Shown: piece after piece, positions 1 through 64,000 of the stretch | How the letters are laid out: every line of letters begins with the position of its first letter | How positions within the stretch are numbered: position 1 is the first letter of the stretch | From: Candidatus Aminicenantes bacterium | Lineage (GTDB): Bacteria; Acidobacteriota; Aminicenantia; Aminicenantales; Saccharicenantaceae | Assembly (NCBI GenBank): GCA_034679465.1 | Contig: JAXDAV010000075.1 | Location: forward strand, 12,912-76,911 | Length of the DNA: 64,000 nt | Reading direction: 5' to 3' | Translations under genes and position numbers: made by a program | Notes under the pieces: model-generated | What the model saw: only the letters and a program-made list of their open reading frames with translations | What the model was told of the DNA's origin: nothing | The model's database searches: none

Positions 1-2
1 CC

Positions 3-1037
3 GAAGACACCATCGCGGTGGCGATGATGCATGTCAAGGAGTTACTGCCGCCCCTGCCGTCGGGCGTGGGTTCGTTTCAGGATCTTTTGGACGGGATGAC
101 TCATAAGGAGCGCGATGGGAGGTTCCACGCTGCGGACGTCCTTTCCTATCTGGGAGCGGAGAAGGGGAGTGGGGCTCGGATGTCGTTCTCCGGTGCTGTG
201 TCGACCGGCCCCGAACGCTCAAGGCGGAACGATGCGGAGACCCTTTCCCTTCCGCGGTCAAGAGCCCTTGCGATCGGTGTCCTTGCCACCCTGGCGGTCG
301 CTCTTACCGGCCTTCTGGTCTTTCCGCTCAACCGGGCTCCGGCCATCCCCGATCCTCCTTCGCTCGAGAGGATGATCCGACAGGCTCTCGATCTCCGTGC
401 CGCGGGAGGGTTCACCGTGCTGGGGACGACTCGAGAGAACAAGCGGCAGGTCCTGGTCAAGATCAAGGATACGAGCTTTTCGGAGCCGGTTCACGCGCGC
501 ATAAAGTTTGAAAAGGCCGCTTCGGGCGGTCATGGCAAGTGGGTCGTCGCGGAATTCCTGGGGCCATCGGGGTGGATCTCATTGCAGGACGCCCTATTGA
601 GAACGAACATGGCCAAGGCGGCCGGGTCGGCGTCCTTTCTAGCGCTCTTAGCGGGGGCTATCGCGGAGTATATCAACGACCATGGCGAAGGGCCGTTGAG
701 GAACGAGTCTTCGCCTGCCGGGGACGAGAGGATCGTTCGCGCCCTTGTCCCGTTTTATATCAAGAGCGTCCCCGGCGAGGACCTCTGGGGGAACCGGATC
801 CTCCTGTGTTTCGGCAAGTCCTGCATTGGGAGGTATGGGATCGCCGATTGCTCCGAGGAGGATTATCTGGTCATTTCCCATGGCCGTGATGGAAGGCCGG
901 AGAGCTGGGCCTTTGATCGGGAGAACGGTCTGCTCCAGATGGAGAGTTTCACGAATCTGTCCGACTTCGATAGGGACCTTGTGGCCTATAACGGCCGGCT
1001 GGTCCGCGGCTTGATCTTGCCGAACCGGGATCGGTGA
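3..1037 (+). CDS. 5'-truncated membrane protein: probable Ser/Thr kinase C-terminal end, TM helix and C-terminal GspG/pseudopilin-like domain
   Basis: Frame is open from the window start (EDTIAVAMMHVKELLPPLP...FQDLLDGMTHKERDGRF resembles Hanks kinase subdomains X-XI). TM segment LAIGVLATLAVALTGLLVF. C-terminal DLWGN...YLVISHGRDG motif resembles T2SS-G domains. Confidence 0.55.
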   Translation, partial: EDTIAVAMMHVKELLPPLPSGVGSFQDLLDGMTHKERDGRFHAADVLSYLGAEKGSGARMSFSGAVSTGPERSRRNDAETLSLPRSRALAIGVLATLAVALTGLLVFPLNRAPAIPDPPSLERMIRQALDLRAAGGFTVLGTTRENKRQVLVKIKDTSFSEPVHARIKFEKAASGGHGKWVVAEFLGPSGWISLQDALLRTNMAKAAGSASFLALLAGAIAEYINDHGEGPLRNESSPAGDERIVRALVPFYIKSVPGEDLWGNRILLCFGKSCIGRYGIADCSEEDYLVISHGRDGRPESWAFDRENGLLQMESFTNLSDFDRDLVAYNGRLVRGLILPNRDR

Positions 1038-1124
1038 CCTGCTAAACCCGCCCGGGGCCGGCAGGCCGCCCGAGGGGGCCGGCGGTGCCTGCCCCACTGA
1101 AAGAGCTTTCTCTGAAAGAACCCC

Positions 1125-1153
1125 TTGACAAGCCCCCTGATTTCCTCTAGTAT
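1125..1153 (+). promoter_or_regulatory. sigma70-type promoter for the tRNA/rpmG-secE-nusG cluster
   Basis: TTGACA (1125-1130), 17-nt spacer, TAGTAT (1148-1153). Confidence 0.7.
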
Positions 1154-1306
1154 AACCGAGGCCGTTCTATATATTTCAGATTAAATCTCTGAAAAAAAAG
1201 AACACATTCGAGCTCGAGGAGAGAAGGCTTTTCTTTTTTTCCATCTGTAGGTCTGTATTTTCCCCCGTTCAAGGACAGATTAGCGGCGAGACTGGTCGAG
1301 GCGAGC

Positions 1307-1379
1307 GCCAGCGTAGCTCAGTCGGTAGAGCGGCTGATTTGTAATCAGCGGGTCAGGGGTTCGAATCCCTTCGCTGGCT
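1307..1379 (+). tRNA. tRNA-Thr(TGT), CCA not encoded
   Basis: Acceptor stem GCCAGCG/CGCTGGC, anticodon arm GCTGA-ttTGTaa-TCAGC, GTTCGAATC T-loop. Confidence 0.95.
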
Positions 1380-1416
1380 TAGACGGGCGATCGAGGGCGA
1401 GGACGATGCACCATAC

Positions 1417-1499
1417 GGGCAGGTTCCAGAGTGGCCAAATGGGACGGGCTGTAAACCCGTTGCGGAAACGCTTCGGAGGTTCGAATCCTTCCCTGCCCA
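1417..1499 (+). tRNA. tRNA-Tyr(GTA), CCA not encoded
   Basis: Acceptor stem GGGCAGG/CCTGCCC, anticodon arm ACGGG-ctGTAaa-CCCGT, long variable arm, T-loop. Confidence 0.95.
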
Positions 1500-1510
1500 C
1501 TTTCGCGTCA

Positions 1511-1583
<73 letters not shown>

Positions 1584-1599
1584 CTTTCGAGGTTGCCAA

Positions 1600-1672
1600 G
1601 CCCAAGTAGCTCAGTTGGCAGAGCACGTCCTTGGTAAGGACGGGGTCACCAGTTCAATTCTGGTCTTGGGCT
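1600..1672 (+). tRNA. tRNA-Thr(GGT), CCA not encoded
   Basis: Acceptor stem GCCCAAG/CTTGGGC, anticodon arm CGTCC-ttGGTaa-GGACG. Confidence 0.95.
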
Positions 1673-1720
1673 TTTTCCTGATTTTGGCGGAGGCCCCCCG
1701 GGGGGCCGGGAAGGACCGAT

Positions 1721-1870
1721 ATGCGAGAGATCATCACGCTTCAATGCGGCGAGTGCAAGAGGCGCAACTACAGCTCGACGCGGAACAAGAAGAAGCAGAC
1801 CGAGAAGCTCGAGACGAGCAAGTACTGCCCCTTCTGCCGGAAGCACACGGTTCACAAGGAAGTCAAGTAG
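1721..1870 (+). CDS. rpmG: 50S ribosomal protein L33 (Zn-ribbon type), not in the ORF track
   Basis: Hand translation [49 protein letters not shown]; canonical position before tRNA-Trp and secE. Confidence 0.95.
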
Positions 1871-1876
1871 AGCGAC

Positions 1877-1952
<76 letters not shown>

Positions 1953-2021
1953 ACTCCGCTCCCCGAAAGGGCGGCCGCGGGCCTGAGGGCCCGGCCGCGG
2001 ACCCCGGAAAGAGAGAACGCC

Positions 2022-2237
2022 ATGACTGAGACGAAGCTTCGCTGGCACAGCCGGTTCGTCAACTTCCTCAAGGAGACGTGGGCCGAGCTCAAGCGGGTCA
2101 CCTGGCCGTCCAAGACCGAGGTCGTCAACACGACCATCGTCGTCGTCGCGGCCACGATCTTCTTCGGCTTCTACCTGTTCTTCATGGACGTCATCTTCGC
2201 CTGGATCATCGGCCACATCAAGTCCCTCTTCGGCTAA
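2022..2237 (+). CDS. secE: preprotein translocase subunit SecE
   Basis: ELKRVTWPSKTE motif plus one TM helix; ATG at 2022. Confidence 0.93.
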   Translation: MTETKLRWHSRFVNFLKETWAELKRVTWPSKTEVVNTTIVVVAATIFFGFYLFFMDVIFAWIIGHIKSLFG

Positions 2238-2255
2238 GCGCAAGGAAACCGGACG

Positions 2256-2786
2256 ATGGCAAAAAACTGGTTCGTCGTACACACCTACTCGGGCTTCGAG
2301 AAGTTCGTCGCCGAGTCGATCAAGCAGAAGGCGATCGAGCTCCATCTCGAGGACCAGGTCGGGCAGATCATCATCCCGACCGAGGACGTCATCGAGATCC
2401 GGGGCGGCAAGAAGGTCGTCTCCACCAAGCGGTCCTATCCCGGCTACATCCTCGTCGAGATGGAGATGAACGACGAGAACTGGCTGATGATCCGCCAGGT
2501 CCCGAAGGTCACGGGCTTCGTCGGCTCGGGCCGGACGCCGACCCCGCTCAGCAAGAAGGAGGTCGGCCAGATCGTCGAGCACATGGAGACGACCTCGGAG
2601 AAGCCCAAGCCCAAGCACTCGTTCGAGAAGGGCGAGGCCGTGCGCATCATCGACGGGCCCTTCTTCAACTTCAACGGGATCGTCGAAGAGGTCCATCCCG
2701 AGCGGAACACCCTCAAGGTCCTGGTCACCATCTTCGGCCGGTCGACCCCGGTCGAGCTCGAGTTCCTGCAGGTCGAGAAGCTTTAG
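2256..2786 (+). CDS. nusG: transcription termination/antitermination factor NusG
   Basis: [23 protein letters not shown] motif, [12 protein letters not shown]. Confidence 0.97.
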
Positions 2787-2795
2787 GAGGACGCC

Positions 2796-3227
2796 ATGTC
2801 GAAGGAAGTCGTCGCCAAGATCAAGCTGGAGATCGTCGCCGGGCAGGCCAGCCCCGCGCCCCCCGTCGGGCCGGCCCTGGGCCAGCACGGCGTCAATATC
2901 ATGGGTTTCGTCCGCGAGTTCAACGAGCGGACCAAGAAGATGGACGAGGGCACGGTCGTCCCCGTCCTCATCACCGTCTTCAAGGACAAGTCGTTCAACT
3001 TCGTCGTCAAGACCCCGCCGGCCTCCTACCTCCTGAAGAAGGCGGCCGGCATCGCCAAGGGCTCCGGGGCGCCGAACAAGGAGAAGGTCGGCCGGGTCAC
3101 CCGGAAGCAGATCGAGGAGATCGCCCGGACGAAGCTCCCCGACCTCAACGCCTACGACGTCGAGGCGGCCCAGAAGATCATCGAGGGGACGGCGAGGAAC
3201 ATGGGACTGGAGATCGTCAGTGAGTAA
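2796..3227 (+). CDS. rplK: 50S ribosomal protein L11
   Basis: [22 protein letters not shown]. Confidence 0.97.
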
Positions 3228-3918
3228 ACACGGCAAGAACACCATCAAGGCCCGCGAGGTCAAGGGCGCGGAGCCCCGGCCCTATTCCCTCGAGGAGGCC
3301 GTGGGCCTCCTCAAGAAGGCCCATTTCGCCAAGTTCGACGAATCGGTCGACGTCGACGTCCGGCTGGGCGTCAATCCCAAGTACTCGGACCAGATGGTCC
3401 GCGGCACGGTCGTCCTGCCCCACGGCACGGGCAAGACCAAGAAGATCTGCGTCATCGCCGCGGGCGAGAAGATCAAGGAGGCCGAGGAGGCCGGGGCCGA
3501 CCACTTCGGCGGCGACGAGCTCATCGAGAAGATCGCCGGCGGCTGGATCGACTTCGACGTCGTCATCGCCACGCCCGACGTCATGCGCGGCGTCGGCAAG
3601 CTCGGCCGCATCCTGGGCACCAAGGGCCTCATGCCCAATCCCAAGTCCGGCACGGTCACCTTCGACATCCGCAAGGCCGTCGAGGAGACCAAGGCCGGCA
3701 AGGTCGAGTTCCGGGTGGACAAGACGAGCATCGTCCATTCGACCGTCGGCAAGGTCTCCTTCCCCGAGGCCCAGCTGGTCGACAACCTGAAGACCTTCAT
3801 CCAGGCCATCGTCCAGGCCAAGCCGCCGGCCGCCAAGGGCAAGTACATCCGGACGATGTTCGTGTCCTCGACGATGGGCCCGTCCTTCCGGATTTCCGAG
3901 GACATCTTAGAGAGCTAG
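3220..3918 (+). CDS. rplA: 50S ribosomal protein L1
   Basis: [36 protein letters not shown]. Confidence 0.97.
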
Positions 3919-3929
3919 AGGAGCGCGCC

Positions 3930-4448
3930 GTGAAAAAGGACGTCAAACAACCGATCGTCGCAGGCCTCGAGCGCCTGTTCGGATCCCACGACACCTATTA
4001 CCTGGTCGACTTCAAGCGGATGAAGGTCGCCCAGGCGGTCGAGCTGCGCAAGACCCTGCGCCGGAGCGGCTTCACCTACAAGGTCATCAAGAACCGGCTG
4101 GCCCTGCGGGCCCTCGGCGAGACCTGCCCCGAGGCCCTGCGGCCGTTCTTCCAGAAGCCGACGGCCATCGCCTTCGCCGACAAGGAGCCCATCCAGCTGG
4201 CCAGGATCCTCAAGGACTTCTCCAACCAGGGCAAGGTCCTGGCCGTCAAGGGCGGCCAGGTCGAGGGCCGGCTCATGCCGGCCGAGCGGTTCGACGAGGT
4301 CACCAGGCTCGGCTCCCGCCGGGACCTCCTGGGCCAGGTCGGCTACCTCATGGCCAACCCGCTGCACCGGCTGATGCGGACCCTCCAGGCCCCTCTCAGC
4401 AACGTCGGGATCTGCCTCGGCGAGCTCAAAAGAACGAAAACCACCTGA
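3930..4448 (+). CDS. rplJ: 50S ribosomal protein L10
   Basis: LRKTLR...KVIKNRLA motif; lies between rplA and rplL. Confidence 0.92.
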   Translation: MKKDVKQPIVAGLERLFGSHDTYYLVDFKRMKVAQAVELRKTLRRSGFTYKVIKNRLALRALGETCPEALRPFFQKPTAIAFADKEPIQLARILKDFSNQGKVLAVKGGQVEGRLMPAERFDEVTRLGSRRDLLGQVGYLMANPLHRLMRTLQAPLSNVGICLGELKRTKTT

Positions 4449-4476
4449 AATTCCATATTATTAAGGAGACCGACCC

Positions 4477-4863
<387 letters not shown>

Positions 4864-4940
4864 TGACACGGTTGGCTGAGCGTCCGTCCGTCCGGTCCCG
4901 GAAGCGTGGACACTCGATCCCTGCGTGAGAGTGAGACAGC

Positions 4941-13381
<8,441 letters not shown>

Positions 13382-13413
13382 GGCCCCCCGGGGAGGGGAG
13401 AGCGTCAAATTTC

Positions 13414-13442
13414 TTGACAGAGAGGCCGAATTTTGTTAAACT
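13414..13442 (+). promoter_or_regulatory. sigma70 promoter of the str (rpsL) operon
   Basis: TTGACA (13414-13419), 17-nt spacer, TAAACT (13437-13442) preceded by TGn. Confidence 0.75.
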
Positions 13443-13521
13443 CCATCCATTCGTCTCGGGCTATCCCCCTGGGGATGAATAAAACCTAATCGAGGAATTT
13501 TGTGTAGAGGAGTATTGTTCA

Positions 13522-13911
13522 TTGCCGACCGTCAATCAGCTCATCCGTAAAGGCCGCACGCCCAAGAAATACAAGAGCAAATCCCCGGCCCTCGACGCCT
13601 GCCCCCAGAAGCGGGGCGTTTGCACGCGGGTGTTCACGACCACGCCCAAGAAGCCGAACTCGGCCATGCGCAAGGTCGCCCGCGTCCGGCTGACCAACAA
13701 CATCGAGGTCACGGGCTACATCCCGGGGATCGGGCACAATCTCCAGGAGCACTCGATCGTCATGATCCGGGGAGGCCGCATCAAGGACCTGCCCGGCGTC
13801 CGCTACCACATCATCCGCGGCAAGCTCGACGCCGAGGGGGTGCAGAACCGCTTCAAGGCGCGGTCCCGGTACGGGGCGAAGAGGCCGAAAGAGAAACGGG
13901 CCTCGGCCTAA
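13522..13911 (+). CDS. rpsL: 30S ribosomal protein S12 (TTG start)
   Basis: [24 protein letters not shown]; AGGAG RBS upstream. Confidence 0.98.
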
Positions 13912-13926
13912 GACAGGAGCTTTCCC

Positions 13927-14397
13927 ATGCCGAGACGCGGAACGATCAAGAAGCGCAAAGCGCCCGCCGATTCCCTGTACAACAGCACGGTGGTGGCCCG
14001 GTTCATCAATCTCTTCCTCCGCGAGGGGAAGAAGACGACCGCCGAGAAGGTCGTCTACGGGACGATGGACCTGCTCAAGGCCAAGACCAAGGAGGACCCC
14101 CTCAAGGTCCTGGAGAAGGCCCTGGAGAACATCCGGCCCTTCCTCGAGACCAAGTCGCGGCGCGTCGGCGGCGCCAACTACCAGGTCCCCATCGAGGTCG
14201 CGCCCGGGCGGTCCTACTCCCTGGGCTTCCGCTGGCTGCTCAAGTACGCCAAGGAGCGCGGCGGCAAGAGCATGCCGGAGAAGCTCTCCGCCGAGATCAT
14301 CGACGCCATCAACAACCGCGGCGGCGCGGTCAAGAAGCGCGAGGACACGCACAAGATGGCGGAGGCCAACCGGGCCTTCGCACATTATAAATGGTAG
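13927..14397 (+). CDS. rpsG: 30S ribosomal protein S7
   Basis: SRRVGGANYQVP, HKMAEANRAFAH. Confidence 0.98.
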   Translation: MPRRGTIKKRKAPADSLYNSTVVARFINLFLREGKKTTAEKVVYGTMDLLKAKTKEDPLKVLEKALENIRPFLETKSRRVGGANYQVPIEVAPGRSYSLGFRWLLKYAKERGGKSMPEKLSAEIIDAINNRGGAVKKREDTHKMAEANRAFAHYKW

Positions 14398-14450
14398 CCC
14401 TGAGGAAAGAGCCCCGTTCGTGATCCGGTCCGATATGGAGCGAAGGCTGT

Positions 14451-16550
14451 ATGCGGTCATACCCGATCGAGAAAGTACGGAACATCGGCATCATGGCCCA
14501 TATCGACGCCGGGAAGACGACCACGACGGAGCGAATCCTGTTCTACACGGGTATGACCTACAAAATGGGCGAGGTGGACGACGGGACGGCCGTGATGGAT
14601 TGGATGGTCCAGGAGCAGGAGCGCGGGATCACCATCACCTCGGCCGCGACGACGTGCGCTTGGCGTGACCACCGTATCAATATCATCGATACGCCGGGTC
14701 ACGTGGATTTCACCGCGGAGGTCGAGCGCTCCCTGAGGGTGCTCGACGGCGCGATAGCCATACTGTGTGGAGTTGGCGGCGTCGAACCGCAGTCCGAGAC
14801 AGTGTGGCGCCAGGCCGACAAGTACCGGGTCCCGCGGATCGTGTTCATCAACAAGATGGACCGAGTCGGGGCCGACCCGGAACGGGCGGTCCTCATGCTG
14901 AGGACGCGGGTGGCGGCCAAGCCTCTGCCGATCCAGATTCCCTTAGGCAGGGAAGACGGGTTCCGCGGCGTGATCGACCTCATCGAGCGGAAGGTCTACG
15001 ACTGGGGTCGGGACATCTTGGGGACGGACTACGCCGTCCGGGAGGTCGCGGAGGAGGACCGCGAGGACGTTGAACGGAAGCGACAGGACATGATCGAGAT
15101 GTTGAGCGAACACGACGACGGCCTGATGCAGAAGTACCTCGACGGGGTCGAGGTCTCCGCGCCGGAGCTGCGGAGCGCCGTCCGCCGGGCCACCCTGGCC
15201 CAGGAAGTCGTCCCCGTCCTCTACGGGGCCTCCTTCCGGAACAAGGGCATCCACCCGCTGCTCGACGCCGTCGTCGATTACCTGCCGTCGCCGGCCGACG
15301 TCCCGCCGGTCTCCGGCCGCCACCCCAAGACCCAGGCCGAGGAGACCCGCCCGGCCTCCGACGACGCCCCCTTCGCGGGCCTCGTCTTCAAGATCGCCAA
15401 CGACCCGTTCCTGGGCAGCCTGGCCTATTTCCGGGTCTATTCGGGCAAGGCCAAGGTCGGCCAGGCGATCTACAATTCGACCAAGGGCGAAGAGGAGAAG
15501 CTCTCCCGCCTGCTCGAGATGCACTCGAACAAGCGCAAGGAGCTCAAGGAGGTCCATGCCGGGGACATCGCGGCCATGGGCTCGATGAAGAACATCTCCA
15601 CCGGGGACACCCTCTGCCTCAAGAGCCACCCCGTCGTCCTCGAGTCCATCCGCTTCCCCGAGCCGGTCATCTCGGCGACGATCGAGCCCAAGACCAAGGC
15701 CGACCACGCCAAGCTGGCCCTGACCCTGGCCAAGCTCGTCCGCGAGGACCCGACGATCAAGGTCAGCCAGGACCCCATGACCGGGCAGACGCTGCTCCGG
15801 GGGATGGGGGAGCTGCACCTCGAGATCATCATGGACCGGATGGAGCGGGAGTTCGGCGTCCGGGCCAACCTGGGCAAGCCCCAGGTCGCCTACAAAGAGA
15901 CCATCCTGGCCGAGGCCGAGGCCGAGGGCAAGTACGTCCGCCAGGCCGGCGGCAAAGGCCTCTACGGGCACTGCGTCCTGCGGCTCGAGCCGCTCGACCG
16001 GGGCCGGGGCTTCGAGTTCGTCGACCGGACCCGGGGCGGCGTCGTCCCCAGGGAGTTCCTCGGCGACGTCGAGAACGGGGTCCGCGAGGCCCTCGAGGCC
16101 GGCGTCGTCGCCGGCTATCCGGTGACCGACTTCCGGGCCGCCCTCGTCGGCGGGTCGACCCACGACACCGACGCCGCGCCGGTCGCCTACAAGATCGCGG
16201 CCACGCTGGCCTTCCGCGACGCCGCCAAGAAGGCCGGGCCGGTCCTGCTGGAGCCGCTGATGCGGCTCGAGATCGTCGCCCCCGACGAATACCTCGGCGA
16301 CATCGTCGGGGACATCAACGCCCGGCGGGGCAAGATCGAGGGCCTGGAGATGCGTAGCGGCTCCCGCGTCGTCGCCATCCACGTCCCCCTGGCCGAGATG
16401 TTCGGCTACGCGACGACGCTCCGGACCCTGACCCAGGGCCGCGGCGTCTTCGCCATGGAATTCGCACGCTACGAGCGGACGCCTCCGGGCGTCCAGGATG
16501 AGATCGTCGCCCGGGTCGAGGGACGGATCCCCTTCCGGGCCGACCATTAG
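14451..16550 (+). CDS. fusA: elongation factor G (str-operon copy, divergent domain IV loops)
   Basis: [36 protein letters not shown]. Confidence 0.95.
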
Positions 16551-16590
16551 GATGAGGTCCTTACGTTTGAAGCCATACAGGAGGTGAGCG

Positions 16591-17793
<1,203 letters not shown>

Positions 17794-17865
17794 CCGCGAG
17801 CGCCGCCGAGGGTCCGCCGGGCCGCGGGGCCCGGGCCAGGGATTCGGAGAACAGAGGAACGAACG

Positions 17866-18183
17866 ATGGAAAAAATCAGAATCCGCTTACAGTCCTTCGA
17901 CCACCGCCTGCTCGACCAGTCCGTCAAGGACATCGTCATCAAGGCGAAACGCACCGGCGCCAGCGTCGCCGGCCCCATCCCCCTGCCGACGCGCATCCAC
18001 AAGTTCTGCGTCCTCCGTTCCCCGCACGTGGACAAGAAGTCGCGGGAGCATTTCGAGATGCGGATCCACAAGCGGCTCATCGACATCAGCGAATACAACA
18101 ACGAGACGATCGAGGAGCTCCAGAAGCTCGATCTGCCGGCCGGGATCGACGTCGAGATCCAGGCCTACGGGGCGGGAGAGTGA
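17866..18183 (+). CDS. rpsJ: 30S ribosomal protein S10
   Basis: [21 protein letters not shown]. Confidence 0.97.
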
Positions 18184-18185
18184 CC

Positions 18186-18833
18186 ATGATCCAGGGACTG
18201 ATCGCCAAGAAGATCGGCATGAGCCAGCAGTTCGACGACGCCGGCAACGTCGTCCCCGTCACCGTCCTCAAGGCCGGGCCGTGTACGGTCATCCAGAAGA
18301 AGACGCCCGACAAGGACGGCTACACGGCCGTCCAGCTGGGCTTCGTCGAGGAGCGGGCCGTCCGCAAGCCCAGCAAGCCCCAGACGGGGCACTTCAAGCG
18401 GGCCGGCGTCCCGGTCGTCCGCAAGCTCCAGGAGTTCGGCTGTACCGACCCCGCCGCCGTCAAGGAAGGCGACCAGGTCTTGGTCGACATCTTCGAGATC
18501 GGCGAGACCATCGACGTCGTCGGGACAAGCAAGGGCAAGGGCTTCGCCGGCGTCGTCAAGCGGCACCATTTCCGCGGCGGCGGCGCGGCCCACGGCTCCA
18601 TGTTCCACCGGGCGCCCGGCTCGATCGGCGCCTCGTCCTACCCCTCGCGCGTCGTCAAGGGCATGCGCATGGGCGGCCATATGGGGGCCGAGCGGGTCAC
18701 GGTCCGCAAGCTCCAGGTCGTCGCCACGGACAAGGACCTGAACCTCCTCCTGGTCAAGGGCGCGGTGCCCGGGGCCAAGGGGGGCTACGTCCTGATCCGG
18801 AAAGCCGCGTCCGTTCCCGCGCGGCCGAAGTGA
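18186..18833 (+). CDS. rplC: 50S ribosomal protein L3
   Basis: C-terminal part of ORF 16848..18833; [33 protein letters not shown]. Confidence 0.96.
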
Positions 18834-18850
18834 ACGGGAAAGAAGGCACC

Positions 18851-19474
18851 ATGGCGAAACTCGACATCATCGACAGAAGCGGCCAGGCGGCCGGCCAGGT
18901 GGAGCTGCCGGAGGGCGTCTTCGACGGCGCCGCCGGGCGCGACCACCTGATCTACGAGGCCGTCGTCAGCTATCGGGCCAACCAGCGCCAAGGCACGGCG
19001 GCGACCAAGACCCGGGCCTCCGTCAGCGGCGGCGGCAAGAAGCCCTGGCGGCAGAAGGGCACCGGCCGGGCCCGCGTCGGCAGCACGCGCTCACCTCTGT
19101 GGAAGAAAGGCGGGACGGTCTTCGGGCCTCAGCCCCGCGATTATTCCTACGAGCTGCCGAAGAAGGCCCGCCGGGGCGCCCTGCGCGCCGCCCTGGCCCG
19201 GAAGCACGCCGCGGGGGAGCTCGTCGTCGCGAGCGAGCTCGAGGTCAAGGAGCCCCGGACGAAGGAGGCCGTCGCCCTGCTCAAGGCGTACAAGATCGAG
19301 GCGGCCCTCCTCGTCGACACGGCCGACAACGCCAACCTCTTCCGGGCGGTCCGCAACCTGCCCCGGATCAAGGCGGTCGACGTCTCCGGCCTCAACATCT
19401 ACGACGTCCTCGCCCACAAGTCCGTCGTCTTCAGCCGGCGGGCGTTCGAGGCCGTTCTGGAGAGATTGACGTGA
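18851..19474 (+). CDS. rplD: 50S ribosomal protein L4
   Basis: KPWRQKGTGRAR, GGTVFGPQPRDY; ATG at 18851. Confidence 0.96.
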   Translation: MAKLDIIDRSGQAAGQVELPEGVFDGAAGRDHLIYEAVVSYRANQRQGTAATKTRASVSGGGKKPWRQKGTGRARVGSTRSPLWKKGGTVFGPQPRDYSYELPKKARRGALRAALARKHAAGELVVASELEVKEPRTKEAVALLKAYKIEAALLVDTADNANLFRAVRNLPRIKAVDVSGLNIYDVLAHKSVVFSRRAFEAVLERLT

Positions 19475-19767
19475 TCAAAGACCCTCACAAGATCATCATC
19501 CGCCCGGTGATCACGGAGAAGACGACCCGGCTCAAGGCCACGAGCGGGGTCATCTGCTTCGAGGTCGCCCGGGGCGCCAACAAGATCGAGATCAAGCGGG
19601 CCATCGAGCAGCTGTTCAAGACCAAGGTCGCCGAGGTCCGCACCCAGGCGAAGGCGGGCAAGGTCCGCCGGGTCGGCCGCCACGCGGGCAAGACGAAGGA
19701 CTGGAAGAAGGCCTACGTCCGGCTGTGCGAAGGCGAGAAGCCGATCGAATACTTCGAGGCGGCGTAA
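19471..19767 (+). CDS. rplW: 50S ribosomal protein L23
   Basis: PVITEK, ANKIEIK, WKKAYV; GTG start overlaps the rplD stop. Confidence 0.94.
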
Positions 19768-19768
19768 C

Positions 19769-20596
19769 ATGGGCATCAAAACCTACCGGCCAAGGACCCC
19801 CGGCCTGCGCCACAGGACGGGCAATCGCTACGACGAGCTGAGCGGGGACCGCCCCTACAAGCCCCTGCTCGTGTCCCTGTCCAAGTCGGGCGGCCGCGAC
19901 AGCCGCGGCCGGCTGTCGATGCGGAACCGGGGCGGCGGGCACAAGCAGCTCTACCGGGTCGTCGACTTCAAGCGGGACAAGATCGGCATCCCCGGCACGG
20001 TCGAGACCGTCGAGTACGATCCCAACCGGTCCTCCTTCATCTCCCTCGTGAAGTACCGCGACGGCGAGCGGCGCTACATCATCTACCCCGCCGGGCTCCG
20101 GGTCGGGCAGGAGATCGTCTCGACCGACCGCCAGGCCGACATCCTGCCGGGCAACGCCATGCCCCTGCGCTTCATCCCGCTCGGGACCGTCATCCACAAC
20201 ATCGAGCTGCGCAAGGACAAGGGCGGCCAGGTCGCCAAGTCCGCCGGGGCGGGCGCCCAGATCCTGGCCAAGGAAGGGGACTACGCCCAGGTCCGGCTGC
20301 CGTCCTCGGAGATCCGCAAGGTCCACCTGGACTGCCGGGCGACGATCGGCCAGATCGGCAACGCCGACCATTCGAACATCAGCGTCGGCAAGGCCGGCCG
20401 GAGCCGCTGGAAAGGCATCCGGCCGCACGTCCGCGGCACGGCCATGAACCCCATCGACCATCCGCACGGCGGCGGCGAGGGCAAGGCCAAGGGCGGCCGC
20501 CATCCGGTCAGCCCGACGGGCATCCCGACCAAGGGCTACAAGACCCGCCAGAACAAGCGGACCCAGGCCTTCATCGTCCGCCGCAGGAGCAAGTAA
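19769..20596 (+). CDS. rplB: 50S ribosomal protein L2
   Basis: [24 protein letters not shown]. Confidence 0.98.
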
Positions 20597-20598
20597 CC

Positions 20599-20892
20599 AT
20601 GAGCAGATCCCTCAGCAAGGGCCCCTTCATCGACGGCCACCTCCTGGAGAAGGTCCAGGCCCTGTCGACGCCGGCGGGCAAGCGCCAGATCATCAAGACC
20701 TGGTCGCGCCGGTCGACGATCATCCCCGAGATGGTCGGCATGACCATCGGCGTCCACAACGGCCGCAAGTTCATCCCGGTCTTCGTCACCGAGAACATGG
20801 TCGGGCACAAGCTCGGCGAGTTCTCCCCGACCCGGCACTTCAAGGGCCACACCTCCCGGACCGCCAAGCAGCTCAAGGTGGGCAAGACATGA
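20599..20892 (+). CDS. rpsS: 30S ribosomal protein S19
   Basis: [24 protein letters not shown]. Confidence 0.97.
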
Positions 20893-21248
20893 GCGCCCCG
20901 GCCCCCCTCTCCCACGCCGTCGCCCGCTGGGTCCGGATGAGCCCGCAGAAGGGCCGTCTCGTGGCCGACCTCGTCCGTGACCGCTACGTCGGCGAGGCCC
21001 TGACCATCCTGCGCTTCAGCGAGCGGAAGAAGATCAGCGCCATCCTCGAGAAGGTCCTGCGCTCGGCCATCGCCAACGCCCAGCAGAAATCGCCCCAGGT
21101 GGACGTCGACACCCTCTACATCTCGCGGATCCAGATCAACGGCGGCCCGATCGCCAAGCGCATCCGCCCGGCGCCCCAGGGCCGGGCCTACCGCATCCAG
21201 AAGCGGACCAGCCACGTCCATATCTACTTGAACGAAAAGGGGAAATGA
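20889..21248 (+). CDS. rplV: 50S ribosomal protein L22
   Basis: [24 protein letters not shown]. Confidence 0.95.
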
Positions 21249-21919
21249 CCGTGGGACAGAAGACACACCCGTACGGATTCCGGCTCGGATTCAACAAGCC
21301 CTGGTCGTCCCGCTGGTTCGCCAAGGGCCCGGACTACGCCCGCCTCATCCACGAGGACCTGGGGATGAAGAAGGCCATCAAGGAGAAGTACTTCCACGCC
21401 GGCATCGCCGGCGTCGACGTCGAGCGCGTCGGCCCCAAGATCCGGGTCATCATCCACACGGCCCGGCCCGGCATCATCATCGGCCGCGGCGGCAAGGAGA
21501 TCGAGAGCCTCAAGGCCTATCTCGAATCGATCGCCAAGCGCGACGTCTATGTCGACATCCGCGAGGTCGACAAGCCCGAGCTCAACGCCCTTCTGGTCGG
21601 GGAGAGCATCGCCGTCCAGCTCGAGAAGCGCATCGCCTACCGGCGGGCCATGCGCAAGGCCGTCGAGTTCGCCCTGAAGATGGGGGCCAAGGGCATCAAG
21701 GTCATGTGCGCCGGCCGCCTCGGCGGCGTCGAGATCGCCCGCTCCGAATGGTACCTCAAGGGCCAGCTCCCGCTCCAGACCCTCAAGGCCGACATCGACT
21801 TCGCCTTCACCGAGGCCTTCACGACCTACGGCCAGATCGGCATCAAGGTCTGGGTCTATCGGGCCGACGTCGAGAAGCCCAAGATGACCTCCCAGATGGC
21901 CGAGGTCGAGGAGATCTAG
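21245..21919 (+). CDS. rpsC: 30S ribosomal protein S3 (alternative GTG start at 21251)
   Basis: [32 protein letters not shown]. Confidence 0.97.
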
Positions 21920-21921
21920 CC

Positions 21922-22344
21922 ATGTTGATGCCCGCGAAAGTCAAATTCCGCAAGCAGCAGCGGGGGCGCATGCGGGGCACGGCCCTGCGCGGCGGCACGC
22001 TGACCTTCGGCGAGTTCGGCCTCCAGGCCACCGAGCCCGGCTGGCTGTCCTCCCGGCAGATCGAGGCCGGCCGCATCACCATCACCCGGCACATGAAGAG
22101 GAAGGGCAAGCTCTGGATCCGGACCTTCCCTTGGAAGTCGGTCACCAAGAAGCCGACCGAGGTCCGGATGGGCAAGGGCAAGGGCGACCCGGAAACCTGG
22201 GTCGACGTCATCCGGCCGGGCAAGATCCTGTTCGAGGTCGAAGGCATCGGCCTGGCCGAGGCCCGGGAGGCCATGCGCCTGGCCGCCCACAAGCTGCCGA
22301 TCAAGACGCGGTTCATCTCCCGGGAACAGAGGGAGCTCAGATGA
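21922..22344 (+). CDS. rplP: 50S ribosomal protein L16
   Basis: [28 protein letters not shown]. Confidence 0.97.
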
Positions 22345-22538
22345 AGATCAAGGTACTCAGCGAACTGTCGGTCGAGGAGCTGAAGCACAAGGAAGGGGAG
22401 CTCGTCGACCAGCTCTTCAAGCTCCGCTTCCAGAAGTCCCTCGGCCAGCTCGAGAGCCCGATGAAGATCAAGACCATCAAGAGGGACATTGCCCGGATCA
22501 AGACGCTCTTGAACCGGGTCCCGACGGCCACGGAGTAG
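22341..22538 (+). CDS. rpmC: 50S ribosomal protein L29
   Basis: LFKLRFQ...[10 protein letters not shown]. Confidence 0.93.
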
Positions 22539-22541
22539 CCC

Positions 22542-22913
22542 ATGGACACCCCCAAGACAGCACGGAAGACGACCAAGATCGGGACCGTCATCGCCCGGAA
22601 GATGCAGAAGACGGTCACGGTCCAGGTGGAGCGGCAGGTCCGCCACCCCCTCTACCGGAAGACCATCCGGAGGAAGCAGACGTTCCTCGTCCACGATGAG
22701 GCCGGGGCCTGCAAGGTCGGCGACGTCGTCCGCATCATCGAGACGCGGCCGGTCAGCAAGACCAAGCGCTGGCGCGTTTGCGCGGTCATCGGCCTGACGC
22801 CGGAGCTGACGGCCAGCCCGATCGCGGAGAACCCGCTGGAGATCGAGACGGCCGGCGCGGACGAGACGGCCGGGACGGCCCCGGCCGAGCCCGGGACGGG
22901 AGAGCCCCAATGA
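22542..22913 (+). CDS. rpsQ: 30S ribosomal protein S17 with acidic C-terminal extension
   Basis: [25 protein letters not shown]. Confidence 0.95.
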
Positions 22914-23278
22914 TCCAGATGCGCACGATGCTCAAGGTCGCCGACAATTCCGGCGCCCGGCGGATCCAGGCGATCACGCCGCTCGGCGGCAGCGTCGGCC
23001 GGGTGGCCCGGATCGGGGACATCATCTCGGCGACCGTCAAGGAAGCCGACCCGGAGAGCAAGGTCCAGAAGGGCAAGGTCATCCGGGCCGTCGTCGTCCG
23101 GACGCGCAAGGAGCTCCGCCGCCGGGACGGCTCCTACATCCGCTTCGAGGACAACGCCGCCGTCATCATCGACAAGGCCGGCGAGCCCGTCGGCACCCGC
23201 GTCTTCGGCCCGGTCGGGCGCGAGCTCCGGGAGCGGAAGTTCACCAAGATCATCTCCCTCGCGCCGGAGGTCCTCTGA
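22910..23278 (+). CDS. rplN: 50S ribosomal protein L14
   Basis: [32 protein letters not shown]. Confidence 0.97.
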
Positions 23279-23610
23279 TGCCTAAGATCGCGCTCAAGAA
23301 GAACGACCTCGTCGTCGTCGTCCGGGGCAAGGACAAGGGCAAGCAGGGCAAGGTCCTGAAGCTCTTCCCCGAGACCAACCGGGTCATCGTCGAGAGGATC
23401 AACTTCGTCAAGCACTTCGTCAAGGCCGACCGCAGCAAGAACCAGCAGGGCGGGGTCATGGAGAAAGAGGCGCCCATCGCCGTGTCCAACGTCATGCTCT
23501 ACTGCTCGGAGTGCGGCCAGGGCGTCCGGGCCCGCAGCCGGCGCCTCGAGGACGGCAGCAAGATCCGGCTCTGCCACCGCTGCGAGACCCTGATCGAGAA
23601 GCAGAAGTGA
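23278..23610 (+). CDS. rplX: 50S ribosomal protein L24
   Basis: [19 protein letters not shown]. Confidence 0.95.
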
Positions 23611-23620
23611 GGATGCGCCC

Positions 23621-24163
23621 ATGAGCCGCTTATACGAGAAGTACCGCAAGGACGTGGTCCCGGCGCTCCAGGAGGAGCTCGGCATCACCAACGTCATGGC
23701 CGTGCCCCGCCTGGTGAAGATCATCGTCAACGTCGGGGTCGGCGACGCCATCACGAACATCAAGCTCCTGGACACGGCCAAGGCCGAGCTGGCCCAGATC
23801 ACCGGCCAGCTGCCGGGCGTCGGGCGGGCCAAGAAGTCGATCTCGGCCTTCAAGCTGAGGAAGGGCCAGCCGATCGCCTGCTACGTCACGCTCCGCAGCC
23901 GGCGGATGTACGAGTTCTTCGACCGGCTGGTCAACATCGTCCTGCCCCGGGTCCGGGATTTCCGCGGCGTGCCGGCGACGTCCTTCGACAGCCGCGGCAA
24001 CTACACCCTGGGGATGCGCGACCAGCTCGTCTTCCCGGAGATCGACTACACCAAGGTCGAGCGGCCCCGGGGCATGAACATCACCATCGTCACGACGGCC
24101 CGGACGGACAAGGAAGCCCTGGCCCTCCTCAAGAGGCTGGGCATGCCCTTCCGGGAATCCTGA
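23621..24163 (+). CDS. rplE: 50S ribosomal protein L5
   Basis: [24 protein letters not shown]. Confidence 0.97.
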
Positions 24164-24177
24164 GAATCGAGGTCCCT

Positions 24178-24363
24178 ATGGCAACTAGCGCGCGAATGGC
24201 CAAGATGGTCCGCCAGCCCAAGTACGCGATCCGGGTGCGCCGCCGCTGCCGGCTGTGCGGGCGCCCGCGGGCCTATTACCGGAAGTTCGATCTCTGCCGC
24301 CTGTGCTTCCGCGCCCTCGCCCTGCGGGGCGAGATCCCGGGCGTGACCAAGTCGTCCTGGTGA
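24178..24363 (+). CDS. rpsZ: 30S ribosomal protein S14 type Z (Zn-binding)
   Basis: 61 aa; CRLCGRPR...LCRLCFR...GVTKSSW. Confidence 0.95.
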
Positions 24364-24383
24364 GATCGGAGAAAGGAACACCC

Positions 24384-24773
24384 ATGGACTCTTTATCGGA
24401 CCTGCTCACCCGGATCCGCAACGCGGTGAAGTCCAAGAAGCGGGAAGTCAACATCCCCTCCTTCCGCCTGGGGGTCGAGGTCGTCAAGATCCTCAAGGAG
24501 GAGGGCTACGTCAAGAACTACAAGGTCATCGACGACAAGAAGCAGGGCGTCCTCAACGTGACGCTCAAGTACACCGAGGACAACCGGAGCGTCATCAGCG
24601 GCCTCAAGCGGGTCAGCACGCCCGGCTGCCGGATCTACTGCACCGGGAGCTCCGTCCCCAAGGTCCTGGACGGCCTGGGCCTGGTCATCGTCTCGACGTC
24701 CCGCGGCGTCCTGACCGGCCGCGCCTGCGAGGAGCTGGGCACGGGCGGCGAAGTCCTCTGCAGCATCTGGTAG
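24384..24773 (+). CDS. rpsH: 30S ribosomal protein S8
   Basis: [28 protein letters not shown]. Confidence 0.96.
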
Positions 24774-24791
24774 GCGGGGAGAGAGGGTACC

Positions 24792-25337
24792 ATGTCGAGA
24801 GTCGGGAAAAAACCCATCGCCATCCCGGCGGGCGTGACCGTCACGGTCCACCCGGACCGGATCGACTTCGAGGGCCCGAAGGGCCGGCTGACCACGCCGC
24901 TGCGGCCGGGCATCACGGCCGCCCTCGAGGGCGGGAGCCTGGTCCTGAGCCGGGCGGACGCGTCCAAGGCCGGCGGGGCCAACCACGGCCTCGGCCGGGC
25001 CCTGGCCCACAACGCCGTCGTCGGCGTCAGCGCGGGCTACGTCAAGCAGCTCGAGATCGTCGGGGTCGGCTACAAGGCCAAGATCGAGAAGGGCAAGCTC
25101 GAGATCAACCTGGGCTATTCCCGGCCGATCGTCTACGCCATCCCCGAGGGGATCGAGATCGTCGCCGAGAAGCCGACCCTGCTGACGGTCCGGGGCATCG
25201 ACCGGCAGAAGGTCGGCCAGGTGGCGGACGACATCAAGAGCCTGCGCCTCCCGGACCCCTACAAACAGAAGGGCGTCCGCTACCTCGGCGAGCGGCTCAT
25301 CAAGAAAGAACGAAAGGCGGGAGTGACCGGTGCTTAA
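24792..25337 (+). CDS. rplF: 50S ribosomal protein L6
   Basis: MSRVGKKPI, GVGYKA, PDPYKQKGVRY. Confidence 0.96.
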   Translation: MSRVGKKPIAIPAGVTVTVHPDRIDFEGPKGRLTTPLRPGITAALEGGSLVLSRADASKAGGANHGLGRALAHNAVVGVSAGYVKQLEIVGVGYKAKIEKGKLEINLGYSRPIVYAIPEGIEIVAEKPTLLTVRGIDRQKVGQVADDIKSLRLPDPYKQKGVRYLGERLIKKERKAGVTGA

Positions 25338-25704
25338 AGACAAGACAACCGAGCGTAAGGTCCGGGACGTCCGTCTCCGGAGGCGGATCCGCGAGAGGGT
25401 GAAGGGCACGCCGGAGCGGCCCCGCCTCCACGTGTTCAAGAGCAACGCCTACATCTACACCCAGGTCATCGACGACCTGAAGGGCGCCGTTCTGCTGACC
25501 GCGTCGACCCTGGAGAAGGACTTCCGGGCCCGGGCCAAGAGCTCCAAGAACAAGGACGCCTGCGTCCGGCTCGGCGAGCTGCTGGGCCAGCGCCTCAAGG
25601 CGGCCAAGATCGACAAGATCGTGTTCGACCGGGGGACCCACCCCTATCACGGCCGCATCCAGACCCTCGCGGAGGCCATCCGCAAGGAAGGCATCCGGTT
25701 CTAG
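25330..25704 (+). CDS. rplR: 50S ribosomal protein L18
   Basis: [23 protein letters not shown]. Confidence 0.95.
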
Positions 25705-25732
25705 GCGGACGGACCAGCAAGGAGAGACACAC

Positions 25733-26254
25733 GTGGACGATCGCAGACACACCAGGAAAGTCGGGGTCCTCGACGAAGAGGGCATGGAGCTCAAGGACCA
25801 GGTCATATCCATCCGCCGGGTCACGAAGGTCGTCAAGGGCGGCAAGAACCTGAGCTTCTCGGCCCTCGTCGCCGTCGGCGACGGGCGCGGCCGGGTCGGC
25901 ATCGGCAAGGGCAAGGCCCGGGAAGTGCCCCAGGCCATCGCCAAGGGCGTCGAGGCGGCCCGCAAGAGCATGATCCGGGTGCCCCTGGCCGACACGACCA
26001 TCCCGCACCTCGTCAAGGGCGTCGACGGCGCCGGCCTGGTCGTCCTGCGCCCCGCCTCCAAAGGCACCGGCGTCATCGCCGGCGGGGCGGTGCGGGTCAT
26101 CATGCAGTTGGCGGGGATCCGGGATATCCTGACCAAGTCCATCCGCAGCAGCAATCCCATCAGCGTCGCCAACGCGACCCTGGACGCCCTGCGGCGCATC
26201 CGGAACCCCGAGGACGTGGCCAAGATCCGCGGAAAGGCGAAAGGTGCGCTATGA
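25733..26254 (+). CDS. rpsE: 30S ribosomal protein S5
   Basis: [27 protein letters not shown]. Confidence 0.96.
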
Positions 26255-26499
26255 CCGACGTTGCGAAAAGACCCCAGAAGGCGCCTAAGCGCACCGAGCC
26301 GGCGGCGGGCGGGACGTTCGTCAAGGTGACGCTCGTCCGCAGCCTCATCGGCACCCCCCGCGACCAGCGGGAGACGGCCAAGGGCCTGGGCCTGCGGAAG
26401 CCCCAGTCGAGCGCGGTCCTCGAGGACACGCCCGCGGTCCGGGGCATGATCCGCAAGATCGTCCACGCCCTCAAAGTGGAAACGGTGGAGAAGCCATGA
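26251..26499 (+). CDS. rpmD: 50S ribosomal protein L30 with N-terminal extension
   Basis: [23 protein letters not shown]. Confidence 0.92.
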
Positions 26500-26948
26500 A
26501 CCTCAGCAACCTGAAACCGGCCCGAGGATCGAGGAAAGACCGGAAGCGCGTCGGGCGCGGGCCCGGATCCGGCCACGGCAAGACCGCCGGAGCGGGCAGC
26601 AAGGGCCAGCTCCAGGGCAGCGGCTATTCCCGCAAGCGCGGCTTCGAGGGCGGCCAGATGCCCCTGACCCGGCGCATCCCGAAGCGGGGCTTCACCAACA
26701 TCTTCCGCGACGAGATCGCCGTCGTCAACCTGGACCGCCTGGCCAAGCTCCGGAGCGAGGAGATCGGCCCGCCGGAGATGGCCGAGCACCGCCTGATCCG
26801 CAAGGCCACCGACCGGGTCAAGGTGCTCGGGCGGGGCGAGCTCGCGGCGGCCAAGACCGTGCGGGCCCACGAGTTCTCCGCTTCGGCGGTGAAGAAGATT
26901 GAGGCCAAGGGCGGCCAGGCCGTCGTCATCGGGAAAGGCCAATGTTAG
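26496..26948 (+). CDS. rplO: 50S ribosomal protein L15
   Basis: [28 protein letters not shown]. Confidence 0.96.
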
Positions 26949-28324
26949 ACAGCATCCGCAACATCTTCAGCATCCCCGAGCTGCGGAAGAGGGTCATCTT
27001 CACCCTCCTCCTGCTCGCGGTCTACAGGATCGGCGGCCAGCTCCCCATCCCCGGCCTCAGCGCCGCGGCCCTCAAGGAGTTCTGGCAGTCCCAGCAGGGC
27101 TCCCTCTTCGGCTTCATCGACCTCTTCTCGGGCGGGAACATGTCCCGGATGACCATCTTCGCCCTGGGCATCATGCCCTACATCAGCTCGTCCATCATCC
27201 TCCAGCTGCTGACCGTCGTCTGGCCCTACCTCGAGCGGCTGTCCAAGGAGGGCGAGCTCGGCCGGAAGAAGATCACCCAGTACACCCGCTACGGCACGAT
27301 CGTGATCTGCCTCGTCCAGGGCATCGGCATCGCCTTCTTCCTCCAGAACCTGACCAGCCCGGCCGGGGCGCCCATCGTGCCCAATCCGGGCTGGGGCTTC
27401 ATGCTGATGACCGTCCTGACGCTGACGACCGGCACGGTCTTCGTCATGTGGCTCGGCGAGCAGATCTCGGAGCGGGGCATCGGCAACGGCATCTCGCTCA
27501 TCATCTTCGCCGGCATCGTCGTCGACTTCCCGAGCGGCTTCCTGGGCCTGGTCTCCGGCCTGCGGACGGGGGAGATGGACCCGCTGAAGATGATCTTCCT
27601 CGGCGCCCTCATGGTCGCGGTCATCGGCTTCATCGTCTTCGTCGAGCGGGGCCAGCGCCGCATCCCCGTCTCCTACGCCAAGCGGGTCGTCGGCCGCAAG
27701 GTCTACGGCGGCCAGAGCACGCACCTGCCGCTCCGGGTCAACACCGGCGGCGTCATCCCGATCATCTTCGCCGCCTCGGTCATCACCATCCCGACAACCC
27801 TGGCCAACCTGATCAAGATCCCGTGGGTCCAGACGTTCGCCGCCCAGTTCCTCCCGGGCATGCCCCTCTACAACCTCGTCTACATCGCGGCCATCATCTT
27901 CTTCACCTATTTCTACATCTCGATCATCTTCAATCCGGTCGACGTGGCCGACAACCTCCGCAAGTACGGCGGCTTCATCCCCGGCATCCGGCCGGGCAAG
28001 AACACCTCCGACCACATCGACGACGTCCTCAGCCGGATCACCCTGGCCGGCGCGATCTACCTGGCCGCCGTGGCCATCCTGCCCGAGTTCCTGATCACCG
28101 GCTTCAGGGTCCAGGGCCTGCCCCTGATCGGCCCCTGGCTCGACGCCAACCTGCCCAAGTTCTTCACCGAGGGCCTGGGCATCAACTTCATGTTCGGCGG
28201 CACCTCGATCCTGATCGTCGTCGGCGTGGCCATGGACACGATGCAGCAGATCGAGGCCCAGCTGGTCATGCGGCACTATGACGGCTTCATGCGCCGAAGC
28301 CGCATCCGCGGGAGGCGCGGATGA
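26942..28324 (+). CDS. secY: preprotein translocase subunit SecY
   Basis: FALGIMPYISSSII, WLGEQISERGIGNG, IPGIRPG, FGGTSILIVVGV. Confidence 0.98.
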   Translation: MLDSIRNIFSIPELRKRVIFTLLLLAVYRIGGQLPIPGLSAAALKEFWQSQQGSLFGFIDLFSGGNMSRMTIFALGIMPYISSSIILQLLTVVWPYLERLSKEGELGRKKITQYTRYGTIVICLVQGIGIAFFLQNLTSPAGAPIVPNPGWGFMLMTVLTLTTGTVFVMWLGEQISERGIGNGISLIIFAGIVVDFPSGFLGLVSGLRTGEMDPLKMIFLGALMVAVIGFIVFVERGQRRIPVSYAKRVVGRKVYGGQSTHLPLRVNTGGVIPIIFAASVITIPTTLANLIKIPWVQTFAAQFLPGMPLYNLVYIAAIIFFTYFYISIIFNPVDVADNLRKYGGFIPGIRPGKNTSDHIDDVLSRITLAGAIYLAAVAILPEFLITGFRVQGLPLIGPWLDANLPKFFTEGLGINFMFGGTSILIVVGVAMDTMQQIEAQLVMRHYDGFMRRSRIRGRRG

Positions 28325-28986
28325 GGGTCATCCTCCTGGGCGCGCCCGGAAGCGGGAAGGGGACCGTCGCCGAGGCCCTGCGCTCGGACCGCGGCTTCCC
28401 CAAGATCTCCACGGGAGACCTGCTCCGGGAGGCCGTCCGGGAGAAGACGCCCCTCGGCCTGGTCGCCGCGTCGCAGATGGGCCGGGGCGGCCTCGTCGAC
28501 GACGCGACCGTGCTGGCCCTGCTCCGCCGGCGGCTGGACCGGGGCGATTGCGCCGGCGGCTACGTCCTCGACGGCTTCCCCCGGACCCTCAGCCAGGCCG
28601 ACAGCCTGGACGCCCTGGGCCTCGCCGGCCCGGAGATCGTCTTCGACCTCCAGGTCCGGGACGAGGTCGTCCTCGAGCGGCTGGCCGGGCGGCGGTCGTG
28701 CCCCCGCTGCGAGGCCATCTATCATCTCGTCAACAAGCCGCCGAAGGTCCCCGGCGTCTGCGACGTCTGCGGCACGGCCCTGGTGCAGCGCCCGGACGAC
28801 ACCCCCGAGGTCATCCGGGAGCGGCTCAAGACCTATCATGCCAAGACCGAGCCCCTGATCGCCCGTTACGCGGCCAAGGGCACGCTCTGCCGGATCGACG
28901 GCAACCGCGCGGCCGGCGAAGTCATCCGCGACGTCCGCCGGGTCCTCGACGACGCCCTGGGGCGGCCGGCCGGGGCGGAGAGGTGA
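28321..28986 (+). CDS. adk: adenylate kinase (Zn-binding LID)
   Basis: GAPGSGKGT, ISTGDLLR, LDGFPRT, CPRC...CDVC. Confidence 0.96.
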   Translation: MRVILLGAPGSGKGTVAEALRSDRGFPKISTGDLLREAVREKTPLGLVAASQMGRGGLVDDATVLALLRRRLDRGDCAGGYVLDGFPRTLSQADSLDALGLAGPEIVFDLQVRDEVVLERLAGRRSCPRCEAIYHLVNKPPKVPGVCDVCGTALVQRPDDTPEVIRERLKTYHAKTEPLIARYAAKGTLCRIDGNRAAGEVIRDVRRVLDDALGRPAGAER

Positions 28987-28988
28987 CG

Positions 28989-29786
28989 ATGATCACGCTC
29001 AAGTCCGCGACCGAGCTCGAGGCCATGCGCCGGAGCAGCGCCATCGTGGCCGCCGTCCTGGGCGAGCTCGAGCCCCTGATCAAGCCGGGCATCCGGACGC
29101 GCGACCTCGACCTCTACGCCGAGAAGAGGACCCGCGAGTTCGGCGCCGTGCCGGCCTTCAAGGGCTACCGGGGCTACCCCGCGTCGGTCTGCATCTCGGT
29201 CAACGAAGAGGTCATCCACGGCATCCCTTCGGGGCGCCTCCTCCAGGAGGGTGACATCGTCAGCCTCGACTTCGGCGTCCTCTACGAGGGCTTCTACAGC
29301 GACTCGGCCCTGACCGCGCCCATCGGCCGGGCCTCGGCCGAGGCCCTGAAGCTCATCGCCGCGGCCGAACGGTCCTTTTTCAAGGGTCTCGAGCAGATGA
29401 AGGAGGGCAACCGCCTGTCGGACATCTCGGCGGCCATCCAGGAGTCGGTCGAGAGCGAGGGCTTCTCGGTCATCCGCCAGTTCGTCGGCCACGGCATCGG
29501 CCGGGCGCTCCACGAGGAGCCCCAGGTCCCCAATTTCGGGGCGCCGGGGCGCGGCCCGAAGATCCGGCCCGGCCTGACCCTGGCCATCGAGCCGATGATC
29601 GCCGCCGGCGGCTCGGAGGTGGAGATCCTGGAGGACGGCTGGACGGCCGTCACCCGGGACCGCCGCCCGGCCGCCCATTACGAGCATACCGTGGCCCTGA
29701 CCGAGAACGGCCCCGAGGTCCTCAGCGCGAGGACGCCCGGCGCCCGGCCGGGGGACCGCCCGGTCAAGGAGAGCCCGCATGCCTAG
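28989..29786 (+). CDS. map: methionine aminopeptidase type I
   Basis: [33 protein letters not shown]. Confidence 0.96.
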
Positions 29787-29997
29787 ACAGGACATGTTCG
29801 AAGCCGAAGGCGTCGTCCTGGAGACGCTGCCGAACGCCATGTTCCGGGTCGAGCTCCAGAACAAGCACGTCATCCTGGCCCACATCTCGGGGAAGATGCG
29901 CAAGCACTTCATCCGCATCCTGCCGGGCGACCGGGTCCTCCTGGAGCTGTCGCCGTACGACCTGACCAAAGGCCGGATCACCTATCGATTCAAGTAA
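29779..29997 (+). CDS. infA: translation initiation factor IF-1
   Basis: [25 protein letters not shown]. Confidence 0.97.
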
Positions 29998-30009
29998 AAG
30001 GACGGGACG

Positions 30010-30123
30010 ATGAAAGTCAAAGCCTCCGTGAAGAAGATCTGCCGGAACTGCAAGATCGTCCGGCGCAAGGGCGTGGTGCGGGTCATCTGCTCCAACCCGA
30101 GGCACAAACAAAAACAGGGATAG
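30010..30123 (+). CDS. rpmJ: 50S ribosomal protein L36, not in the ORF track
   Basis: Hand translation [37 protein letters not shown]. Confidence 0.96.
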
Positions 30124-30135
30124 ACGAGGTACCCC

Positions 30136-30516
30136 ATGGCAAGAATCGCAGGCATCACCCTCCCGCCGGACAAGCGCATCGAGGTCGGGCTGACCTACAT
30201 CTACGGCATCGGCCGGTCCAAGAGCCGCCAGATCCTCGACGAGGCCAAGATCGACCGGAACAAGAAGGTCAAGGCCCTGGCCGAGGACGAGATCAACAAG
30301 ATCCGCCAGATCATCGAGAAGCGGGAGAAGATCGAGGGCGACCTCCGCAAAGAGGTCACCATGAACATCAAGCGGCTGGTGGACATCGGCTGCTACCGCG
30401 GCCTCCGGCACAAGAAGAAGCTGCCGGTCCGGGGCCAGCGGACCAAGACCAACGCCCGGACCCGCAAGGGGAGCAAGGGCCAGCGGATCAAGAAGCTCAA
30501 AGAGAAGGCCGCGTAA
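30136..30516 (+). CDS. rpsM: 30S ribosomal protein S13
   Basis: [28 protein letters not shown]. Confidence 0.97.
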
Positions 30517-30531
30517 GGAGGGCCAGCCGCC

Positions 30532-30921
30532 ATGCCGCCAAAAACGAGCGCCAAGAAAAAGAAGACCCGCCGGGAGATCGGATTCGGGGTGGCCCACATC
30601 CAGTCCACCTTCAACAACACGATCATCACCATCACCGACAACGTCGGCGCGACGGTCGTCTGGGCCAGCGCCGGCACGTCCGGCTTCAAGGGGGCCCGCA
30701 AGGGGACGCCCTTCGCCGCCCAGCTCGCGGCCAAGGACGCCGCGACCAAGGCCCGGGAGTTCGGCGTCCGCTACGTCGACGTCCGGCTCAAGGGGCCCGG
30801 CGCGGGGCGGGAGTCGTCCATCCGGGCCATGCAGGCCGCCGGCCTGGAGATCAAGTCCATCAAGGACGTGACGCCGATCCCGCACAACGGGTGCCGGGTC
30901 CGCCGCCGGCGGCGGGTCTGA
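30532..30921 (+). CDS. rpsK: 30S ribosomal protein S11
   Basis: [24 protein letters not shown]. Confidence 0.97.
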
Positions 30922-30940
30922 GGGCCGGAAGGAGACCATC

Positions 30941-31567
30941 ATGGCGAAATACCAAGGAGCCGATTGCCGGCTCTGCCGCGTCGAGAAGAACAAGCTCTAT
31001 TTCAAGGGCGCCAAGTGCCTGACCGACAAGTGCCCCCTCGAACGGAGGGCCTATGCCCCGGGGCAGCACGGCCGCTCGCGCAAGAGGGTGCTGGGCTACG
31101 CCATCCAGCTTCGCGAGAAGCAGAAGCTCAAAAGATATTACGGCATGTCGGAGGAGCAGTTCCGCTTCTTCTTCGACCGGGCCGAACGGCAGAAGGGCGT
31201 CACCGGCGAGAACCTCCTGTCCATGCTCGAACGGCGTTTCGACAACGTCGTGTTCCTGCTCGGGTTCTCCCTGTCCCGGGGCCACGCCCGCCAGCTCATC
31301 GGCCACGGCCATTTCCGGCTCAACGATCACAAGGCCGACATCCCGTCCGCGCTGGTCAAGCCGGGCGACGTCATCGCCCTCCGGGTCCGATCGGCCAAGA
31401 GCCCGGACATCCAGGCCGTGGCGGCCTCGAACCGCTCCAAGACCGTGCCCGCCTGGCTGGAGATGGACTGGGAGAGCCTGAAGGGCCGGGTCCTGGCGCT
31501 GCCGACGCGCGCCGACGTCACCCTGCCGGTCGAGGAACACCTGGTCGTCGAGCTGTACTCCAAGTAA
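30941..31567 (+). CDS. rpsD: 30S ribosomal protein S4
   Basis: CRLCR, PGQHG, QLREKQK, LERRFDNVV, VVELYSK. Confidence 0.97.
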   Translation: MAKYQGADCRLCRVEKNKLYFKGAKCLTDKCPLERRAYAPGQHGRSRKRVLGYAIQLREKQKLKRYYGMSEEQFRFFFDRAERQKGVTGENLLSMLERRFDNVVFLLGFSLSRGHARQLIGHGHFRLNDHKADIPSALVKPGDVIALRVRSAKSPDIQAVAASNRSKTVPAWLEMDWESLKGRVLALPTRADVTLPVEEHLVVELYSK

Positions 31568-31579
31568 GGAGGAGATCAC

Positions 31580-32611
31580 ATGACAGAGTCGAATTTTCAG
31601 AGACCCAAGTTCTTGGAGTGCGATTACGAGACGCTGACCGGCCAGTACGGCCGCTTCCTGGCCCAGCCGTTCGAGCGGGGCTACGGCGTCACCGTGGGCA
31701 ACGCCCTCCGGCGCATCCTGCTCTCCTCGATCACCGGCGCGGCCATCACGGCCGTGCGCATCCAGGGCGTCCTCCACGAGTTCTCGACCATCCCCGGGGT
31801 GGTCGAGGACGTCACCGACATCATCCTCAACCTCAAGTCGATCCCGTTGAAGTCCAGGGCGGACGGGCCCAAGCGGATGACGATCAAGAAGACCGGACCG
31901 GCCACGGTCACGGCCGCCGACATCGCCCATGACCCGGACATCGAGATCCTCGACCGCGACGTCTCCGTCGCCTCGCTCGACACCGACGGGACCCTGGACG
32001 TCGAGATGGTCGTCAAGAACGGCCGCGGCTACGTCCCGGCCGACCAGAACTTCGACGAGGACCAGAGCCTCGACTACATCCCGCTCGACTCCTCCCACTC
32101 GCCCGTGCTCAAGGTCAACTACAAGGTCGAGCCGGCCCGCGTCGGCAAGCGGATCGATTACGAGAGCCTGACCCTCGAGGTCTGGACGACCGGGGCCGTC
32201 CGGCCCATGGACGCCCTGTCGCAGGCGGCCAAGCTCATGCGCGACCACCTCGGCATCTTCCTCAACGTCGTCGACGAGCCGCTCGAGCGCGACTCCTCGC
32301 CGTCGAAGAAGGAGATCCCGTTCCTCGGCCAGGCCGACGTCCTGGCCAAGACGATCGACCACCTGGAGCTCTCGGTCCGCTCCAACAACTGCCTCCGCTC
32401 GGCCGGCATCGAGCGGATCTACGAGCTCGTGCTGAAGTCCGAGGACGAGCTGCTCAAGACCAAGAACTTCGGCCGCAAATCCCTTGCCGAGATCAAGGAG
32501 ACCCTGGCCAATCTGAACCTCGGGCTGAATCTCGAGCTTCACCCCCGCCTGATCGAGCGGATCCAGGCGGAGGTCAAGGCCAGCGCGCCCGAGAAGGAGA
32601 CGGAGGCATGA
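31580..32611 (+). CDS. rpoA: DNA-directed RNA polymerase alpha subunit
   Basis: [36 protein letters not shown]. Confidence 0.98.
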
Positions 32612-33021
32612 GGCACCAGGTCAAAAGAGGGAATCTGGGGCGGAACACCGCCCACCGCCGGGCGCTCCTGCGCAACCTCGTGACGTCCTTCCTCGAGCGG
32701 GAGCGGATCCGGACGACCTTGACCAAGGCCCGGGAGACCCGGCCCATCGCCGAGAAGATGATCACCCTGGCCAAGCGCGGGACCCTCCATGCCCGGCGCC
32801 AGGCCCTGGCCTATATGACCAAGGAAGAGGCGGTCAAGAAGCTGTTCGAGGACATCGGGCCCCGCTTCGCCGAGCGCCCGGGCGGCTACACCCGGATCGT
32901 CAAGCTCGACCGCCGGGCCGGCGACGGGGCCGCCATGGCCATGCTCGAGCTGGTCGGCTCGGAGTTCAAGGCCAAGGCCAAGAAGAAGAAAAAGGACGCC
33001 AAGAAGCCCGCGGCGAAGTAG
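32608..33021 (+). CDS. rplQ: 50S ribosomal protein L17
   Basis: [25 protein letters not shown]. Confidence 0.97.
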
Positions 33022-33030
33022 CGCTCTTCC

Positions 33031-33067
33031 GGGGACAGGTCCACCTCGTACGTGTCCCCATTTTTTT
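33031..33067 (+). terminator. probable intrinsic terminator of the alpha operon, built from a GGGGACA/TGTCCCC palindrome
   Basis: GGGGACA...TGTCCCC stem followed by A and T7, directly after the rplQ stop. Confidence 0.6.
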
Positions 33068-33122
33068 GCCCAAGATCCCCTGGCAGGGGACACGTCAGCG
33101 GAGCTATCTATCCCGATATTTC

Positions 33123-33161
33123 GCAGAAATCCGGCGGAGATACATGGAGCCGGATTTCTGC
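33123..33161. terminator. 13-bp stem-loop between convergent rplQ and NlpC/P60 genes
   Basis: GCAGAAATCCGGC ... GCCGGATTTCTGC perfect inverted repeat. Confidence 0.5.
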
Positions 33162-33175
33162 TCCGTTCGCTCCGC

Positions 33176-34084
33176 TCACTTCGGTCGGCGGGCGGCCTGG
33201 TAGATCTTGTCCCAGCGCTCTTCCTTGAGATCGTCGATCCGGACGCAGGGCGTCGCGTAGGTCGTGGCGTTGATGAACAGCCGGTCGTCGATCATCAGCC
33301 CGACGTGGCTGATCTTGTCGAGGGCCCGCCCGAAGAAGACGAGATCCCCGGCCCGGGCCTGGTCCTTGGGGACCTCCAGGAGCCCGCTGTCGGTCATCTG
33401 GATGTCGGCGTCGCGCAGGATGGGGATGCCGGACATCTTGTAGACGAGCTGGACGAATCCGGAGCAGTCGACGCCGAGCGGGGAAGTCCCGCCCCAGAGG
33501 TAGTTGATCCCGAGGAAGCGCTTCGACAGGGCGATCATGTCGGCCACGGGTCGGCGCGGCCAGGTCCAGGGCGCCTCGCGAACGTCGCCGTCGCCCTGTT
33601 GGATCCAGGCCCTGTGGCCGCAGGGCAGGACGACCTCGAGCCAGCGCTCGCCTTTCTCGCCGACGACCTCGAGGACGGCGCTGATGGGGGCGACCTTGAG
33701 CGGCTTGTGCTTGGTGACATCGGGTTCGCGGTAGGCGTTGGCCATCAGGGCGGAGACGACAAAGACTTTCCCGGCCGAGGCGTAGGGCTTGTCGCCCGGC
33801 GCGAGGACGCGCAGGGACGAGGCCTTGACCCAGCCTTGGTAGGCGTCGGGGGTCTCGATCTGGGCCCAATCCTCGCCGGCGGCGTTCTTCTCGGTCTTCA
33901 GGACCTTGACGTTCTCGCCGAGCTTGGCCTGGCTGACGACGTCGATGTCCTCGGTGGCGCTCCGGAACATGTTCTCGACGGAGCTCTTCACGACGGCCGT
34001 GACGGGGCCGGCCGGGTCTTGGCCGACCAGGGCCAGGGCGGGGGAGAGGGCGATCAAGAGAGCCGAGATCAGGACCTTGGCCAT
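33176..34084 (-). CDS. SH3b-NlpC/P60 cell-wall peptidase (YkfC-like gamma-D-Glu-diamino-acid endopeptidase), with signal peptide
   Basis: YLWGG...GVDCSGFVQLVY, RDAD, SHVGL; two SH3-like segments; GAGGAGG RBS before ATG 34084. Confidence 0.85.
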   Translation of the reverse strand: MAKVLISALLIALSPALALVGQDPAGPVTAVVKSSVENMFRSATEDIDVVSQAKLGENVKVLKTEKNAAGEDWAQIETPDAYQGWVKASSLRVLAPGDKPYASAGKVFVVSALMANAYREPDVTKHKPLKVAPISAVLEVVGEKGERWLEVVLPCGHRAWIQQGDGDVREAPWTWPRRPVADMIALSKRFLGINYLWGGTSPLGVDCSGFVQLVYKMSGIPILRDADIQMTDSGLLEVPKDQARAGDLVFFGRALDKISHVGLMIDDRLFINATTYATPCVRIDDLKEERWDKIYQAARRPK

Positions 34085-34129
34085 ATGGCACCTCCTCGCG
34101 AATATCCGAAGGACTATCATAGCCCTACT

Positions 34130-34237
34130 AAATCCGGGACACAATACCATTTTCCGAATTTCCCCGCCGAATCTCCCCCAGGCCTGGTCGGCAGAGACTT
34201 ATCGGGAATTCGGAAAATGGTATTGTGTCCCCGATTT
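34130..34237. repeat. REPIN/MITE-like element with ~35-bp near-perfect inverted arms
   Basis: AAATCCGGGACACAATACCATTTTCCGAATTTCCC ... GGGAATTCGGAAAATGGTATTGTGTCCCCGATTT. Confidence 0.8.
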
Positions 34238-34267
34238 CTATTATAATGCCCGGAAGAGAGGTGCCCC

Positions 34268-35395
34268 ATGGATCGCAAAGAATTCCTCAAGCTCGGACTC
34301 ACGGCGGCCGCCGGCACGATGTTGGCCGGCTGTTCGCCGGCCCCCCAAAGCCCCAAGGCCCCGTCCTCCGGCCCGGCGCGGCTGACGGTCAAGATCCACG
34401 ACCTGAAGCTCCGCTATGCCTGGGGCCTGTCGCGCGGGACCTGGACGACGCGGACCAACGCCTTCATCCGTCTCGAGCGCGACGGCATCGTCGCCTACGG
34501 CGAGGCCGCCCCGATCGCCCGCTACAGCGAGACCGCCGAGAGCGCCGCGGCCTTCATCGAGAAAGCCCGGCCCATCCTGGACCGGGACCTCGGCGACTAC
34601 GCGGTGCGCTTCGCCGAGATCGAGGCCCTCGGCCCCGGCGAGCACGCGGCCAAGGCCGCCCTCGACATCGCCATCCTGGACTGGGTCAGCAAGTCGCTCG
34701 GCCTCCCCCTCTGGCGGTTGCTCGGGCTCGGCCGGGACAAGGTCGTGACCACGACGTACACCATCGGCATCGACGAGATCCCGGTCATGCAGGAGAAGCT
34801 CCGGGAGGCCTCCGACTTCGGCGTCTACAAGATCAAGGTCGGCACGGCCGACGACCGGAAGATCATCGAGGCCATCCGCGAGGTCACGGACAAGCCCCTG
34901 CGGGCCGACGCCAACGAGGGCTGGAAGACCAAGGAAGAGGCCCTGGAGATGATCAACTGGATGGCCGGCCTCGGGGTCGAGCTCATCGAGCAGCCGCTCC
35001 CCGCGGCCCAGCTCGAGGACTACGCCTGGCTCAAGGACAGGGTCAAGATCCCGGTCTTCGCCGACGAGAGCCTGATCCTTCCCTCGGACCTGCCCCGGAT
35101 CGCCCCGTACGTCCACGGCGTCAACGTCAAGCTGATGAAGTGCGGCGGCGTCCAGGAGGGCGTCAAGCTGGCGGCCATGGGCCGGGCCCTCGGGCTCAAG
35201 CTGATGATCGGCTGCATGATCGAGAGCTCGGTCGGCATCGCCGCCGGCGCGGCCGTGGCCTCGCTCTTCGACTACGCCGACCTCGACGGCACCCTGCTCA
35301 TCTCGAACGACCCGTTCCGCGGCTTCGAGATCGTCAAGGACCGGCTCATCCTCGGCGACAAGCCGGGATTGGGCGTCGAGGACGGGCTCTTCTAG
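34268..35395 (+). CDS. L-Ala-D/L-Glu dipeptide epimerase (enolase superfamily) with Tat-like lipoprotein signal
   Basis: YKIKVG (KxK), DANEG, EQP, ADES, KLMKCGG, DLDG; N-terminus MDRKEFLK...LAGC. Confidence 0.88.
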   Translation: MDRKEFLKLGLTAAAGTMLAGCSPAPQSPKAPSSGPARLTVKIHDLKLRYAWGLSRGTWTTRTNAFIRLERDGIVAYGEAAPIARYSETAESAAAFIEKARPILDRDLGDYAVRFAEIEALGPGEHAAKAALDIAILDWVSKSLGLPLWRLLGLGRDKVVTTTYTIGIDEIPVMQEKLREASDFGVYKIKVGTADDRKIIEAIREVTDKPLRADANEGWKTKEEALEMINWMAGLGVELIEQPLPAAQLEDYAWLKDRVKIPVFADESLILPSDLPRIAPYVHGVNVKLMKCGGVQEGVKLAAMGRALGLKLMIGCMIESSVGIAAGAAVASLFDYADLDGTLLISNDPFRGFEIVKDRLILGDKPGLGVEDGLF

Positions 35396-35408
35396 CCCGG
35401 ACTATTCA

Positions 35409-35460
35409 TAAAAACGCCGGTTTTCTCATAAGACAAGAAAACCCAAGACCGGCGTTTTTA
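35409..35460. terminator. probable bidirectional terminator between convergent epimerase and MltD-like genes
   Basis: TAAAAACGCCGGT ... ACCGGCGTTTTTA 13-bp inverted repeat with A/T tails. Confidence 0.6.
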
Positions 35461-35474
35461 CCCTTCGGGCCGGC

Positions 35475-37103
35475 TCAGGACTTGCCGACTTCAATGACCA
35501 GCTTCTGGCCGACGGCGATGATGTCCGAGGAGATGTTGTTGGCGGCCTTGATCCTCTCCACGGTCGTCCCGTAGGTCTTGGCGATCTGGAAGAGGTTGTC
35601 CCCCAGCTTGACGATGTGCGTCACCGTCTCGCCCGGCTTCGCGGCGGGAGCCGGGGCCGCCGAGGAGGCTTCGACGCCGCCCCGCGAGGGGATGCGAAGG
35701 ACCTGGCGCGGGCGGATGAGGTTCGAGCGGAGGCCGTTGAGGCTCATGATGGCGTTCACGGACGTCCGGTAGCGGCGGGCGATGGCCCCGAGGGTGTCGC
35801 CGGCCCGGACGGTGTACCGGTCCGTGACCACGTCCGGGGGGATATACTGGGGCAGGGAAGCGATGCAGGCCAGGCACTCGTCCCCGGAGCCGGCCGGCAC
35901 GCGGAGGTCGTAGGGATAGTTGGGGGTCGAGTCGTGGCGGAGCTCGGAGTTGAGGGTGACGAGGAGGGCCGGGTCGAGGCCGAGGTTCTGGGACAGCGTG
36001 GCCAGCTTGACCGCCGCGTTGACCTTGACCGATTCGAATCGGAGCGGCGGGTCGGGCGCGGGCAGCTGGAAGCCGTACTTGGCCGGATCGCCGACGATGA
36101 GGAGCGTGGCGATGAACCGCGGCACGTGCCGGGCCGTTTCGAAGGGCAGGTTGGCGAAAATGTCCCAGAAGCTGTCGAAGTAGTCGACCTTCTGGGCCCG
36201 GATGACCCTCTGGACGGCCGCCTCGCCGCAGTTGTAGGCGGCGACGGCCGTCGTCCAGTCGCCGAACATGTCGTGGAGCTCGATCATGTACTGGATGGCG
36301 GCCCGCGTCGCCTTGACCGGGTCCATGCGCTCATCGACGTACTTGTCCTGCTTGAGGCCGTAGCGATAGCCGGTCGAGCGGATGAACTGCCACATGCCCA
36401 GGGCCCGGGCCCGGGACAGGGCCCGCGGCTTGAAGGCGCTCTCGATGAGCGGGATCCAGGCCAGCTGCTCCGGCAGACGCTCCCGGCGCAGCTCCTCGAG
36501 GATCATGTCCCGGTACAGGCCCGAGCGACGGAAGGCCTCCTCGAAGGCCCGTCTCTCCACGGTCTGGAACGACTTGATCTCGCGCTGGACCCACTGGTTC
36601 TCGACGAGCGGGATCGAGCCGTTGACCGATGAGGCCAGGGTCGTCCGGGAGACGGAGATCTTCTGGATGCGCTGGGCGATGAGGAGGCGGAGGTCCTGCT
36701 TTTCCTGGAGGAGCGGGGAGTCGGCCGGGACGGACATCCTGACGAGAAGGCCGTAGGCCTCGTCGAGCTTGGCCAGGGCTCCGTCCATATCCTCGCGCGC
36801 GATGGCCTCCTGGGCTTCCTCATAGGCCGCAAAGGCGTCTTCGAGAAGGGTCGCGGCGTCTTTTTCCGTCGCTTCTTCGCCGGCGGCCTGGGCCTGCCGG
36901 GCTTCCTCGCCGGCGGAAAGCGCGGCCTCGACGGCCGGTTCCGCGGGCTTGTCGGACTGCGACAGGGCCTCCGTGACGGCCGGGGGGGGGACCGGGTTGG
37001 GTGCGGTCGCCGCGGGCCGGGGTGTGGAAGAACAGGCCGCGAGCAGGAGAAGGACGAACGGGAAGGCGGCCCAGACGGGGGACAAGCGTCGTTGATACTT
37101 CAT
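35475..37103 (-). CDS. MltD-like lytic transglycosylase lipoprotein with LysM domains
   Basis: Lipobox LAAC; IES, ALGMWQF, AAYNCG, ETARHV SLT motifs; C-terminal LysM repeats (YTVRAGDTL, HIVKLGDNL). Confidence 0.88.
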   Translation of the reverse strand: MKYQRRLSPVWAAFPFVLLLLAACSSTPRPAATAPNPVPPPAVTEALSQSDKPAEPAVEAALSAGEEARQAQAAGEEATEKDAATLLEDAFAAYEEAQEAIAREDMDGALAKLDEAYGLLVRMSVPADSPLLQEKQDLRLLIAQRIQKISVSRTTLASSVNGSIPLVENQWVQREIKSFQTVERRAFEEAFRRSGLYRDMILEELRRERLPEQLAWIPLIESAFKPRALSRARALGMWQFIRSTGYRYGLKQDKYVDERMDPVKATRAAIQYMIELHDMFGDWTTAVAAYNCGEAAVQRVIRAQKVDYFDSFWDIFANLPFETARHVPRFIATLLIVGDPAKYGFQLPAPDPPLRFESVKVNAAVKLATLSQNLGLDPALLVTLNSELRHDSTPNYPYDLRVPAGSGDECLACIASLPQYIPPDVVTDRYTVRAGDTLGAIARRYRTSVNAIMSLNGLRSNLIRPRQVLRIPSRGGVEASSAAPAPAAKPGETVTHIVKLGDNLFQIAKTYGTTVERIKAANNISSDIIAVGQKLVIEVGKS

Positions 37104-37166
37104 TTCAAACACGTTATATACCACAGACGCGGGGGACCGTCAACGCCGAAAGGGGGTATCCTGGGC

Positions 37167-38138
37167 TCAGGAGGCCCGGCGATGCCACTGCCAGGCCGTC
37201 CCGACGATCGTCTCGAGCGACGACAAGCGCGCTTTCCAGCCGAGCGCCTTCTCGGCCCTGGCCTTCGAGGCCAGGAGCACGGCCACGTCGCCCTGACGCC
37301 TGGCCGTGATGTCGTACGGGACCGGCCGGCCGGTCACTTTTTCGGCCGTCCGGATGACCTCGAGGACGGAGTGGCCTTCCTCGGTGCCGAGGTTGATGAC
37401 ATCGCCGGGACCGCCGGCGAGCAGGGATTTCAAGGCCAGGACGTGGGCCGCGGCCAGGTCGGTGACGTGGATGTAATCCCTGACGGCCGTCCCGTCGGGG
37501 GTGGGGAAGTCCCCGCCGAAGACCTGCAGCCGGGGTCTCTTCCCGAGCAAGCCAAGGAGGATGTTGGGCACGAGGTGGGTCTCGGGATCATGGCATTCCC
37601 CGGCCGTCCCGTCGACGGCCGCGCCCGCGGCGTTGAAGTAGCGGAGTGAGATCGAGCGCAGGCCGTGGGCCCGCTCGTAGTCGCGGAGGATCTCCTCGAC
37701 CATGCGCTTGGCCCGGCCGTAGGGATTGGCCGGCCGCGTCGGGTGGTCCTCGGGGATGGGCGTCCGCTCCGGCTCCCCGTAGACGGCCGCGGTCGAGGAA
37801 AAGATCAGGGCCTCGGTCCCGGCCTCGATCATGGCGTCGAACAGGTTCAGGCTCGTTGTCAGGTTGTGGGTGTAGTATTTCCGGGGGTCGTCGAAGGACT
37901 CGCCGACCCGGATGAGGGAGGCGAAATGGAGGACCGCCCCGATCGGGCGCTCGCGGAAGACCCGCCGCAGGGCCTCCCGGTCGAGGAGGTCGGCCTTGAC
38001 GAAGGGGACGGGGCCGATGAGCTCCTCGCGGCCGCTCGAGAGATTGTCGAGGACGAGGACCTCGAAGCCCTCGCGGACGAGCTCCTTGACCGTGTGCGAG
38101 CCGATGTAGCCGGCGCCGCCGGCGACGAGGACGGTCAT
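37167..38138 (-). CDS. galE: UDP-glucose 4-epimerase
   Basis: GGAGYIGSH, FSSTAAVYG, YGRAK, LRYFNAAGA, RDYIHV. Confidence 0.93.
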   Translation of the reverse strand: MTVLVAGGAGYIGSHTVKELVREGFEVLVLDNLSSGREELIGPVPFVKADLLDREALRRVFRERPIGAVLHFASLIRVGESFDDPRKYYTHNLTTSLNLFDAMIEAGTEALIFSSTAAVYGEPERTPIPEDHPTRPANPYGRAKRMVEEILRDYERAHGLRSISLRYFNAAGAAVDGTAGECHDPETHLVPNILLGLLGKRPRLQVFGGDFPTPDGTAVRDYIHVTDLAAAHVLALKSLLAGGPGDVINLGTEEGHSVLEVIRTAEKVTGRPVPYDITARRQGDVAVLLASKARAEKALGWKARLSSLETIVGTAWQWHRRAS

Positions 38139-39583
38139 GCGGCCGTCCTTTCGATGAGGCGCCGCGCCCGCTCGAGGCCCGCGGCCTTGGTCTCGAAGCG
38201 GTTGTCGAGCTGGGCCGCGTAGAGCTTCTTGAGGAGCCGCCCCATCTCCGGCCCGGGCGGAACGCCCAGCTTGATGAGGTCGCGGCCCATGACCAGGGGC
38301 TTGATGGTCTCCCGGCTGACCCGGAGCTCCTCGAACTTCTTGAACAGCCAGCGGGCCTGGCGGTCGAGGCCGCGGACGAGCCGCGCGCCCCGGCCGGCCC
38401 GGTCGGCCGCGTCGAGGAGGACGACCAGCTCGATCTCGCCCCGGACGTCCGCGGCCAGGCGGTTGAAGGCCTTCCGGGTGACCGCTTCGCGGTTGGTCCA
38501 GAGCTCCCCGGCCCGGTGGTGGGCCCGGATGAGCAGAGGGACCATGCGGCCGATGGGGTAGCCGTTCCAGGTCTGGACCTTGAACCGGAGAAGGACCCGG
38601 CGGGCCGCCCGCTCGCTCTGGATGTCATGGCCGGCGGAGGTCACGGCCATCCGGCCCCGCTTGTACTCCCAGCGCGTCGTGGCGGCCTTGCCGAGGTCAT
38701 GATAGAGGGCCGCCAGAAGCAGGGCCAGGCGCCTCGGCTTCTCGAGCCCGGCCGACCTCCGGGCCAGGGCCGCGGCCTGATCGACGGTGAGCTTGGCGTG
38801 GGCCCAGACCGTGTGGTGGCCATGGGCGTCCCGCTCGGGATGGAAGAGGGGATCCTGGATGACCAGGGCCAGGGCCTGGAGCTCGGGGAACCATTGCTCG
38901 AGGACGCCGAGGCGGAACATCTCCTCGAGCCCGACCGACGGCCGGGGCGAATCGAGGAGCATCCGGAACATCTCGTCGTTGACCCGCTCGACGCTGAGGC
39001 CGGCCAGGTCGACGGCCCGGGCGGCGGGGTAGATCGAGGGATCGACCTTGAAGCCCAGGACCGAAGCGAAGCGGGCCACCCGGACGACGCGCAGGGGATC
39101 GTCCGGGAAGGCCTCGGGGTTGGTCAGGCGGATGCGCCGGGCCAGGGTGTCCCGGCGGCCCTCGAAGGGGTCGATGAGCGTTCCGTCCTCGAGGCGGAGG
39201 GCCATGCTGTTGACCCTGAAATCGCGGCGCTCGAGGTCCTTTTCGACCGGCAGGTCCGGGTCGGCGGCGACGACGATGTCCTTGTGGCTCCTCGCGCCCT
39301 CGGCTCCGGCCCGGTCGATCCGCGGCAGGGCGATGTCGTAGGTCCGGCCCCGGATCACGAACTTGATGATGCCGAAGCTCTTGCCGACGAGATCGACCCG
39401 GCCGTGCTTCTCGAGCCTGCGGACGATCCTCTCGAGCGGGCGTCGGGTGACGAGCAGGTCCACCTCCGGCGAGGGGCGGCCACGGACGAGGTCGCGGACG
39501 AAGCCGCCGACGGCGTAGACGTCGCGGCCGAAGAGCCGGACGAAGAGCGCCCGGTCGGGGAAGTCGAAGGCGAGCTTGGTCAT
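38135..39583 (-). CDS. cca: class II tRNA nucleotidyltransferase (CCA-adding-like) with HD domain
   Basis: VGGFVRD, RRDFRVN, DDPLR, HTVWAH...YHDLGK; the true start ATG 39583 overlaps the upstream stop (ATGA). Confidence 0.8.
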   Translation of the reverse strand: MTKLAFDFPDRALFVRLFGRDVYAVGGFVRDLVRGRPSPEVDLLVTRRPLERIVRRLEKHGRVDLVGKSFGIIKFVIRGRTYDIALPRIDRAGAEGARSHKDIVVAADPDLPVEKDLERRDFRVNSMALRLEDGTLIDPFEGRRDTLARRIRLTNPEAFPDDPLRVVRVARFASVLGFKVDPSIYPAARAVDLAGLSVERVNDEMFRMLLDSPRPSVGLEEMFRLGVLEQWFPELQALALVIQDPLFHPERDAHGHHTVWAHAKLTVDQAAALARRSAGLEKPRRLALLLAALYHDLGKAATTRWEYKRGRMAVTSAGHDIQSERAARRVLLRFKVQTWNGYPIGRMVPLLIRAHHRAGELWTNREAVTRKAFNRLAADVRGEIELVVLLDAADRAGRGARLVRGLDRQARWLFKKFEELRVSRETIKPLVMGRDLIKLGVPPGPEMGRLLKKLYAAQLDNRFETKAAGLERARRLIERTAA

Positions 39584-40809
39584 TCCGCGGCCGGGAACTT
39601 CTCCAGGATATCCTTGACGGCGTCTTTGTGGACCATGAACATCAGGCACTTCAGGCGGATGTAGTCGTCCTGATAGAAGAAGTAGCCTTTGTGCTTGCCC
39701 CACCAGGCGTTCTCCCAGGAGTCCTTGACCAGGAACCAGTTGCCCGGGCCGGCCGACTCGAGGTAGCCGACGCAGTGGACGGCGTGGTCGTCGGTCGAGG
39801 AGCCGTTGGTGAAGCGGTATTCGCGGCTGGACTGGTCGATGTACGACGAGGGGATGTCGAAGGTGGGCACCATGGCCAGGTCGCTCGCGCCGCTGTAGCC
39901 GGGCTCGGAGAAATCGACGGCCAGGGTCGCCGTGTAGCCCTTGCGCAGGGCCCGGAGCAGGGACAGGGAGTATTCGTAGAGGGGCAGGTTGTGGTACCCG
40001 CGGCGGCGCGCCCAGTTGTCGGGGACGCGGAATTCCCCCCGCCTGTAGAAGGGGATATGCATGAAGCTGACGAAAGAGACGTAGTCGTCGGGCGCGAGCC
40101 CGAGCGAGGCCAGGTATTCGAGGGGCGTGAGGGAGCGGCCGTCGACGTCGATCCGGGCCGGGGGGCGACCCAGGTGCTTGTCCAGGATGGCCCGGACCCC
40201 GGCGATCGCGGCCGTCTCGTCCCAGGCGTTCTTGGCCGCGAGGTCTCTCAGGTGATCGCGGTACTCGCGGAAGAGGGCCGCGTGGTCGTGGGCGGTCCGG
40301 CCGTCGAGGAGGCCCGTGTAGTCGGAGTCGCGGACGATCCCGTATTGCTTGACCCGGGCCAAGGCCGAATCGGGCTGGGAGCCCTGGCCGAGGTAGGAAT
40401 TCCCCTTCTCCCGGATGAAGCGGCGGGCCTTTTCGACATACTCCCAATAGACCGTGTGCAGGGGAGACAGCCTGACCTCGGCCCGTCCGCGCCGCCGCAG
40501 CTCGGATTCGAGGAAGGAAGTGGCCGCGAACGACCAGCAGGCCCCTGTCCGGCCCTGCGGGACGGGCGGCAGATGGAAGGACCTGGTGAACTCGAGGGGG
40601 CCGGCGGGATGGGGGAATCCCGTGAGGTCGGCCGCGAGGAAAGCCGGGTCCCCGCCTTCGGGCCTTTCGGGAACGTAGACGGCCGCGTCGCGCTTGGGCT
40701 GTCCCGGCCCCGCGGCCCCCGCGGCGGGCCCCCTCTTGCCGCAGGACAGGCAGAGCCCCGCGGCGACGATCGGGACGAGGCCCCATCCGGCCAGCTGGCG
40801 CATGGTCAT
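39580..40809 (-). CDS. papain-like C1 family peptidase (aminopeptidase C-like), probable lipoprotein
   Basis: QGRTGACWSF, DDHAVHCVG, VKDSW; lipobox-like LSC. Confidence 0.8.
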   Translation of the reverse strand: MTMRQLAGWGLVPIVAAGLCLSCGKRGPAAGAAGPGQPKRDAAVYVPERPEGGDPAFLAADLTGFPHPAGPLEFTRSFHLPPVPQGRTGACWSFAATSFLESELRRRGRAEVRLSPLHTVYWEYVEKARRFIREKGNSYLGQGSQPDSALARVKQYGIVRDSDYTGLLDGRTAHDHAALFREYRDHLRDLAAKNAWDETAAIAGVRAILDKHLGRPPARIDVDGRSLTPLEYLASLGLAPDDYVSFVSFMHIPFYRRGEFRVPDNWARRRGYHNLPLYEYSLSLLRALRKGYTATLAVDFSEPGYSGASDLAMVPTFDIPSSYIDQSSREYRFTNGSSTDDHAVHCVGYLESAGPGNWFLVKDSWENAWWGKHKGYFFYQDDYIRLKCLMFMVHKDAVKDILEKFPAAE

Positions 40810-40953
40810 CGGTCTTCCTCCTCTGGGGATCATGCCCCGGGCATGGACCCTCATTATAGGGCCCCCGGCCCCCGACTGCAACGTCCCCGTTTTCCCGGTC
40901 TCCGCCCGATGTCCTTGTCAGCCGGGCCGGTTTTAGGTATCCTGAAGAAAGAC

Positions 40954-41844
40954 ATGAACGCTCAGAATCGCTCGACGGCCTCGGCGCTGGGCGCCGCGTC
41001 CCTGGCTCTCATGCTGATACTGGCCGGGCCGGGCGCTCGGGCCGACACGGCGCCGGCCGCGGCGAAGGACGACGTCCGCCTCGCCCTCAAAGAGAAGGTC
41101 ATCCGGGACCTGAGCTCGACGGGGCTCGTCCTGGCCTTCCACGTCGCCGTCACAAATCCCGCTTCCTCGCCGCGCGACCTCGTCCGCTACCGCTACCGCG
41201 TCCGGATCGACCAGAAGGAGTACATCAACACGGCCGTCGCCCTGGACGCGCCCCTGACCGTGCCGGCGGACGGCGAGACCCTCATCGCCCTGCCGGTCAA
41301 GATCACCTACGAGCTCCTTCGGCAGGCCGTCGGCCCGATCGAGGGCCAGGCCCTCTGCGACATCGTCGGCGACATGTACTTCCTGAACGAGCGCAGGCGG
41401 GAGCAGAAGGCGTCCTTCGCCTTCAGCGGGGAGTTCCCCATCTTCCGGGACCCCGAGGTCGACCTGCTGCCCCTCGAAGTCCTCGACCTGACCGTGGGCG
41501 GGGCCGACGTCGTCTTCCGGCCGCGGTTCCGGAACGCGAACGGCTATGACCTGCTCGTCGACGCGATCGATTTCGAGCTCTTCTTCAGCGGGCGGCCGGT
41601 CCTGGCCGGGGCCATCGAGGGGGACAAGAGCCTGCCCCGGGCGGGCGAAAAGTCCTTTGCCCTGCCCTTCCTGGTGGATTTCTTCGAGGCGGGGGAGGAG
41701 GTCCGGGAGGGCTTCGCCAAGGACGAATTCCAGGGCCGCTTCGCCGGCCGGGTCGTCATCGCCTCGGTCTGGGGCCCGCTCGTCATCCGCTTCGACAAGA
41801 CCCAGGCGCTTCGCTTGGACAAGAAGATCAGAACCAGTAGCTGA
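40954..41844 (+). CDS. secreted protein with two LEA_2/WHy-like domains
   Basis: Signal peptide; two repeats of a beta-rich unit (VTNP / FRNANGY). Confidence 0.55.
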   Translation: MNAQNRSTASALGAASLALMLILAGPGARADTAPAAAKDDVRLALKEKVIRDLSSTGLVLAFHVAVTNPASSPRDLVRYRYRVRIDQKEYINTAVALDAPLTVPADGETLIALPVKITYELLRQAVGPIEGQALCDIVGDMYFLNERRREQKASFAFSGEFPIFRDPEVDLLPLEVLDLTVGGADVVFRPRFRNANGYDLLVDAIDFELFFSGRPVLAGAIEGDKSLPRAGEKSFALPFLVDFFEAGEEVREGFAKDEFQGRFAGRVVIASVWGPLVIRFDKTQALRLDKKIRTSS

Positions 41845-42601
41845 GGCCGACGGTCAGCGCGAGACCGCCGAGATCGAAATCCTCGAACCCGACGAACCAG
41901 TCCTCGAACCGGGCCTTGGCCGAGTGATAGCGGGCTTCGGCCTCGATGGTGGCCCGATAGCCGATCGGGAACGACAACCCTCCGAACGCATGCCAGCCGA
42001 AGGCCGTGCCGCGCTCGCGGGCGTTGAGGCCGACCACCGGAAAGATGTCGACGTCGCCCAGCTCGGGGTCCTCGTAGATCCAGGGATCGGAGAAGTCGAT
42101 CTGCTCGCCGGTCATGCTGACGCTCCAGAAGACGAGGCTGGCGCCGGCGCCGAGGTAGGGGATGAGCCGGGCCCGCCGGCCGAGCGGGAGGAGCTTGAGG
42201 GACAGCTGGAGCGGCGTGTGGCCGACGCGGAACGAGTGGAGGACGTCGTCGCCGTCATAGAGCTCGTAGGGGAAGGCGAAGTCGCCCTCGTCGAGGGCGA
42301 AGACCACCCAGTCGTTGTAATAGCCCGACTCCCTCTTGGCGTACGAGTCCAGGGTCAGGGCCAGGCTCAAGTTCGGACCGAGGAAGTGTTCGTAGCCGAA
42401 ACCGAGCATCCCGCTCCGGAAATCCTTCTTGGCGAAGCTCATCTGGTCGAGCTCGATGGCCCAGAGGCTGTCGGGGTGGGCCAGGAGATCGGTCGAGGCC
42501 CGGGGCATGAAATAGCCGATCCGGAGCTGGAACGAGTCGGAGAAGGCCAGGGACGGGACGAGTAGGAGCAATCCGGCGGCGAGGGCTGTCAGTCTTTTCA
42601 T
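41828..42601 (-). CDS. outer-membrane beta-barrel protein (OmpW/OmpA-like)
   Basis: Signal peptide, PYLGAG, alternating aromatic strands, C-terminal LSYWF. Confidence 0.75.
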   Translation of the reverse strand: MKRLTALAAGLLLLVPSLAFSDSFQLRIGYFMPRASTDLLAHPDSLWAIELDQMSFAKKDFRSGMLGFGYEHFLGPNLSLALTLDSYAKRESGYYNDWVVFALDEGDFAFPYELYDGDDVLHSFRVGHTPLQLSLKLLPLGRRARLIPYLGAGASLVFWSVSMTGEQIDFSDPWIYEDPELGDVDIFPVVGLNARERGTAFGWHAFGGLSFPIGYRATIEAEARYHSAKARFEDWFVGFEDFDLGGLALTVGLSYWF

Positions 42602-42624
42602 TTCGTTCCTCCTGTTCTCCAGAC

Positions 42625-42633
42625 ATTATAGCA
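42625..42633 (-). promoter_or_regulatory. extended -10 promoter for the OMP gene
   Basis: Minus strand reads TGCTATAAT, upstream of the AGGAGG RBS. Confidence 0.5.
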
Positions 42634-42737
42634 AAATCTATGCCAGGTCTTCCCGCCCCCCGCCCAGGGAAGGCGTCCCGAGGGGCCTGTGCCCAAAACA
42701 GGTCAGGTGTCCTCCTGGGGCGGGACGCCCGGCATGT

Positions 42738-42766
42738 TTGACTTTTGGACAGGGGGCGGATACCAT
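42738..42766 (+). promoter_or_regulatory. sigma70 promoter for tsaC
   Basis: TTGACT, 17-nt spacer, TACCAT. Confidence 0.6.
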
Positions 42767-42785
42767 CCCCGAAAGAAGGCCCGCC

Positions 42786-43430
42786 ATGAGCGAAACGCGC
42801 GTCGTCCGGCTGGATCCCGAAGCCGCCAACGCCCTCCCGGATGCCGGCGAGGTCGCCGAAGCCCTGCTCGACGGGGCCGTGGCGGCTTATCCCACAGAGT
42901 CGTTCTACGCCCTCGGGGCGGCGGCTTTTTCGAGGAAGGGCGTGGATCGGGTCTATCGCCTCAAGAAGCGGGAGGCCTCGAAGCCCCTGTCCTTCATCGT
43001 CTCCGACCTGGACATGGTCCGCGAGGTCGCGGCCGCGCTTCCCCCGTCGTTCACGGCCCTGGCCGGCGAGTTCTGGCCCGGCCCGTTGACCCTCGTTATC
43101 CCCGCCGCGCCCGGCCTGCCGGACCGCCTGCTCGGCCCCGGCCGGTCGATCGCCCTCCGCCTCCCGCCTCTCGTCTGGCTCCGGGCCCTGGTCCGGGAGC
43201 TGGGCGAACCCCTGACCGCGACGAGCGCCAACCTTTCCGGAGACAAGGAGCTCAGCGACCCGCGCGAGGTGAGGGCCCAATTCGAAGGCCGGGTCGATCT
43301 CGTCATTGACGGCGGGGCCACGCCCGGCGGCTCGCCCTCGACGATCGTGGATCTGACCGCCGAGCGGCCGCGGATCCTCCGCGAAGGCAGGGTTCCGGCC
43401 GGGCGGATCACGGCCCTCCTCGGCGGCTGA
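42786..43430 (+). CDS. tsaC: L-threonylcarbamoyladenylate synthase (TsaC/YrdC)
   Basis: YPTESFYAL, KKR..SKPL, FWPGPLTL, TSANLSG, STIVD. Confidence 0.92.
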   Translation: MSETRVVRLDPEAANALPDAGEVAEALLDGAVAAYPTESFYALGAAAFSRKGVDRVYRLKKREASKPLSFIVSDLDMVREVAAALPPSFTALAGEFWPGPLTLVIPAAPGLPDRLLGPGRSIALRLPPLVWLRALVRELGEPLTATSANLSGDKELSDPREVRAQFEGRVDLVIDGGATPGGSPSTIVDLTAERPRILREGRVPAGRITALLGG

Positions 43431-43445
43431 AGACCGGGAAAGCTC

Positions 43446-43474
43446 GGGGACACGTGCCGGAGGGGCATGTCCCC
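43446..43474. repeat. GGGGACA/TGTCCCC hairpin between convergent tsaC and metG
   Basis: GGGGACACGTGCC...GGCATGTCCCC; shares the 10-mer GGGGACACGT with position 33086. Confidence 0.55.
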
Positions 43475-43483
43475 CTCACGCGA

Positions 43484-45448
43484 CTATTTGACGACGGCGC
43501 CCGGCGCGATGTCGCGGTCGAAGAAGGGGATGAGGGCCTTGTTATCGGGCGTGATGGCGGCCAGGAGCATGGCCTGGGATTCGATGCCCCGGATGACGGC
43601 CGGCTTGAGGTTGACGATGACGATGAGCTTCTTGCCGACCAGGTCCTCGGGAGCGTAGGTCTCGGCGATCCCGGCGACCATCTGGCGCTGCTCCGCGCCC
43701 AGGTCGATCTTGAGCTTGAGGATCTTGGTCGCGCCGGGGACCCGCTCGGCCTCGGTGATCAGGGCCACCCGCAGGTCCATTTTTCGGAATTCGTCGTAGC
43801 TGATCTGATCCATGGCGATGACTCCCTTCGTCGTCGATTCGGGGCCCGGAGCGGGCGCGGCGGCCGCCGCGCCGGGCTCCTCGCCCAGGAAATCCCTCAA
43901 GGCCACCCTCGGGAAGAGCGCCTGCGGCATCCCGACCTCGCGGCCGGGGCCGAAACCGCCGAAGTCCAGCGTCTCCCAGGCGACCTCGGAGGGCTTCCGC
44001 GCCTCGCCCAGGAAGCCCCAGATCCTCTCGACCGACCGGGGCATCACCGGGAACGCGAGGTAGCTCGCCCCGCGGATCGCGGCCGCGGCCTGGAGAAGGA
44101 CGCGGGCCAGCCGCGGCCTCTTCTCCGGGTCCTTGGCCATGATCCAGGGCTGGTTGTCCGCGAGATACTTGTTGACCAGGCCGATGTAGGCCCAGATCTC
44201 CTCCAGGGCCTTGTTGAGGGCGCAGGCGCCGTAGAGGTCGAAGGCGCGGCCTTTGAGCCGGTCGAAATCCGTCCGCACCTTCGCGTCCTCGGCCGTCTCG
44301 GCCGCGGGGTCCGCGATCGCGCCGCCGAAGTAATTGCCGATCATCGTCAGGGTCCGCTGGACGAGGTTGCCGAAATCGTTGGCCAGGTCGGAGTTGACCC
44401 GGTGGAGGAAGCCCTCGTGGGAGAAGTTGCCGTCCTGGCCGATGGGGATCTCGCGGAGGAGGAAGTAGCGCAGGGGATCCGGCCCGAAGACCTTCAGCAG
44501 GACGTGCGGATCGAGGACGTTGCCCTTGGACTTGGACATCTTGGTGTCGTCCTTGAGCCACCAGCCGTGGCCGTAGACCGTGAGCGGCAGCGGCAGGCCC
44601 GAGGCCATGAGGAAGGCGGGCCAATAGACGGCGTGGAACCTCAGGATGTCCTTTCCGACGAGGTGGACGTCGGCCGGCCAGAACTTCTCGAAGCGCCCCA
44701 TGTCCCAGTCGTAGCCGATGGCCGTGACGTAGTTGTGGAGGGCGTCGAACCAGACGTAGATGGTGTGCTTGGGGTCGCCCGGCACCGGGACGCCCCACTT
44801 GACCGTCGTCCGGGTGATGCTCAGGTCCTTGAGCCCGCCGCGGACGAAGCGGACCACCTCGTTCAGCCGGCTCTGCGGCCGGACGAACTCGGGGCGCTCC
44901 CGGTAGAGCTTCAGGAGCCGGTCCTGATAGGCCGAGAGACGGAAGAAGTAGGTCTCCTCGGAGACGACCGAGGCCTTCTTGCCGCAATCGGGGCAGGTCT
45001 TACAGCCGTCGGGACCGAGGGCCGCGTCGTCCGGCAGGAAGTTCTCGTCGGAGACGCAGTACCAGCCCTTGTATTCGCCTTTGTAGATGTCGCTGCTGTC
45101 GAGGAGCCGCTGGAAGAGCTTTTGGACGCCCTTCTCGTGGAGCTCCATGGTCGTCCGGACGAAAAAATCGTACTCGATGTCCAGGGCCTTCCAGAGGTCC
45201 CGGGCCCGGCCCACGACCGAGTCGGCCAGGGCCTTGGGCGTCAGGCCCTTCTCGGCCGCCGCCCTCTCGATCTTCTGGCCGTGTTCGTCCGTCCCGGTCA
45301 GGAAGAAGACATCCCGGCCGGCCAGCTTGTGGAAGCGGGCCAGGGCGTCGGCGATGATGGTCGTATAGGCGTGCCCGATATGGGGCACGTCGTTGACGTA
45401 GTAGATCGGCGTCGTGACGTAGAACGTCTTTTTAGAGCTCGTTGACAT
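43484..45448 (-). CDS. metG: methionine--tRNA ligase with C-terminal tRNA-binding OB domain
   Basis: [30 protein letters not shown]. Confidence 0.97.
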
Positions 45449-46013
45449 TGATGGGTCCTCCCCGGATGAGCATCATGGCCTCGGCCCGCGTCGCCGGGTT
45501 CTTCCGGAACGAGCCGCGGACGGCCGAGGTCACCGTGATCGACTTGGGCTTTTTCGCCCCGCGCATGGACATGCACATGTGCTCGGCCTCGATCACGACC
45601 ATGACGCCCAGGGGCTCGAGGTGCTTGTCGAGCAGGTCGGCGATCTGTTTCGTCAACCGCTCCTGGACCTGGAGCCGCCTGGACAGGGCCTCCACCACCC
45701 GGGCGATCTTGCTCAGGCCGACGATGCGCCCGGATTTCGGAATATAGGCCACATGGGCCACTCCCGCGAAGGGGAGGAGATGGTGCTCGCACATCGAGTA
45801 GAGGGGGATGTTCTTGATGAGGACCATTTCGTCGTGCTTCTCGTCCTCGATCGTCCGGAGGTTCCGAATCGCCTCGCCCTCCGAGCCGCCGAGGATCTCG
45901 GCCAGCATGCGGGCCACGCGCCGGGGGGTGGCCCGGATGCCGGCGCGGCGGGGGTCCTCGCCGACGCCCTCGAGGATGAGGCTGACGCCGCGCTCGATCT
46001 TCTTGGTGTCCAT
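45432..46013 (-). CDS. folE: GTP cyclohydrolase I
   Basis: [38 protein letters not shown]; start ATG 46013. Confidence 0.95.
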
Positions 46014-46035
46014 CGGGGTCCTTCCGTCCGCGCCG

Positions 46036-47205
46036 CTAGCGCTTCCTGGTGAATTGGCAGACGGCGTGATGGGCGATCTCCTTGAGAGGCCGGCCGGTCT
46101 CGCGCGCCGCCTTGAGCGCGTCCTCGTACTCCGGCTGAACGTTGACAATCCGCCCGTCCAGGGAGGCCAGCTTGAGGCCGACCTTCCGGCCGTGGACGCA
46201 GACGGTCCGGACCTCGCGCTCGAGGACGCGCCGGCCGACGGGATAATACCGGACCCCGATCGAGGTCGTTTCGCGGAACACCGCTTCGATCAGGGCGTCC
46301 AGGCGGGCGGACTCGACGAGGAGCGAGAGCTTTGTGCCCAGGCGGTTCTTCTTCATGACCACGGGGGAGAGAGTGGCGTCCAGGGCGCCTTCCTCGAGGG
46401 CCCGCTCGAGGAAGTGGGCCAGGAGCTGGGGCGTCGCGTCGTCGACCGTGGCCTCGACGATGAAGACGCTTTTCGCCTGGTCGAAGGCGGCGGCGTCGCC
46501 GAGATAGACCCTGAGGAGATTGGGGATCTCGGGGAATTCCTTGGTCCCGGCGCCGCGGCCGATCTTGTCATAGACGAGCTCGGGGAGCTTTGTGAACCGC
46601 TTCGTCAGGGCCGCGACGATGGCCGCGCCCGTCGGCGTCACGAGCTCCGACTCGACCCAGGCGGAATAGACGGGCGCCTTCTTCAGGAGCTCGGCGACCG
46701 CAGGCGGGGGAACGGCCAGCCGGCCGTGCGAAGTGTTGACCCAGCCCGAGCCGACGTTGAGCGGCGAGCAGTAGACCTCCGAGACGCCCAGCTCCTCGAG
46801 GAGAAAGGCCGTCCCGACGATATCGACCAGGGCGTCGTCGGCCCCGGCCTCGTGGAGGTGTGTTTCCCGGAGCTTGCGGCCGTGGACCTTGGCCTCGGCC
46901 TCGAACAGCCGTTTGAAGACGAGGAGGGCCCGGTCCTTGACGGCCGGCTTGAACCGGCTCCTGAGCACGATCCCCTCGATGTCGGCGAAGTCCCGGGCAA
47001 CGTGATCGCGCCGCCGGACCTCGACATCGACCTTGACCGCCGCGAAACCGCCCCGGCGCGTCCGCCGGACGGCGATCCCGACGGGCAGGCGAAGCCCGGC
47101 CATCTTCTCCTTGAACAGGGCCGGGTCGACCCCCAGGTCGAGGAGCGCGCCGAGGCACATGTCTCCGCTCAGTCCCGAGGAGGCGTCGAGATAGACGTAT
47201 CTCAT
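46036..47205 (-). CDS. larC: nickel-pincer cofactor biosynthesis protein LarC
   Basis: [51 protein letters not shown]. Confidence 0.9.
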
Positions 47206-47306
47206 GGTTCGCTTAGGATATCGTTTTCGCCGGAAAAATGCAAAATGGAGGACGGCGGGTGTTGACCCGCCCGACCGAAAAAGGTATATGGAATCGAGGA
47301 GGATCC

Positions 47307-48197
47307 ATGGCCGGGACCAAGAAAACGCGGCCGCCTCGGGCGGAGATCGGCATTCTGGGCGGGACCGGGCTCTACGAGATCGACGGCTTCCGGAACACGC
47401 GCGAGGTCCGCCTGGGCACGCCTTTCGGCGCCCCTTCCTGCGCCTATGTCGTCGGCACGCTCGAAGGCCGCCGGGTGGCCTTTTTGGCGCGCCATGGCAA
47501 GGGCCACACGCTCCTCCCGGCCGAGGTCAACTACCGGGCCAACATCTATGGATTCAAGAAGTTGGGCGTCTCGAGCCTGATCTCGGTCAACTCGGTCGGC
47601 TCGCTCCGCGAGGCGATCCGCCCGCGGGACATCGTCCTCCCGGACCAGTTCTTCGACCGGACCCGGCGGCCGAACACGTTCTTCGGCGGCGGGATCGTGG
47701 CCCACGTCAGTCTGGGCCGTCCGGTCTGCCCGTCTCTCGCGCGGACCCTGTATGAAGCGGCCGCCGGGCTGGGGCTCAGGGCCCATCGCGGCGGGACCTA
47801 CGTCTGCATCGACGGCCCGGCCTTCTCGACCAAGGCCGAGTCTCTCGCCTACCGGCTCTGGGCCGGCGATGTCATCGGCATGACCGCCGCGACCGAGGCC
47901 AAGCTCTGCCGCGAGGCCGAGATCTGCTACGCCACCCTGAGCCTGGTCACGGACTACGATGTCTGGCACGAGACCGAGGAGCCGGTGACGGTCGAGCTCG
48001 TCCTCCGGAACCTGTCGGCCAATATCGCCAACGCCAAGGCCGTCATCAAGAAGGCCCTGACGGCGCCGGGGAAGGACGAGGAGCCGGGTTGCGATTGCGG
48101 CTCGGCCCTCGAGAACACGATCGTGACCGCCCCGGCCGCCGTGCCGGCGGCGACGAGGAAGAAGCTGGGGCTCCTCGTCGGCAAGTACCTCGGCTGA
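47307..48197 (+). CDS. mtnP: S-methyl-5'-thioadenosine phosphorylase
   Basis: GILGGTG, ARHG, NYRANI, GPAFSTKAES, GMT, VTDYD; GAGGAGG RBS. Confidence 0.92.
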   Translation: MAGTKKTRPPRAEIGILGGTGLYEIDGFRNTREVRLGTPFGAPSCAYVVGTLEGRRVAFLARHGKGHTLLPAEVNYRANIYGFKKLGVSSLISVNSVGSLREAIRPRDIVLPDQFFDRTRRPNTFFGGGIVAHVSLGRPVCPSLARTLYEAAAGLGLRAHRGGTYVCIDGPAFSTKAESLAYRLWAGDVIGMTAATEAKLCREAEICYATLSLVTDYDVWHETEEPVTVELVLRNLSANIANAKAVIKKALTAPGKDEEPGCDCGSALENTIVTAPAAVPAATRKKLGLLVGKYLG

Positions 48198-48217
48198 GAG
48201 GGCTGAAACACACGCTC

Positions 48218-49126
48218 ATGAGCCTGGTCATCGTCGGTTCTGTCGCCTTCGACACCATCCGGACCCCCTGGGGCGACCGGGAGAAGATCGTCGGCGGCTC
48301 CGGGACGTACTGCTCGCTCGCCGCCAGCTGCTTCACCCGGCCCCGCATCGTCGGCGTCGTCGGCCGGGACTTCCCGAGGAAAACGATCGCCCTGCTCCGT
48401 TCGCGCGGCGTCGATCTGGCCGGCCTCAAGGTCAAGGCGGGCCGGACCTTCCACTGGGAAGGGAAGTACGAGGACGATCCCAACCGCCGGACGACCCTGC
48501 GGACCGAGCTCAACGTCTTCGCCGACTTCCGCCCGGAGATCCCCGCGCCCTATCGCGGCTCGCGCATCGTCTACCTGGCCAACCTCAATCCGGAGCACCA
48601 CGACTTCATCCTGAGGCAGTTCCGCGCCCCGGCCCTGGTGGCCATGGACACGATCCGGCTCTGGATCGACACGAAGCGCGAGGCCCTCCTCAAGGAGCTG
48701 GGGCGGGTCGACATCTATTTCGCCAACGACGAGGAGGCCCGGCTCGTCACCGGGGAGGCCAATCTCATCGCCGCCGGAAAGGCCTTGGTCGGGCTCGGCC
48801 CCTCGCTCGTCGTTCTCAAGAAGGGCGAGCACGGGGCGCTTGTCTTCAGTCGGGATTTCGTCTTCGGCGCCCTGGCCCACCCCTGCGATCATGTCATCGA
48901 TCCGACCGGGGCCGGGGACAGCTTCGCCGGCGGCTTTCTCGGCCACCTCGACGGGGTGCCGGGCCGGGCCGGCCTGGCCGGCCGCGACGTCCGCCGGGCC
49001 GCGGTCTACGGCAGCGTCATGGCCTCGTTCGCGATCGAGGATTTCGGGATCGGCCGGCTCCTGTCGCTCGACCGAGACCTGGTCGAGGCCCGCTTCCGGC
49101 AGTTCCGCAAGATGACGACGTTCTGA
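48218..49126 (+). CDS. PfkB-family carbohydrate/nucleoside kinase
   Basis: GGSG, NDEEA, KKGEHGA, DPTGAGDSFAGG. Confidence 0.9.
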   Translation: MSLVIVGSVAFDTIRTPWGDREKIVGGSGTYCSLAASCFTRPRIVGVVGRDFPRKTIALLRSRGVDLAGLKVKAGRTFHWEGKYEDDPNRRTTLRTELNVFADFRPEIPAPYRGSRIVYLANLNPEHHDFILRQFRAPALVAMDTIRLWIDTKREALLKELGRVDIYFANDEEARLVTGEANLIAAGKALVGLGPSLVVLKKGEHGALVFSRDFVFGALAHPCDHVIDPTGAGDSFAGGFLGHLDGVPGRAGLAGRDVRRAAVYGSVMASFAIEDFGIGRLLSLDRDLVEARFRQFRKMTTF

Positions 49127-49171
49127 GAGCGATCGTCCCGGCCCGGCCGGGCTCAGCGAGGGAGGAATCGA

Positions 49172-50554
49172 ATGCCAGACATCAAGCCGCCCATGGAGCC
49201 TTTCCGCATCAAGACGGTCGAGCCGATCCGCGCCACCTCGCGACGAGAGCGGGAGTCCCTGCTCAAGGCGTCGGGCTTCAACCCGTTCGGCATCCCGGCC
49301 GAGAAGGTCACGATCGACCTCCTGACCGATTCGGGCACGTCGGCCATGAGCGACGACCAGTGGGCCGGGATCATGACCGGCGACGAGTCCTACGCCGGGG
49401 CACGCAGCTTCTTCCGTCTCGAGGAATCCGTCCGGTCGGTCTTCGGCTTCAGTCATGTCATCCCCACCCATCAGGGACGGGCGGCCGAGCGGGTCCTCTT
49501 CGGCTCGATCCTCAAGAAGGGGGACAGCGTCCCGAGCAATATCCATTTCGATACGACCCGGGCCAACATCGAGGTCCTCGAGGCCCGGGCCGAGGACCTG
49601 GCCGCCGCCCCGGCCTACGACCCCGACGCGGACCTGCCCTTCAAAGGCGACATCGACGTCGCCAAGCTCAAAAAGCTCATCGACAAGCGCGGGGCGGACA
49701 AGGTCCCGCTGGTCATGATGACCGTGACCAACAACAGCGGCGGCGGCCAGCCGGTCTCGCTCAAGAACATCAAGGAGACGAGCGAGCTCTGCGCCCACTG
49801 CGGCGTCCCGTTCTTTTTCGACGCCTGCCGCTTCGCCGAGAACGCCTGGTTCATCAAGAAGCGGGAGAACGGCTACGCCAAGAAGAGCGTCCTCGAGATC
49901 GCCCAGGAGATGTTCTCCTACGCGGACGGGGCGACCATGAGCGGCAAGAAGGACGCCCTGGTCAACATCGGCGGCTTCGTCACCCTCGACGACGACGCCC
50001 TGGCCGAGAGGATCAAGAACAACCTCATCATCAGCGAGGGCTTCCCGACCTACGGCGGCCTGGCCGGCCGCGACCTCGAGGCCATGGCCCGGGGCCTGAA
50101 GGAGGCGCTCGACGAGGATTACCTTGAGCACCGGACGGGCCAGGTGGCCTACCTCGGCGGGCTCCTGGCCGCGGCCGGCGTGCCCGTCTTCAAGCCCTTC
50201 GGCGGGCACGCGGTCTATATCCTGGCCGACCGCTTCCTGCCCCACCTCCGCCGGGCCCAGTATCCGGGCTGGGCCCTGACCGTGGCTCTCTACCGCGAAT
50301 ACGGCATCCGGGCCGTCGAGATCGGCGGGGTCATGTTCGGGCAGAAAACGGGCAAGGGGAAGGCCGAGACGTTCCCGGAGCTGGAGCTCGTCCGGCTGGC
50401 CATCCCGCGGCGGGTCTACACGGCCTCACACCTGCGCTACGTCGCCGAGGCGCTCATCGATCTCCACAAGAACCGGGACAAGGTCAAGGGATTGCGGATC
50501 GTCCGGGAGTCCCCGTTCCTGCGGCACTTCACCGCCAGACTGGAGGAGGTCTGA
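49172..50554 (+). CDS. tnaA: tryptophanase
   Basis: DLLTDSGT, HQGR, MSGKKD PLP lysine. HFDTT and LRHFTA match tryptophanase rather than tyrosine phenol-lyase (FTTT / LRFFTA). Confidence 0.85.
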   Translation: MPDIKPPMEPFRIKTVEPIRATSRRERESLLKASGFNPFGIPAEKVTIDLLTDSGTSAMSDDQWAGIMTGDESYAGARSFFRLEESVRSVFGFSHVIPTHQGRAAERVLFGSILKKGDSVPSNIHFDTTRANIEVLEARAEDLAAAPAYDPDADLPFKGDIDVAKLKKLIDKRGADKVPLVMMTVTNNSGGGQPVSLKNIKETSELCAHCGVPFFFDACRFAENAWFIKKRENGYAKKSVLEIAQEMFSYADGATMSGKKDALVNIGGFVTLDDDALAERIKNNLIISEGFPTYGGLAGRDLEAMARGLKEALDEDYLEHRTGQVAYLGGLLAAAGVPVFKPFGGHAVYILADRFLPHLRRAQYPGWALTVALYREYGIRAVEIGGVMFGQKTGKGKAETFPELELVRLAIPRRVYTASHLRYVAEALIDLHKNRDKVKGLRIVRESPFLRHFTARLEEV

Positions 50555-50564
50555 GAGGTCGGCT

Positions 50565-51305
50565 TCAGATCTTGATCCGTTCGGAAGGTTCGACCCGGAG
50601 GTCGAGACTGCCGATGCCGGCGTCGATGTCGACCTCGATCGTGACGGGGCTCTTCCCGTAGGCGTCGTTGATCCAGGCCCCGGACTGCTTGGTCAGGCCG
50701 TGGGCGTTGACCGAGCCGAGCCCGCCGTCGACCTTGACCCGCACCCCGACCTCGGAGGGCAGGGTGAGCTTGCCGCTGCCGATCCCGCCGTCGATCTTGA
50801 CCAGGAAGCCGGCCGCGCGCGGCCCGCGCAGATCGATCTCCGTCTCGCCGACGCCCATATCGATATCGACCCGCTCGATCGTCAGTCCCCGCAGGTCGAT
50901 CTCGCTCCGGCCGGCGCCGAGGTCGATCTTGAGGTCGAGGGGCACCGAATCGCCGAGGGTGAGGTCCCAGCGGTTCCGGGCCGGGCCGAGGCTGACGCCG
51001 TGCCTCCGGGGGTGACGGACCTCCAGGATGCCCTTGTCGCCGAAGAGCCGGTAGTCGACCTCGGGGCGGTTGCGCTCCCGGCTGAACTCGAACGAGGCCT
51101 CGAGCAGGGCCGCCTGGGAGGCGCCCCTGAGCCGCATCTCCCCGGCCCCCATGTTCAGGCGGACCTCGACCCGACCGGCCCCTTCGAGGTCGATCGTGCT
51201 CGTTTCCGTCATCGCATACCGGGAATCCCGGGGCTCGTCGCAGGCGGCGAGAACCCCGATCAGAAAGGGGATCACGAACCCGATCTTTGCGCGCGTCAGA
51301 GACAT
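50565..51305 (-). CDS. toast-rack (DUF2154/LiaG-like) lipoprotein
   Basis: Lipobox LAAC; repeated xGxG beta units (MGAG, LGAG, MGVG, GGIG, GGLG, AGIG). Confidence 0.7.
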   Translation of the reverse strand: MSLTRAKIGFVIPFLIGVLAACDEPRDSRYAMTETSTIDLEGAGRVEVRLNMGAGEMRLRGASQAALLEASFEFSRERNRPEVDYRLFGDKGILEVRHPRRHGVSLGPARNRWDLTLGDSVPLDLKIDLGAGRSEIDLRGLTIERVDIDMGVGETEIDLRGPRAAGFLVKIDGGIGSGKLTLPSEVGVRVKVDGGLGSVNAHGLTKQSGAWINDAYGKSPVTIEVDIDAGIGSLDLRVEPSERIKI

Positions 51306-51442
51306 GGCCGACCTCCGTCCGAGGGAATAGGGAATAAGGCTTTCTCTCACCTATACGGAACGGGCCGGCGCCGGGTTCCCTTCGGGTCCTGGCGGCCCGG
51401 ACGAAGGGCGAGCCCCGTCGCCCGGCCCGCCCCAGGCCCGGT

Positions 51443-52735
51443 TCAGGCGCGCCCGCCGCGGCCGTTCCAGGCGTAGGCGCCGATATCGAGGAAGCCGTGC
51501 CCGCTCAGGTTGAAGAGGATCGACCGCTCGCGGCCGTCCCTCTTGGCGGCCAGGGCCTCGTCGATGGCGACGGAGATCGCGTGGGACGATTCGGGCGCCG
51601 GCAGGATGCCCTCGGTCCTCATGAACAGGACGGCCCGGTCGAAGACGGTCTTCTCGTCGACGGCCCGCGGCTCCACGATGCCGGCGTCGGCGAGGTGGCT
51701 GACGAGAGGCGCCATGCCGTGGTAGCGGAGCCCGCCCGCGTGGAGCGGCGGCGGGACGAACTCCCGGCCCAGCGTGTGCATGTAGAGAAGGGGCGTCAGG
51801 CCGACGCTGTCGCCGGAGTCGTACCGCAGCGCGCCCTTCGTCAGCGAGGGGCAGGCCTCGGGCTCGACGGCGATGAAGCGCGTCCTCCTTTCGCCCCTGA
51901 GGTTGTGCCGGACAAAAGGGAAGGCCAGGCCGGCGAAGTTCGAGCCGCCGCCGACGCAGCCGATGACCGTATCGGGGAAGGCGTCCAGCTCCTCCATCTG
52001 CCTCTCGGCCTCGAGCCCGATGACCGTCTGGTGCATGAGAACGCCGTCGAGGACCGAGCCGAGCGCATACTTGACGCCGGGGGACGTGACCGTGACTTCG
52101 ACCGCTTCGGCGATGGCGATGCCGAGACTGCCGGGGTGATCGGGGTCCCGATCGTAGAATCCGCGGCCGGCCTCCGTCGTCGGGCCGGGGCTTTCGAGGA
52201 CCGCGCCGCCGAACATCTCCATGATGACGCGGCGGCCGGGCTTCTGGCGGAAGCTCGACCGGACCATGAAGATGCGGGTCTCGACGCCGAAACGTGAGCC
52301 GGCGTAGGCGAGAGCCGATCCCCATTGGCCGGCCCCGGTTTCCGTGGCCAGCGTCTTGACGCCGTCCTCGGCGGCCAGATAGGCCTGCATGAGGGCCGTG
52401 TTCGTCTTGTGGCTGCCGACCGGCCCGACGCCTTCGTACTTGTAGAAGATGCGGGCGGGCGTGTCGAGGGCCCTTTGGAGGGCCGTCGCTTCGATGAGGG
52501 GTGTCGGCCGGAAGACCTCGTAAGCCTCGATGACCGGCCCGGGGATGGGGACGTCACGGTCGGTCGCCAATTCCTGGCGGATGAAGCTTTTCGGGAAGAT
52601 GGGTTCGAGGTCCTCGGGCTTGAGGGGGTCTCCGGTCCGGGGATGGAGGGGCGGATTGGGCGGGGAGGGGAGATCGGCCTTGATGTTGTAGAAGGCCCGG
52701 GGCAGGAATTCCTTTTTTCGCGATGCGAAGCGCAT
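51443..52735 (-). CDS. trpB2: TrpB2-type tryptophan synthase beta (stand-alone)
   Basis: YKYEG, GSHKTN, TETGAGQWGS, GSLGIA, GGGSN, HAGGLRYHG, APESSHA; start ATG 52735. Confidence 0.9.
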   Translation of the reverse strand: MRFASRKKEFLPRAFYNIKADLPSPPNPPLHPRTGDPLKPEDLEPIFPKSFIRQELATDRDVPIPGPVIEAYEVFRPTPLIEATALQRALDTPARIFYKYEGVGPVGSHKTNTALMQAYLAAEDGVKTLATETGAGQWGSALAYAGSRFGVETRIFMVRSSFRQKPGRRVIMEMFGGAVLESPGPTTEAGRGFYDRDPDHPGSLGIAIAEAVEVTVTSPGVKYALGSVLDGVLMHQTVIGLEAERQMEELDAFPDTVIGCVGGGSNFAGLAFPFVRHNLRGERRTRFIAVEPEACPSLTKGALRYDSGDSVGLTPLLYMHTLGREFVPPPLHAGGLRYHGMAPLVSHLADAGIVEPRAVDEKTVFDRAVLFMRTEGILPAPESSHAISVAIDEALAAKRDGRERSILFNLSGHGFLDIGAYAWNGRGGRA

Positions 52736-52896
52736 GATGGTCGTTGTCCTTTCGCGACGGCTTGACCGTCGTTTTCGCCGGGGTGCTTGGCTCCGGGAAG
52801 GCGGGCCCGTGAAGAGGGAACGCTCCCACGGGGGACCGTCCCTCATGCGGCGGGCGCACCTGTCCCCAAAAAAGGGAGGGGGCGGGGGGAACGGAC

Positions 52897-52983
52897 TTAT
52901 CGGGCGGTTGGGACCGCCCGCCAGTTCCAAAGCCGGGAGGACAGCGCGACGCCGTGAGCGTGAAGGTCCTTCAGGCTGTCCAT
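52897..52983 (-). CDS. putative Trp leader peptide (TrpL-like, 28 aa) upstream of trpB2
   Basis: MDSLKDLHAHGVALSSRLWNWRAVPTAR*; two Trp codons followed immediately by a GC hairpin. Confidence 0.7.
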   Translation of the reverse strand: MDSLKDLHAHGVALSSRLWNWRAVPTAR

Positions 52984-52992
52984 TTCCGAGGC

Positions 52993-53021
52993 ATCATAAG
53001 CCCGGCCGGCTTCTTTGTCAA
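52993..53021 (-). promoter_or_regulatory. sigma70 promoter for the leader peptide and trpB2
   Basis: Minus strand TTGACA (53021-53016), 17-nt spacer, TATGAT (52998-52993). Confidence 0.8.
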
Positions 53022-53099
53022 GCTCGTCGGCCTGTTTGTTGGCATGTCGGTGCGGGGCGGGCTTCGGCCGATCGCGGCCCGGCAAGCCGTCCCCGGGAC

Positions 53100-53585
53100 T
53101 CAATACCGGCTCTTGCCCGGCATGGCGATCCAGGAGTCGAAGAGCCCCTGGCACTCGGCGCGCATGAATCCCGGCACGAGCGTGATCCCGCTGCGGCCCA
53201 GCGCCTTCAGCCGCGCGTTCGAAATCTCAAGCTCGCGGAAGCCGGCCCGGGCGGCGTCCCGGATGCCGGCGCCGAAATAGACCGTGCCGATGCGGGCCCA
53301 GTGGATCGCCCCGAAGCACATCGGGCAGGGCTCGGTCGTCGAATAGATCTCGCAGCCGCTGAGGTCGAAGGTCCCGAGCTTCTTCGAGGCCTTGCGGATG
53401 GCGTTGATCTCGGCGTGGCAGGTCGCGTCGTCCCGCAGGACGGTGTTCCGGGCCACGGCCAAGACCCGGCCGTCCTTGATGATGCAGGCGCCGAACGGCC
53501 CGCCGTCCGGCCGGACCAGGTTCTTCCCGGCCTCTCGGATGGCTTTGAGCATGAACCGGCGGTCGGGTTCGGGCGGTTTCGTCAT
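53100..53585 (-). CDS. cytidine-deaminase-fold nucleobase deaminase (GuaD-like)
   Basis: GGPFGA, HAEINAIR, EPCPMC. Confidence 0.85.
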   Translation of the reverse strand: MTKPPEPDRRFMLKAIREAGKNLVRPDGGPFGACIIKDGRVLAVARNTVLRDDATCHAEINAIRKASKKLGTFDLSGCEIYSTTEPCPMCFGAIHWARIGTVYFGAGIRDAARAGFRELEISNARLKALGRSGITLVPGFMRAECQGLFDSWIAMPGKSRY

Positions 53586-53717
53586 CGGATTCCTCCAGGC
53601 CGGATGAGACCGGATTATACCCGGTTGACCGCCGCGACGGAAATCTGATTAAATAACGGCCATGAGGCGTTCAGGGGAGGGGAAGGCCGACGGGCCCACG
53701 ATCGAATAGGAGAGACC

Positions 53718-55082
53718 ATGAGCAACGAGAACACGAATCAAAGCCGGCGGGATTTCCTCAGGATCGGGGCGGCCGCCGGTCTGGGGGCGGCCGTGGCCGG
53801 GCTCGGCCTCGAGGCCAAGGGCGCGTCGCCGGCGCCCGGCGAAGCCCGATCGCAATTCACGGCTCCGGCCATTCCCACCGTCCGGGTGGGATTCGTCGGG
53901 GTCGGCGGCATGGGCTCGGTCCACGTCAGGAACCTCCTGAACATCGACGGCGTCGAGATCCGGGCCGTCTGCGATATCGTCCCGGCCAAGGTCGAACGGG
54001 CCCAGAAGTGGGTCGTCGAGGCCGGTCAGCCGAAGCCCGCCGGCTATGCGAACGGGCCGCGGGATTTCGAGCGCCTCTGCGCTTCCGAGGACCTCGACCT
54101 CGTCTTCACCGCCACGCCTTGGGAGTGGCACGTGCCGGTCTGCCTGGCCGCGATGCGGAACGGCAAGCACGCCGCGACCGAGGTGCCCGCGGCCATGTCC
54201 CTCGAGGACTGCTGGGCCCTCGTCGAAACGGCCGAGAAGACCAAGAGGCACTGCCAGATGATGGAGAACTGCTGCTACGATCGGATCGAGCTCATGACCC
54301 TGAACCTCGTCCGCCGGGGCCTGCTCGGCGAGGTCCTCCACGGCGAGGCCGGCTACCTCCACGACCTGCGCGAGGTCAAATTCTCGAGCCAGGGCGAAGG
54401 GCTGTGGCGCCGGGCCTGGTCGCAGAAATTCGACGGCAACCTCTATCCGACCCACGGGCTCGGCCCCGTGGCCCAGTGCCTGAACGTCAACCGCGGCGAC
54501 GCGCTCGACTATCTCGTCTCGATGAGCTCCCCGGCGCGCGGCCTCCATGAATACGCCGTGGCCGCGTTCGGCGCCGACTCGCCGCAGGCGAAAGAGCGCT
54601 ACGCCCTCGGCGACGTCAACACCAGCCTCATCAAGACCAAGCTCGGCAAGACGATCATCCTCATCCACGACACCAACCTGCCGCGGCCCTACACCCGCAT
54701 CAACCTCGTCCAGGGCACCCGGGGACTGGCCCACAAGTGGCCCGACCGGATCTACATCGAAGGAAAGGCCGAGAAGCCCCACCGGTGGGACGATTTCGAG
54801 AAGCTTGCGGCCGAGTTCGAGCACCCGCTCTGGAAGTCCATCGCGGCGAAGGGGGAGGGGCGGGGACACGGCGGCATGGACTACATCGAGGACTACCGGC
54901 TGATCCAGTCGCTCCGCAGGGGCGAGCCGCTCGACCAGGACGTCTATGACGCGGCCGCCTGGAGCGCCGTCGTCGGCGCCAGCATCAAGAGCGTCGAGGC
55001 CAAGGGCCGGCCGGTCGAGATCCCCGATTTCACCCGGGGCCAGTGGAAGACCAATCCGCCCCTCGGCATCATCGAGGCCTGA
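53718..55082 (+). CDS. Tat-exported GH109 / Gfo-Idh-MocA NAD-dependent glycosidase
   Basis: SRRDFLR Tat motif, GVGGMG, TPWEWH, ENCCY, YPTHGLGP, GHGGMD. Confidence 0.87.
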   Translation: MSNENTNQSRRDFLRIGAAAGLGAAVAGLGLEAKGASPAPGEARSQFTAPAIPTVRVGFVGVGGMGSVHVRNLLNIDGVEIRAVCDIVPAKVERAQKWVVEAGQPKPAGYANGPRDFERLCASEDLDLVFTATPWEWHVPVCLAAMRNGKHAATEVPAAMSLEDCWALVETAEKTKRHCQMMENCCYDRIELMTLNLVRRGLLGEVLHGEAGYLHDLREVKFSSQGEGLWRRAWSQKFDGNLYPTHGLGPVAQCLNVNRGDALDYLVSMSSPARGLHEYAVAAFGADSPQAKERYALGDVNTSLIKTKLGKTIILIHDTNLPRPYTRINLVQGTRGLAHKWPDRIYIEGKAEKPHRWDDFEKLAAEFEHPLWKSIAAKGEGRGHGGMDYIEDYRLIQSLRRGEPLDQDVYDAAAWSAVVGASIKSVEAKGRPVEIPDFTRGQWKTNPPLGIIEA

Positions 55083-55107
55083 CGCGGGGCGGCGAAAGCG
55101 GCGCGTC

Positions 55108-56085
55108 ATGATACGGAAGATCGCATCGCTCGGCCTCGTCCTTCTGGCCGGCCTGGCCTGCTCGAACGGACGGGACCGGAACGTCATCAGCGCGTCGGGG
55201 ACGATCGAGGCGGTCGAGGTCCGCGTCGCCTCCAAGGTCACGGGCCAGCTCCTCACGCTCGCCGTCGATGAAGGGGCGAGGGTCAAACCGGGGGATGTCC
55301 TGGCCACGATCGACCACGCCACGGCCGACATCCAGCTGCGCCAGGCCGAGGCCGGGGTCCGGCTGGCCGAGGCCCAGCTGGCCCTCCTCGTCAAGGGGGC
55401 GAGGAGCGAGGACATCCGGCAGGCCGAGGCGGCCCTACGCCAGGCCGACGCCGCCCTCAAGGTCGCCGCCGACGACGCCCGGAGGATGCGCGGTCTTTTC
55501 GCCACGGGGAGCGTCACATCGAAACAGCATGACGACGCCGAAGCCCGCCTGACCGTCGCCTCGGCCCAGCAGAGCGCGGCCGGCGAGGCCCTGAACAAGG
55601 TCCGCCGGCTGGCCCGGCCGGAGGAGATCCAGGCCGCCGAAGCGCGCCTGGCCCAAGCCCGGGCCGCGGCGGACCTGCTGGCCAAGGCGATCGCCGACTC
55701 GACCATCATCGCCCCCGCCGGCGGCATGGTCACCCACAAGGCCGCCGAAGCGGGCGAGCTCGTCACCCCGGGGACGACGGTCTTCACCCTGGCCGATCTC
55801 GACAGCGTCTATGTCATGATCTTCGTCACCGGGCCCGAGATCGGTCGGATCAGGCTCGGCGGCGACGTCGAGGTCCGCATCGACGCTTTCCCCGACAGGC
55901 CCTTCATGGGGAAGATCACCTACATCTCGCCCGAAGCCGAATTCACGCCCAAGAACGTCCAGACGAAGGAGGACCGGGTCAAGCTCGTCTTCGGGGTCAA
56001 GGTCGAGATCCCCAACCCGGACGGCCTGCTCAAGCCGGGCCTGCCGGCCGACGCCACGATCCGGGTCGCCCCGGAAGGCCTCTGA
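55108..56085 (+). CDS. HlyD-family membrane fusion protein (YbhG-like)
   Basis: SGTIEA, coiled-coil hairpin, AEFTPKNVQT, LKPGLPA. Confidence 0.88.
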   Translation: MIRKIASLGLVLLAGLACSNGRDRNVISASGTIEAVEVRVASKVTGQLLTLAVDEGARVKPGDVLATIDHATADIQLRQAEAGVRLAEAQLALLVKGARSEDIRQAEAALRQADAALKVAADDARRMRGLFATGSVTSKQHDDAEARLTVASAQQSAAGEALNKVRRLARPEEIQAAEARLAQARAAADLLAKAIADSTIIAPAGGMVTHKAAEAGELVTPGTTVFTLADLDSVYVMIFVTGPEIGRIRLGGDVEVRIDAFPDRPFMGKITYISPEAEFTPKNVQTKEDRVKLVFGVKVEIPNPDGLLKPGLPADATIRVAPEGL

Positions 56086-56100
56086 GAAGGGCGCCGGCCC

Positions 56101-57054
56101 ATGGGCCCGTTCGCCGTCGAAACCCGCGGGCTCTCGAAGCGCTTCGAGTCCGTCGAGGCCGTCCGCCCGCTCGACCTCGCGGTCCGCGAGGGGGAGATGT
56201 TTGCGCTCGTCGGCCCGGACGGCGCGGGCAAGACGACGACGATCCGCATGCTCTGCGGGCTCCTCCCGCCCACGGCGGGTGAGGCCGCGGTGCTGGGCTT
56301 CGATCTCGTCCGGCAGGCCGGGGAGATCAGGACCCGCATCGGCTATCTGTCCCAGAAATTCAGCCTCTACCGCGACCTGACCGTCGACGAGAACATCGAG
56401 TTCTTCGCCGAGATCCATCGCGTCCCGGATTTCCGCAAGCGCCGCGAGGAGCTGCTCGCGTTCACCCGGCTCACTCCCTTTCGCAACCGGCTGGCCGAGC
56501 GCCTCTCGGGCGGCATGAGCCGGAAGCTCGCCCTGGCCTGCACCCTTGTCCACGCGCCCCGGCTGATCTTCCTCGACGAGCCTACGACCGGCGTCGATCC
56601 GGTCTCGCGGCGCGACTTCTGGGCCATCCTCTCGGCCCTTCTCAAAGACGGGGTGACGATCGTCATGTCCACGCCCTACATGGACGAAGCCGAGCGGTCG
56701 TCGCGGGTCGGGCTCATGGCCGCGGGTCGGCTCATCGCCGCCGACACCCCCCGGGCGGTCAAGGCCCTGATGCGGGGCACGGTCGTCGAGATCGTCTGCC
56801 CCGACATCCGCCGGGCCTTCGGCGTCCTGAAGGCCCTGGCCGGCGTCCGCGAGGTCCAGCTCTTCGGGGACCGGCTGAACGTTGTCGTCGACGACCCCGA
56901 CACGCGGATCCCCCGGATCCGGGCCGCTCTGGGCGGCGCCGGAATCCCCGTCCTGGCCGAACGGCGCCTCGCGCCGTCCCTCGAAAACGTGTTCATCTCC
57001 ATCACCGCACCCGTTCGAGAGGGCGGGTCGCCCGCGGGACCGCCGGGGAGCTGA
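56101..57054 (+). CDS. ABC transporter ATP-binding protein
   Basis: GPDGAGKTT, LSGGM, LDEPTTGVDP. Confidence 0.92.
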   Translation: MGPFAVETRGLSKRFESVEAVRPLDLAVREGEMFALVGPDGAGKTTTIRMLCGLLPPTAGEAAVLGFDLVRQAGEIRTRIGYLSQKFSLYRDLTVDENIEFFAEIHRVPDFRKRREELLAFTRLTPFRNRLAERLSGGMSRKLALACTLVHAPRLIFLDEPTTGVDPVSRRDFWAILSALLKDGVTIVMSTPYMDEAERSSRVGLMAAGRLIAADTPRAVKALMRGTVVEIVCPDIRRAFGVLKALAGVREVQLFGDRLNVVVDDPDTRIPRIRAALGGAGIPVLAERRLAPSLENVFISITAPVREGGSPAGPPGS

Positions 57055-57081
57055 GGGCGGGGAGAGAGGGGAGAAGGGACC

Positions 57082-58011
57082 GTGCCCGAGCCTTCGATCG
57101 TCGTCAGGTCGCTGACCAAGAGGTTCGGCGGCTTCACGGCGGTCGACGCCGTCAGCTTCGACGTCCGCCGCGGCGCGATCTTCGGCTTCCTCGGTGCCAA
57201 CGGGGCGGGCAAATCGACGACCATCCGCATGCTCTGCGGCCTGCTCGATCCGACCTCGGGGACGGCCACGGTCGGCGGGTTCGACGTCGGCCGCGAGCCC
57301 GAGCGGATCAAGCGGGTCATCGGCTACATGTCCCAGAAGTTCTCCCTCTACGAGGACCTGACCGTTCTCGAGAACATCCGCTTCTTCGGCGGGGTCTACG
57401 GGCTCCCGTCCAAGGTCCTCCAGGCGCGGCTCCCCTGGGTCCTCGAACTGGCCGGGCTCAACGGCCGCGAGCGGAGCCTGACCCGGACGCTCTCGGCCGG
57501 CTGGAAGCAGCGCCTGGCCCTCGGCTGCGCCGTCCTCCACGAGCCCGAGATCGTCTTCCTCGACGAGCCCACGGGCGGCGTCGACCCGGCCTCCCGCCGC
57601 CGCTTCTGGGAGCTCATCAACGGGCTCTCCGAGCGCGGGGTCACCGTCTTCGTCACGACCCATTACCTCGACGAGGCGGAGTACTGCAACGACATCCGCC
57701 TCATCCACGCCGGACGGATCGTCGCCGGGGGCGGTCCGCGCGAGCTCAAGGCGGAGATCATCCGCCACCCCATCCTCGAGGTCGCGACCGACCGGCCCGT
57801 CGACGCCCTCGAAGTCCTCCGCCGGGAGCCCTGGGTGCTGGAGACGTCGATCTTCGGCGCCGCGCTCCACGTCGGCGTCGCCGACGAGGCGGAAGGCCGT
57901 CGCCTCATCCTGGCCCGCCTGGCCCGGGAAGGCATCGTGCCGGACAGGGTCGACCGGATCGTCCCGTCGCTCGAGGACGTCTTCATCCGCAAGATCGAGG
58001 AACAGGCATGA
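57082..58011 (+). CDS. ABC transporter ATP-binding protein
   Basis: GANGAGKST, LSAGWKQR, LDEPTGGVDP, TTHY. Confidence 0.92.
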   Translation: MPEPSIVVRSLTKRFGGFTAVDAVSFDVRRGAIFGFLGANGAGKSTTIRMLCGLLDPTSGTATVGGFDVGREPERIKRVIGYMSQKFSLYEDLTVLENIRFFGGVYGLPSKVLQARLPWVLELAGLNGRERSLTRTLSAGWKQRLALGCAVLHEPEIVFLDEPTGGVDPASRRRFWELINGLSERGVTVFVTTHYLDEAEYCNDIRLIHAGRIVAGGGPRELKAEIIRHPILEVATDRPVDALEVLRREPWVLETSIFGAALHVGVADEAEGRRLILARLAREGIVPDRVDRIVPSLEDVFIRKIEEQA

Positions 58012-59183
58012 AAGCCCCGCCGCGCGCCTTCATCGGCCCGGTCATGCGGAAGGAGGTCCGCCAGATCCGGAGGGACACCCGCTCGCTTGTCTTCATGCTC
58101 CTCCTCCCGGCCTTCCTGCTCATCGTGTTCGGCCTCGCCCTGAACTTCGACATCAAGCACGTTCCCCTGGCCGTCGTCGACCTCGAGGGCAGCCGCCTCA
58201 GCCGCGGGCTGGTTGAGAAGTTCCGGACGACGGAATATTTCGACGTCAAGGCGACGCTCGACCGGACCGGGGACATCGACGACCTGATGGCCCGGGAGAA
58301 GATCAAGGCCGCCCTGGTCATCCCCCCGACCTTCTCCGAGGACCTCCTGGCCGGGCGGAGCCCCTCGGTCCAGTTCCTCCTCGACGGGGCCAACGCCATG
58401 AGCGGCACGACGGCGGCAGGCTACGCGGCGGCCATCCTGCAGAGCTATGCGCAGAGGACGACGCTCGAGGCGCTGGAGCGACGGGGAGCGGGCGGCGCGA
58501 CGCTCCCCCTCGCCACCCAAGTCCGCGTCTGGTACAACCCGGAGCTCAAGAGCGCGCGCTTCCTTCTGCCCGGCCTGATGGCCTTCATCCTCATGGTCAT
58601 CCTGACCACGTCGACGGCCTTCTCCATCGTCCGCGAGAAGGAAAGGGGGACCATGGAACAGCTCGCCGTTTCGCCTCTGCCGGCCTCGGCCCTCATCGTC
58701 GGCAAGCTCGTTCCGTACGTCCTGATCTCCCTGGCCTCGGCCCATCTCGTCCTGGGCCTCGGCGGGGTCCTCTTCGGAGTCGGGGTCAAGGGCAGCTATC
58801 TCCTTCTCCTCCTGGGCATGGTCCTGTTCCTCGTCGCCGGCCTGGGCCAGGGGCTCCTCATCTCGGCCGTCACCCGGACCCAGCAGGTGGCCTTTCTCCT
58901 CTCGGTCCTGACGACCATCCTGCCGACCTTCATCCTGTCCGGGTTCGTCTTCCCGATCCGGAACATGCCCGCGGTCGTTCAGGCCGTGACCTATCTCGTC
59001 CCGGCCCGGCACTTCCTGGTCGTCCTCCGGTCCGTCATCCTCAAGGGCGCCGGGCTCCCGGCCTTCTGGGAGCAGATGCTCCTGCTCGCCGCGTTCGCCG
59101 CCTCGACGCTGGCCCTGAGCGTGGTCATGCTCCGCCGGGGCGAAGGGCGGGGGCCGCGGCGCCGGGCGGGGAGGGCCGCGTGA
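58008..59183 (+). CDS. ABC-2 permease (YbhS-like)
   Basis: WYNPEL, REKERGTMEQL, LSGFVFPI. Confidence 0.9.
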   Translation: MKAPPRAFIGPVMRKEVRQIRRDTRSLVFMLLLPAFLLIVFGLALNFDIKHVPLAVVDLEGSRLSRGLVEKFRTTEYFDVKATLDRTGDIDDLMAREKIKAALVIPPTFSEDLLAGRSPSVQFLLDGANAMSGTTAAGYAAAILQSYAQRTTLEALERRGAGGATLPLATQVRVWYNPELKSARFLLPGLMAFILMVILTTSTAFSIVREKERGTMEQLAVSPLPASALIVGKLVPYVLISLASAHLVLGLGGVLFGVGVKGSYLLLLLGMVLFLVAGLGQGLLISAVTRTQQVAFLLSVLTTILPTFILSGFVFPIRNMPAVVQAVTYLVPARHFLVVLRSVILKGAGLPAFWEQMLLLAAFAASTLALSVVMLRRGEGRGPRRRAGRAA

Positions 59184-60307
59184 AGGCCATCCTGTCCATC
59201 CTCCGGAAGGAGTTCCTCCAGCTCCGCCGCGACCCGAAGCTCTTCCCGGTCATCTTCCTTTCGCCCGTCCTACAGCTCCTCCTCCTGGGCTACGCCGCCA
59301 ACCTCGACGTCAAGAACGTCCCTTCGGTCGTCTGCGACATGGACCGCTCGGCGGCCAGCCGCCGGCTCATCGACGAGTATCTGAACTCCGGTACTTTCAC
59401 GGTCGCGGCCCGCGTCGAGCGCCTGGCCGAGATCGACCGCTATCTCGACAACGGGCGCGCGGCCATGGCCTTGGTCATCCCCCGGGGCTTCGGCGGCGAC
59501 GTGGCCGCGGGCCGGACGGCGTCGATGATGCTCATCGCCGACGGCTCGGAGAGCCAGTCGGCCTCGATCGGCGTCAGCTACGGGACGATGATCGCGGCGC
59601 GACACAACCAGAGGCTCATCCTGGAGCGGCTCGAGCTGGTCCGGGGACTCGGCCCGGCGCCGGTCCTGGTCGAAGCCGAGGTCCGGGTCTGGTACAACCC
59701 GGAGCTGCGCAGCCGCAATTTCATGGTCCCGGGCGTCCTCGGCCTCATCCTGATGATCATGACCACGGTGCTCGCCTCGATCGGCATCGTCCGGGAGCGC
59801 GAGGCCGGGACGATGGAACAGCTGATCGTGACCCCCATCCGGCCGGTCCAGCTCATCGGCGGCAAGCTGCTGCCGTTCGTCGTCATCGGGCTCATCGACG
59901 CGACCTTCGTCATCGCCGTCGCCCGCGGTCTGTTCGGCGTCCCGGTCCGAGGCAGCGTGCCGCTCCTTTTCGGGCTGTCCCTGGCCTTCATGCTCAACAC
60001 CCTCGGGGTCGGCCTTTTCGTCTCGACGATCTCGCGGACGCAGCAACAGGCCATGCTGACGTCGCTCTTCTTCATCCTGCCCCAGATCATGCTCAGCGGG
60101 TTCGTCTTTCCCATCGAGAACATGCCGAAGCTCTTCCAGGCCGTGACGACGGTCGTCCCGCTCCGCTATTTTTTCGTCATCATCCGCGGCATCATGCTCA
60201 AGGGGGCGGGCTGGCGGCACCTCTGGCCCCAGGCCGCGGCCCTCCTGGTCCTGGGGACGCTCATCCTGACCCTGTCCGTCGCCCGCTTCCAGAAGAAGCT
60301 CGACTGA
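59180..60307 (+). CDS. ABC-2 permease (YbhR-like)
   Basis: KEFLQLRRD, WYNPEL, REREAGTMEQL, LSGFVFPIENMP. Confidence 0.9.
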   Translation: MKAILSILRKEFLQLRRDPKLFPVIFLSPVLQLLLLGYAANLDVKNVPSVVCDMDRSAASRRLIDEYLNSGTFTVAARVERLAEIDRYLDNGRAAMALVIPRGFGGDVAAGRTASMMLIADGSESQSASIGVSYGTMIAARHNQRLILERLELVRGLGPAPVLVEAEVRVWYNPELRSRNFMVPGVLGLILMIMTTVLASIGIVREREAGTMEQLIVTPIRPVQLIGGKLLPFVVIGLIDATFVIAVARGLFGVPVRGSVPLLFGLSLAFMLNTLGVGLFVSTISRTQQQAMLTSLFFILPQIMLSGFVFPIENMPKLFQAVTTVVPLRYFFVIIRGIMLKGAGWRHLWPQAAALLVLGTLILTLSVARFQKKLD

Positions 60308-60361
60308 CCCTCCGCCGGCCCGGGACCGCGGGAGAGGGCCCGGGCTATTCAACGACGCCAA

Positions 60362-60588
60362 TGGGGTCGGACCTCAGCTTTTGAAGCATTATCAATAAGA
60401 TAAGCCAAAAAAACAGGCTTGAATCGGCTTAAAACGGTTGTTTCAAGGCCCGAAAATGAAAAACCAGTCAGGAAAAAAAACGGAACTCTCTTAGTTTTTA
60501 TGCCAAAAACATGGGTTTTAAGCCTTTTAGACCCCAGAAATTGTAGCTATCATATTGATTTTATTCTGATTGCTGAGGTCCGACCCCA
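60362..60588. mobile_element. ~227-bp AT-rich palindromic non-autonomous element (REPIN/MITE-like)
   Basis: Perfect 17-bp terminal IR TGGGGTCGGACCTCAGC / GCTGAGGTCCGACCCCA. Inner IR GGCTTAAAAC (60426-60435) / GTTTTAAGCC (60515-60524) shares the same symmetry centre (60475). Confidence 0.75.
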
Positions 60589-60599
60589 GTTGACAGCCT
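60541..60599 (+). repeat. 59-bp direct repeat, copy 1
   Basis: TTGTAGCTATCATATTGATTTTATTCTGATTGCTGAGGTCCGACCCCAGTTGACAGCCT, identical to 61820-61878. Confidence 0.95.
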
Positions 60600-60675
60600 T
60601 CCCCTTCAATATGTAAGGTTCTGGAATATCACTTCTGCCCTAGTTTTGAAATAGTATAATTAGGAGAAACCACTG

Positions 60676-61803
60676 ATGAATAAATCAAAATCATTAGTAA
60701 CAGGACCGGCAATGTGCCTGGCGGTCGGGCTACTTACGTTATTCTCTTGGAATATCATCGAGTCCTCTGGGCGGCAAATATATATGACCGCAGAGCAGCT
60801 AATTGAGAATCCGGAGCACCCAACTAATCCGAAGGCTGGTCGTTGCTTGCGGCCGAAGGAGGTCTTTCGGCTCGCAGACAAAGGAGATGAATACTATTTT
60901 CGCTATATAGCCGACGTGAAGATTGCCCCAGATAAATCGCTATTTATTCTGGATAGTCAACAGCTCCTCCAGTTTAGCAAGGAAGGTGGTTACCTCCGCA
61001 ATTATTATAAGAAGGGTCAAGGACCGGGAGAACTTAGCCAAGCTATTGGGTTTGATTTTGCTCACGGCCAATTGGTTGTCTACAGCTTCCCTCCCCAAAA
61101 AGCTGTTTGGTTCGACCTTCAAGGCAGGCTAGTTAGGGACGTCTCCCTATCAAGATCGGGAGGCCACCTATGGTTCTATTTTTTCCAAAATGGTGCTTAC
61201 TGGTTTGTAAGAGACGATATTCCCTCGCTTACGGGAAGGACGGAGCCCGTTTTCGTTCAGCAAGCGGTCGTGGCAGTATCGGAGAACGGGGAGAGGGCCG
61301 AGAACATTACGTCATATTCTAACAAAGGCTTTGCGGTAGGCAGTCGCTATGCTTATCAAGATTCCTATGGAGTTAGGTACAAGAACCGTTACTTCATATT
61401 CTCTAATTCGCGGGAGTACATGTTACATATCTTTGACTGCGATACGAGGCGAGCATCAAGGAACGTAACTAGGAAGTACCACCGTGTGAAGCGCCCCGAT
61501 AATATTCCCCAGACGGAGATTGTCGGTGTTGATGGGAAAAAGTATCGTATGCCGGGAGCCGACTACCTAGCTGATATCCAAGGGCTGTTTGAGCACAAGG
61601 ATATGATCTGGGTTATGACCTCGACTACCGACGCCGAAAGAGGCACGCTTTTCGATGTTTTTAATCTCGAAGGGGCCTATGTTGACGCATATTGGATAAA
61701 ATGGCCCGGATCTCTCATTTCCATATCTGACGATATCATCTTTCTCAGAGAAAGAGCGGACGATGGCACGATCGCTGTGGTCGGCTACCAAATCATTGAA
61801 TAA
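60676..61803 (+). CDS. 6-bladed beta-propeller (NHL/DUF5128-like) exported protein, low GC
   Basis: N-terminal hydrophobic anchor; LFILDS..LLQFSKEG.Y....KKGQGPGEL motif; FDVFNLEGAYV; AGGAG RBS; AT-richer codons than neighbouring genes. Confidence 0.75.
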   Translation: MNKSKSLVTGPAMCLAVGLLTLFSWNIIESSGRQIYMTAEQLIENPEHPTNPKAGRCLRPKEVFRLADKGDEYYFRYIADVKIAPDKSLFILDSQQLLQFSKEGGYLRNYYKKGQGPGELSQAIGFDFAHGQLVVYSFPPQKAVWFDLQGRLVRDVSLSRSGGHLWFYFFQNGAYWFVRDDIPSLTGRTEPVFVQQAVVAVSENGERAENITSYSNKGFAVGSRYAYQDSYGVRYKNRYFIFSNSREYMLHIFDCDTRRASRNVTRKYHRVKRPDNIPQTEIVGVDGKKYRMPGADYLADIQGLFEHKDMIWVMTSTTDAERGTLFDVFNLEGAYVDAYWIKWPGSLISISDDIIFLRERADDGTIAVVGYQIIE

Positions 61804-61819
61804 ACACTTCTTCGACCAT

Positions 61820-61878
61820 TTGTAGCTATCATATTGATTTTATTCTGATTGCTGAGGTCCGACCCCAGTTGACAGCCT
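61820..61878 (+). repeat. 59-bp direct repeat, copy 2
   Basis: Identical to 60541-60599; begins 16 nt after the beta-propeller stop codon. Confidence 0.95.
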
Positions 61879-61898
61879 CGGCGGCCCGGGTCTATGAT
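61869..61898 (+). promoter_or_regulatory. promoter for the GH5 gene, with -35 supplied by the repeat
   Basis: TTGACA (61869-61874, inside the repeat), 18-nt spacer, TATGAT (61893-61898). Confidence 0.55.
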
Positions 61899-61930
61899 GC
61901 TCCCATCCGAACGCGGAGGGAGTACATGCC

Positions 61931-63232
61931 ATGCCCAAGACCGTCCTCCTCGCGCTCCTTTTCGGCCTGACCGCCTGGGGTTGCCGGGGCGACAGGGCGC
62001 CGGCCCCGGGGGACGCGGGCGCAAAGGACCCCGCCAACGCTCCGTCAGCGGCCGCCTTCGTCACGGTCAAAGACGGCAAGTTCGTGCTGGCCGGGAAGCC
62101 TCACTCCTTCGTCGGGGCCAACTTCTGGCAGGGGATGAACCTCGGCGTCGATGGGCCGAGCGGCGACCGGGAACGGCTTCGGCGTGAGCTCGACCGCCTG
62201 CGCGATCTCGGCCTCACCAACCTCCGGGTCATGGCCTCCTCCGAGGGGCCGAACAGCGAGCCCTACCGGATGGTCCCGGCCCTGATGACCTCGCCGGGCG
62301 AGTACGACGGCAGCGTCCTGGACGGCCTCGATTTCCTGTTAGCCGAGATGGCCGCGCGCGGGATGCGGGCCGTCATGGTCCTCAACAACTTCTGGCAGTG
62401 GTCGGGCGGCATGGCCCAGTACGTTTCCTGGCACGAGAAGACGCCCATCCCATACCCGGGGGATTACGAAAGGTTCATCGCCTACGCGGCCAGGTTCTAC
62501 GCCTACCCGGAATGCCAGGGCTGGTTCCGCGACCACATCGCCATGCTCGTCGGGCGGACCAACCCCTACACCGGCCTCAAGTACCGGGACGACCCGGCGG
62601 TGTTCTCCTGGGAGCTCGCGAACGAGCCTCGCCGCTACCCCCAGAGCTGGATCGACGACACGTCCGCCTACATCAAGTCCCTCGACCCGAACCACATGGT
62701 CACGACGGGCTCGGAAGGCGCCCCTCCCGGCGAACCGACCCAGGATTTCGTCGAGACCCACAGCGCCCCGGGCATCGACTACGTCACCATCCACATCTGG
62801 CCCCAGAACTGGGGCTGGTACGACCCGAAGCGCCCGGCCACCTACAAGACGGCCGAGCCGCGGGCCGTCGCCTATTTCGAGAAGCACGCGAAAGAAGCGT
62901 CGGCCATGGGCAAGCCTCTCGTCCTCGAGGAGTTCGGCCTGGCCCGGGACTGGGCGACCCGGAAAAACAATCTCGATCCGGCTTCGACGACGGCCAACAA
63001 GGACCTTTACTACGCAGCCCTCTACAAGCTCGTCGAGGACTCGATCGCCTCTGGCGGCCCGGCCAGGGGCGACAACTTCTGGGCCTGGGCGGGCGAAGCG
63101 AGGCCGGGTCTGTCCTGGGTCGGCGACCCGCCCCACGAGCCGGCCGGCTGGTACTCCGTCTACGACGCCGACGCCTCGACCCTGGCCGTCATCGCCGGGC
63201 ACGCGAAGAAGATCGCGTCGGCGGGCCGATAG
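61931..63232 (+). CDS. GH5 beta-mannanase/mannosidase-like lipoprotein
   Basis: Lipobox AWGC; NNFWQWSGGM, WELANEPR (acid/base), HIWPQNWGW, LEEFG (nucleophile), GDPPHE. Confidence 0.85.
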   Translation: MPKTVLLALLFGLTAWGCRGDRAPAPGDAGAKDPANAPSAAAFVTVKDGKFVLAGKPHSFVGANFWQGMNLGVDGPSGDRERLRRELDRLRDLGLTNLRVMASSEGPNSEPYRMVPALMTSPGEYDGSVLDGLDFLLAEMAARGMRAVMVLNNFWQWSGGMAQYVSWHEKTPIPYPGDYERFIAYAARFYAYPECQGWFRDHIAMLVGRTNPYTGLKYRDDPAVFSWELANEPRRYPQSWIDDTSAYIKSLDPNHMVTTGSEGAPPGEPTQDFVETHSAPGIDYVTIHIWPQNWGWYDPKRPATYKTAEPRAVAYFEKHAKEASAMGKPLVLEEFGLARDWATRKNNLDPASTTANKDLYYAALYKLVEDSIASGGPARGDNFWAWAGEARPGLSWVGDPPHEPAGWYSVYDADASTLAVIAGHAKKIASAGR

Positions 63233-63250
63233 GCGGCGGGAGGGGCGAGC

Positions 63251-64000
63251 ATGCGCATCATCGTGGCCTCCGATTGGGCGCCCATCCGGGCCTTCGAACC
63301 GGTCGTGTCTCGGGACGCCGTTGCCGTCTACGGGGACCTGCTGCCGGCCCTGCGCCGGGCCGACCTCAGGATCGTCAATTGCGAATGCGCGCTCACCGCG
63401 GCCCGCAGGCCCGTCTGGAAGAGCGGCGCGGTTTTCAAGGGGCTCCCGGCCCACGTCAAGGGCCTGACCGCGGTCCCGTTCGAAGTGGCGACGCTCGCCA
63501 ACAACCACGTCTTCGATTACGGCCTGGCCGGCTTCCGGGAGACGCTCGACGTCCTCCGCCGGAACGGCGTCAGGACGGTCGGCGCGGGGATGACCTTGGA
63601 TGAGGCCACGTCCCCGCTGAGACTGAGCGTCGAGGGCGCGCGGCTCACGATCGTCAATTTCGGCGAAGGCGAGGACCTCACCGCCTCCCGGGGCGGCCCG
63701 GGCGTCTGCGGCTGGGAGATCGAACGGCTGGCCGGGCACATCCGCAAGGCCAAGAAGCGCGGCGACTTCGTCGTCGCCATCGGCCACGCCGGCCTCGAGT
63801 ACATCCCCTTCCCGCCGCCGTATGTCGTCGCGGCCTTCCGGGCCCTGTCGGACGCCGGGGCCGATGTCGTCGTCGGCCATCACCCGCACGTCCCGCAGGG
63901 CCTCGAGACGCGCCGCGGCCGGCTCATCGCCTACAGCCTGGGGAACTTCGCCTTTTTCCAGCCGCCCGAGCTTCATTACCGGCGGACAGGCTTCTGCCTC
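63251..64000 (+). CDS. CapA/PGA_cap-family metallophosphatase, 3'-truncated, not in the ORF track
   Basis: Hand translation MRIIVASD...VNCE...LANNHVFDYG...GHHPHVPQG...YSLGNF; no stop before the window end. Confidence 0.82.
   Translation, partial: MRIIVASDWAPIRAFEPVVSRDAVAVYGDLLPALRRADLRIVNCECALTAARRPVWKSGAVFKGLPAHVKGLTAVPFEVATLANNHVFDYGLAGFRETLDVLRRNGVRTVGAGMTLDEATSPLRLSVEGARLTIVNFGEGEDLTASRGGPGVCGWEIERLAGHIRKAKKRGDFVVAIGHAGLEYIPFPPPYVVAAFRALSDAGADVVVGHHPHVPQGLETRRGRLIAYSLGNFAFFQPPELHYRRTGFCL

Follow-up and report, generated by a model that had tools for sequence, protein, structure and literature searches.

We found that trpB2 of this Candidatus Aminicenantes genome lies downstream of a short ORF whose Trp codons adjoin a GC hairpin, and that all three elements (ORF, Trp codons and hairpin) are found again at 30 of 30 related loci, which is far beyond chance. 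We consider it very likely that this leader is a Trp-codon-sensing cis-regulator of trpB2, and we found no published description of it. The window that we analysed is the whole 64,000-nucleotide stretch of DNA, and both the leader and trpB2 are on its minus strand. An earlier reading, made from the sequence alone, had noted a promoter, an ATG without an SD, the ORF, the hairpin (P1), a C-rich tract with U6 and a further hairpin before the trpB2 SD. All of these features are present on the minus strand and are given here together with the others that the text refers to.

53021-53016, minus strand: -35 box TTGACA, confirmed by a sequence check
52998-52993, minus strand: -10 box TATGAT, with a 17-nt spacer from the -35 box
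52983-52981, minus strand: leader ATG, 9 nt (GCCTCGGAA) 3' of the -10 box, without an SD
52983-52897, minus strand: leader ORF, 28 codons plus stop, translation MDSLKDLHAHGVALSSRLWNWRAVPTAR and then stop, with the C-terminus LWNWRAVPTAR
52929-52927 and 52923-52921, minus strand: Trp codons, forming the sensor stretch TGG AAC TGG (52929-52921)
52920-52918, minus strand: codon CGG after the sensor stretch, TGG in most relatives
52920-52901, minus strand: hairpin P1, 8 bp GC, CGGGCGGT/CCCA/ACCGCCCG, starting directly after the second Trp codon
52919-52914 with 52907-52902, minus strand: conserved core of P1, GGGCGG with CCGCCC
52928-52888, minus strand: lower stem around P1, GGAAC (52928-52924) with GUUCC (52892-52888)
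52896-52868, minus strand: C/U tract that is poor in purines, follows the stop and has U6 (52873-52868) at its end, a candidate rut or standby site
52950-52938, minus strand: candidate anti-SD inside the ORF, GUCG (52950-52947) plus UGUCCU (52943-52938)
52743-52740 and 52750-52745, minus strand: candidate partners of the anti-SD by complementarity, CGAC and AGGACA
52771-52755, minus strand: pre-SD hairpin CGACGG-UCAAG-CCGUCG, directly before the trpB2 SD
52751-52745, minus strand: trpB2 SD region AAGGACA, in which the SD AAGGA is 52751-52747
52735-51443, minus strand: trpB2, 430 aa, a stand-alone TrpB-like PLP enzyme, with its ATG at 52735

The trpB2 product scores 633.5 bits against the profile NF009057 (cut-off 366) and 594.6 bits against TIGR01415 (cut-off 518.85), and with 136.9 bits it falls below the cut-off (392.45) of the canonical trpB model TIGR00263. 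In this genome, which is 95.7% complete, we did not find trpA, trpC or trpD; a second TrpB-type gene, and with it a canonical trpB, was likewise not found with the TrpB2 query, so that trpB2 is indeed stand-alone, as had been proposed. Since the rest of the trp pathway is missing, TrpB2 probably salvages indole. When we looked at 41 related genomes (this one included), trpA was absent from 40 and present in one, and this sole trpA-bearing relative has a canonical-type trpB match beside trpA and no TrpB2-level match. A tryptophanase-like gene is found at 49172-50554, 900 nt away from trpB2.

The TTGACA-17-TATGAT promoter matches 11 of 12 positions and is the sole sigma-70-like site in 51000-54500, where shuffling leads to an expected mean of 0.2 such sites; it ranks best of the three found in 40001-60000. 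In a collection of 74 unique leaders (24 from the same genus and 50 others), a TANNNT box is present 5-10 nt before the ATG in 67 leaders, as compared to 68 of 2130 control ATGs (3.2%). Among the 67 leaders with this -10 box, 65 have a -35 TTG 16-18 nt away from it and just one has an SD-like motif. The closeness of the -10 box to the ATG in 67 of 74 leaders supports the idea that the leader ORF is leaderless, i.e. the first cistron at the 5' end of the transcript, in agreement with the sequence-only reading, which had called the transcript essentially leaderless. When we searched the same genome for other Trp-rich leaderless sORFs by a crude scan for a promoter and an ATG, there were 35 candidates, and only the trpB2 leader has at least two Trp near its end.

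To describe the distribution of the leader, we gathered trpB2 loci of Candidatus Aminicenantes relatives by protein search (30 loci, 41 relatives). A short ORF ending in WWAxxxAx-stop is present 65-198 nt upstream of trpB2 in all 30 protein-found loci; stated more generally, the end that is kept at these loci is W(N)W(W/R)AxxxAx-stop, and 2-4 Trp codons adjoin the hairpin at every one of them. Conservation of the Trp codons and of the ORF in orthologous leaders had been set beforehand as the point on which the proposal could fail, and both were there at 30 of 30 trpB2 loci of relatives. The same Trp-codon ORF and hairpin were found at 20 of 20 more distant loci (61-74% TrpB2 identity) and at 6 of 9 loci with 50-56% identity. 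The number of Trp codons per leader is two in 32 of 67, three in 29 and four in six, and some leaders (L184, L185) have a single Trp. Counted by genome, the exact motif was found only in this lineage: it occurs in 7 of 16 others of the order, in 1 of 22 of the class and in 0 of 362 in the remaining phylum, while a reversed control pattern had one match in 401 genomes. When we scanned 185,579 species, the motif was present 57-166 nt before trpB2 in 43 of the 80 loci with flanks. No second copy of the hairpin motif was found in this genome, where its single occurrence is the trpB2 leader. Nearer to trpB2, compensatory changes maintain the pre-SD hairpin across the genus (ACGACG/CGUCGU, AUGACG/CGUCAU, CGGCG/CGCCG and ACGGCCC/GGGCCGU), and all 24 genus sequences have an unchanged GAAAGGA at the trpB2 SD.

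The sequence of P1 also codes for the last seven leader codons. In the 30 protein-found loci, the two arms of GGGCGG-N6-CCGCCC never change, unlike the loop and the amino acids encoded: at the synonymous level GCG, GCC and the initial C of the final codon are fixed, and variation is seen at residues +2 to +4 and at the C-terminal residue. The stop can shift as well: it may lie within the loop (L035, L194, L195, L177), or come one codon sooner or 3-4 codons further on. As judged from this pattern of substitution, conservation acts on the RNA and not on the leader peptide. These observations bear on a TnaC-like arrest peptide, in which nascent WWAxxxAx would sense free tryptophan in the exit tunnel and a stall at the stop codon would block Rho, so that trpB2 would be on when tryptophan is abundant. 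The distance from the last Trp position to the stop is seven codons in 71 of 72 leaders, a C-rich tract follows the stop directly and the tryptophanase-like gene is 900 nt off, all of which would suit such a peptide. However, the stretch from WW to the stop differs in its residues among leaders (VPT, ASP, DPT, GSS, DSS, EHS and others) while synonymous nucleotides are fixed, the stop shifts relative to WW in other clades (WWAA-stop, WWAAPSA-stop, WWAGSPALSTL-stop), the L184 and L185 leaders have one Trp, and having a Trp-forming enzyme on at high Trp makes little sense without trpA, trpC and trpD. We found no conserved arrest residues of the TnaC kind with a constant spacing to the stop, and we regard an arrest peptide as very improbable.

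Because its core is invariant, P1 displays no covariation within the order. Half-sites that are invariant without covariation in 30 of 30 loci, separated by a variable 6-bp spacer, are typical of protein-binding palindromes, and GGGCGG-N6-CCGCCC could thus be a DNA operator at which a dimeric repressor forms a roadblock, with the ORF being incidental; another palindrome, ATGTTTCT-N6-AGAAACAT, is found at the promoters of some divergent trpB2-type genes. We give the idea very little credence, however. In 72 of 74 leaders, the reading-frame register between the motif and the promoter, start codon and Trp codons is fixed, and the loop of L184 is 4 nt. In nine loci the 3' arm is CCGCCU, and at the DNA level this CCGCCT breaks the symmetry yet keeps a G.U pair. 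In L177 (GUUCCGC/GCGGAAC) and L185 (GGCGGG/CCCGCC), the stems have diverged but are still self-complementary and are in the same place by the Trp codons. G.U and other variants of the P1 stem occur in more distant clades.

In folding of this sequence, P1 plus its flanks reach -20.5 kcal/mol. A lower stem around P1 appears both in RNAalifold of 19 genus sequences and in single-sequence folds; its 5' strand GGAAC is made of the Trp and Asn codons, and its internal loop holds the stop codon. There was no covariation in the lower stem among the 19 genus sequences, in which both strands are near-invariant. The stability of the fold of the whole leader is unremarkable (z = -1.38; 16 of 200 shuffles were equally stable).

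The absence of a clean terminator, which had been stated from the sequence, was borne out. We found 0 hairpin-plus-U terminator sites in 51000-54500 and no hairpin abutting the U-run in any of the 74 leaders, where the U-run is 21-30 nt beyond P1; terminator-like sites in the window are no commoner than in shuffles. We considered that a larger hairpin might extend to the U-run and act in a coaxial or terminator role, and rejected this, as the 5' flank is pyrimidine-rich like the tract. An Rfam cmscan of 52000-53700 at E<=10 returned six chance-level matches (best E 1.4), none to a leader family and none on the leader strand. An attenuator of the classical trpL type, which switches between a terminator and an antiterminator, would share with this locus a short ORF, tandem Trp codons beside a hairpin and a U-run downstream, and in this one sequence the 5' arm of P1 can also pair with 52849-52856. 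This alternative pairing had been proposed earlier, and it does exist here as GGCGGGCG (52923-52916) with CGCCCGCC (52856-52849); it is not conserved, as only 5 of the 24 leaders from the genus and 2 of the other 50 have it, and as a functional element it is not supported by these comparisons. When the Trp codons and 5' arm were paired with the post-stop tract as compared to shuffled tracts, the energies were -13.9 and -13.2 kcal/mol, and 3 of 74 leaders reached p<=0.05. Given in addition that the shortest leaders are without any second hairpin, a trpL-type attenuator is almost certainly not what is found here.

The first 30 nt 3' of the stop consist, over all 74 leaders, of 43% C, 35% U, 13% A and 10% G, and this composition holds across genomes of widely differing GC content; in most non-genus leaders a U-run is found 15-24 nt 3' of the stop. 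A tract so rich in C and U and so poor in G could be a Rho loading site, and the main rival to SD masking is Rho-dependent transcription attenuation, in which termination before or within trpB2 would depend on whether the ribosome has stalled at the Trp codons or left at the stop, and on the state that P1 is in. The genome encodes Rho (TIGR00767, 639 bits, above cut-off), and neither the locus nor the leaders have an intrinsic terminator, which is in line with the earlier suggestion that control is either Rho-dependent or translational. Leader peptides control Rho-dependent attenuation of the tna operon and of mgtA. A comparable Rho idea has been proposed for mycobacterial cys leaders (PMC1262725). 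What weighs against Rho is the direction of the effect: a ribosome stalled 21 nt 5' of the stop would expose the entire tract and uncouple RNAP, and a naked tract with an uncoupled RNAP would therefore, by itself, lead to more Rho termination in starvation, the reverse of what a biosynthetic gene would need. Moreover, the tract has no purine-rich partner that could hide it, since the 5' arm pairs with it no better than with shuffled tracts, and the distance from stop to SD is merely about 40-45 nt in the shortest leaders. We therefore see Rho-dependent attenuation as a serious but rather unlikely alternative.

For translational attenuation, our preferred account, the course of events would be as follows. 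Transcription would start no more than a few bases from the leader ATG, and the ORF would be translated as a leaderless mRNA, with the Trp codons set against the 5' arm of P1 so that they act as a tryptophan gauge read by the ribosome. When charged tRNA-Trp is ample, the ribosome would reach the stop and depart, P1 would refold, and the pyrimidine-rich stretch of the ORF 5' of the Trp codons would pair with the trpB2 SD and shut trpB2, whose untranslated RNA may then be shortened by Rho. When tRNA-Trp is scarce, the ribosome would stall on the Trp codons, keep P1 open and cover the anti-SD, which would leave the trpB2 RBS free, and TrpB2 would convert scavenged indole and serine to tryptophan. 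Induction of trpB2 under Trp limitation, as supposed earlier, would follow from this course. We infer ribosome stalling, the direction of regulation, the anti-SD pairing and the role of P1, and the anti-SD has weak statistical support. Our confidence in this full account, in which the stall opens P1, covers the anti-SD and frees the trpB2 SD, comes close to an even chance but falls short of it, and we are a shade more doubtful about SD masking as the effector step.

Several observations bear on SD masking. Folds put the ORF stretch against the SD in many leaders, and in 15 of 72 the ORF:SD duplex is better than that of shuffled sequences (p<=0.05). In the genus, GCGGU:ACCGC can take the place of GUCG:CGAC. 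In 41 clusters, cognate ORF:SD duplexes averaged -12.5 kcal/mol as compared to -10.8 and -10.9 kcal/mol for non-cognate ones (Wilcoxon p 0.03 and 0.01), a signal that is suggestive only. Related sequences are not independent, and in about one third of the 41 clusters (e.g. L029, L092, L097, L113 and L147) the anti-SD is no better than non-cognate. When we constrained the folding of 63 leaders with a ribosome on the Trp codons, there was no consistent opening of the SD (16 went up, 16 went down and the rest were unchanged), and with a ribosome on the stop there was no consistent change in SD accessibility either. The SD-masking model also gives the universally conserved P1, the purine-poor tract and the U-run no job, which counts against it. 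Covering of the 5' arm would also release the C/U-rich 3' arm and the tract, which might themselves pair with the purine-rich SD and have the opposite effect. An alternative that we hold to be unlikely is that P1, opened or formed according to the stalled, leaderless-initiated ribosome, is itself the effector without any alternative RNA pairing; its output could be, for example, licensing the action of Rho or RNase on the tract, or being read by a lineage-specific factor.

Taken together, a Trp-sensing leader before trpB2 would extend ribosome-mediated amino-acid sensing to the uncultivated, environmentally abundant Aminicenantes (formerly OP8), in a leaderless, terminator-free form that is anchored on one invariant hairpin and lies outside current attenuator models and Rfam. 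Most of the 41 related genomes appear to keep a tightly regulated stand-alone TrpB2 and 40 are without trpA, which points to tryptophan auxotrophs that use the indole of their neighbours and switch on salvage when tRNA-Trp charging drops. The compact, sequence-defined motif can be used for annotating trpB2 regulation in metagenomes, and at about 150-270 nt the leader is a tractable test case for gene control by a stalled ribosome without a terminator/antiterminator pair. If P1 were the effector, this would be a new kind of ribosome-operated switch.

Several known systems share parts of this arrangement. In the ermC and cat translational attenuators, stalling of a ribosome within a short leader ORF changes the RNA structure and opens the next SD; these leaders are SD-led, stall on drug binding and have two defined alternative hairpin states (1:2/3:4 as compared to 2:3). 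The trpB2 leader, as proposed, would likewise have a stalled ribosome in a short ORF expose the SD of the next gene, although no conserved alternative of the 2:3 type was found in trpB2 leaders. In tnaC of the E. coli tryptophanase operon, a Trp-containing leader peptide is followed by a C-rich region after the stop, and control is Rho-dependent without an intrinsic terminator; the tnaC peptide, in which W12, D16 and P24 are conserved, senses free Trp, and the gene that it induces is catabolic. The trpB2 leader peptide similarly contains Trp, with a C-rich region directly after the stop and no intrinsic terminator; however, its residues vary, its conservation is at the RNA level and its target is a Trp-forming enzyme.

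The trpL leader (RF00513) and the actinobacterial trp attenuators (PMC1262725) resemble the trpB2 leader in having a short ORF with tandem UGG codons before a Trp-biosynthesis gene and a hairpin that involves the sensor codons, with ribosome speed reporting charged tRNA-Trp. In contrast to those attenuators, the trpB2 leader is without a terminator hairpin and U-tract, a conserved antiterminator or an Rfam match, and its ORF is predicted to be leaderless and precedes a stand-alone trpB2 with the rest of the pathway missing. Ms5788A of M. smegmatis, one of the leaderless poly-Cys sORFs of mycobacteria, is described as acting by SD masking and without a terminator (Canestrari et al., 10.1101/834739). 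In the model that was proposed and tested there, the sORF RNA masks the downstream SD, ribosome stalling relieves the masking and polar effects follow (10.1101/834739). Compared with Ms5788A, SD masking in the trpB2 leader is a prediction with weak computational support, Trp rather than Cys would be sensed, the host belongs to the Acidobacteriota (Aminicenantes) and not to the Actinobacteria, and there is no sequence relationship; unlike in the Ms5788A model as given there, an invariant GC hairpin abuts the sensor codons of the trpB2 leader and a purine-poor tract follows its stop. What the trpB2 leader has in common with Ms5788A is a short ORF that is probably leaderless and the first cistron, regulatory codons near its 3' end, and an architecture that dispenses with an intrinsic terminator.

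We found that the trpB2 gene of the window is preceded on the minus strand by a short ORF with Trp codons, and we consider it very likely that this leader is a Trp-codon-sensing cis-regulator. The coordinates proposed in the sequence-only reading were all correct when the minus strand was read. The features are as follows:

53021-53016, minus strand: -35 box TTGACA, by sequence inspection
52998-52993, minus strand: -10 box TATGAT, 17 nt from the -35 box
from ATG 52983, minus strand: leader ORF of 28 codons, translated as MDSLKDLHAHGVALSSRLWNWRAVPTAR and a stop
52929-52927 and 52923-52921, minus strand: leader Trp codons
52920-52901, minus strand: GC hairpin P1, CGGGCGGT-CCCA-ACCGCCCG, spanning the leader's final seven sense codons
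52896-52868, minus strand: C-rich tract with T6 at its end, after P1 and the leader stop
52771-52755, minus strand: second hairpin, immediately before the trpB2 SD
52751-52747, minus strand: trpB2 SD AAGGA, then the trpB2 ATG at 52735
52735-51443, minus strand: trpB2 (NF009057 633.5 bits, TIGR01415 594.6 bits, both above cut-offs)

The -35/-10 pair is the sole sigma-70-like site in 51000-54500 (11/12 positions match; shuffles give 0.2 sites), and the leader ATG lies 9 bases past the -10 box without a Shine-Dalgarno (SD) motif. P1 ends one base short of the leader stop codon and, with its flanks, has a folding energy of -20.5 kcal/mol. The leader frame is open further upstream to a GTG at 53154 (52897-53154, minus strand), within the end of a deaminase gene (53100-53585), and therefore appears as an 85-aa ORF in the ORF listing; we treat the 28-codon form as the relevant one because the -10 box and ATG are conserved. 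The spacer between the tract and the second hairpin (52790-52860, minus strand) contains one or more GGGACGGUCCCC-like units resembling P1, which also occur in five other loci (L008, L012, L015, L016 and L017, the last with GGUGGGCGGUCCCC) and not in other genus members. Within the genus, the second hairpin shows compensatory changes (ACGACG/CGUCGU, AUGACG/CGUCAU, CGGCG/CGCCG, ACGGCCC/GGGCCGU), and the short leaders found in other genera lack it.

When we searched 41 relatives by protein, we recovered 30 trpB2 loci with flanks, and the Trp-codon ORF proposed in the sequence-only reading is conserved in all 30, as a short reading frame, 65-198 nt upstream, with the ending (L/F)W(N)W(W/R)AxxxAx-stop. 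The window's genome contains a single copy of the exact nucleotide motif, the one in the trpB2 leader. In a 401-genome phylum sample, the TGGTGG form of the motif is found in 7/16 other genomes of the order, 1/22 genomes of the class and 0/362 others, with one match to a reversed control pattern. A scan of one genome per species over 185,579 species gave at least 120 stretches, 80 with flanks; among the matches listed with flanks, 43 of 80 carry the motif with a trpB2 start 57-166 nt downstream, and the other 37 mostly end in TGG without a stop, within GC-rich coding sequence. Two of these 37 (L058, which has little downstream sequence, and L059) looked leader-like but had no trpB2 match. Pooled, these loci gave 74 unique leaders; 43 were picked by the exact motif, so their P1 invariance holds by construction, and the unbiased set is the 30 + 29 protein-anchored loci. 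Distant trpB2 genes of the class have a Trp ORF and hairpin in 20/20 cases at 61-74% protein identity and in 6/9 at 50-56%, and the paralogue type at 45-47% has them at 0/8 loci.

Twelve leaders of the Aminicenantes type come from public MAG records whose titles read 'uncultured Eubacteriales' or 'Clostridia' (L043, L052, L056, L059, L076, L084, L092, L097, L109, L112, L113 and L118); except for L059, which had no trpB2 match, they come with a TrpB2 58-85% identical to that of the window, and these labels are probably wrong. Separately, four divergent genes of the trpB2 type (50-56% identity) have a perfect palindrome upstream, ATGTTTCT-N6-AGAAACAT, just past a TTGACA promoter; it precedes the Trp leader in L178, L179 and L185 and stands alone in L183. 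The palindrome looks like a protein operator, which would point to two layers of control in this clade.

The promoter arrangement that predicts an essentially leaderless transcript extends to the pooled set: a TANNNT box lies 5-10 nt (mostly 9 or 7 nt) before the in-frame ATG in 67/74 leaders, as compared to 68/2130 other ATGs of the same loci. Where this -10 box is present, TTG lies 16-18 nt from it in 65/67 leaders and an SD-like motif is found in only one; no in-frame ATG was found in two of the 74 (L019, L029). Because -10 boxes adjoin the ATG and SD motifs are nearly always missing, transcripts should start at, or a few bases from, the leader ATG.

Over the 30 protein-found loci, TGG TGG GCG Gnn nnn nCC GCC Cnn is invariant, including the synonymous positions of both Ala codons, while the six P1 loop bases and their encoded residues vary freely (VPT, ASP, DPT, GSS, DSS, EHS and others). 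In the final codon, which encodes R, L or Q, the first base is always C. The leader stop also moves: one clade has it a codon earlier, two families have it three or four codons later, and in L035, L194, L195 and L177 it falls inside the hairpin loop. P1 shows no covariation within the order, where the stem is invariant. In more distant clades, nine loci have a CCGCCU 3' arm with a terminal G.U pair, L184 has a 4-nt loop, L185 has the stem GGCGGG/CCCGCC, and L177 has an unrelated 7-bp stem, GUUCCGC/GCGGAAC; each variant is self-complementary and adjoins the Trp codons. Since loop, residues and stop shift while stem variants stay self-complementary, this comparison argues for an RNA hairpin, not the peptide, as the conserved element. 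A sequence-specific arrest peptide is argued against by the variable residues, fixed synonymous sites and moving stop, and a DNA operator by the changed yet self-complementary stems next to Trp codons in distant clades. Because the P1 5' arm always overlaps or adjoins the Trp codons, a ribosome awaiting Trp-tRNA would have to hold P1 open.

Rfam gave no match for the leader. As the sequence-only reading had noted for this locus, we found no hairpin+U terminator, either here or in any orthologous leader; the U-run of many leaders lies 21-30 nt past the hairpin, with purine-poor sequence alone between. In two 20-kb stretches, the window showed no excess of terminator-like sites over shuffles (16 versus 13.9 and 14 versus 9.5). 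The proposed alternative partner of the P1 5' arm (52849-52856) can pair here, but this pairing is conserved in only 5/24 genus leaders and 2/50 others, and shuffled versions of the post-stop tract pair with the Trp-codon/5'-arm region about as well as the real tract does. Since there is no terminator, no conserved alternative pairing and, in the shortest leaders (57-65 nt from stop to trpB2), no second hairpin, an attenuator of the classical 1:2/2:3/3:4 kind is excluded.

In the 30 nt that follow the stop, the composition is rut-like (C 43%, U 35%, A 13%, G 10% over all 74 leaders, whose genomes differ widely in GC content), and Rho is encoded in the window's genome. A ribosome that stalls short of the stop would, however, leave the tract naked; if no other factor acts, this predicts regulation in the wrong direction, and we think a primarily Rho-dependent device unlikely. 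A possible effector step, which we hold tentatively, is masking of the trpB2 SD by the ORF stretch upstream of the Trp codons. Pyrimidines dominate this stretch (C 36%, U 36%, A 7%), and many folds pair it with the purine-rich SD region: UGUCCU (52943-52938) with AGGACA (52750-52745) and GUCG with CGAC in the window, CCUCCUU with AAGGAGG in other genera. GUCG:CGAC is replaced by GCGGU:ACCGC in one clade of the genus. The duplex is better than shuffles at p<=0.05 in 15/72 leaders, and across 41 clusters cognate pairs average -12.5 versus -10.8 and -10.9 kcal/mol for non-cognate pairs (Wilcoxon p 0.03 and 0.01), although these sequences are related and their independence is overstated. Judging from footprint sizes, a ribosome stalled at the first Trp codon would presumably cover the candidate anti-SD stretch. 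However, roughly a third of the 41 clusters show no cognate advantage, an in-silico ribosome on the Trp codons raises SD accessibility in 16/63 leaders and lowers it in 16/63, and SD masking leaves P1 and the tract without a necessary role. Rho may simply reinforce SD masking through polarity, an effect reported for the mycobacterial sORF Ms5788A.

The downstream gene scores far under the cut-off of the canonical trpB model, and, as the sequence-only reading had it, trpB2 stands alone: in the 95.7%-complete genome we found no match to trpA, trpC (IGPS) or trpD models, each of which matched in all 14 control genomes, and no second TrpB-type gene with a TrpB2 query. Making Trp from scavenged indole is therefore a sensible role, and such use is reported for Thermococcus kodakarensis TrpB2 (Hiyama 2014, as cited in PMC11085991). 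Among the 41 relatives, trpA is present only in G029, of the same order (C40:12438-14205), directly adjoining the sole trpB-type match of that genome (E 2e-29, in the canonical range); no TrpB2-level match was found there, a distribution complementary to the leader-trpB2 unit. About 900 nt from the trpB2 end, and convergent with it, lies a tryptophanase / tyrosine phenol-lyase family gene (49172-50554, plus strand; NF009709, 669 bits), placing an indole-releasing enzyme gene beside an indole-consuming one in a genome without trpA, trpC and trpD. The 261-aa ORF directly downstream of trpB2 (50565-51350, minus strand), with a weak LiaF C-terminal domain match (22.9 bits, below cut-off), may be co-transcribed with it.

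Our literature search, which covered few subscription journals, found no published description of the Aminicenantes trpB2 leader. Unlike the trpL class, it has neither terminator nor antiterminator, two defining trpL features, and unlike TnaC it lacks the peptide conservation that defines TnaC. By function, the closest described system is M. smegmatis Ms5788A, a leaderless, terminator-free poly-Cys sORF that is reported to pair with the SD and to exert translational control with polar effects (10.1101/834739). The Aminicenantes leader appears to share this architecture; it differs in phylum, would sense Trp rather than Cys, and has two further elements, the invariant hairpin and the purine-poor tract.

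Follow-up and report, generated by a model that had tools for sequence, protein, structure and literature searches.

The window considered here, a 64,000-nucleotide (64-kb) stretch of a 3.08-Mb Aminicenantes-type genome (G000), contains a gene for a predicted beta-propeller protein that stands between two identical copies of one end of a repetitive element, and it raises the question of how a single gene came to be bracketed in this manner. A preliminary description of the sequence proposed an integron-like cassette scheme, in which the gene would enter and leave as a circle by recombination at the element end. The analyses described below lead us to lean instead towards a one-off capture of a foreign gene, during the repair of a break at that element end, and away from a cassette system.

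Layout of the locus and its empty counterparts

The features of the locus, in order of position in the window, are as follows.

59180..60307, plus strand: ABC-2 type transporter permease gene (ybhR-like), the native left neighbour (Pfam ABC2_membrane_3, E 2.5e-43)
60362..60588, no strand assigned: 227-bp non-autonomous TIR-dimer/REPIN-like element, L half plus R half (one of 30 genomic L-R pairs)
60362..60378, plus strand: L arm, the left terminal 17-mer TGGGGTCGGACCTCAGC (exact match)
60541..60599, plus strand: copy 1 of the direct repeat, made up of the element's final 48 nt and 11 flanking nt, GTTGACAGCCT; runs on from the full element without a gap
60572..60588, plus strand: R arm of the full element, the right terminal 17-mer GCTGAGGTCCGACCCCA (exact match)
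60600..61819, plus strand: foreign low-GC insert X, 1,220 bp (76 nt upstream, one ORF, 16 nt tail)
60676..61803, plus strand: DUF5128 six-bladed beta-propeller gene, 375 aa (Pfam PF17170)
61820..61878, plus strand: copy 2 of the direct repeat, made up of 48 nt of an incomplete R arm and 11 flanking nt; abuts native DNA
61869..61898, plus strand: promoter of the GH5-like gene, native and of sigma-70 type (TTGACA, 18 nt, TATGAT; 11 of 12 consensus positions)
61931..63232, plus strand: GH5-like glycoside hydrolase gene, the native right neighbour (weak Pfam Cellulase match, E 0.0012, under the cut-off)

The 59-nt direct repeat (60541-60599 = 61820-61878) is 100% identical between its copies, 11 flanking nt included, just as had been described, with a spacing of 1279 nt. 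The 17-mer GCTGAGGTCCGACCCCA has three exact matches in the window (60362-60378 on the minus strand, 60572-60588 and 61851-61867 on the plus strand) and one extra match, with three mismatches, at 19630; approximately 0.51 matches are expected by chance, and at least four were reached in none of 100 shuffles. GC content lies at 0.37-0.52 over 60300-61900, versus 0.65-0.75 in the flanks.

Insert X itself (GC approximately 0.48, versus 0.66 for the genome) consists of a single ORF with short margins, has no terminal repeats and encodes no integrase. The ORF matches DUF5128 ('6-bladed beta-propeller') with an E value of 4.7e-7 and 29.7 bits (cut-off 22.9), is preceded by AGGAG 9-10 nt ahead of its ATG, in agreement with the earlier view that it carries its own ribosome-binding site, and specifies a hydrophobic segment at the N-terminus of its product; a comparison of the protein with the PDB returned a weak NHL-propeller match (E 0.0031). 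Identity to the best homologue is 62% in the database (P0002), 49% within the class and 39% within the genus, and this, together with the low GC and the absence of the gene from the site in congeners, bears out the proposal that the gene is foreign. No further copy of the insert was found in the genome, and peptide-pattern scans located neither a locus of insert X nor one of P0002, for which a cluster look-up likewise returned no name. The genome has another low-GC DUF5128 gene (C7:14877-15887), which begins 38 nt from a different element; a 12-nt repeat surrounding that gene and element (C7 14863 and 16149) was set aside, as 12-mers of this kind arise by chance approximately once per 94 termini in shifted controls.

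Comparison with congeners established what the site looked like without these additions. The permease and GH5-like genes are 76-88% and 78-86% identical in DNA sequence to their congener counterparts, and the pair lies only 17-48 nt apart in eight congeners. The element and its arm are absent in 11 of 11 congener loci, as is insert X in congeners, and native sequence is conserved in all 11 from exactly GTTGACAG onward. Element homology ends at 60588, and homology to congeners restarts at 61868, directly after CCCCA. The search for an empty site was thus successful as regards congeners that lack both element and gene, and unsuccessful as regards an allele that carries the element only: a 20-mer over the terminus and promoter matched only two unrelated loci (L085 and L086). 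The 59-mer, likewise, had no exact match in JGI metagenome contigs.

The promoter of the GH5-like gene is native, and its -35 box falls within the duplicated 11 nt, so that the duplication rebuilt the promoter and the insertion left this neighbour's promoter sequence intact. The flank shared by the two repeat copies is not element sequence, and other copies of the element are only 70-82% identical to this one; copy 2 is therefore a true local duplication, and its origin as an independent repeat insertion is ruled out on the same grounds.

The repeat family and its Y1 transposase gene

The element is one of approximately 30 full and 30 partial copies in the genome. With up to two mismatches allowed, the 17-mer has 94 matches (71 of them exact), which form 30 L-R pairs with a spacing of 191-328 nt, mostly 209-215 nt, and an element length of 226-227 bp; other ends occur singly, or in clusters on C7, C37, C67, C35 and C58. 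Measured over 25 copies, identity between them drops from approximately 0.99 at the termini to approximately 0.68 inside the element. The preliminary description of the element as a 227-bp palindrome holds for the terminal 17 nt, which are perfectly inverted, and less well further inward: arms of 41 nt are 76% complementary, and the interior of the copy in the window is at the level of shuffled sequence (0.59 versus 0.58), with an average over copies that is only slightly above it (0.64 versus 0.58). A consensus fold of 25 copies recovered the terminal 17-bp stem alone, the whole element folds better as single-stranded DNA than its shuffles do (z -4.67), and the left 17-mer holds a 13-nt near-palindrome, GGGGTCGGACCTC.

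The conserved termini contain no conserved GTAG tag, the GTAG at 60543 not being kept among copies, and a search of Rfam with 60250-61950 returned no family at E <= 1. Among 23 aligned copies there is no flank common to both ends, as a target-site duplication would be. The terminus resembles a Tn3-family inverted repeat; derivation from a Tn3- or DDE-type MITE was rejected in view of the lack of target duplication together with the lack of any DDE_Tnp_Tn3 (PF01526) match in the genome.

The preliminary description also anticipated a link to an HUH/Y1 nuclease of the RAYT type, supplied in trans. Such a gene was found at C7:203-1147: it encodes a RAYT/TIRYT-like HUH tyrosine transposase of 314 aa that scores 25.1 bits against Pfam Y1_Tnp (cut-off 23) and 62.6 bits against NCBIfam REP_Tyr_transpos (NF047646), under the equivalog cut-off of 80; a PDB sequence search with the protein gave no match. 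The gene is single-copy, the genome giving one match at E <= 1e-20, and has 14 ends around it on C7 within a distance of 16 kb. It is also syntenic: in G010, G051, G004, G052 and G023 a shared conserved block is found 11-16 kb away from it. The HUH and Tyr motifs are retained in 11 of 11 homologues. None of the five Y1 matches is on contig C75, which upholds, for Y1 transposases, the observation that no recombinase is encoded in the window.

The Y1 gene is followed after 50 nt by an R half-element; on the other side the contig begins 202 nt upstream of the gene, short of any visible upstream arm. In congeners the full arrangement is seen: all seven close orthologues (63-72% identity) are preceded by an L arm and followed by an R arm, versus none of three paralogues at 48-50% identity. 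In G051, G010 and G004, joining the L half directly to the R half of the roughly 1.1-kb unit that bears the gene gives the 227-bp element. Since the arms of the element flank the Y1 gene on its downstream side in this genome and on both sides in the orthologues of congeners, we class the element as a REPIN-like 'TIR dimer' from a TIRtron-type family, a kind already known, and the Y1 enzyme would act on it in trans.

End duplications and the origin of the insertion

Gap-free tandem copies of k nt of flank plus m nt of arm are found at five termini in the genome (k 8-11, m 1-12) and at 10 of 78 arms in the loci of other genomes (k 6-12, m 0-6), the latter count leaving out one case inside a tandem-repeat tract; controls gave 1/214, 2/78 and, for random anchors, 8/3000. 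No conserved sequence marks the outer breakpoints. The window follows the same order, with the full arm and flank, then a partial arm and flank, then native DNA (k 11, m 48). Recurrent end duplications with an outer boundary 6-12 nt past the terminus, and the one case of a whole foreign gene at such a joint, offer leads on where the Y1 enzyme would cut; taken together, they also suggest that these 'domesticated' elements may now and then help a genome to take up a gene.

On the reading that we favour, a copy of the element would first have inserted immediately ahead of the -35 box of the GH5 promoter. At a later time, a single event would have added 1,220 bp of foreign low-GC DNA, with the DUF5128 gene on it, at the right end of the element and would have duplicated 59 nt (48 nt of arm and 11 nt of flank). 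The trigger may have been a break or nick approximately 10 nt outside the terminus during end processing, probably made by the Y1 enzyme, after which fill-in or strand-displacement synthesis, followed by rejoining, would duplicate the end; the same process would produce the small, insert-free duplications at other termini, and in the window a foreign fragment would have been trapped at the joint. The maker of the break, the route of repair and the timing as a single event are what we infer. Ku is present in the genome, and end joining is therefore possible. As there is only one such event, the mechanism is an extrapolation, and several observations count against it, among them the lack of a conserved sequence at the outer breakpoints and the score of the Y1 protein under the RAYT cut-off. 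The inner breakpoint, at 48 nt, is far beyond the 0-12 nt of the small duplications; and the 1,128-bp ORF is intact and fills all but 76 and 16 nt of the 1,220-bp fragment, a closer fit than random trapping would lead one to expect, which favours a cassette-like unit or strong selection. Should the locus record a one-off repair accident only, its interest would be limited to that of a tidy instance in which a foreign gene was captured next to a mobile repeat.

An unlikely explanation, and one that still deserves weight, is illegitimate insertion unrelated to the element, in which a fragment was ligated into a staggered break that happened to lie nearby, by chance or through fragility of the AT-rich hairpin. 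Such an insertion would draw on the same Ku function, would account for an insert with neither terminal repeats nor a copy elsewhere, and has possible parallels in three other low-GC inserts with long native direct repeats and no element near them (on C14, C74 and C27). Against it stand the topology of the locus and its 11-nt boundary, which match duplications that are enriched at element termini (five in the genome, versus 8 of 3000 random anchors), and we know of no ordinary repair process that leaves staggered breaks of 59 nt. A general mechanism of 'long direct repeat' formation was rejected: only one of 101 low-GC islands (C14, 80 nt) has a flanking exact repeat longer than 13 nt beyond short local repeats, in a scan whose search frame ended just short of the window's own repeat.

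The recurrent cassette, in which a 1,279-nt unit of gene plus end excises as a circle, perhaps single-stranded, through the Y1 enzyme and re-integrates at element ends, is quite improbable. It has in its favour the compactness of the unit (76 nt, ORF, 16 nt and a 59-nt end), direct repeats without a single difference, an enzyme available in trans, an outer breakpoint of 11 nt that falls within the recurrent range of 6-12 nt, and the proximity of the second low-GC DUF5128 gene to another element. Recurrence is not supported. An insert separates an end from its duplicate at only one of 94 termini; ORFs between clustered copies are native, with GC3 of 0.8-0.95, and are conserved in congeners; the arm is carried by none of 11 congener propeller loci and none of six loci of class-level homologues; and loci in other MAGs show plain elements only. 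Of the 59-mer, moreover, 31 nt are variable interior and 11 nt are host promoter, which means that a circle could have come only from this locus. No circle junction was found in metagenome contigs or in the k=31 contigs of four public runs, which break at the 59-mer.

A bolder form of the same idea holds that the ends of TIR dimers are working recombination sites, at which the Y1 enzyme would nick approximately 10 nt outside, strand-displacement synthesis and rejoining would duplicate the end, and foreign single-stranded DNA could be spliced in, leaving an end-gene-end unit of 1,279 nt that could be freed as a circle and set down at further element ends; we consider this an outside prospect. 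If true, it would constitute a RAYT/TIRYT-driven way to acquire and move single genes, an activity that to our knowledge has never been shown for this domesticated class of transposase.

Campbell-type entry is very unlikely. Here a circular insert X, excised with its 59-mer from the identical locus of a sibling cell, would have integrated by homologous or site-specific recombination, so that the repeats would be att-like and not made at this site. The exactness of the repeats would follow, and a ratio of insert X to flank depth that varies from 0.77 to 1.17 over four runs could reflect gain and loss in the population, a weak indication drawn from per-contig means. Against this, no integrase is encoded in the insert, a RecA-dependent crossover would have only a short tract of 59 nt to act on, and the proposal shifts the origin of the first duplication elsewhere.

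The least probable explanation, to which we give hardly any credence, is an assembly artefact, with a loop at the 59-mer threaded once, insert X not chromosomal, or the repeat collapsed or expanded. Four public runs of one study, possibly the source of the DNA, are in the form of k=31 contigs that break at the 59-mer, and in these contigs an integrated form and a circle-plus-empty form look alike: no contig bridges the 59-nt repeat in any of the four, each of which gives a left piece ending at 60570 (A), insert X (60570-61849), a 59-nt unitig (R) and a right piece from 61849 (B), so that the order A-R-X-R-B rests on the original assembly. Depths nevertheless co-vary over the four runs (flanks 8.0, 23.4, 16.3 and 21.0; insert X 9.4, 18.1, 18.4 and 17.7), the 59-mer unitig has approximately the sum of the two (20.6, 32.1, 32.4 and 35.8), no further branches enter or leave it, and the 59-mer holds locus-specific sequence, so that insert X is joined to DNA of this locus on both sides in any case; the ratios of insert X to flank (1.17, 0.77, 1.13 and 0.84), being per-contig means, were not counted as evidence.

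Comparison with known systems

Integron gene cassettes consist of a compact ORF followed by an imperfect palindromic attC site with a core of GTTRRRY. The locus has a comparable order, a lone compact ORF with an imperfect palindromic site behind it, and single-strand-acting recombination is conceivable; it differs in that there is one unit, with neither an array of foreign promoterless ORFs nor same-orientation sites, and in that its core, GTTGACA, does not fit GTTRRRY. Integrative elements, which target tRNAs or the 3' ends of genes, have att direct repeats at their borders. Here, too, low-GC cargo lies between directly repeated, identical stretches of host sequence, but the insert lacks an integrase, and the repeat is a mobile-element end with a promoter box and no conserved gene end. 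Elsewhere in this genome there are two similar cases, one with a 74-bp repeat of host sequence at a tRNA-Val and one with a 141-bp repeat at the 3' end of an aspS-like gene.

The resemblance to REPIN-RAYT systems is closer. REPINs, as portrayed in the portions of the literature consulted, comprise two inverted conserved ends, each with a short (approximately 14 bp) palindrome, around a less conserved spacer, and are extragenic, hairpin-forming elements of approximately 100 bp in tens of copies, while RAYT genes occur in single copy, are inherited vertically and stand between ends of the same kind, amid a cluster of elements (Bertels and Rainey, PMC3337134 and bioRxiv 10.1101/2021.07.10.451892); the GTAG tetranucleotide tags one end of a REP, according to the sections drawn on from PMC3733652. 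The present family shares the conserved inverted ends, variable spacer, extragenic position and tens of copies, and its Y1 gene is single-copy, syntenic as expected of vertical inheritance, set amid elements and flanked by the same ends. It differs in element length (226-227 bp versus approximately 100 bp), in the absence of a GTAG tag, in an interior that is 68% identical across copies and only weakly hairpin-forming, and in a protein of 314 aa that falls under the NCBIfam RAYT cut-off.

TIRYT genes, in the passages on them in Di Nocera et al. (2013, BMC Genomics, PMC3733652), are RAYT-like HUH/Tyr genes flanked by long TIRs instead of GTAG REPs; these TIRs occur singly, as dimers and in groups, as a repeat family of moderate abundance, and a defined TIRYT group is placed in Acidobacteria. 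Here, too, long TIRs with no relation to GTAG REPs flank the Y1 gene, and ends occur as singles, dimers and groups. Of the eight positions of the TIR motif GGGGWSAS given in the same passages, GGGGTCGG fits seven. The family differs from TIRtrons in its lineage, that of Aminicenantes-type MAGs, in its 89 ends in this genome, and in the end duplications and captured gene, of which those passages of PMC3733652 make no mention. In a literature whose consulted portions describe no clear reaction footprints, the end duplications at these termini may bear on how RAYT/TIRYT enzymes copy repeats.

Layout of the insert and its native site

The layout reported in the preliminary description, namely an exact 59-nt repeat, inverted ends and a low-GC propeller gene, was confirmed by the sequence and by a Pfam match. 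Within genome G000 (Candidatus Aminicenantes bacterium; 3.08 Mb, 82 contigs; window at C75:12912-76911), the two copies of the repeat are spaced 1279 nt apart, and the 17-mer that forms the element ends, GCTGAGGTCCGACCCCA, is found exactly in three places, where chance predicts ~0.5 matches per window at three or fewer mismatches. The GC content of 60300-61900 is 0.37-0.52, as compared to 0.65-0.75 in the surroundings.

Features of the region (window coordinates)
left of the element: ABC-2 permease gene
60362-60588: 227-bp element with 17-nt inverted ends (L and R arms)
60362 (reverse strand), 60572 and 61851: exact 17-mer
60541-60599: 59-mer, copy 1 (48 nt of arm, 11 nt of flank)
60600-61819: X, the low-GC insert (1,220 bp)
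60676-61803: DUF5128 ORF (six-bladed beta-propeller family; Pfam match)
61820-61878: 59-mer, copy 2
61869-61898: GH5 promoter, agreeing with the consensus at 11 of 12 positions
right of the insert: GH5-like hydrolase gene (weak Pfam match)

The element is less palindromic than its appearance implies: its self-complementarity is perfect over 17 nt only and amounts to 76% over 41 nt, and in the interior of the window copy it is no higher than in shuffles.

In a search of 24 same-genus genomes, eight (G022, G001, G015, G009, G014, G004, G005 and G010) had 17-48 nt (by alignment ends) between the permease gene and the GH5 gene, and in two further congeners the two genes are apparently adjacent. 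In seven congeners 2.5-5.5 kb of other high-GC genes lie between them (loci including L022, L024, L026, L027, L030 and L031), and the spot is therefore variable even without the element, no arm of which was present at any of the 11 congener loci read. Conservation begins, at every congener locus read, exactly at GTTGACAG...TATGAT, and the CCCCA of copy 2 directly adjoins the conserved GH5 promoter sequence, which identifies the 11 flanking nucleotides of the 59-mer as the native -35 region. Since copy 1 is continuous with the full element and copy 2 with native DNA, 59 nt of pre-existing element-plus-promoter has been genuinely duplicated, and the joint holds 1,220 bp of foreign sequence; the GH5 promoter stays intact after this duplication. 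Of the 94 termini in the genome, 16 have GTCAA in the 17 nt just beyond them, versus 228 of 20,000 random 17-mers, and GTTGAC also directly adjoins an element terminus in two unrelated contigs; this suggests a target or extended-end preference, which may account for the position of the element at a -35 box.

The only public read data found were k=31 contigs of four runs of one study, possibly the one from which this DNA derives. In them the region falls into four pieces, the left flank (A), a 1,280-nt piece for X, the right flank (B) and, for the repeat, a unitig of 59 nt, with no contig in any of the four runs bridging the repeat. Depths across the runs were 7.4, 23.3, 15.4 and 20.1 for A; 9.4, 18.1, 18.4 and 17.7 for X; 20.6, 32.1, 32.4 and 35.8 for the 59-mer; and 8.6, 23.5, 17.2 and 21.8 for B. 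These values fit one X and two 59-mers per genome, and agree alike with an integrated form and with an empty site plus a circle.

The element family and its linked Y1 gene

The genome holds ~25 full-length element copies at 70-82% identity (BLAST) and many right halves of ~90 nt, clustered on contigs C7, C37, C67, C35 and C58 and occupying AT-rich dips between native high-GC3 genes. Identity between copies is 0.99 at the termini and 0.68 in the interior. The 17-mer has 94 matches at two or fewer mismatches (71 exact), comprising 30 L-R pairs spaced 191-328 nt apart and, for the remainder, solo ends. At one or fewer mismatches, G000 is the richest of 42 genus genomes (89 ends), 31 of the 41 others carry at least one, and a reversed-pattern control gave no matches in all 42. 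Matching ends are also present in MAGs labelled Aminicenantes, Aminicenantia or Acidobacteriota. Elsewhere, a 44%-GC contig labelled Desulfobacteraceae contains an element-like right half that terminates in CCGACCCCAGTTGACAG (L085:6250-6390), and a metagenome contig (L086, reverse strand, first 80 nt) bears the perfect palindrome TGTCAACTGGGGTCCGACCCCAGTTGACA adjoining GGCCCCGGTTGAYG tandem repeats. At C17:19630-22041 of G000, an L and an R arm separated by 2.4 kb surround two ORFs, one having the N-terminal SAM-like integrase domain only and the other of the XRE-type HTH kind.

Five Y1_Tnp (HUH) matches, and no Tn3-type transposase, were found in G000. One, a single-copy gene at C7:203-1147 (314 aa), has a right half-element 50 nt downstream; the contig begins 202 nt upstream of it, which bounds the search for an upstream arm. 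Its seven closest congener orthologues (63-72% identity; G051, G010, G004, G049, G042:C38, G052 and G023) all have an L arm upstream, with 3 mismatches in four of them, and an R arm downstream, and arms are absent around all three paralogues of 48-50% identity. In G051, G010 and G004 the gene is placed between element positions 1 to ~103 and ~132 to 226, and the 227-bp element is therefore the gene-less derivative of this Y1-bearing unit. HUH and Tyr motifs are retained in all 11 homologues of the protein, which scores above the Pfam Y1_Tnp cut-off (25.1 vs 23 bits) and, at 62.6 bits, below the 80 bits that NCBIfam sets for the RAYT equivalog; in five congeners, one and the same conserved block is located at a distance of 11-16 kb from the gene. 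Another HUH/Y1 transposase-like ORF (C47:277-1257) is bordered by direct repeats of 44 bp that bear no relation to the L and R arms, and the three further matches are on contigs C34, C64 and C73.

End duplications and the origin of the insert

Element termini bear gap-free tandem duplications composed of k nt of flank and m nt of arm start.

End duplications in G000
C7:10070: k 10, m 12
C67:12223: k 11, m 9
C58:59274: k 8, m 12
C74:8111: k 9, m 5
C67:17964: k 10, m 1

Such duplications were also found at 10 of 78 arms at other genomes' loci (k 6-12, m 0-6; 11 before one located in a tandem-repeat tract was dropped). Shifted-anchor controls yielded 1 of 214 and 2 of 78, and random anchors 8 of 3000. 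At C67:12165-12240, an element terminus and its flank are in a triple, messy tandem duplication (CTCTAATGGGGTCGG...).

The order is always full arm and flank, partial arm and flank, then native DNA. The window follows it too, k being 11 and m 48, and the 59-nt repeat is therefore read as a large case of this recurrent duplication in which foreign DNA became trapped where the ends were joined; X most likely originated from one capture event at an element end undergoing processing. The element end would have been cut, with the Y1 enzyme as the obvious candidate, and Ku, for end joining, is present in G000. Alternatively, strand-displacement synthesis starting from a nick, with subsequent rejoining, would produce the same duplication pattern.

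There is no second copy of X in G000, where paralogues of its protein are 22-29% identical; the best homologues are 62% identical in a large protein collection, 39% in the genus and 49% across 339 genomes of the class. Some class-level homologues (same order, family f6) lie on 41-47% GC contigs, from which we infer a lower-GC relative as a plausible donor. A second low-GC DUF5128 gene (C7:14877-15887, minus strand) starts 38 nt from an element at 15926-16151; a 12-nt repeat around the two was dropped, as such 12-mers recur by chance in controls.

Other direct repeats accompany low-GC DNA in G000. In a 141-bp repeat (C14:5139-5279 and 8961-9101; 97% identity), the 3' end of an aspS-like gene is present twice; the 3.8 kb between the two copies is low in GC and contains three ORFs but no integrase. 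A 74-bp repeat (C74:93425-93498 and 95876-95949), consisting of the 5' part of tRNA-Val and upstream DNA, surrounds a single 699-aa ORF without a Pfam match. A 338-bp repeat (C27:27964-28301 and 29269-29606; 97% identical) reaches from the end of a native gene into the first part of an ORF of 350 aa and low GC, with further low-GC DNA following. A 179-bp repeat (C32:179881-180059 and 181367-181545) lies in a low-GC region with an ORF harboring candidate YD/RHS-like sequence, as judged by eye from the translation.

The cassette question and known systems

The preliminary description had further proposed an integron-like system in which X is a mobile gene cassette and the element arm its attachment site. 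That X contains little besides a single intact ORF is a mild argument for either selection or a cassette-like unit. Within our search a recurrent scheme is unsupported, because: (i) ORFs between clustered elements are native, and conserved in congeners; (ii) propeller loci lack an arm (0 of 11 congener and 0 of 6 class-level loci); (iii) elements at other MAG loci are plain pairs; and (iv) the window's is the sole local repeat genome-wide (at least 35 nt, at least 95% identity) that spans an element end and flank. An outside second copy of 10 nt of flank and 5 nt of arm occurs within 8 kb at 4 of 94 termini; in three cases it lies next to the first copy, at 20-22 nt, and the fourth case is that of the window, at 1279 nt. 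An element-only allele, without X, was not found in the JGI metagenome or public-run contigs searched. A cassette system is given a low probability.

A full-text literature search returned, among the matches listed, no description of this Aminicenantes element family, and only one relevant paper (PMC3733652) on RAYT genes and Acidobacteria. That paper describes TIRtrons (TIRYTs), RAYT-like genes with long TIRs on either side; the TIRs contain the motif GGGGWSAS and some of them make up repeat families, and one sharply defined group is from Acidobacteria. This class is the best literature fit for the element and its Y1 gene. The element also shares the general features of REPIN-RAYT systems, except size and hairpin quality, as presented in PMC3337134 and bioRxiv 10.1101/2021.07.10.451892. 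The family is thus TIRtron/REPIN-like, a new addition to a type that is already known.
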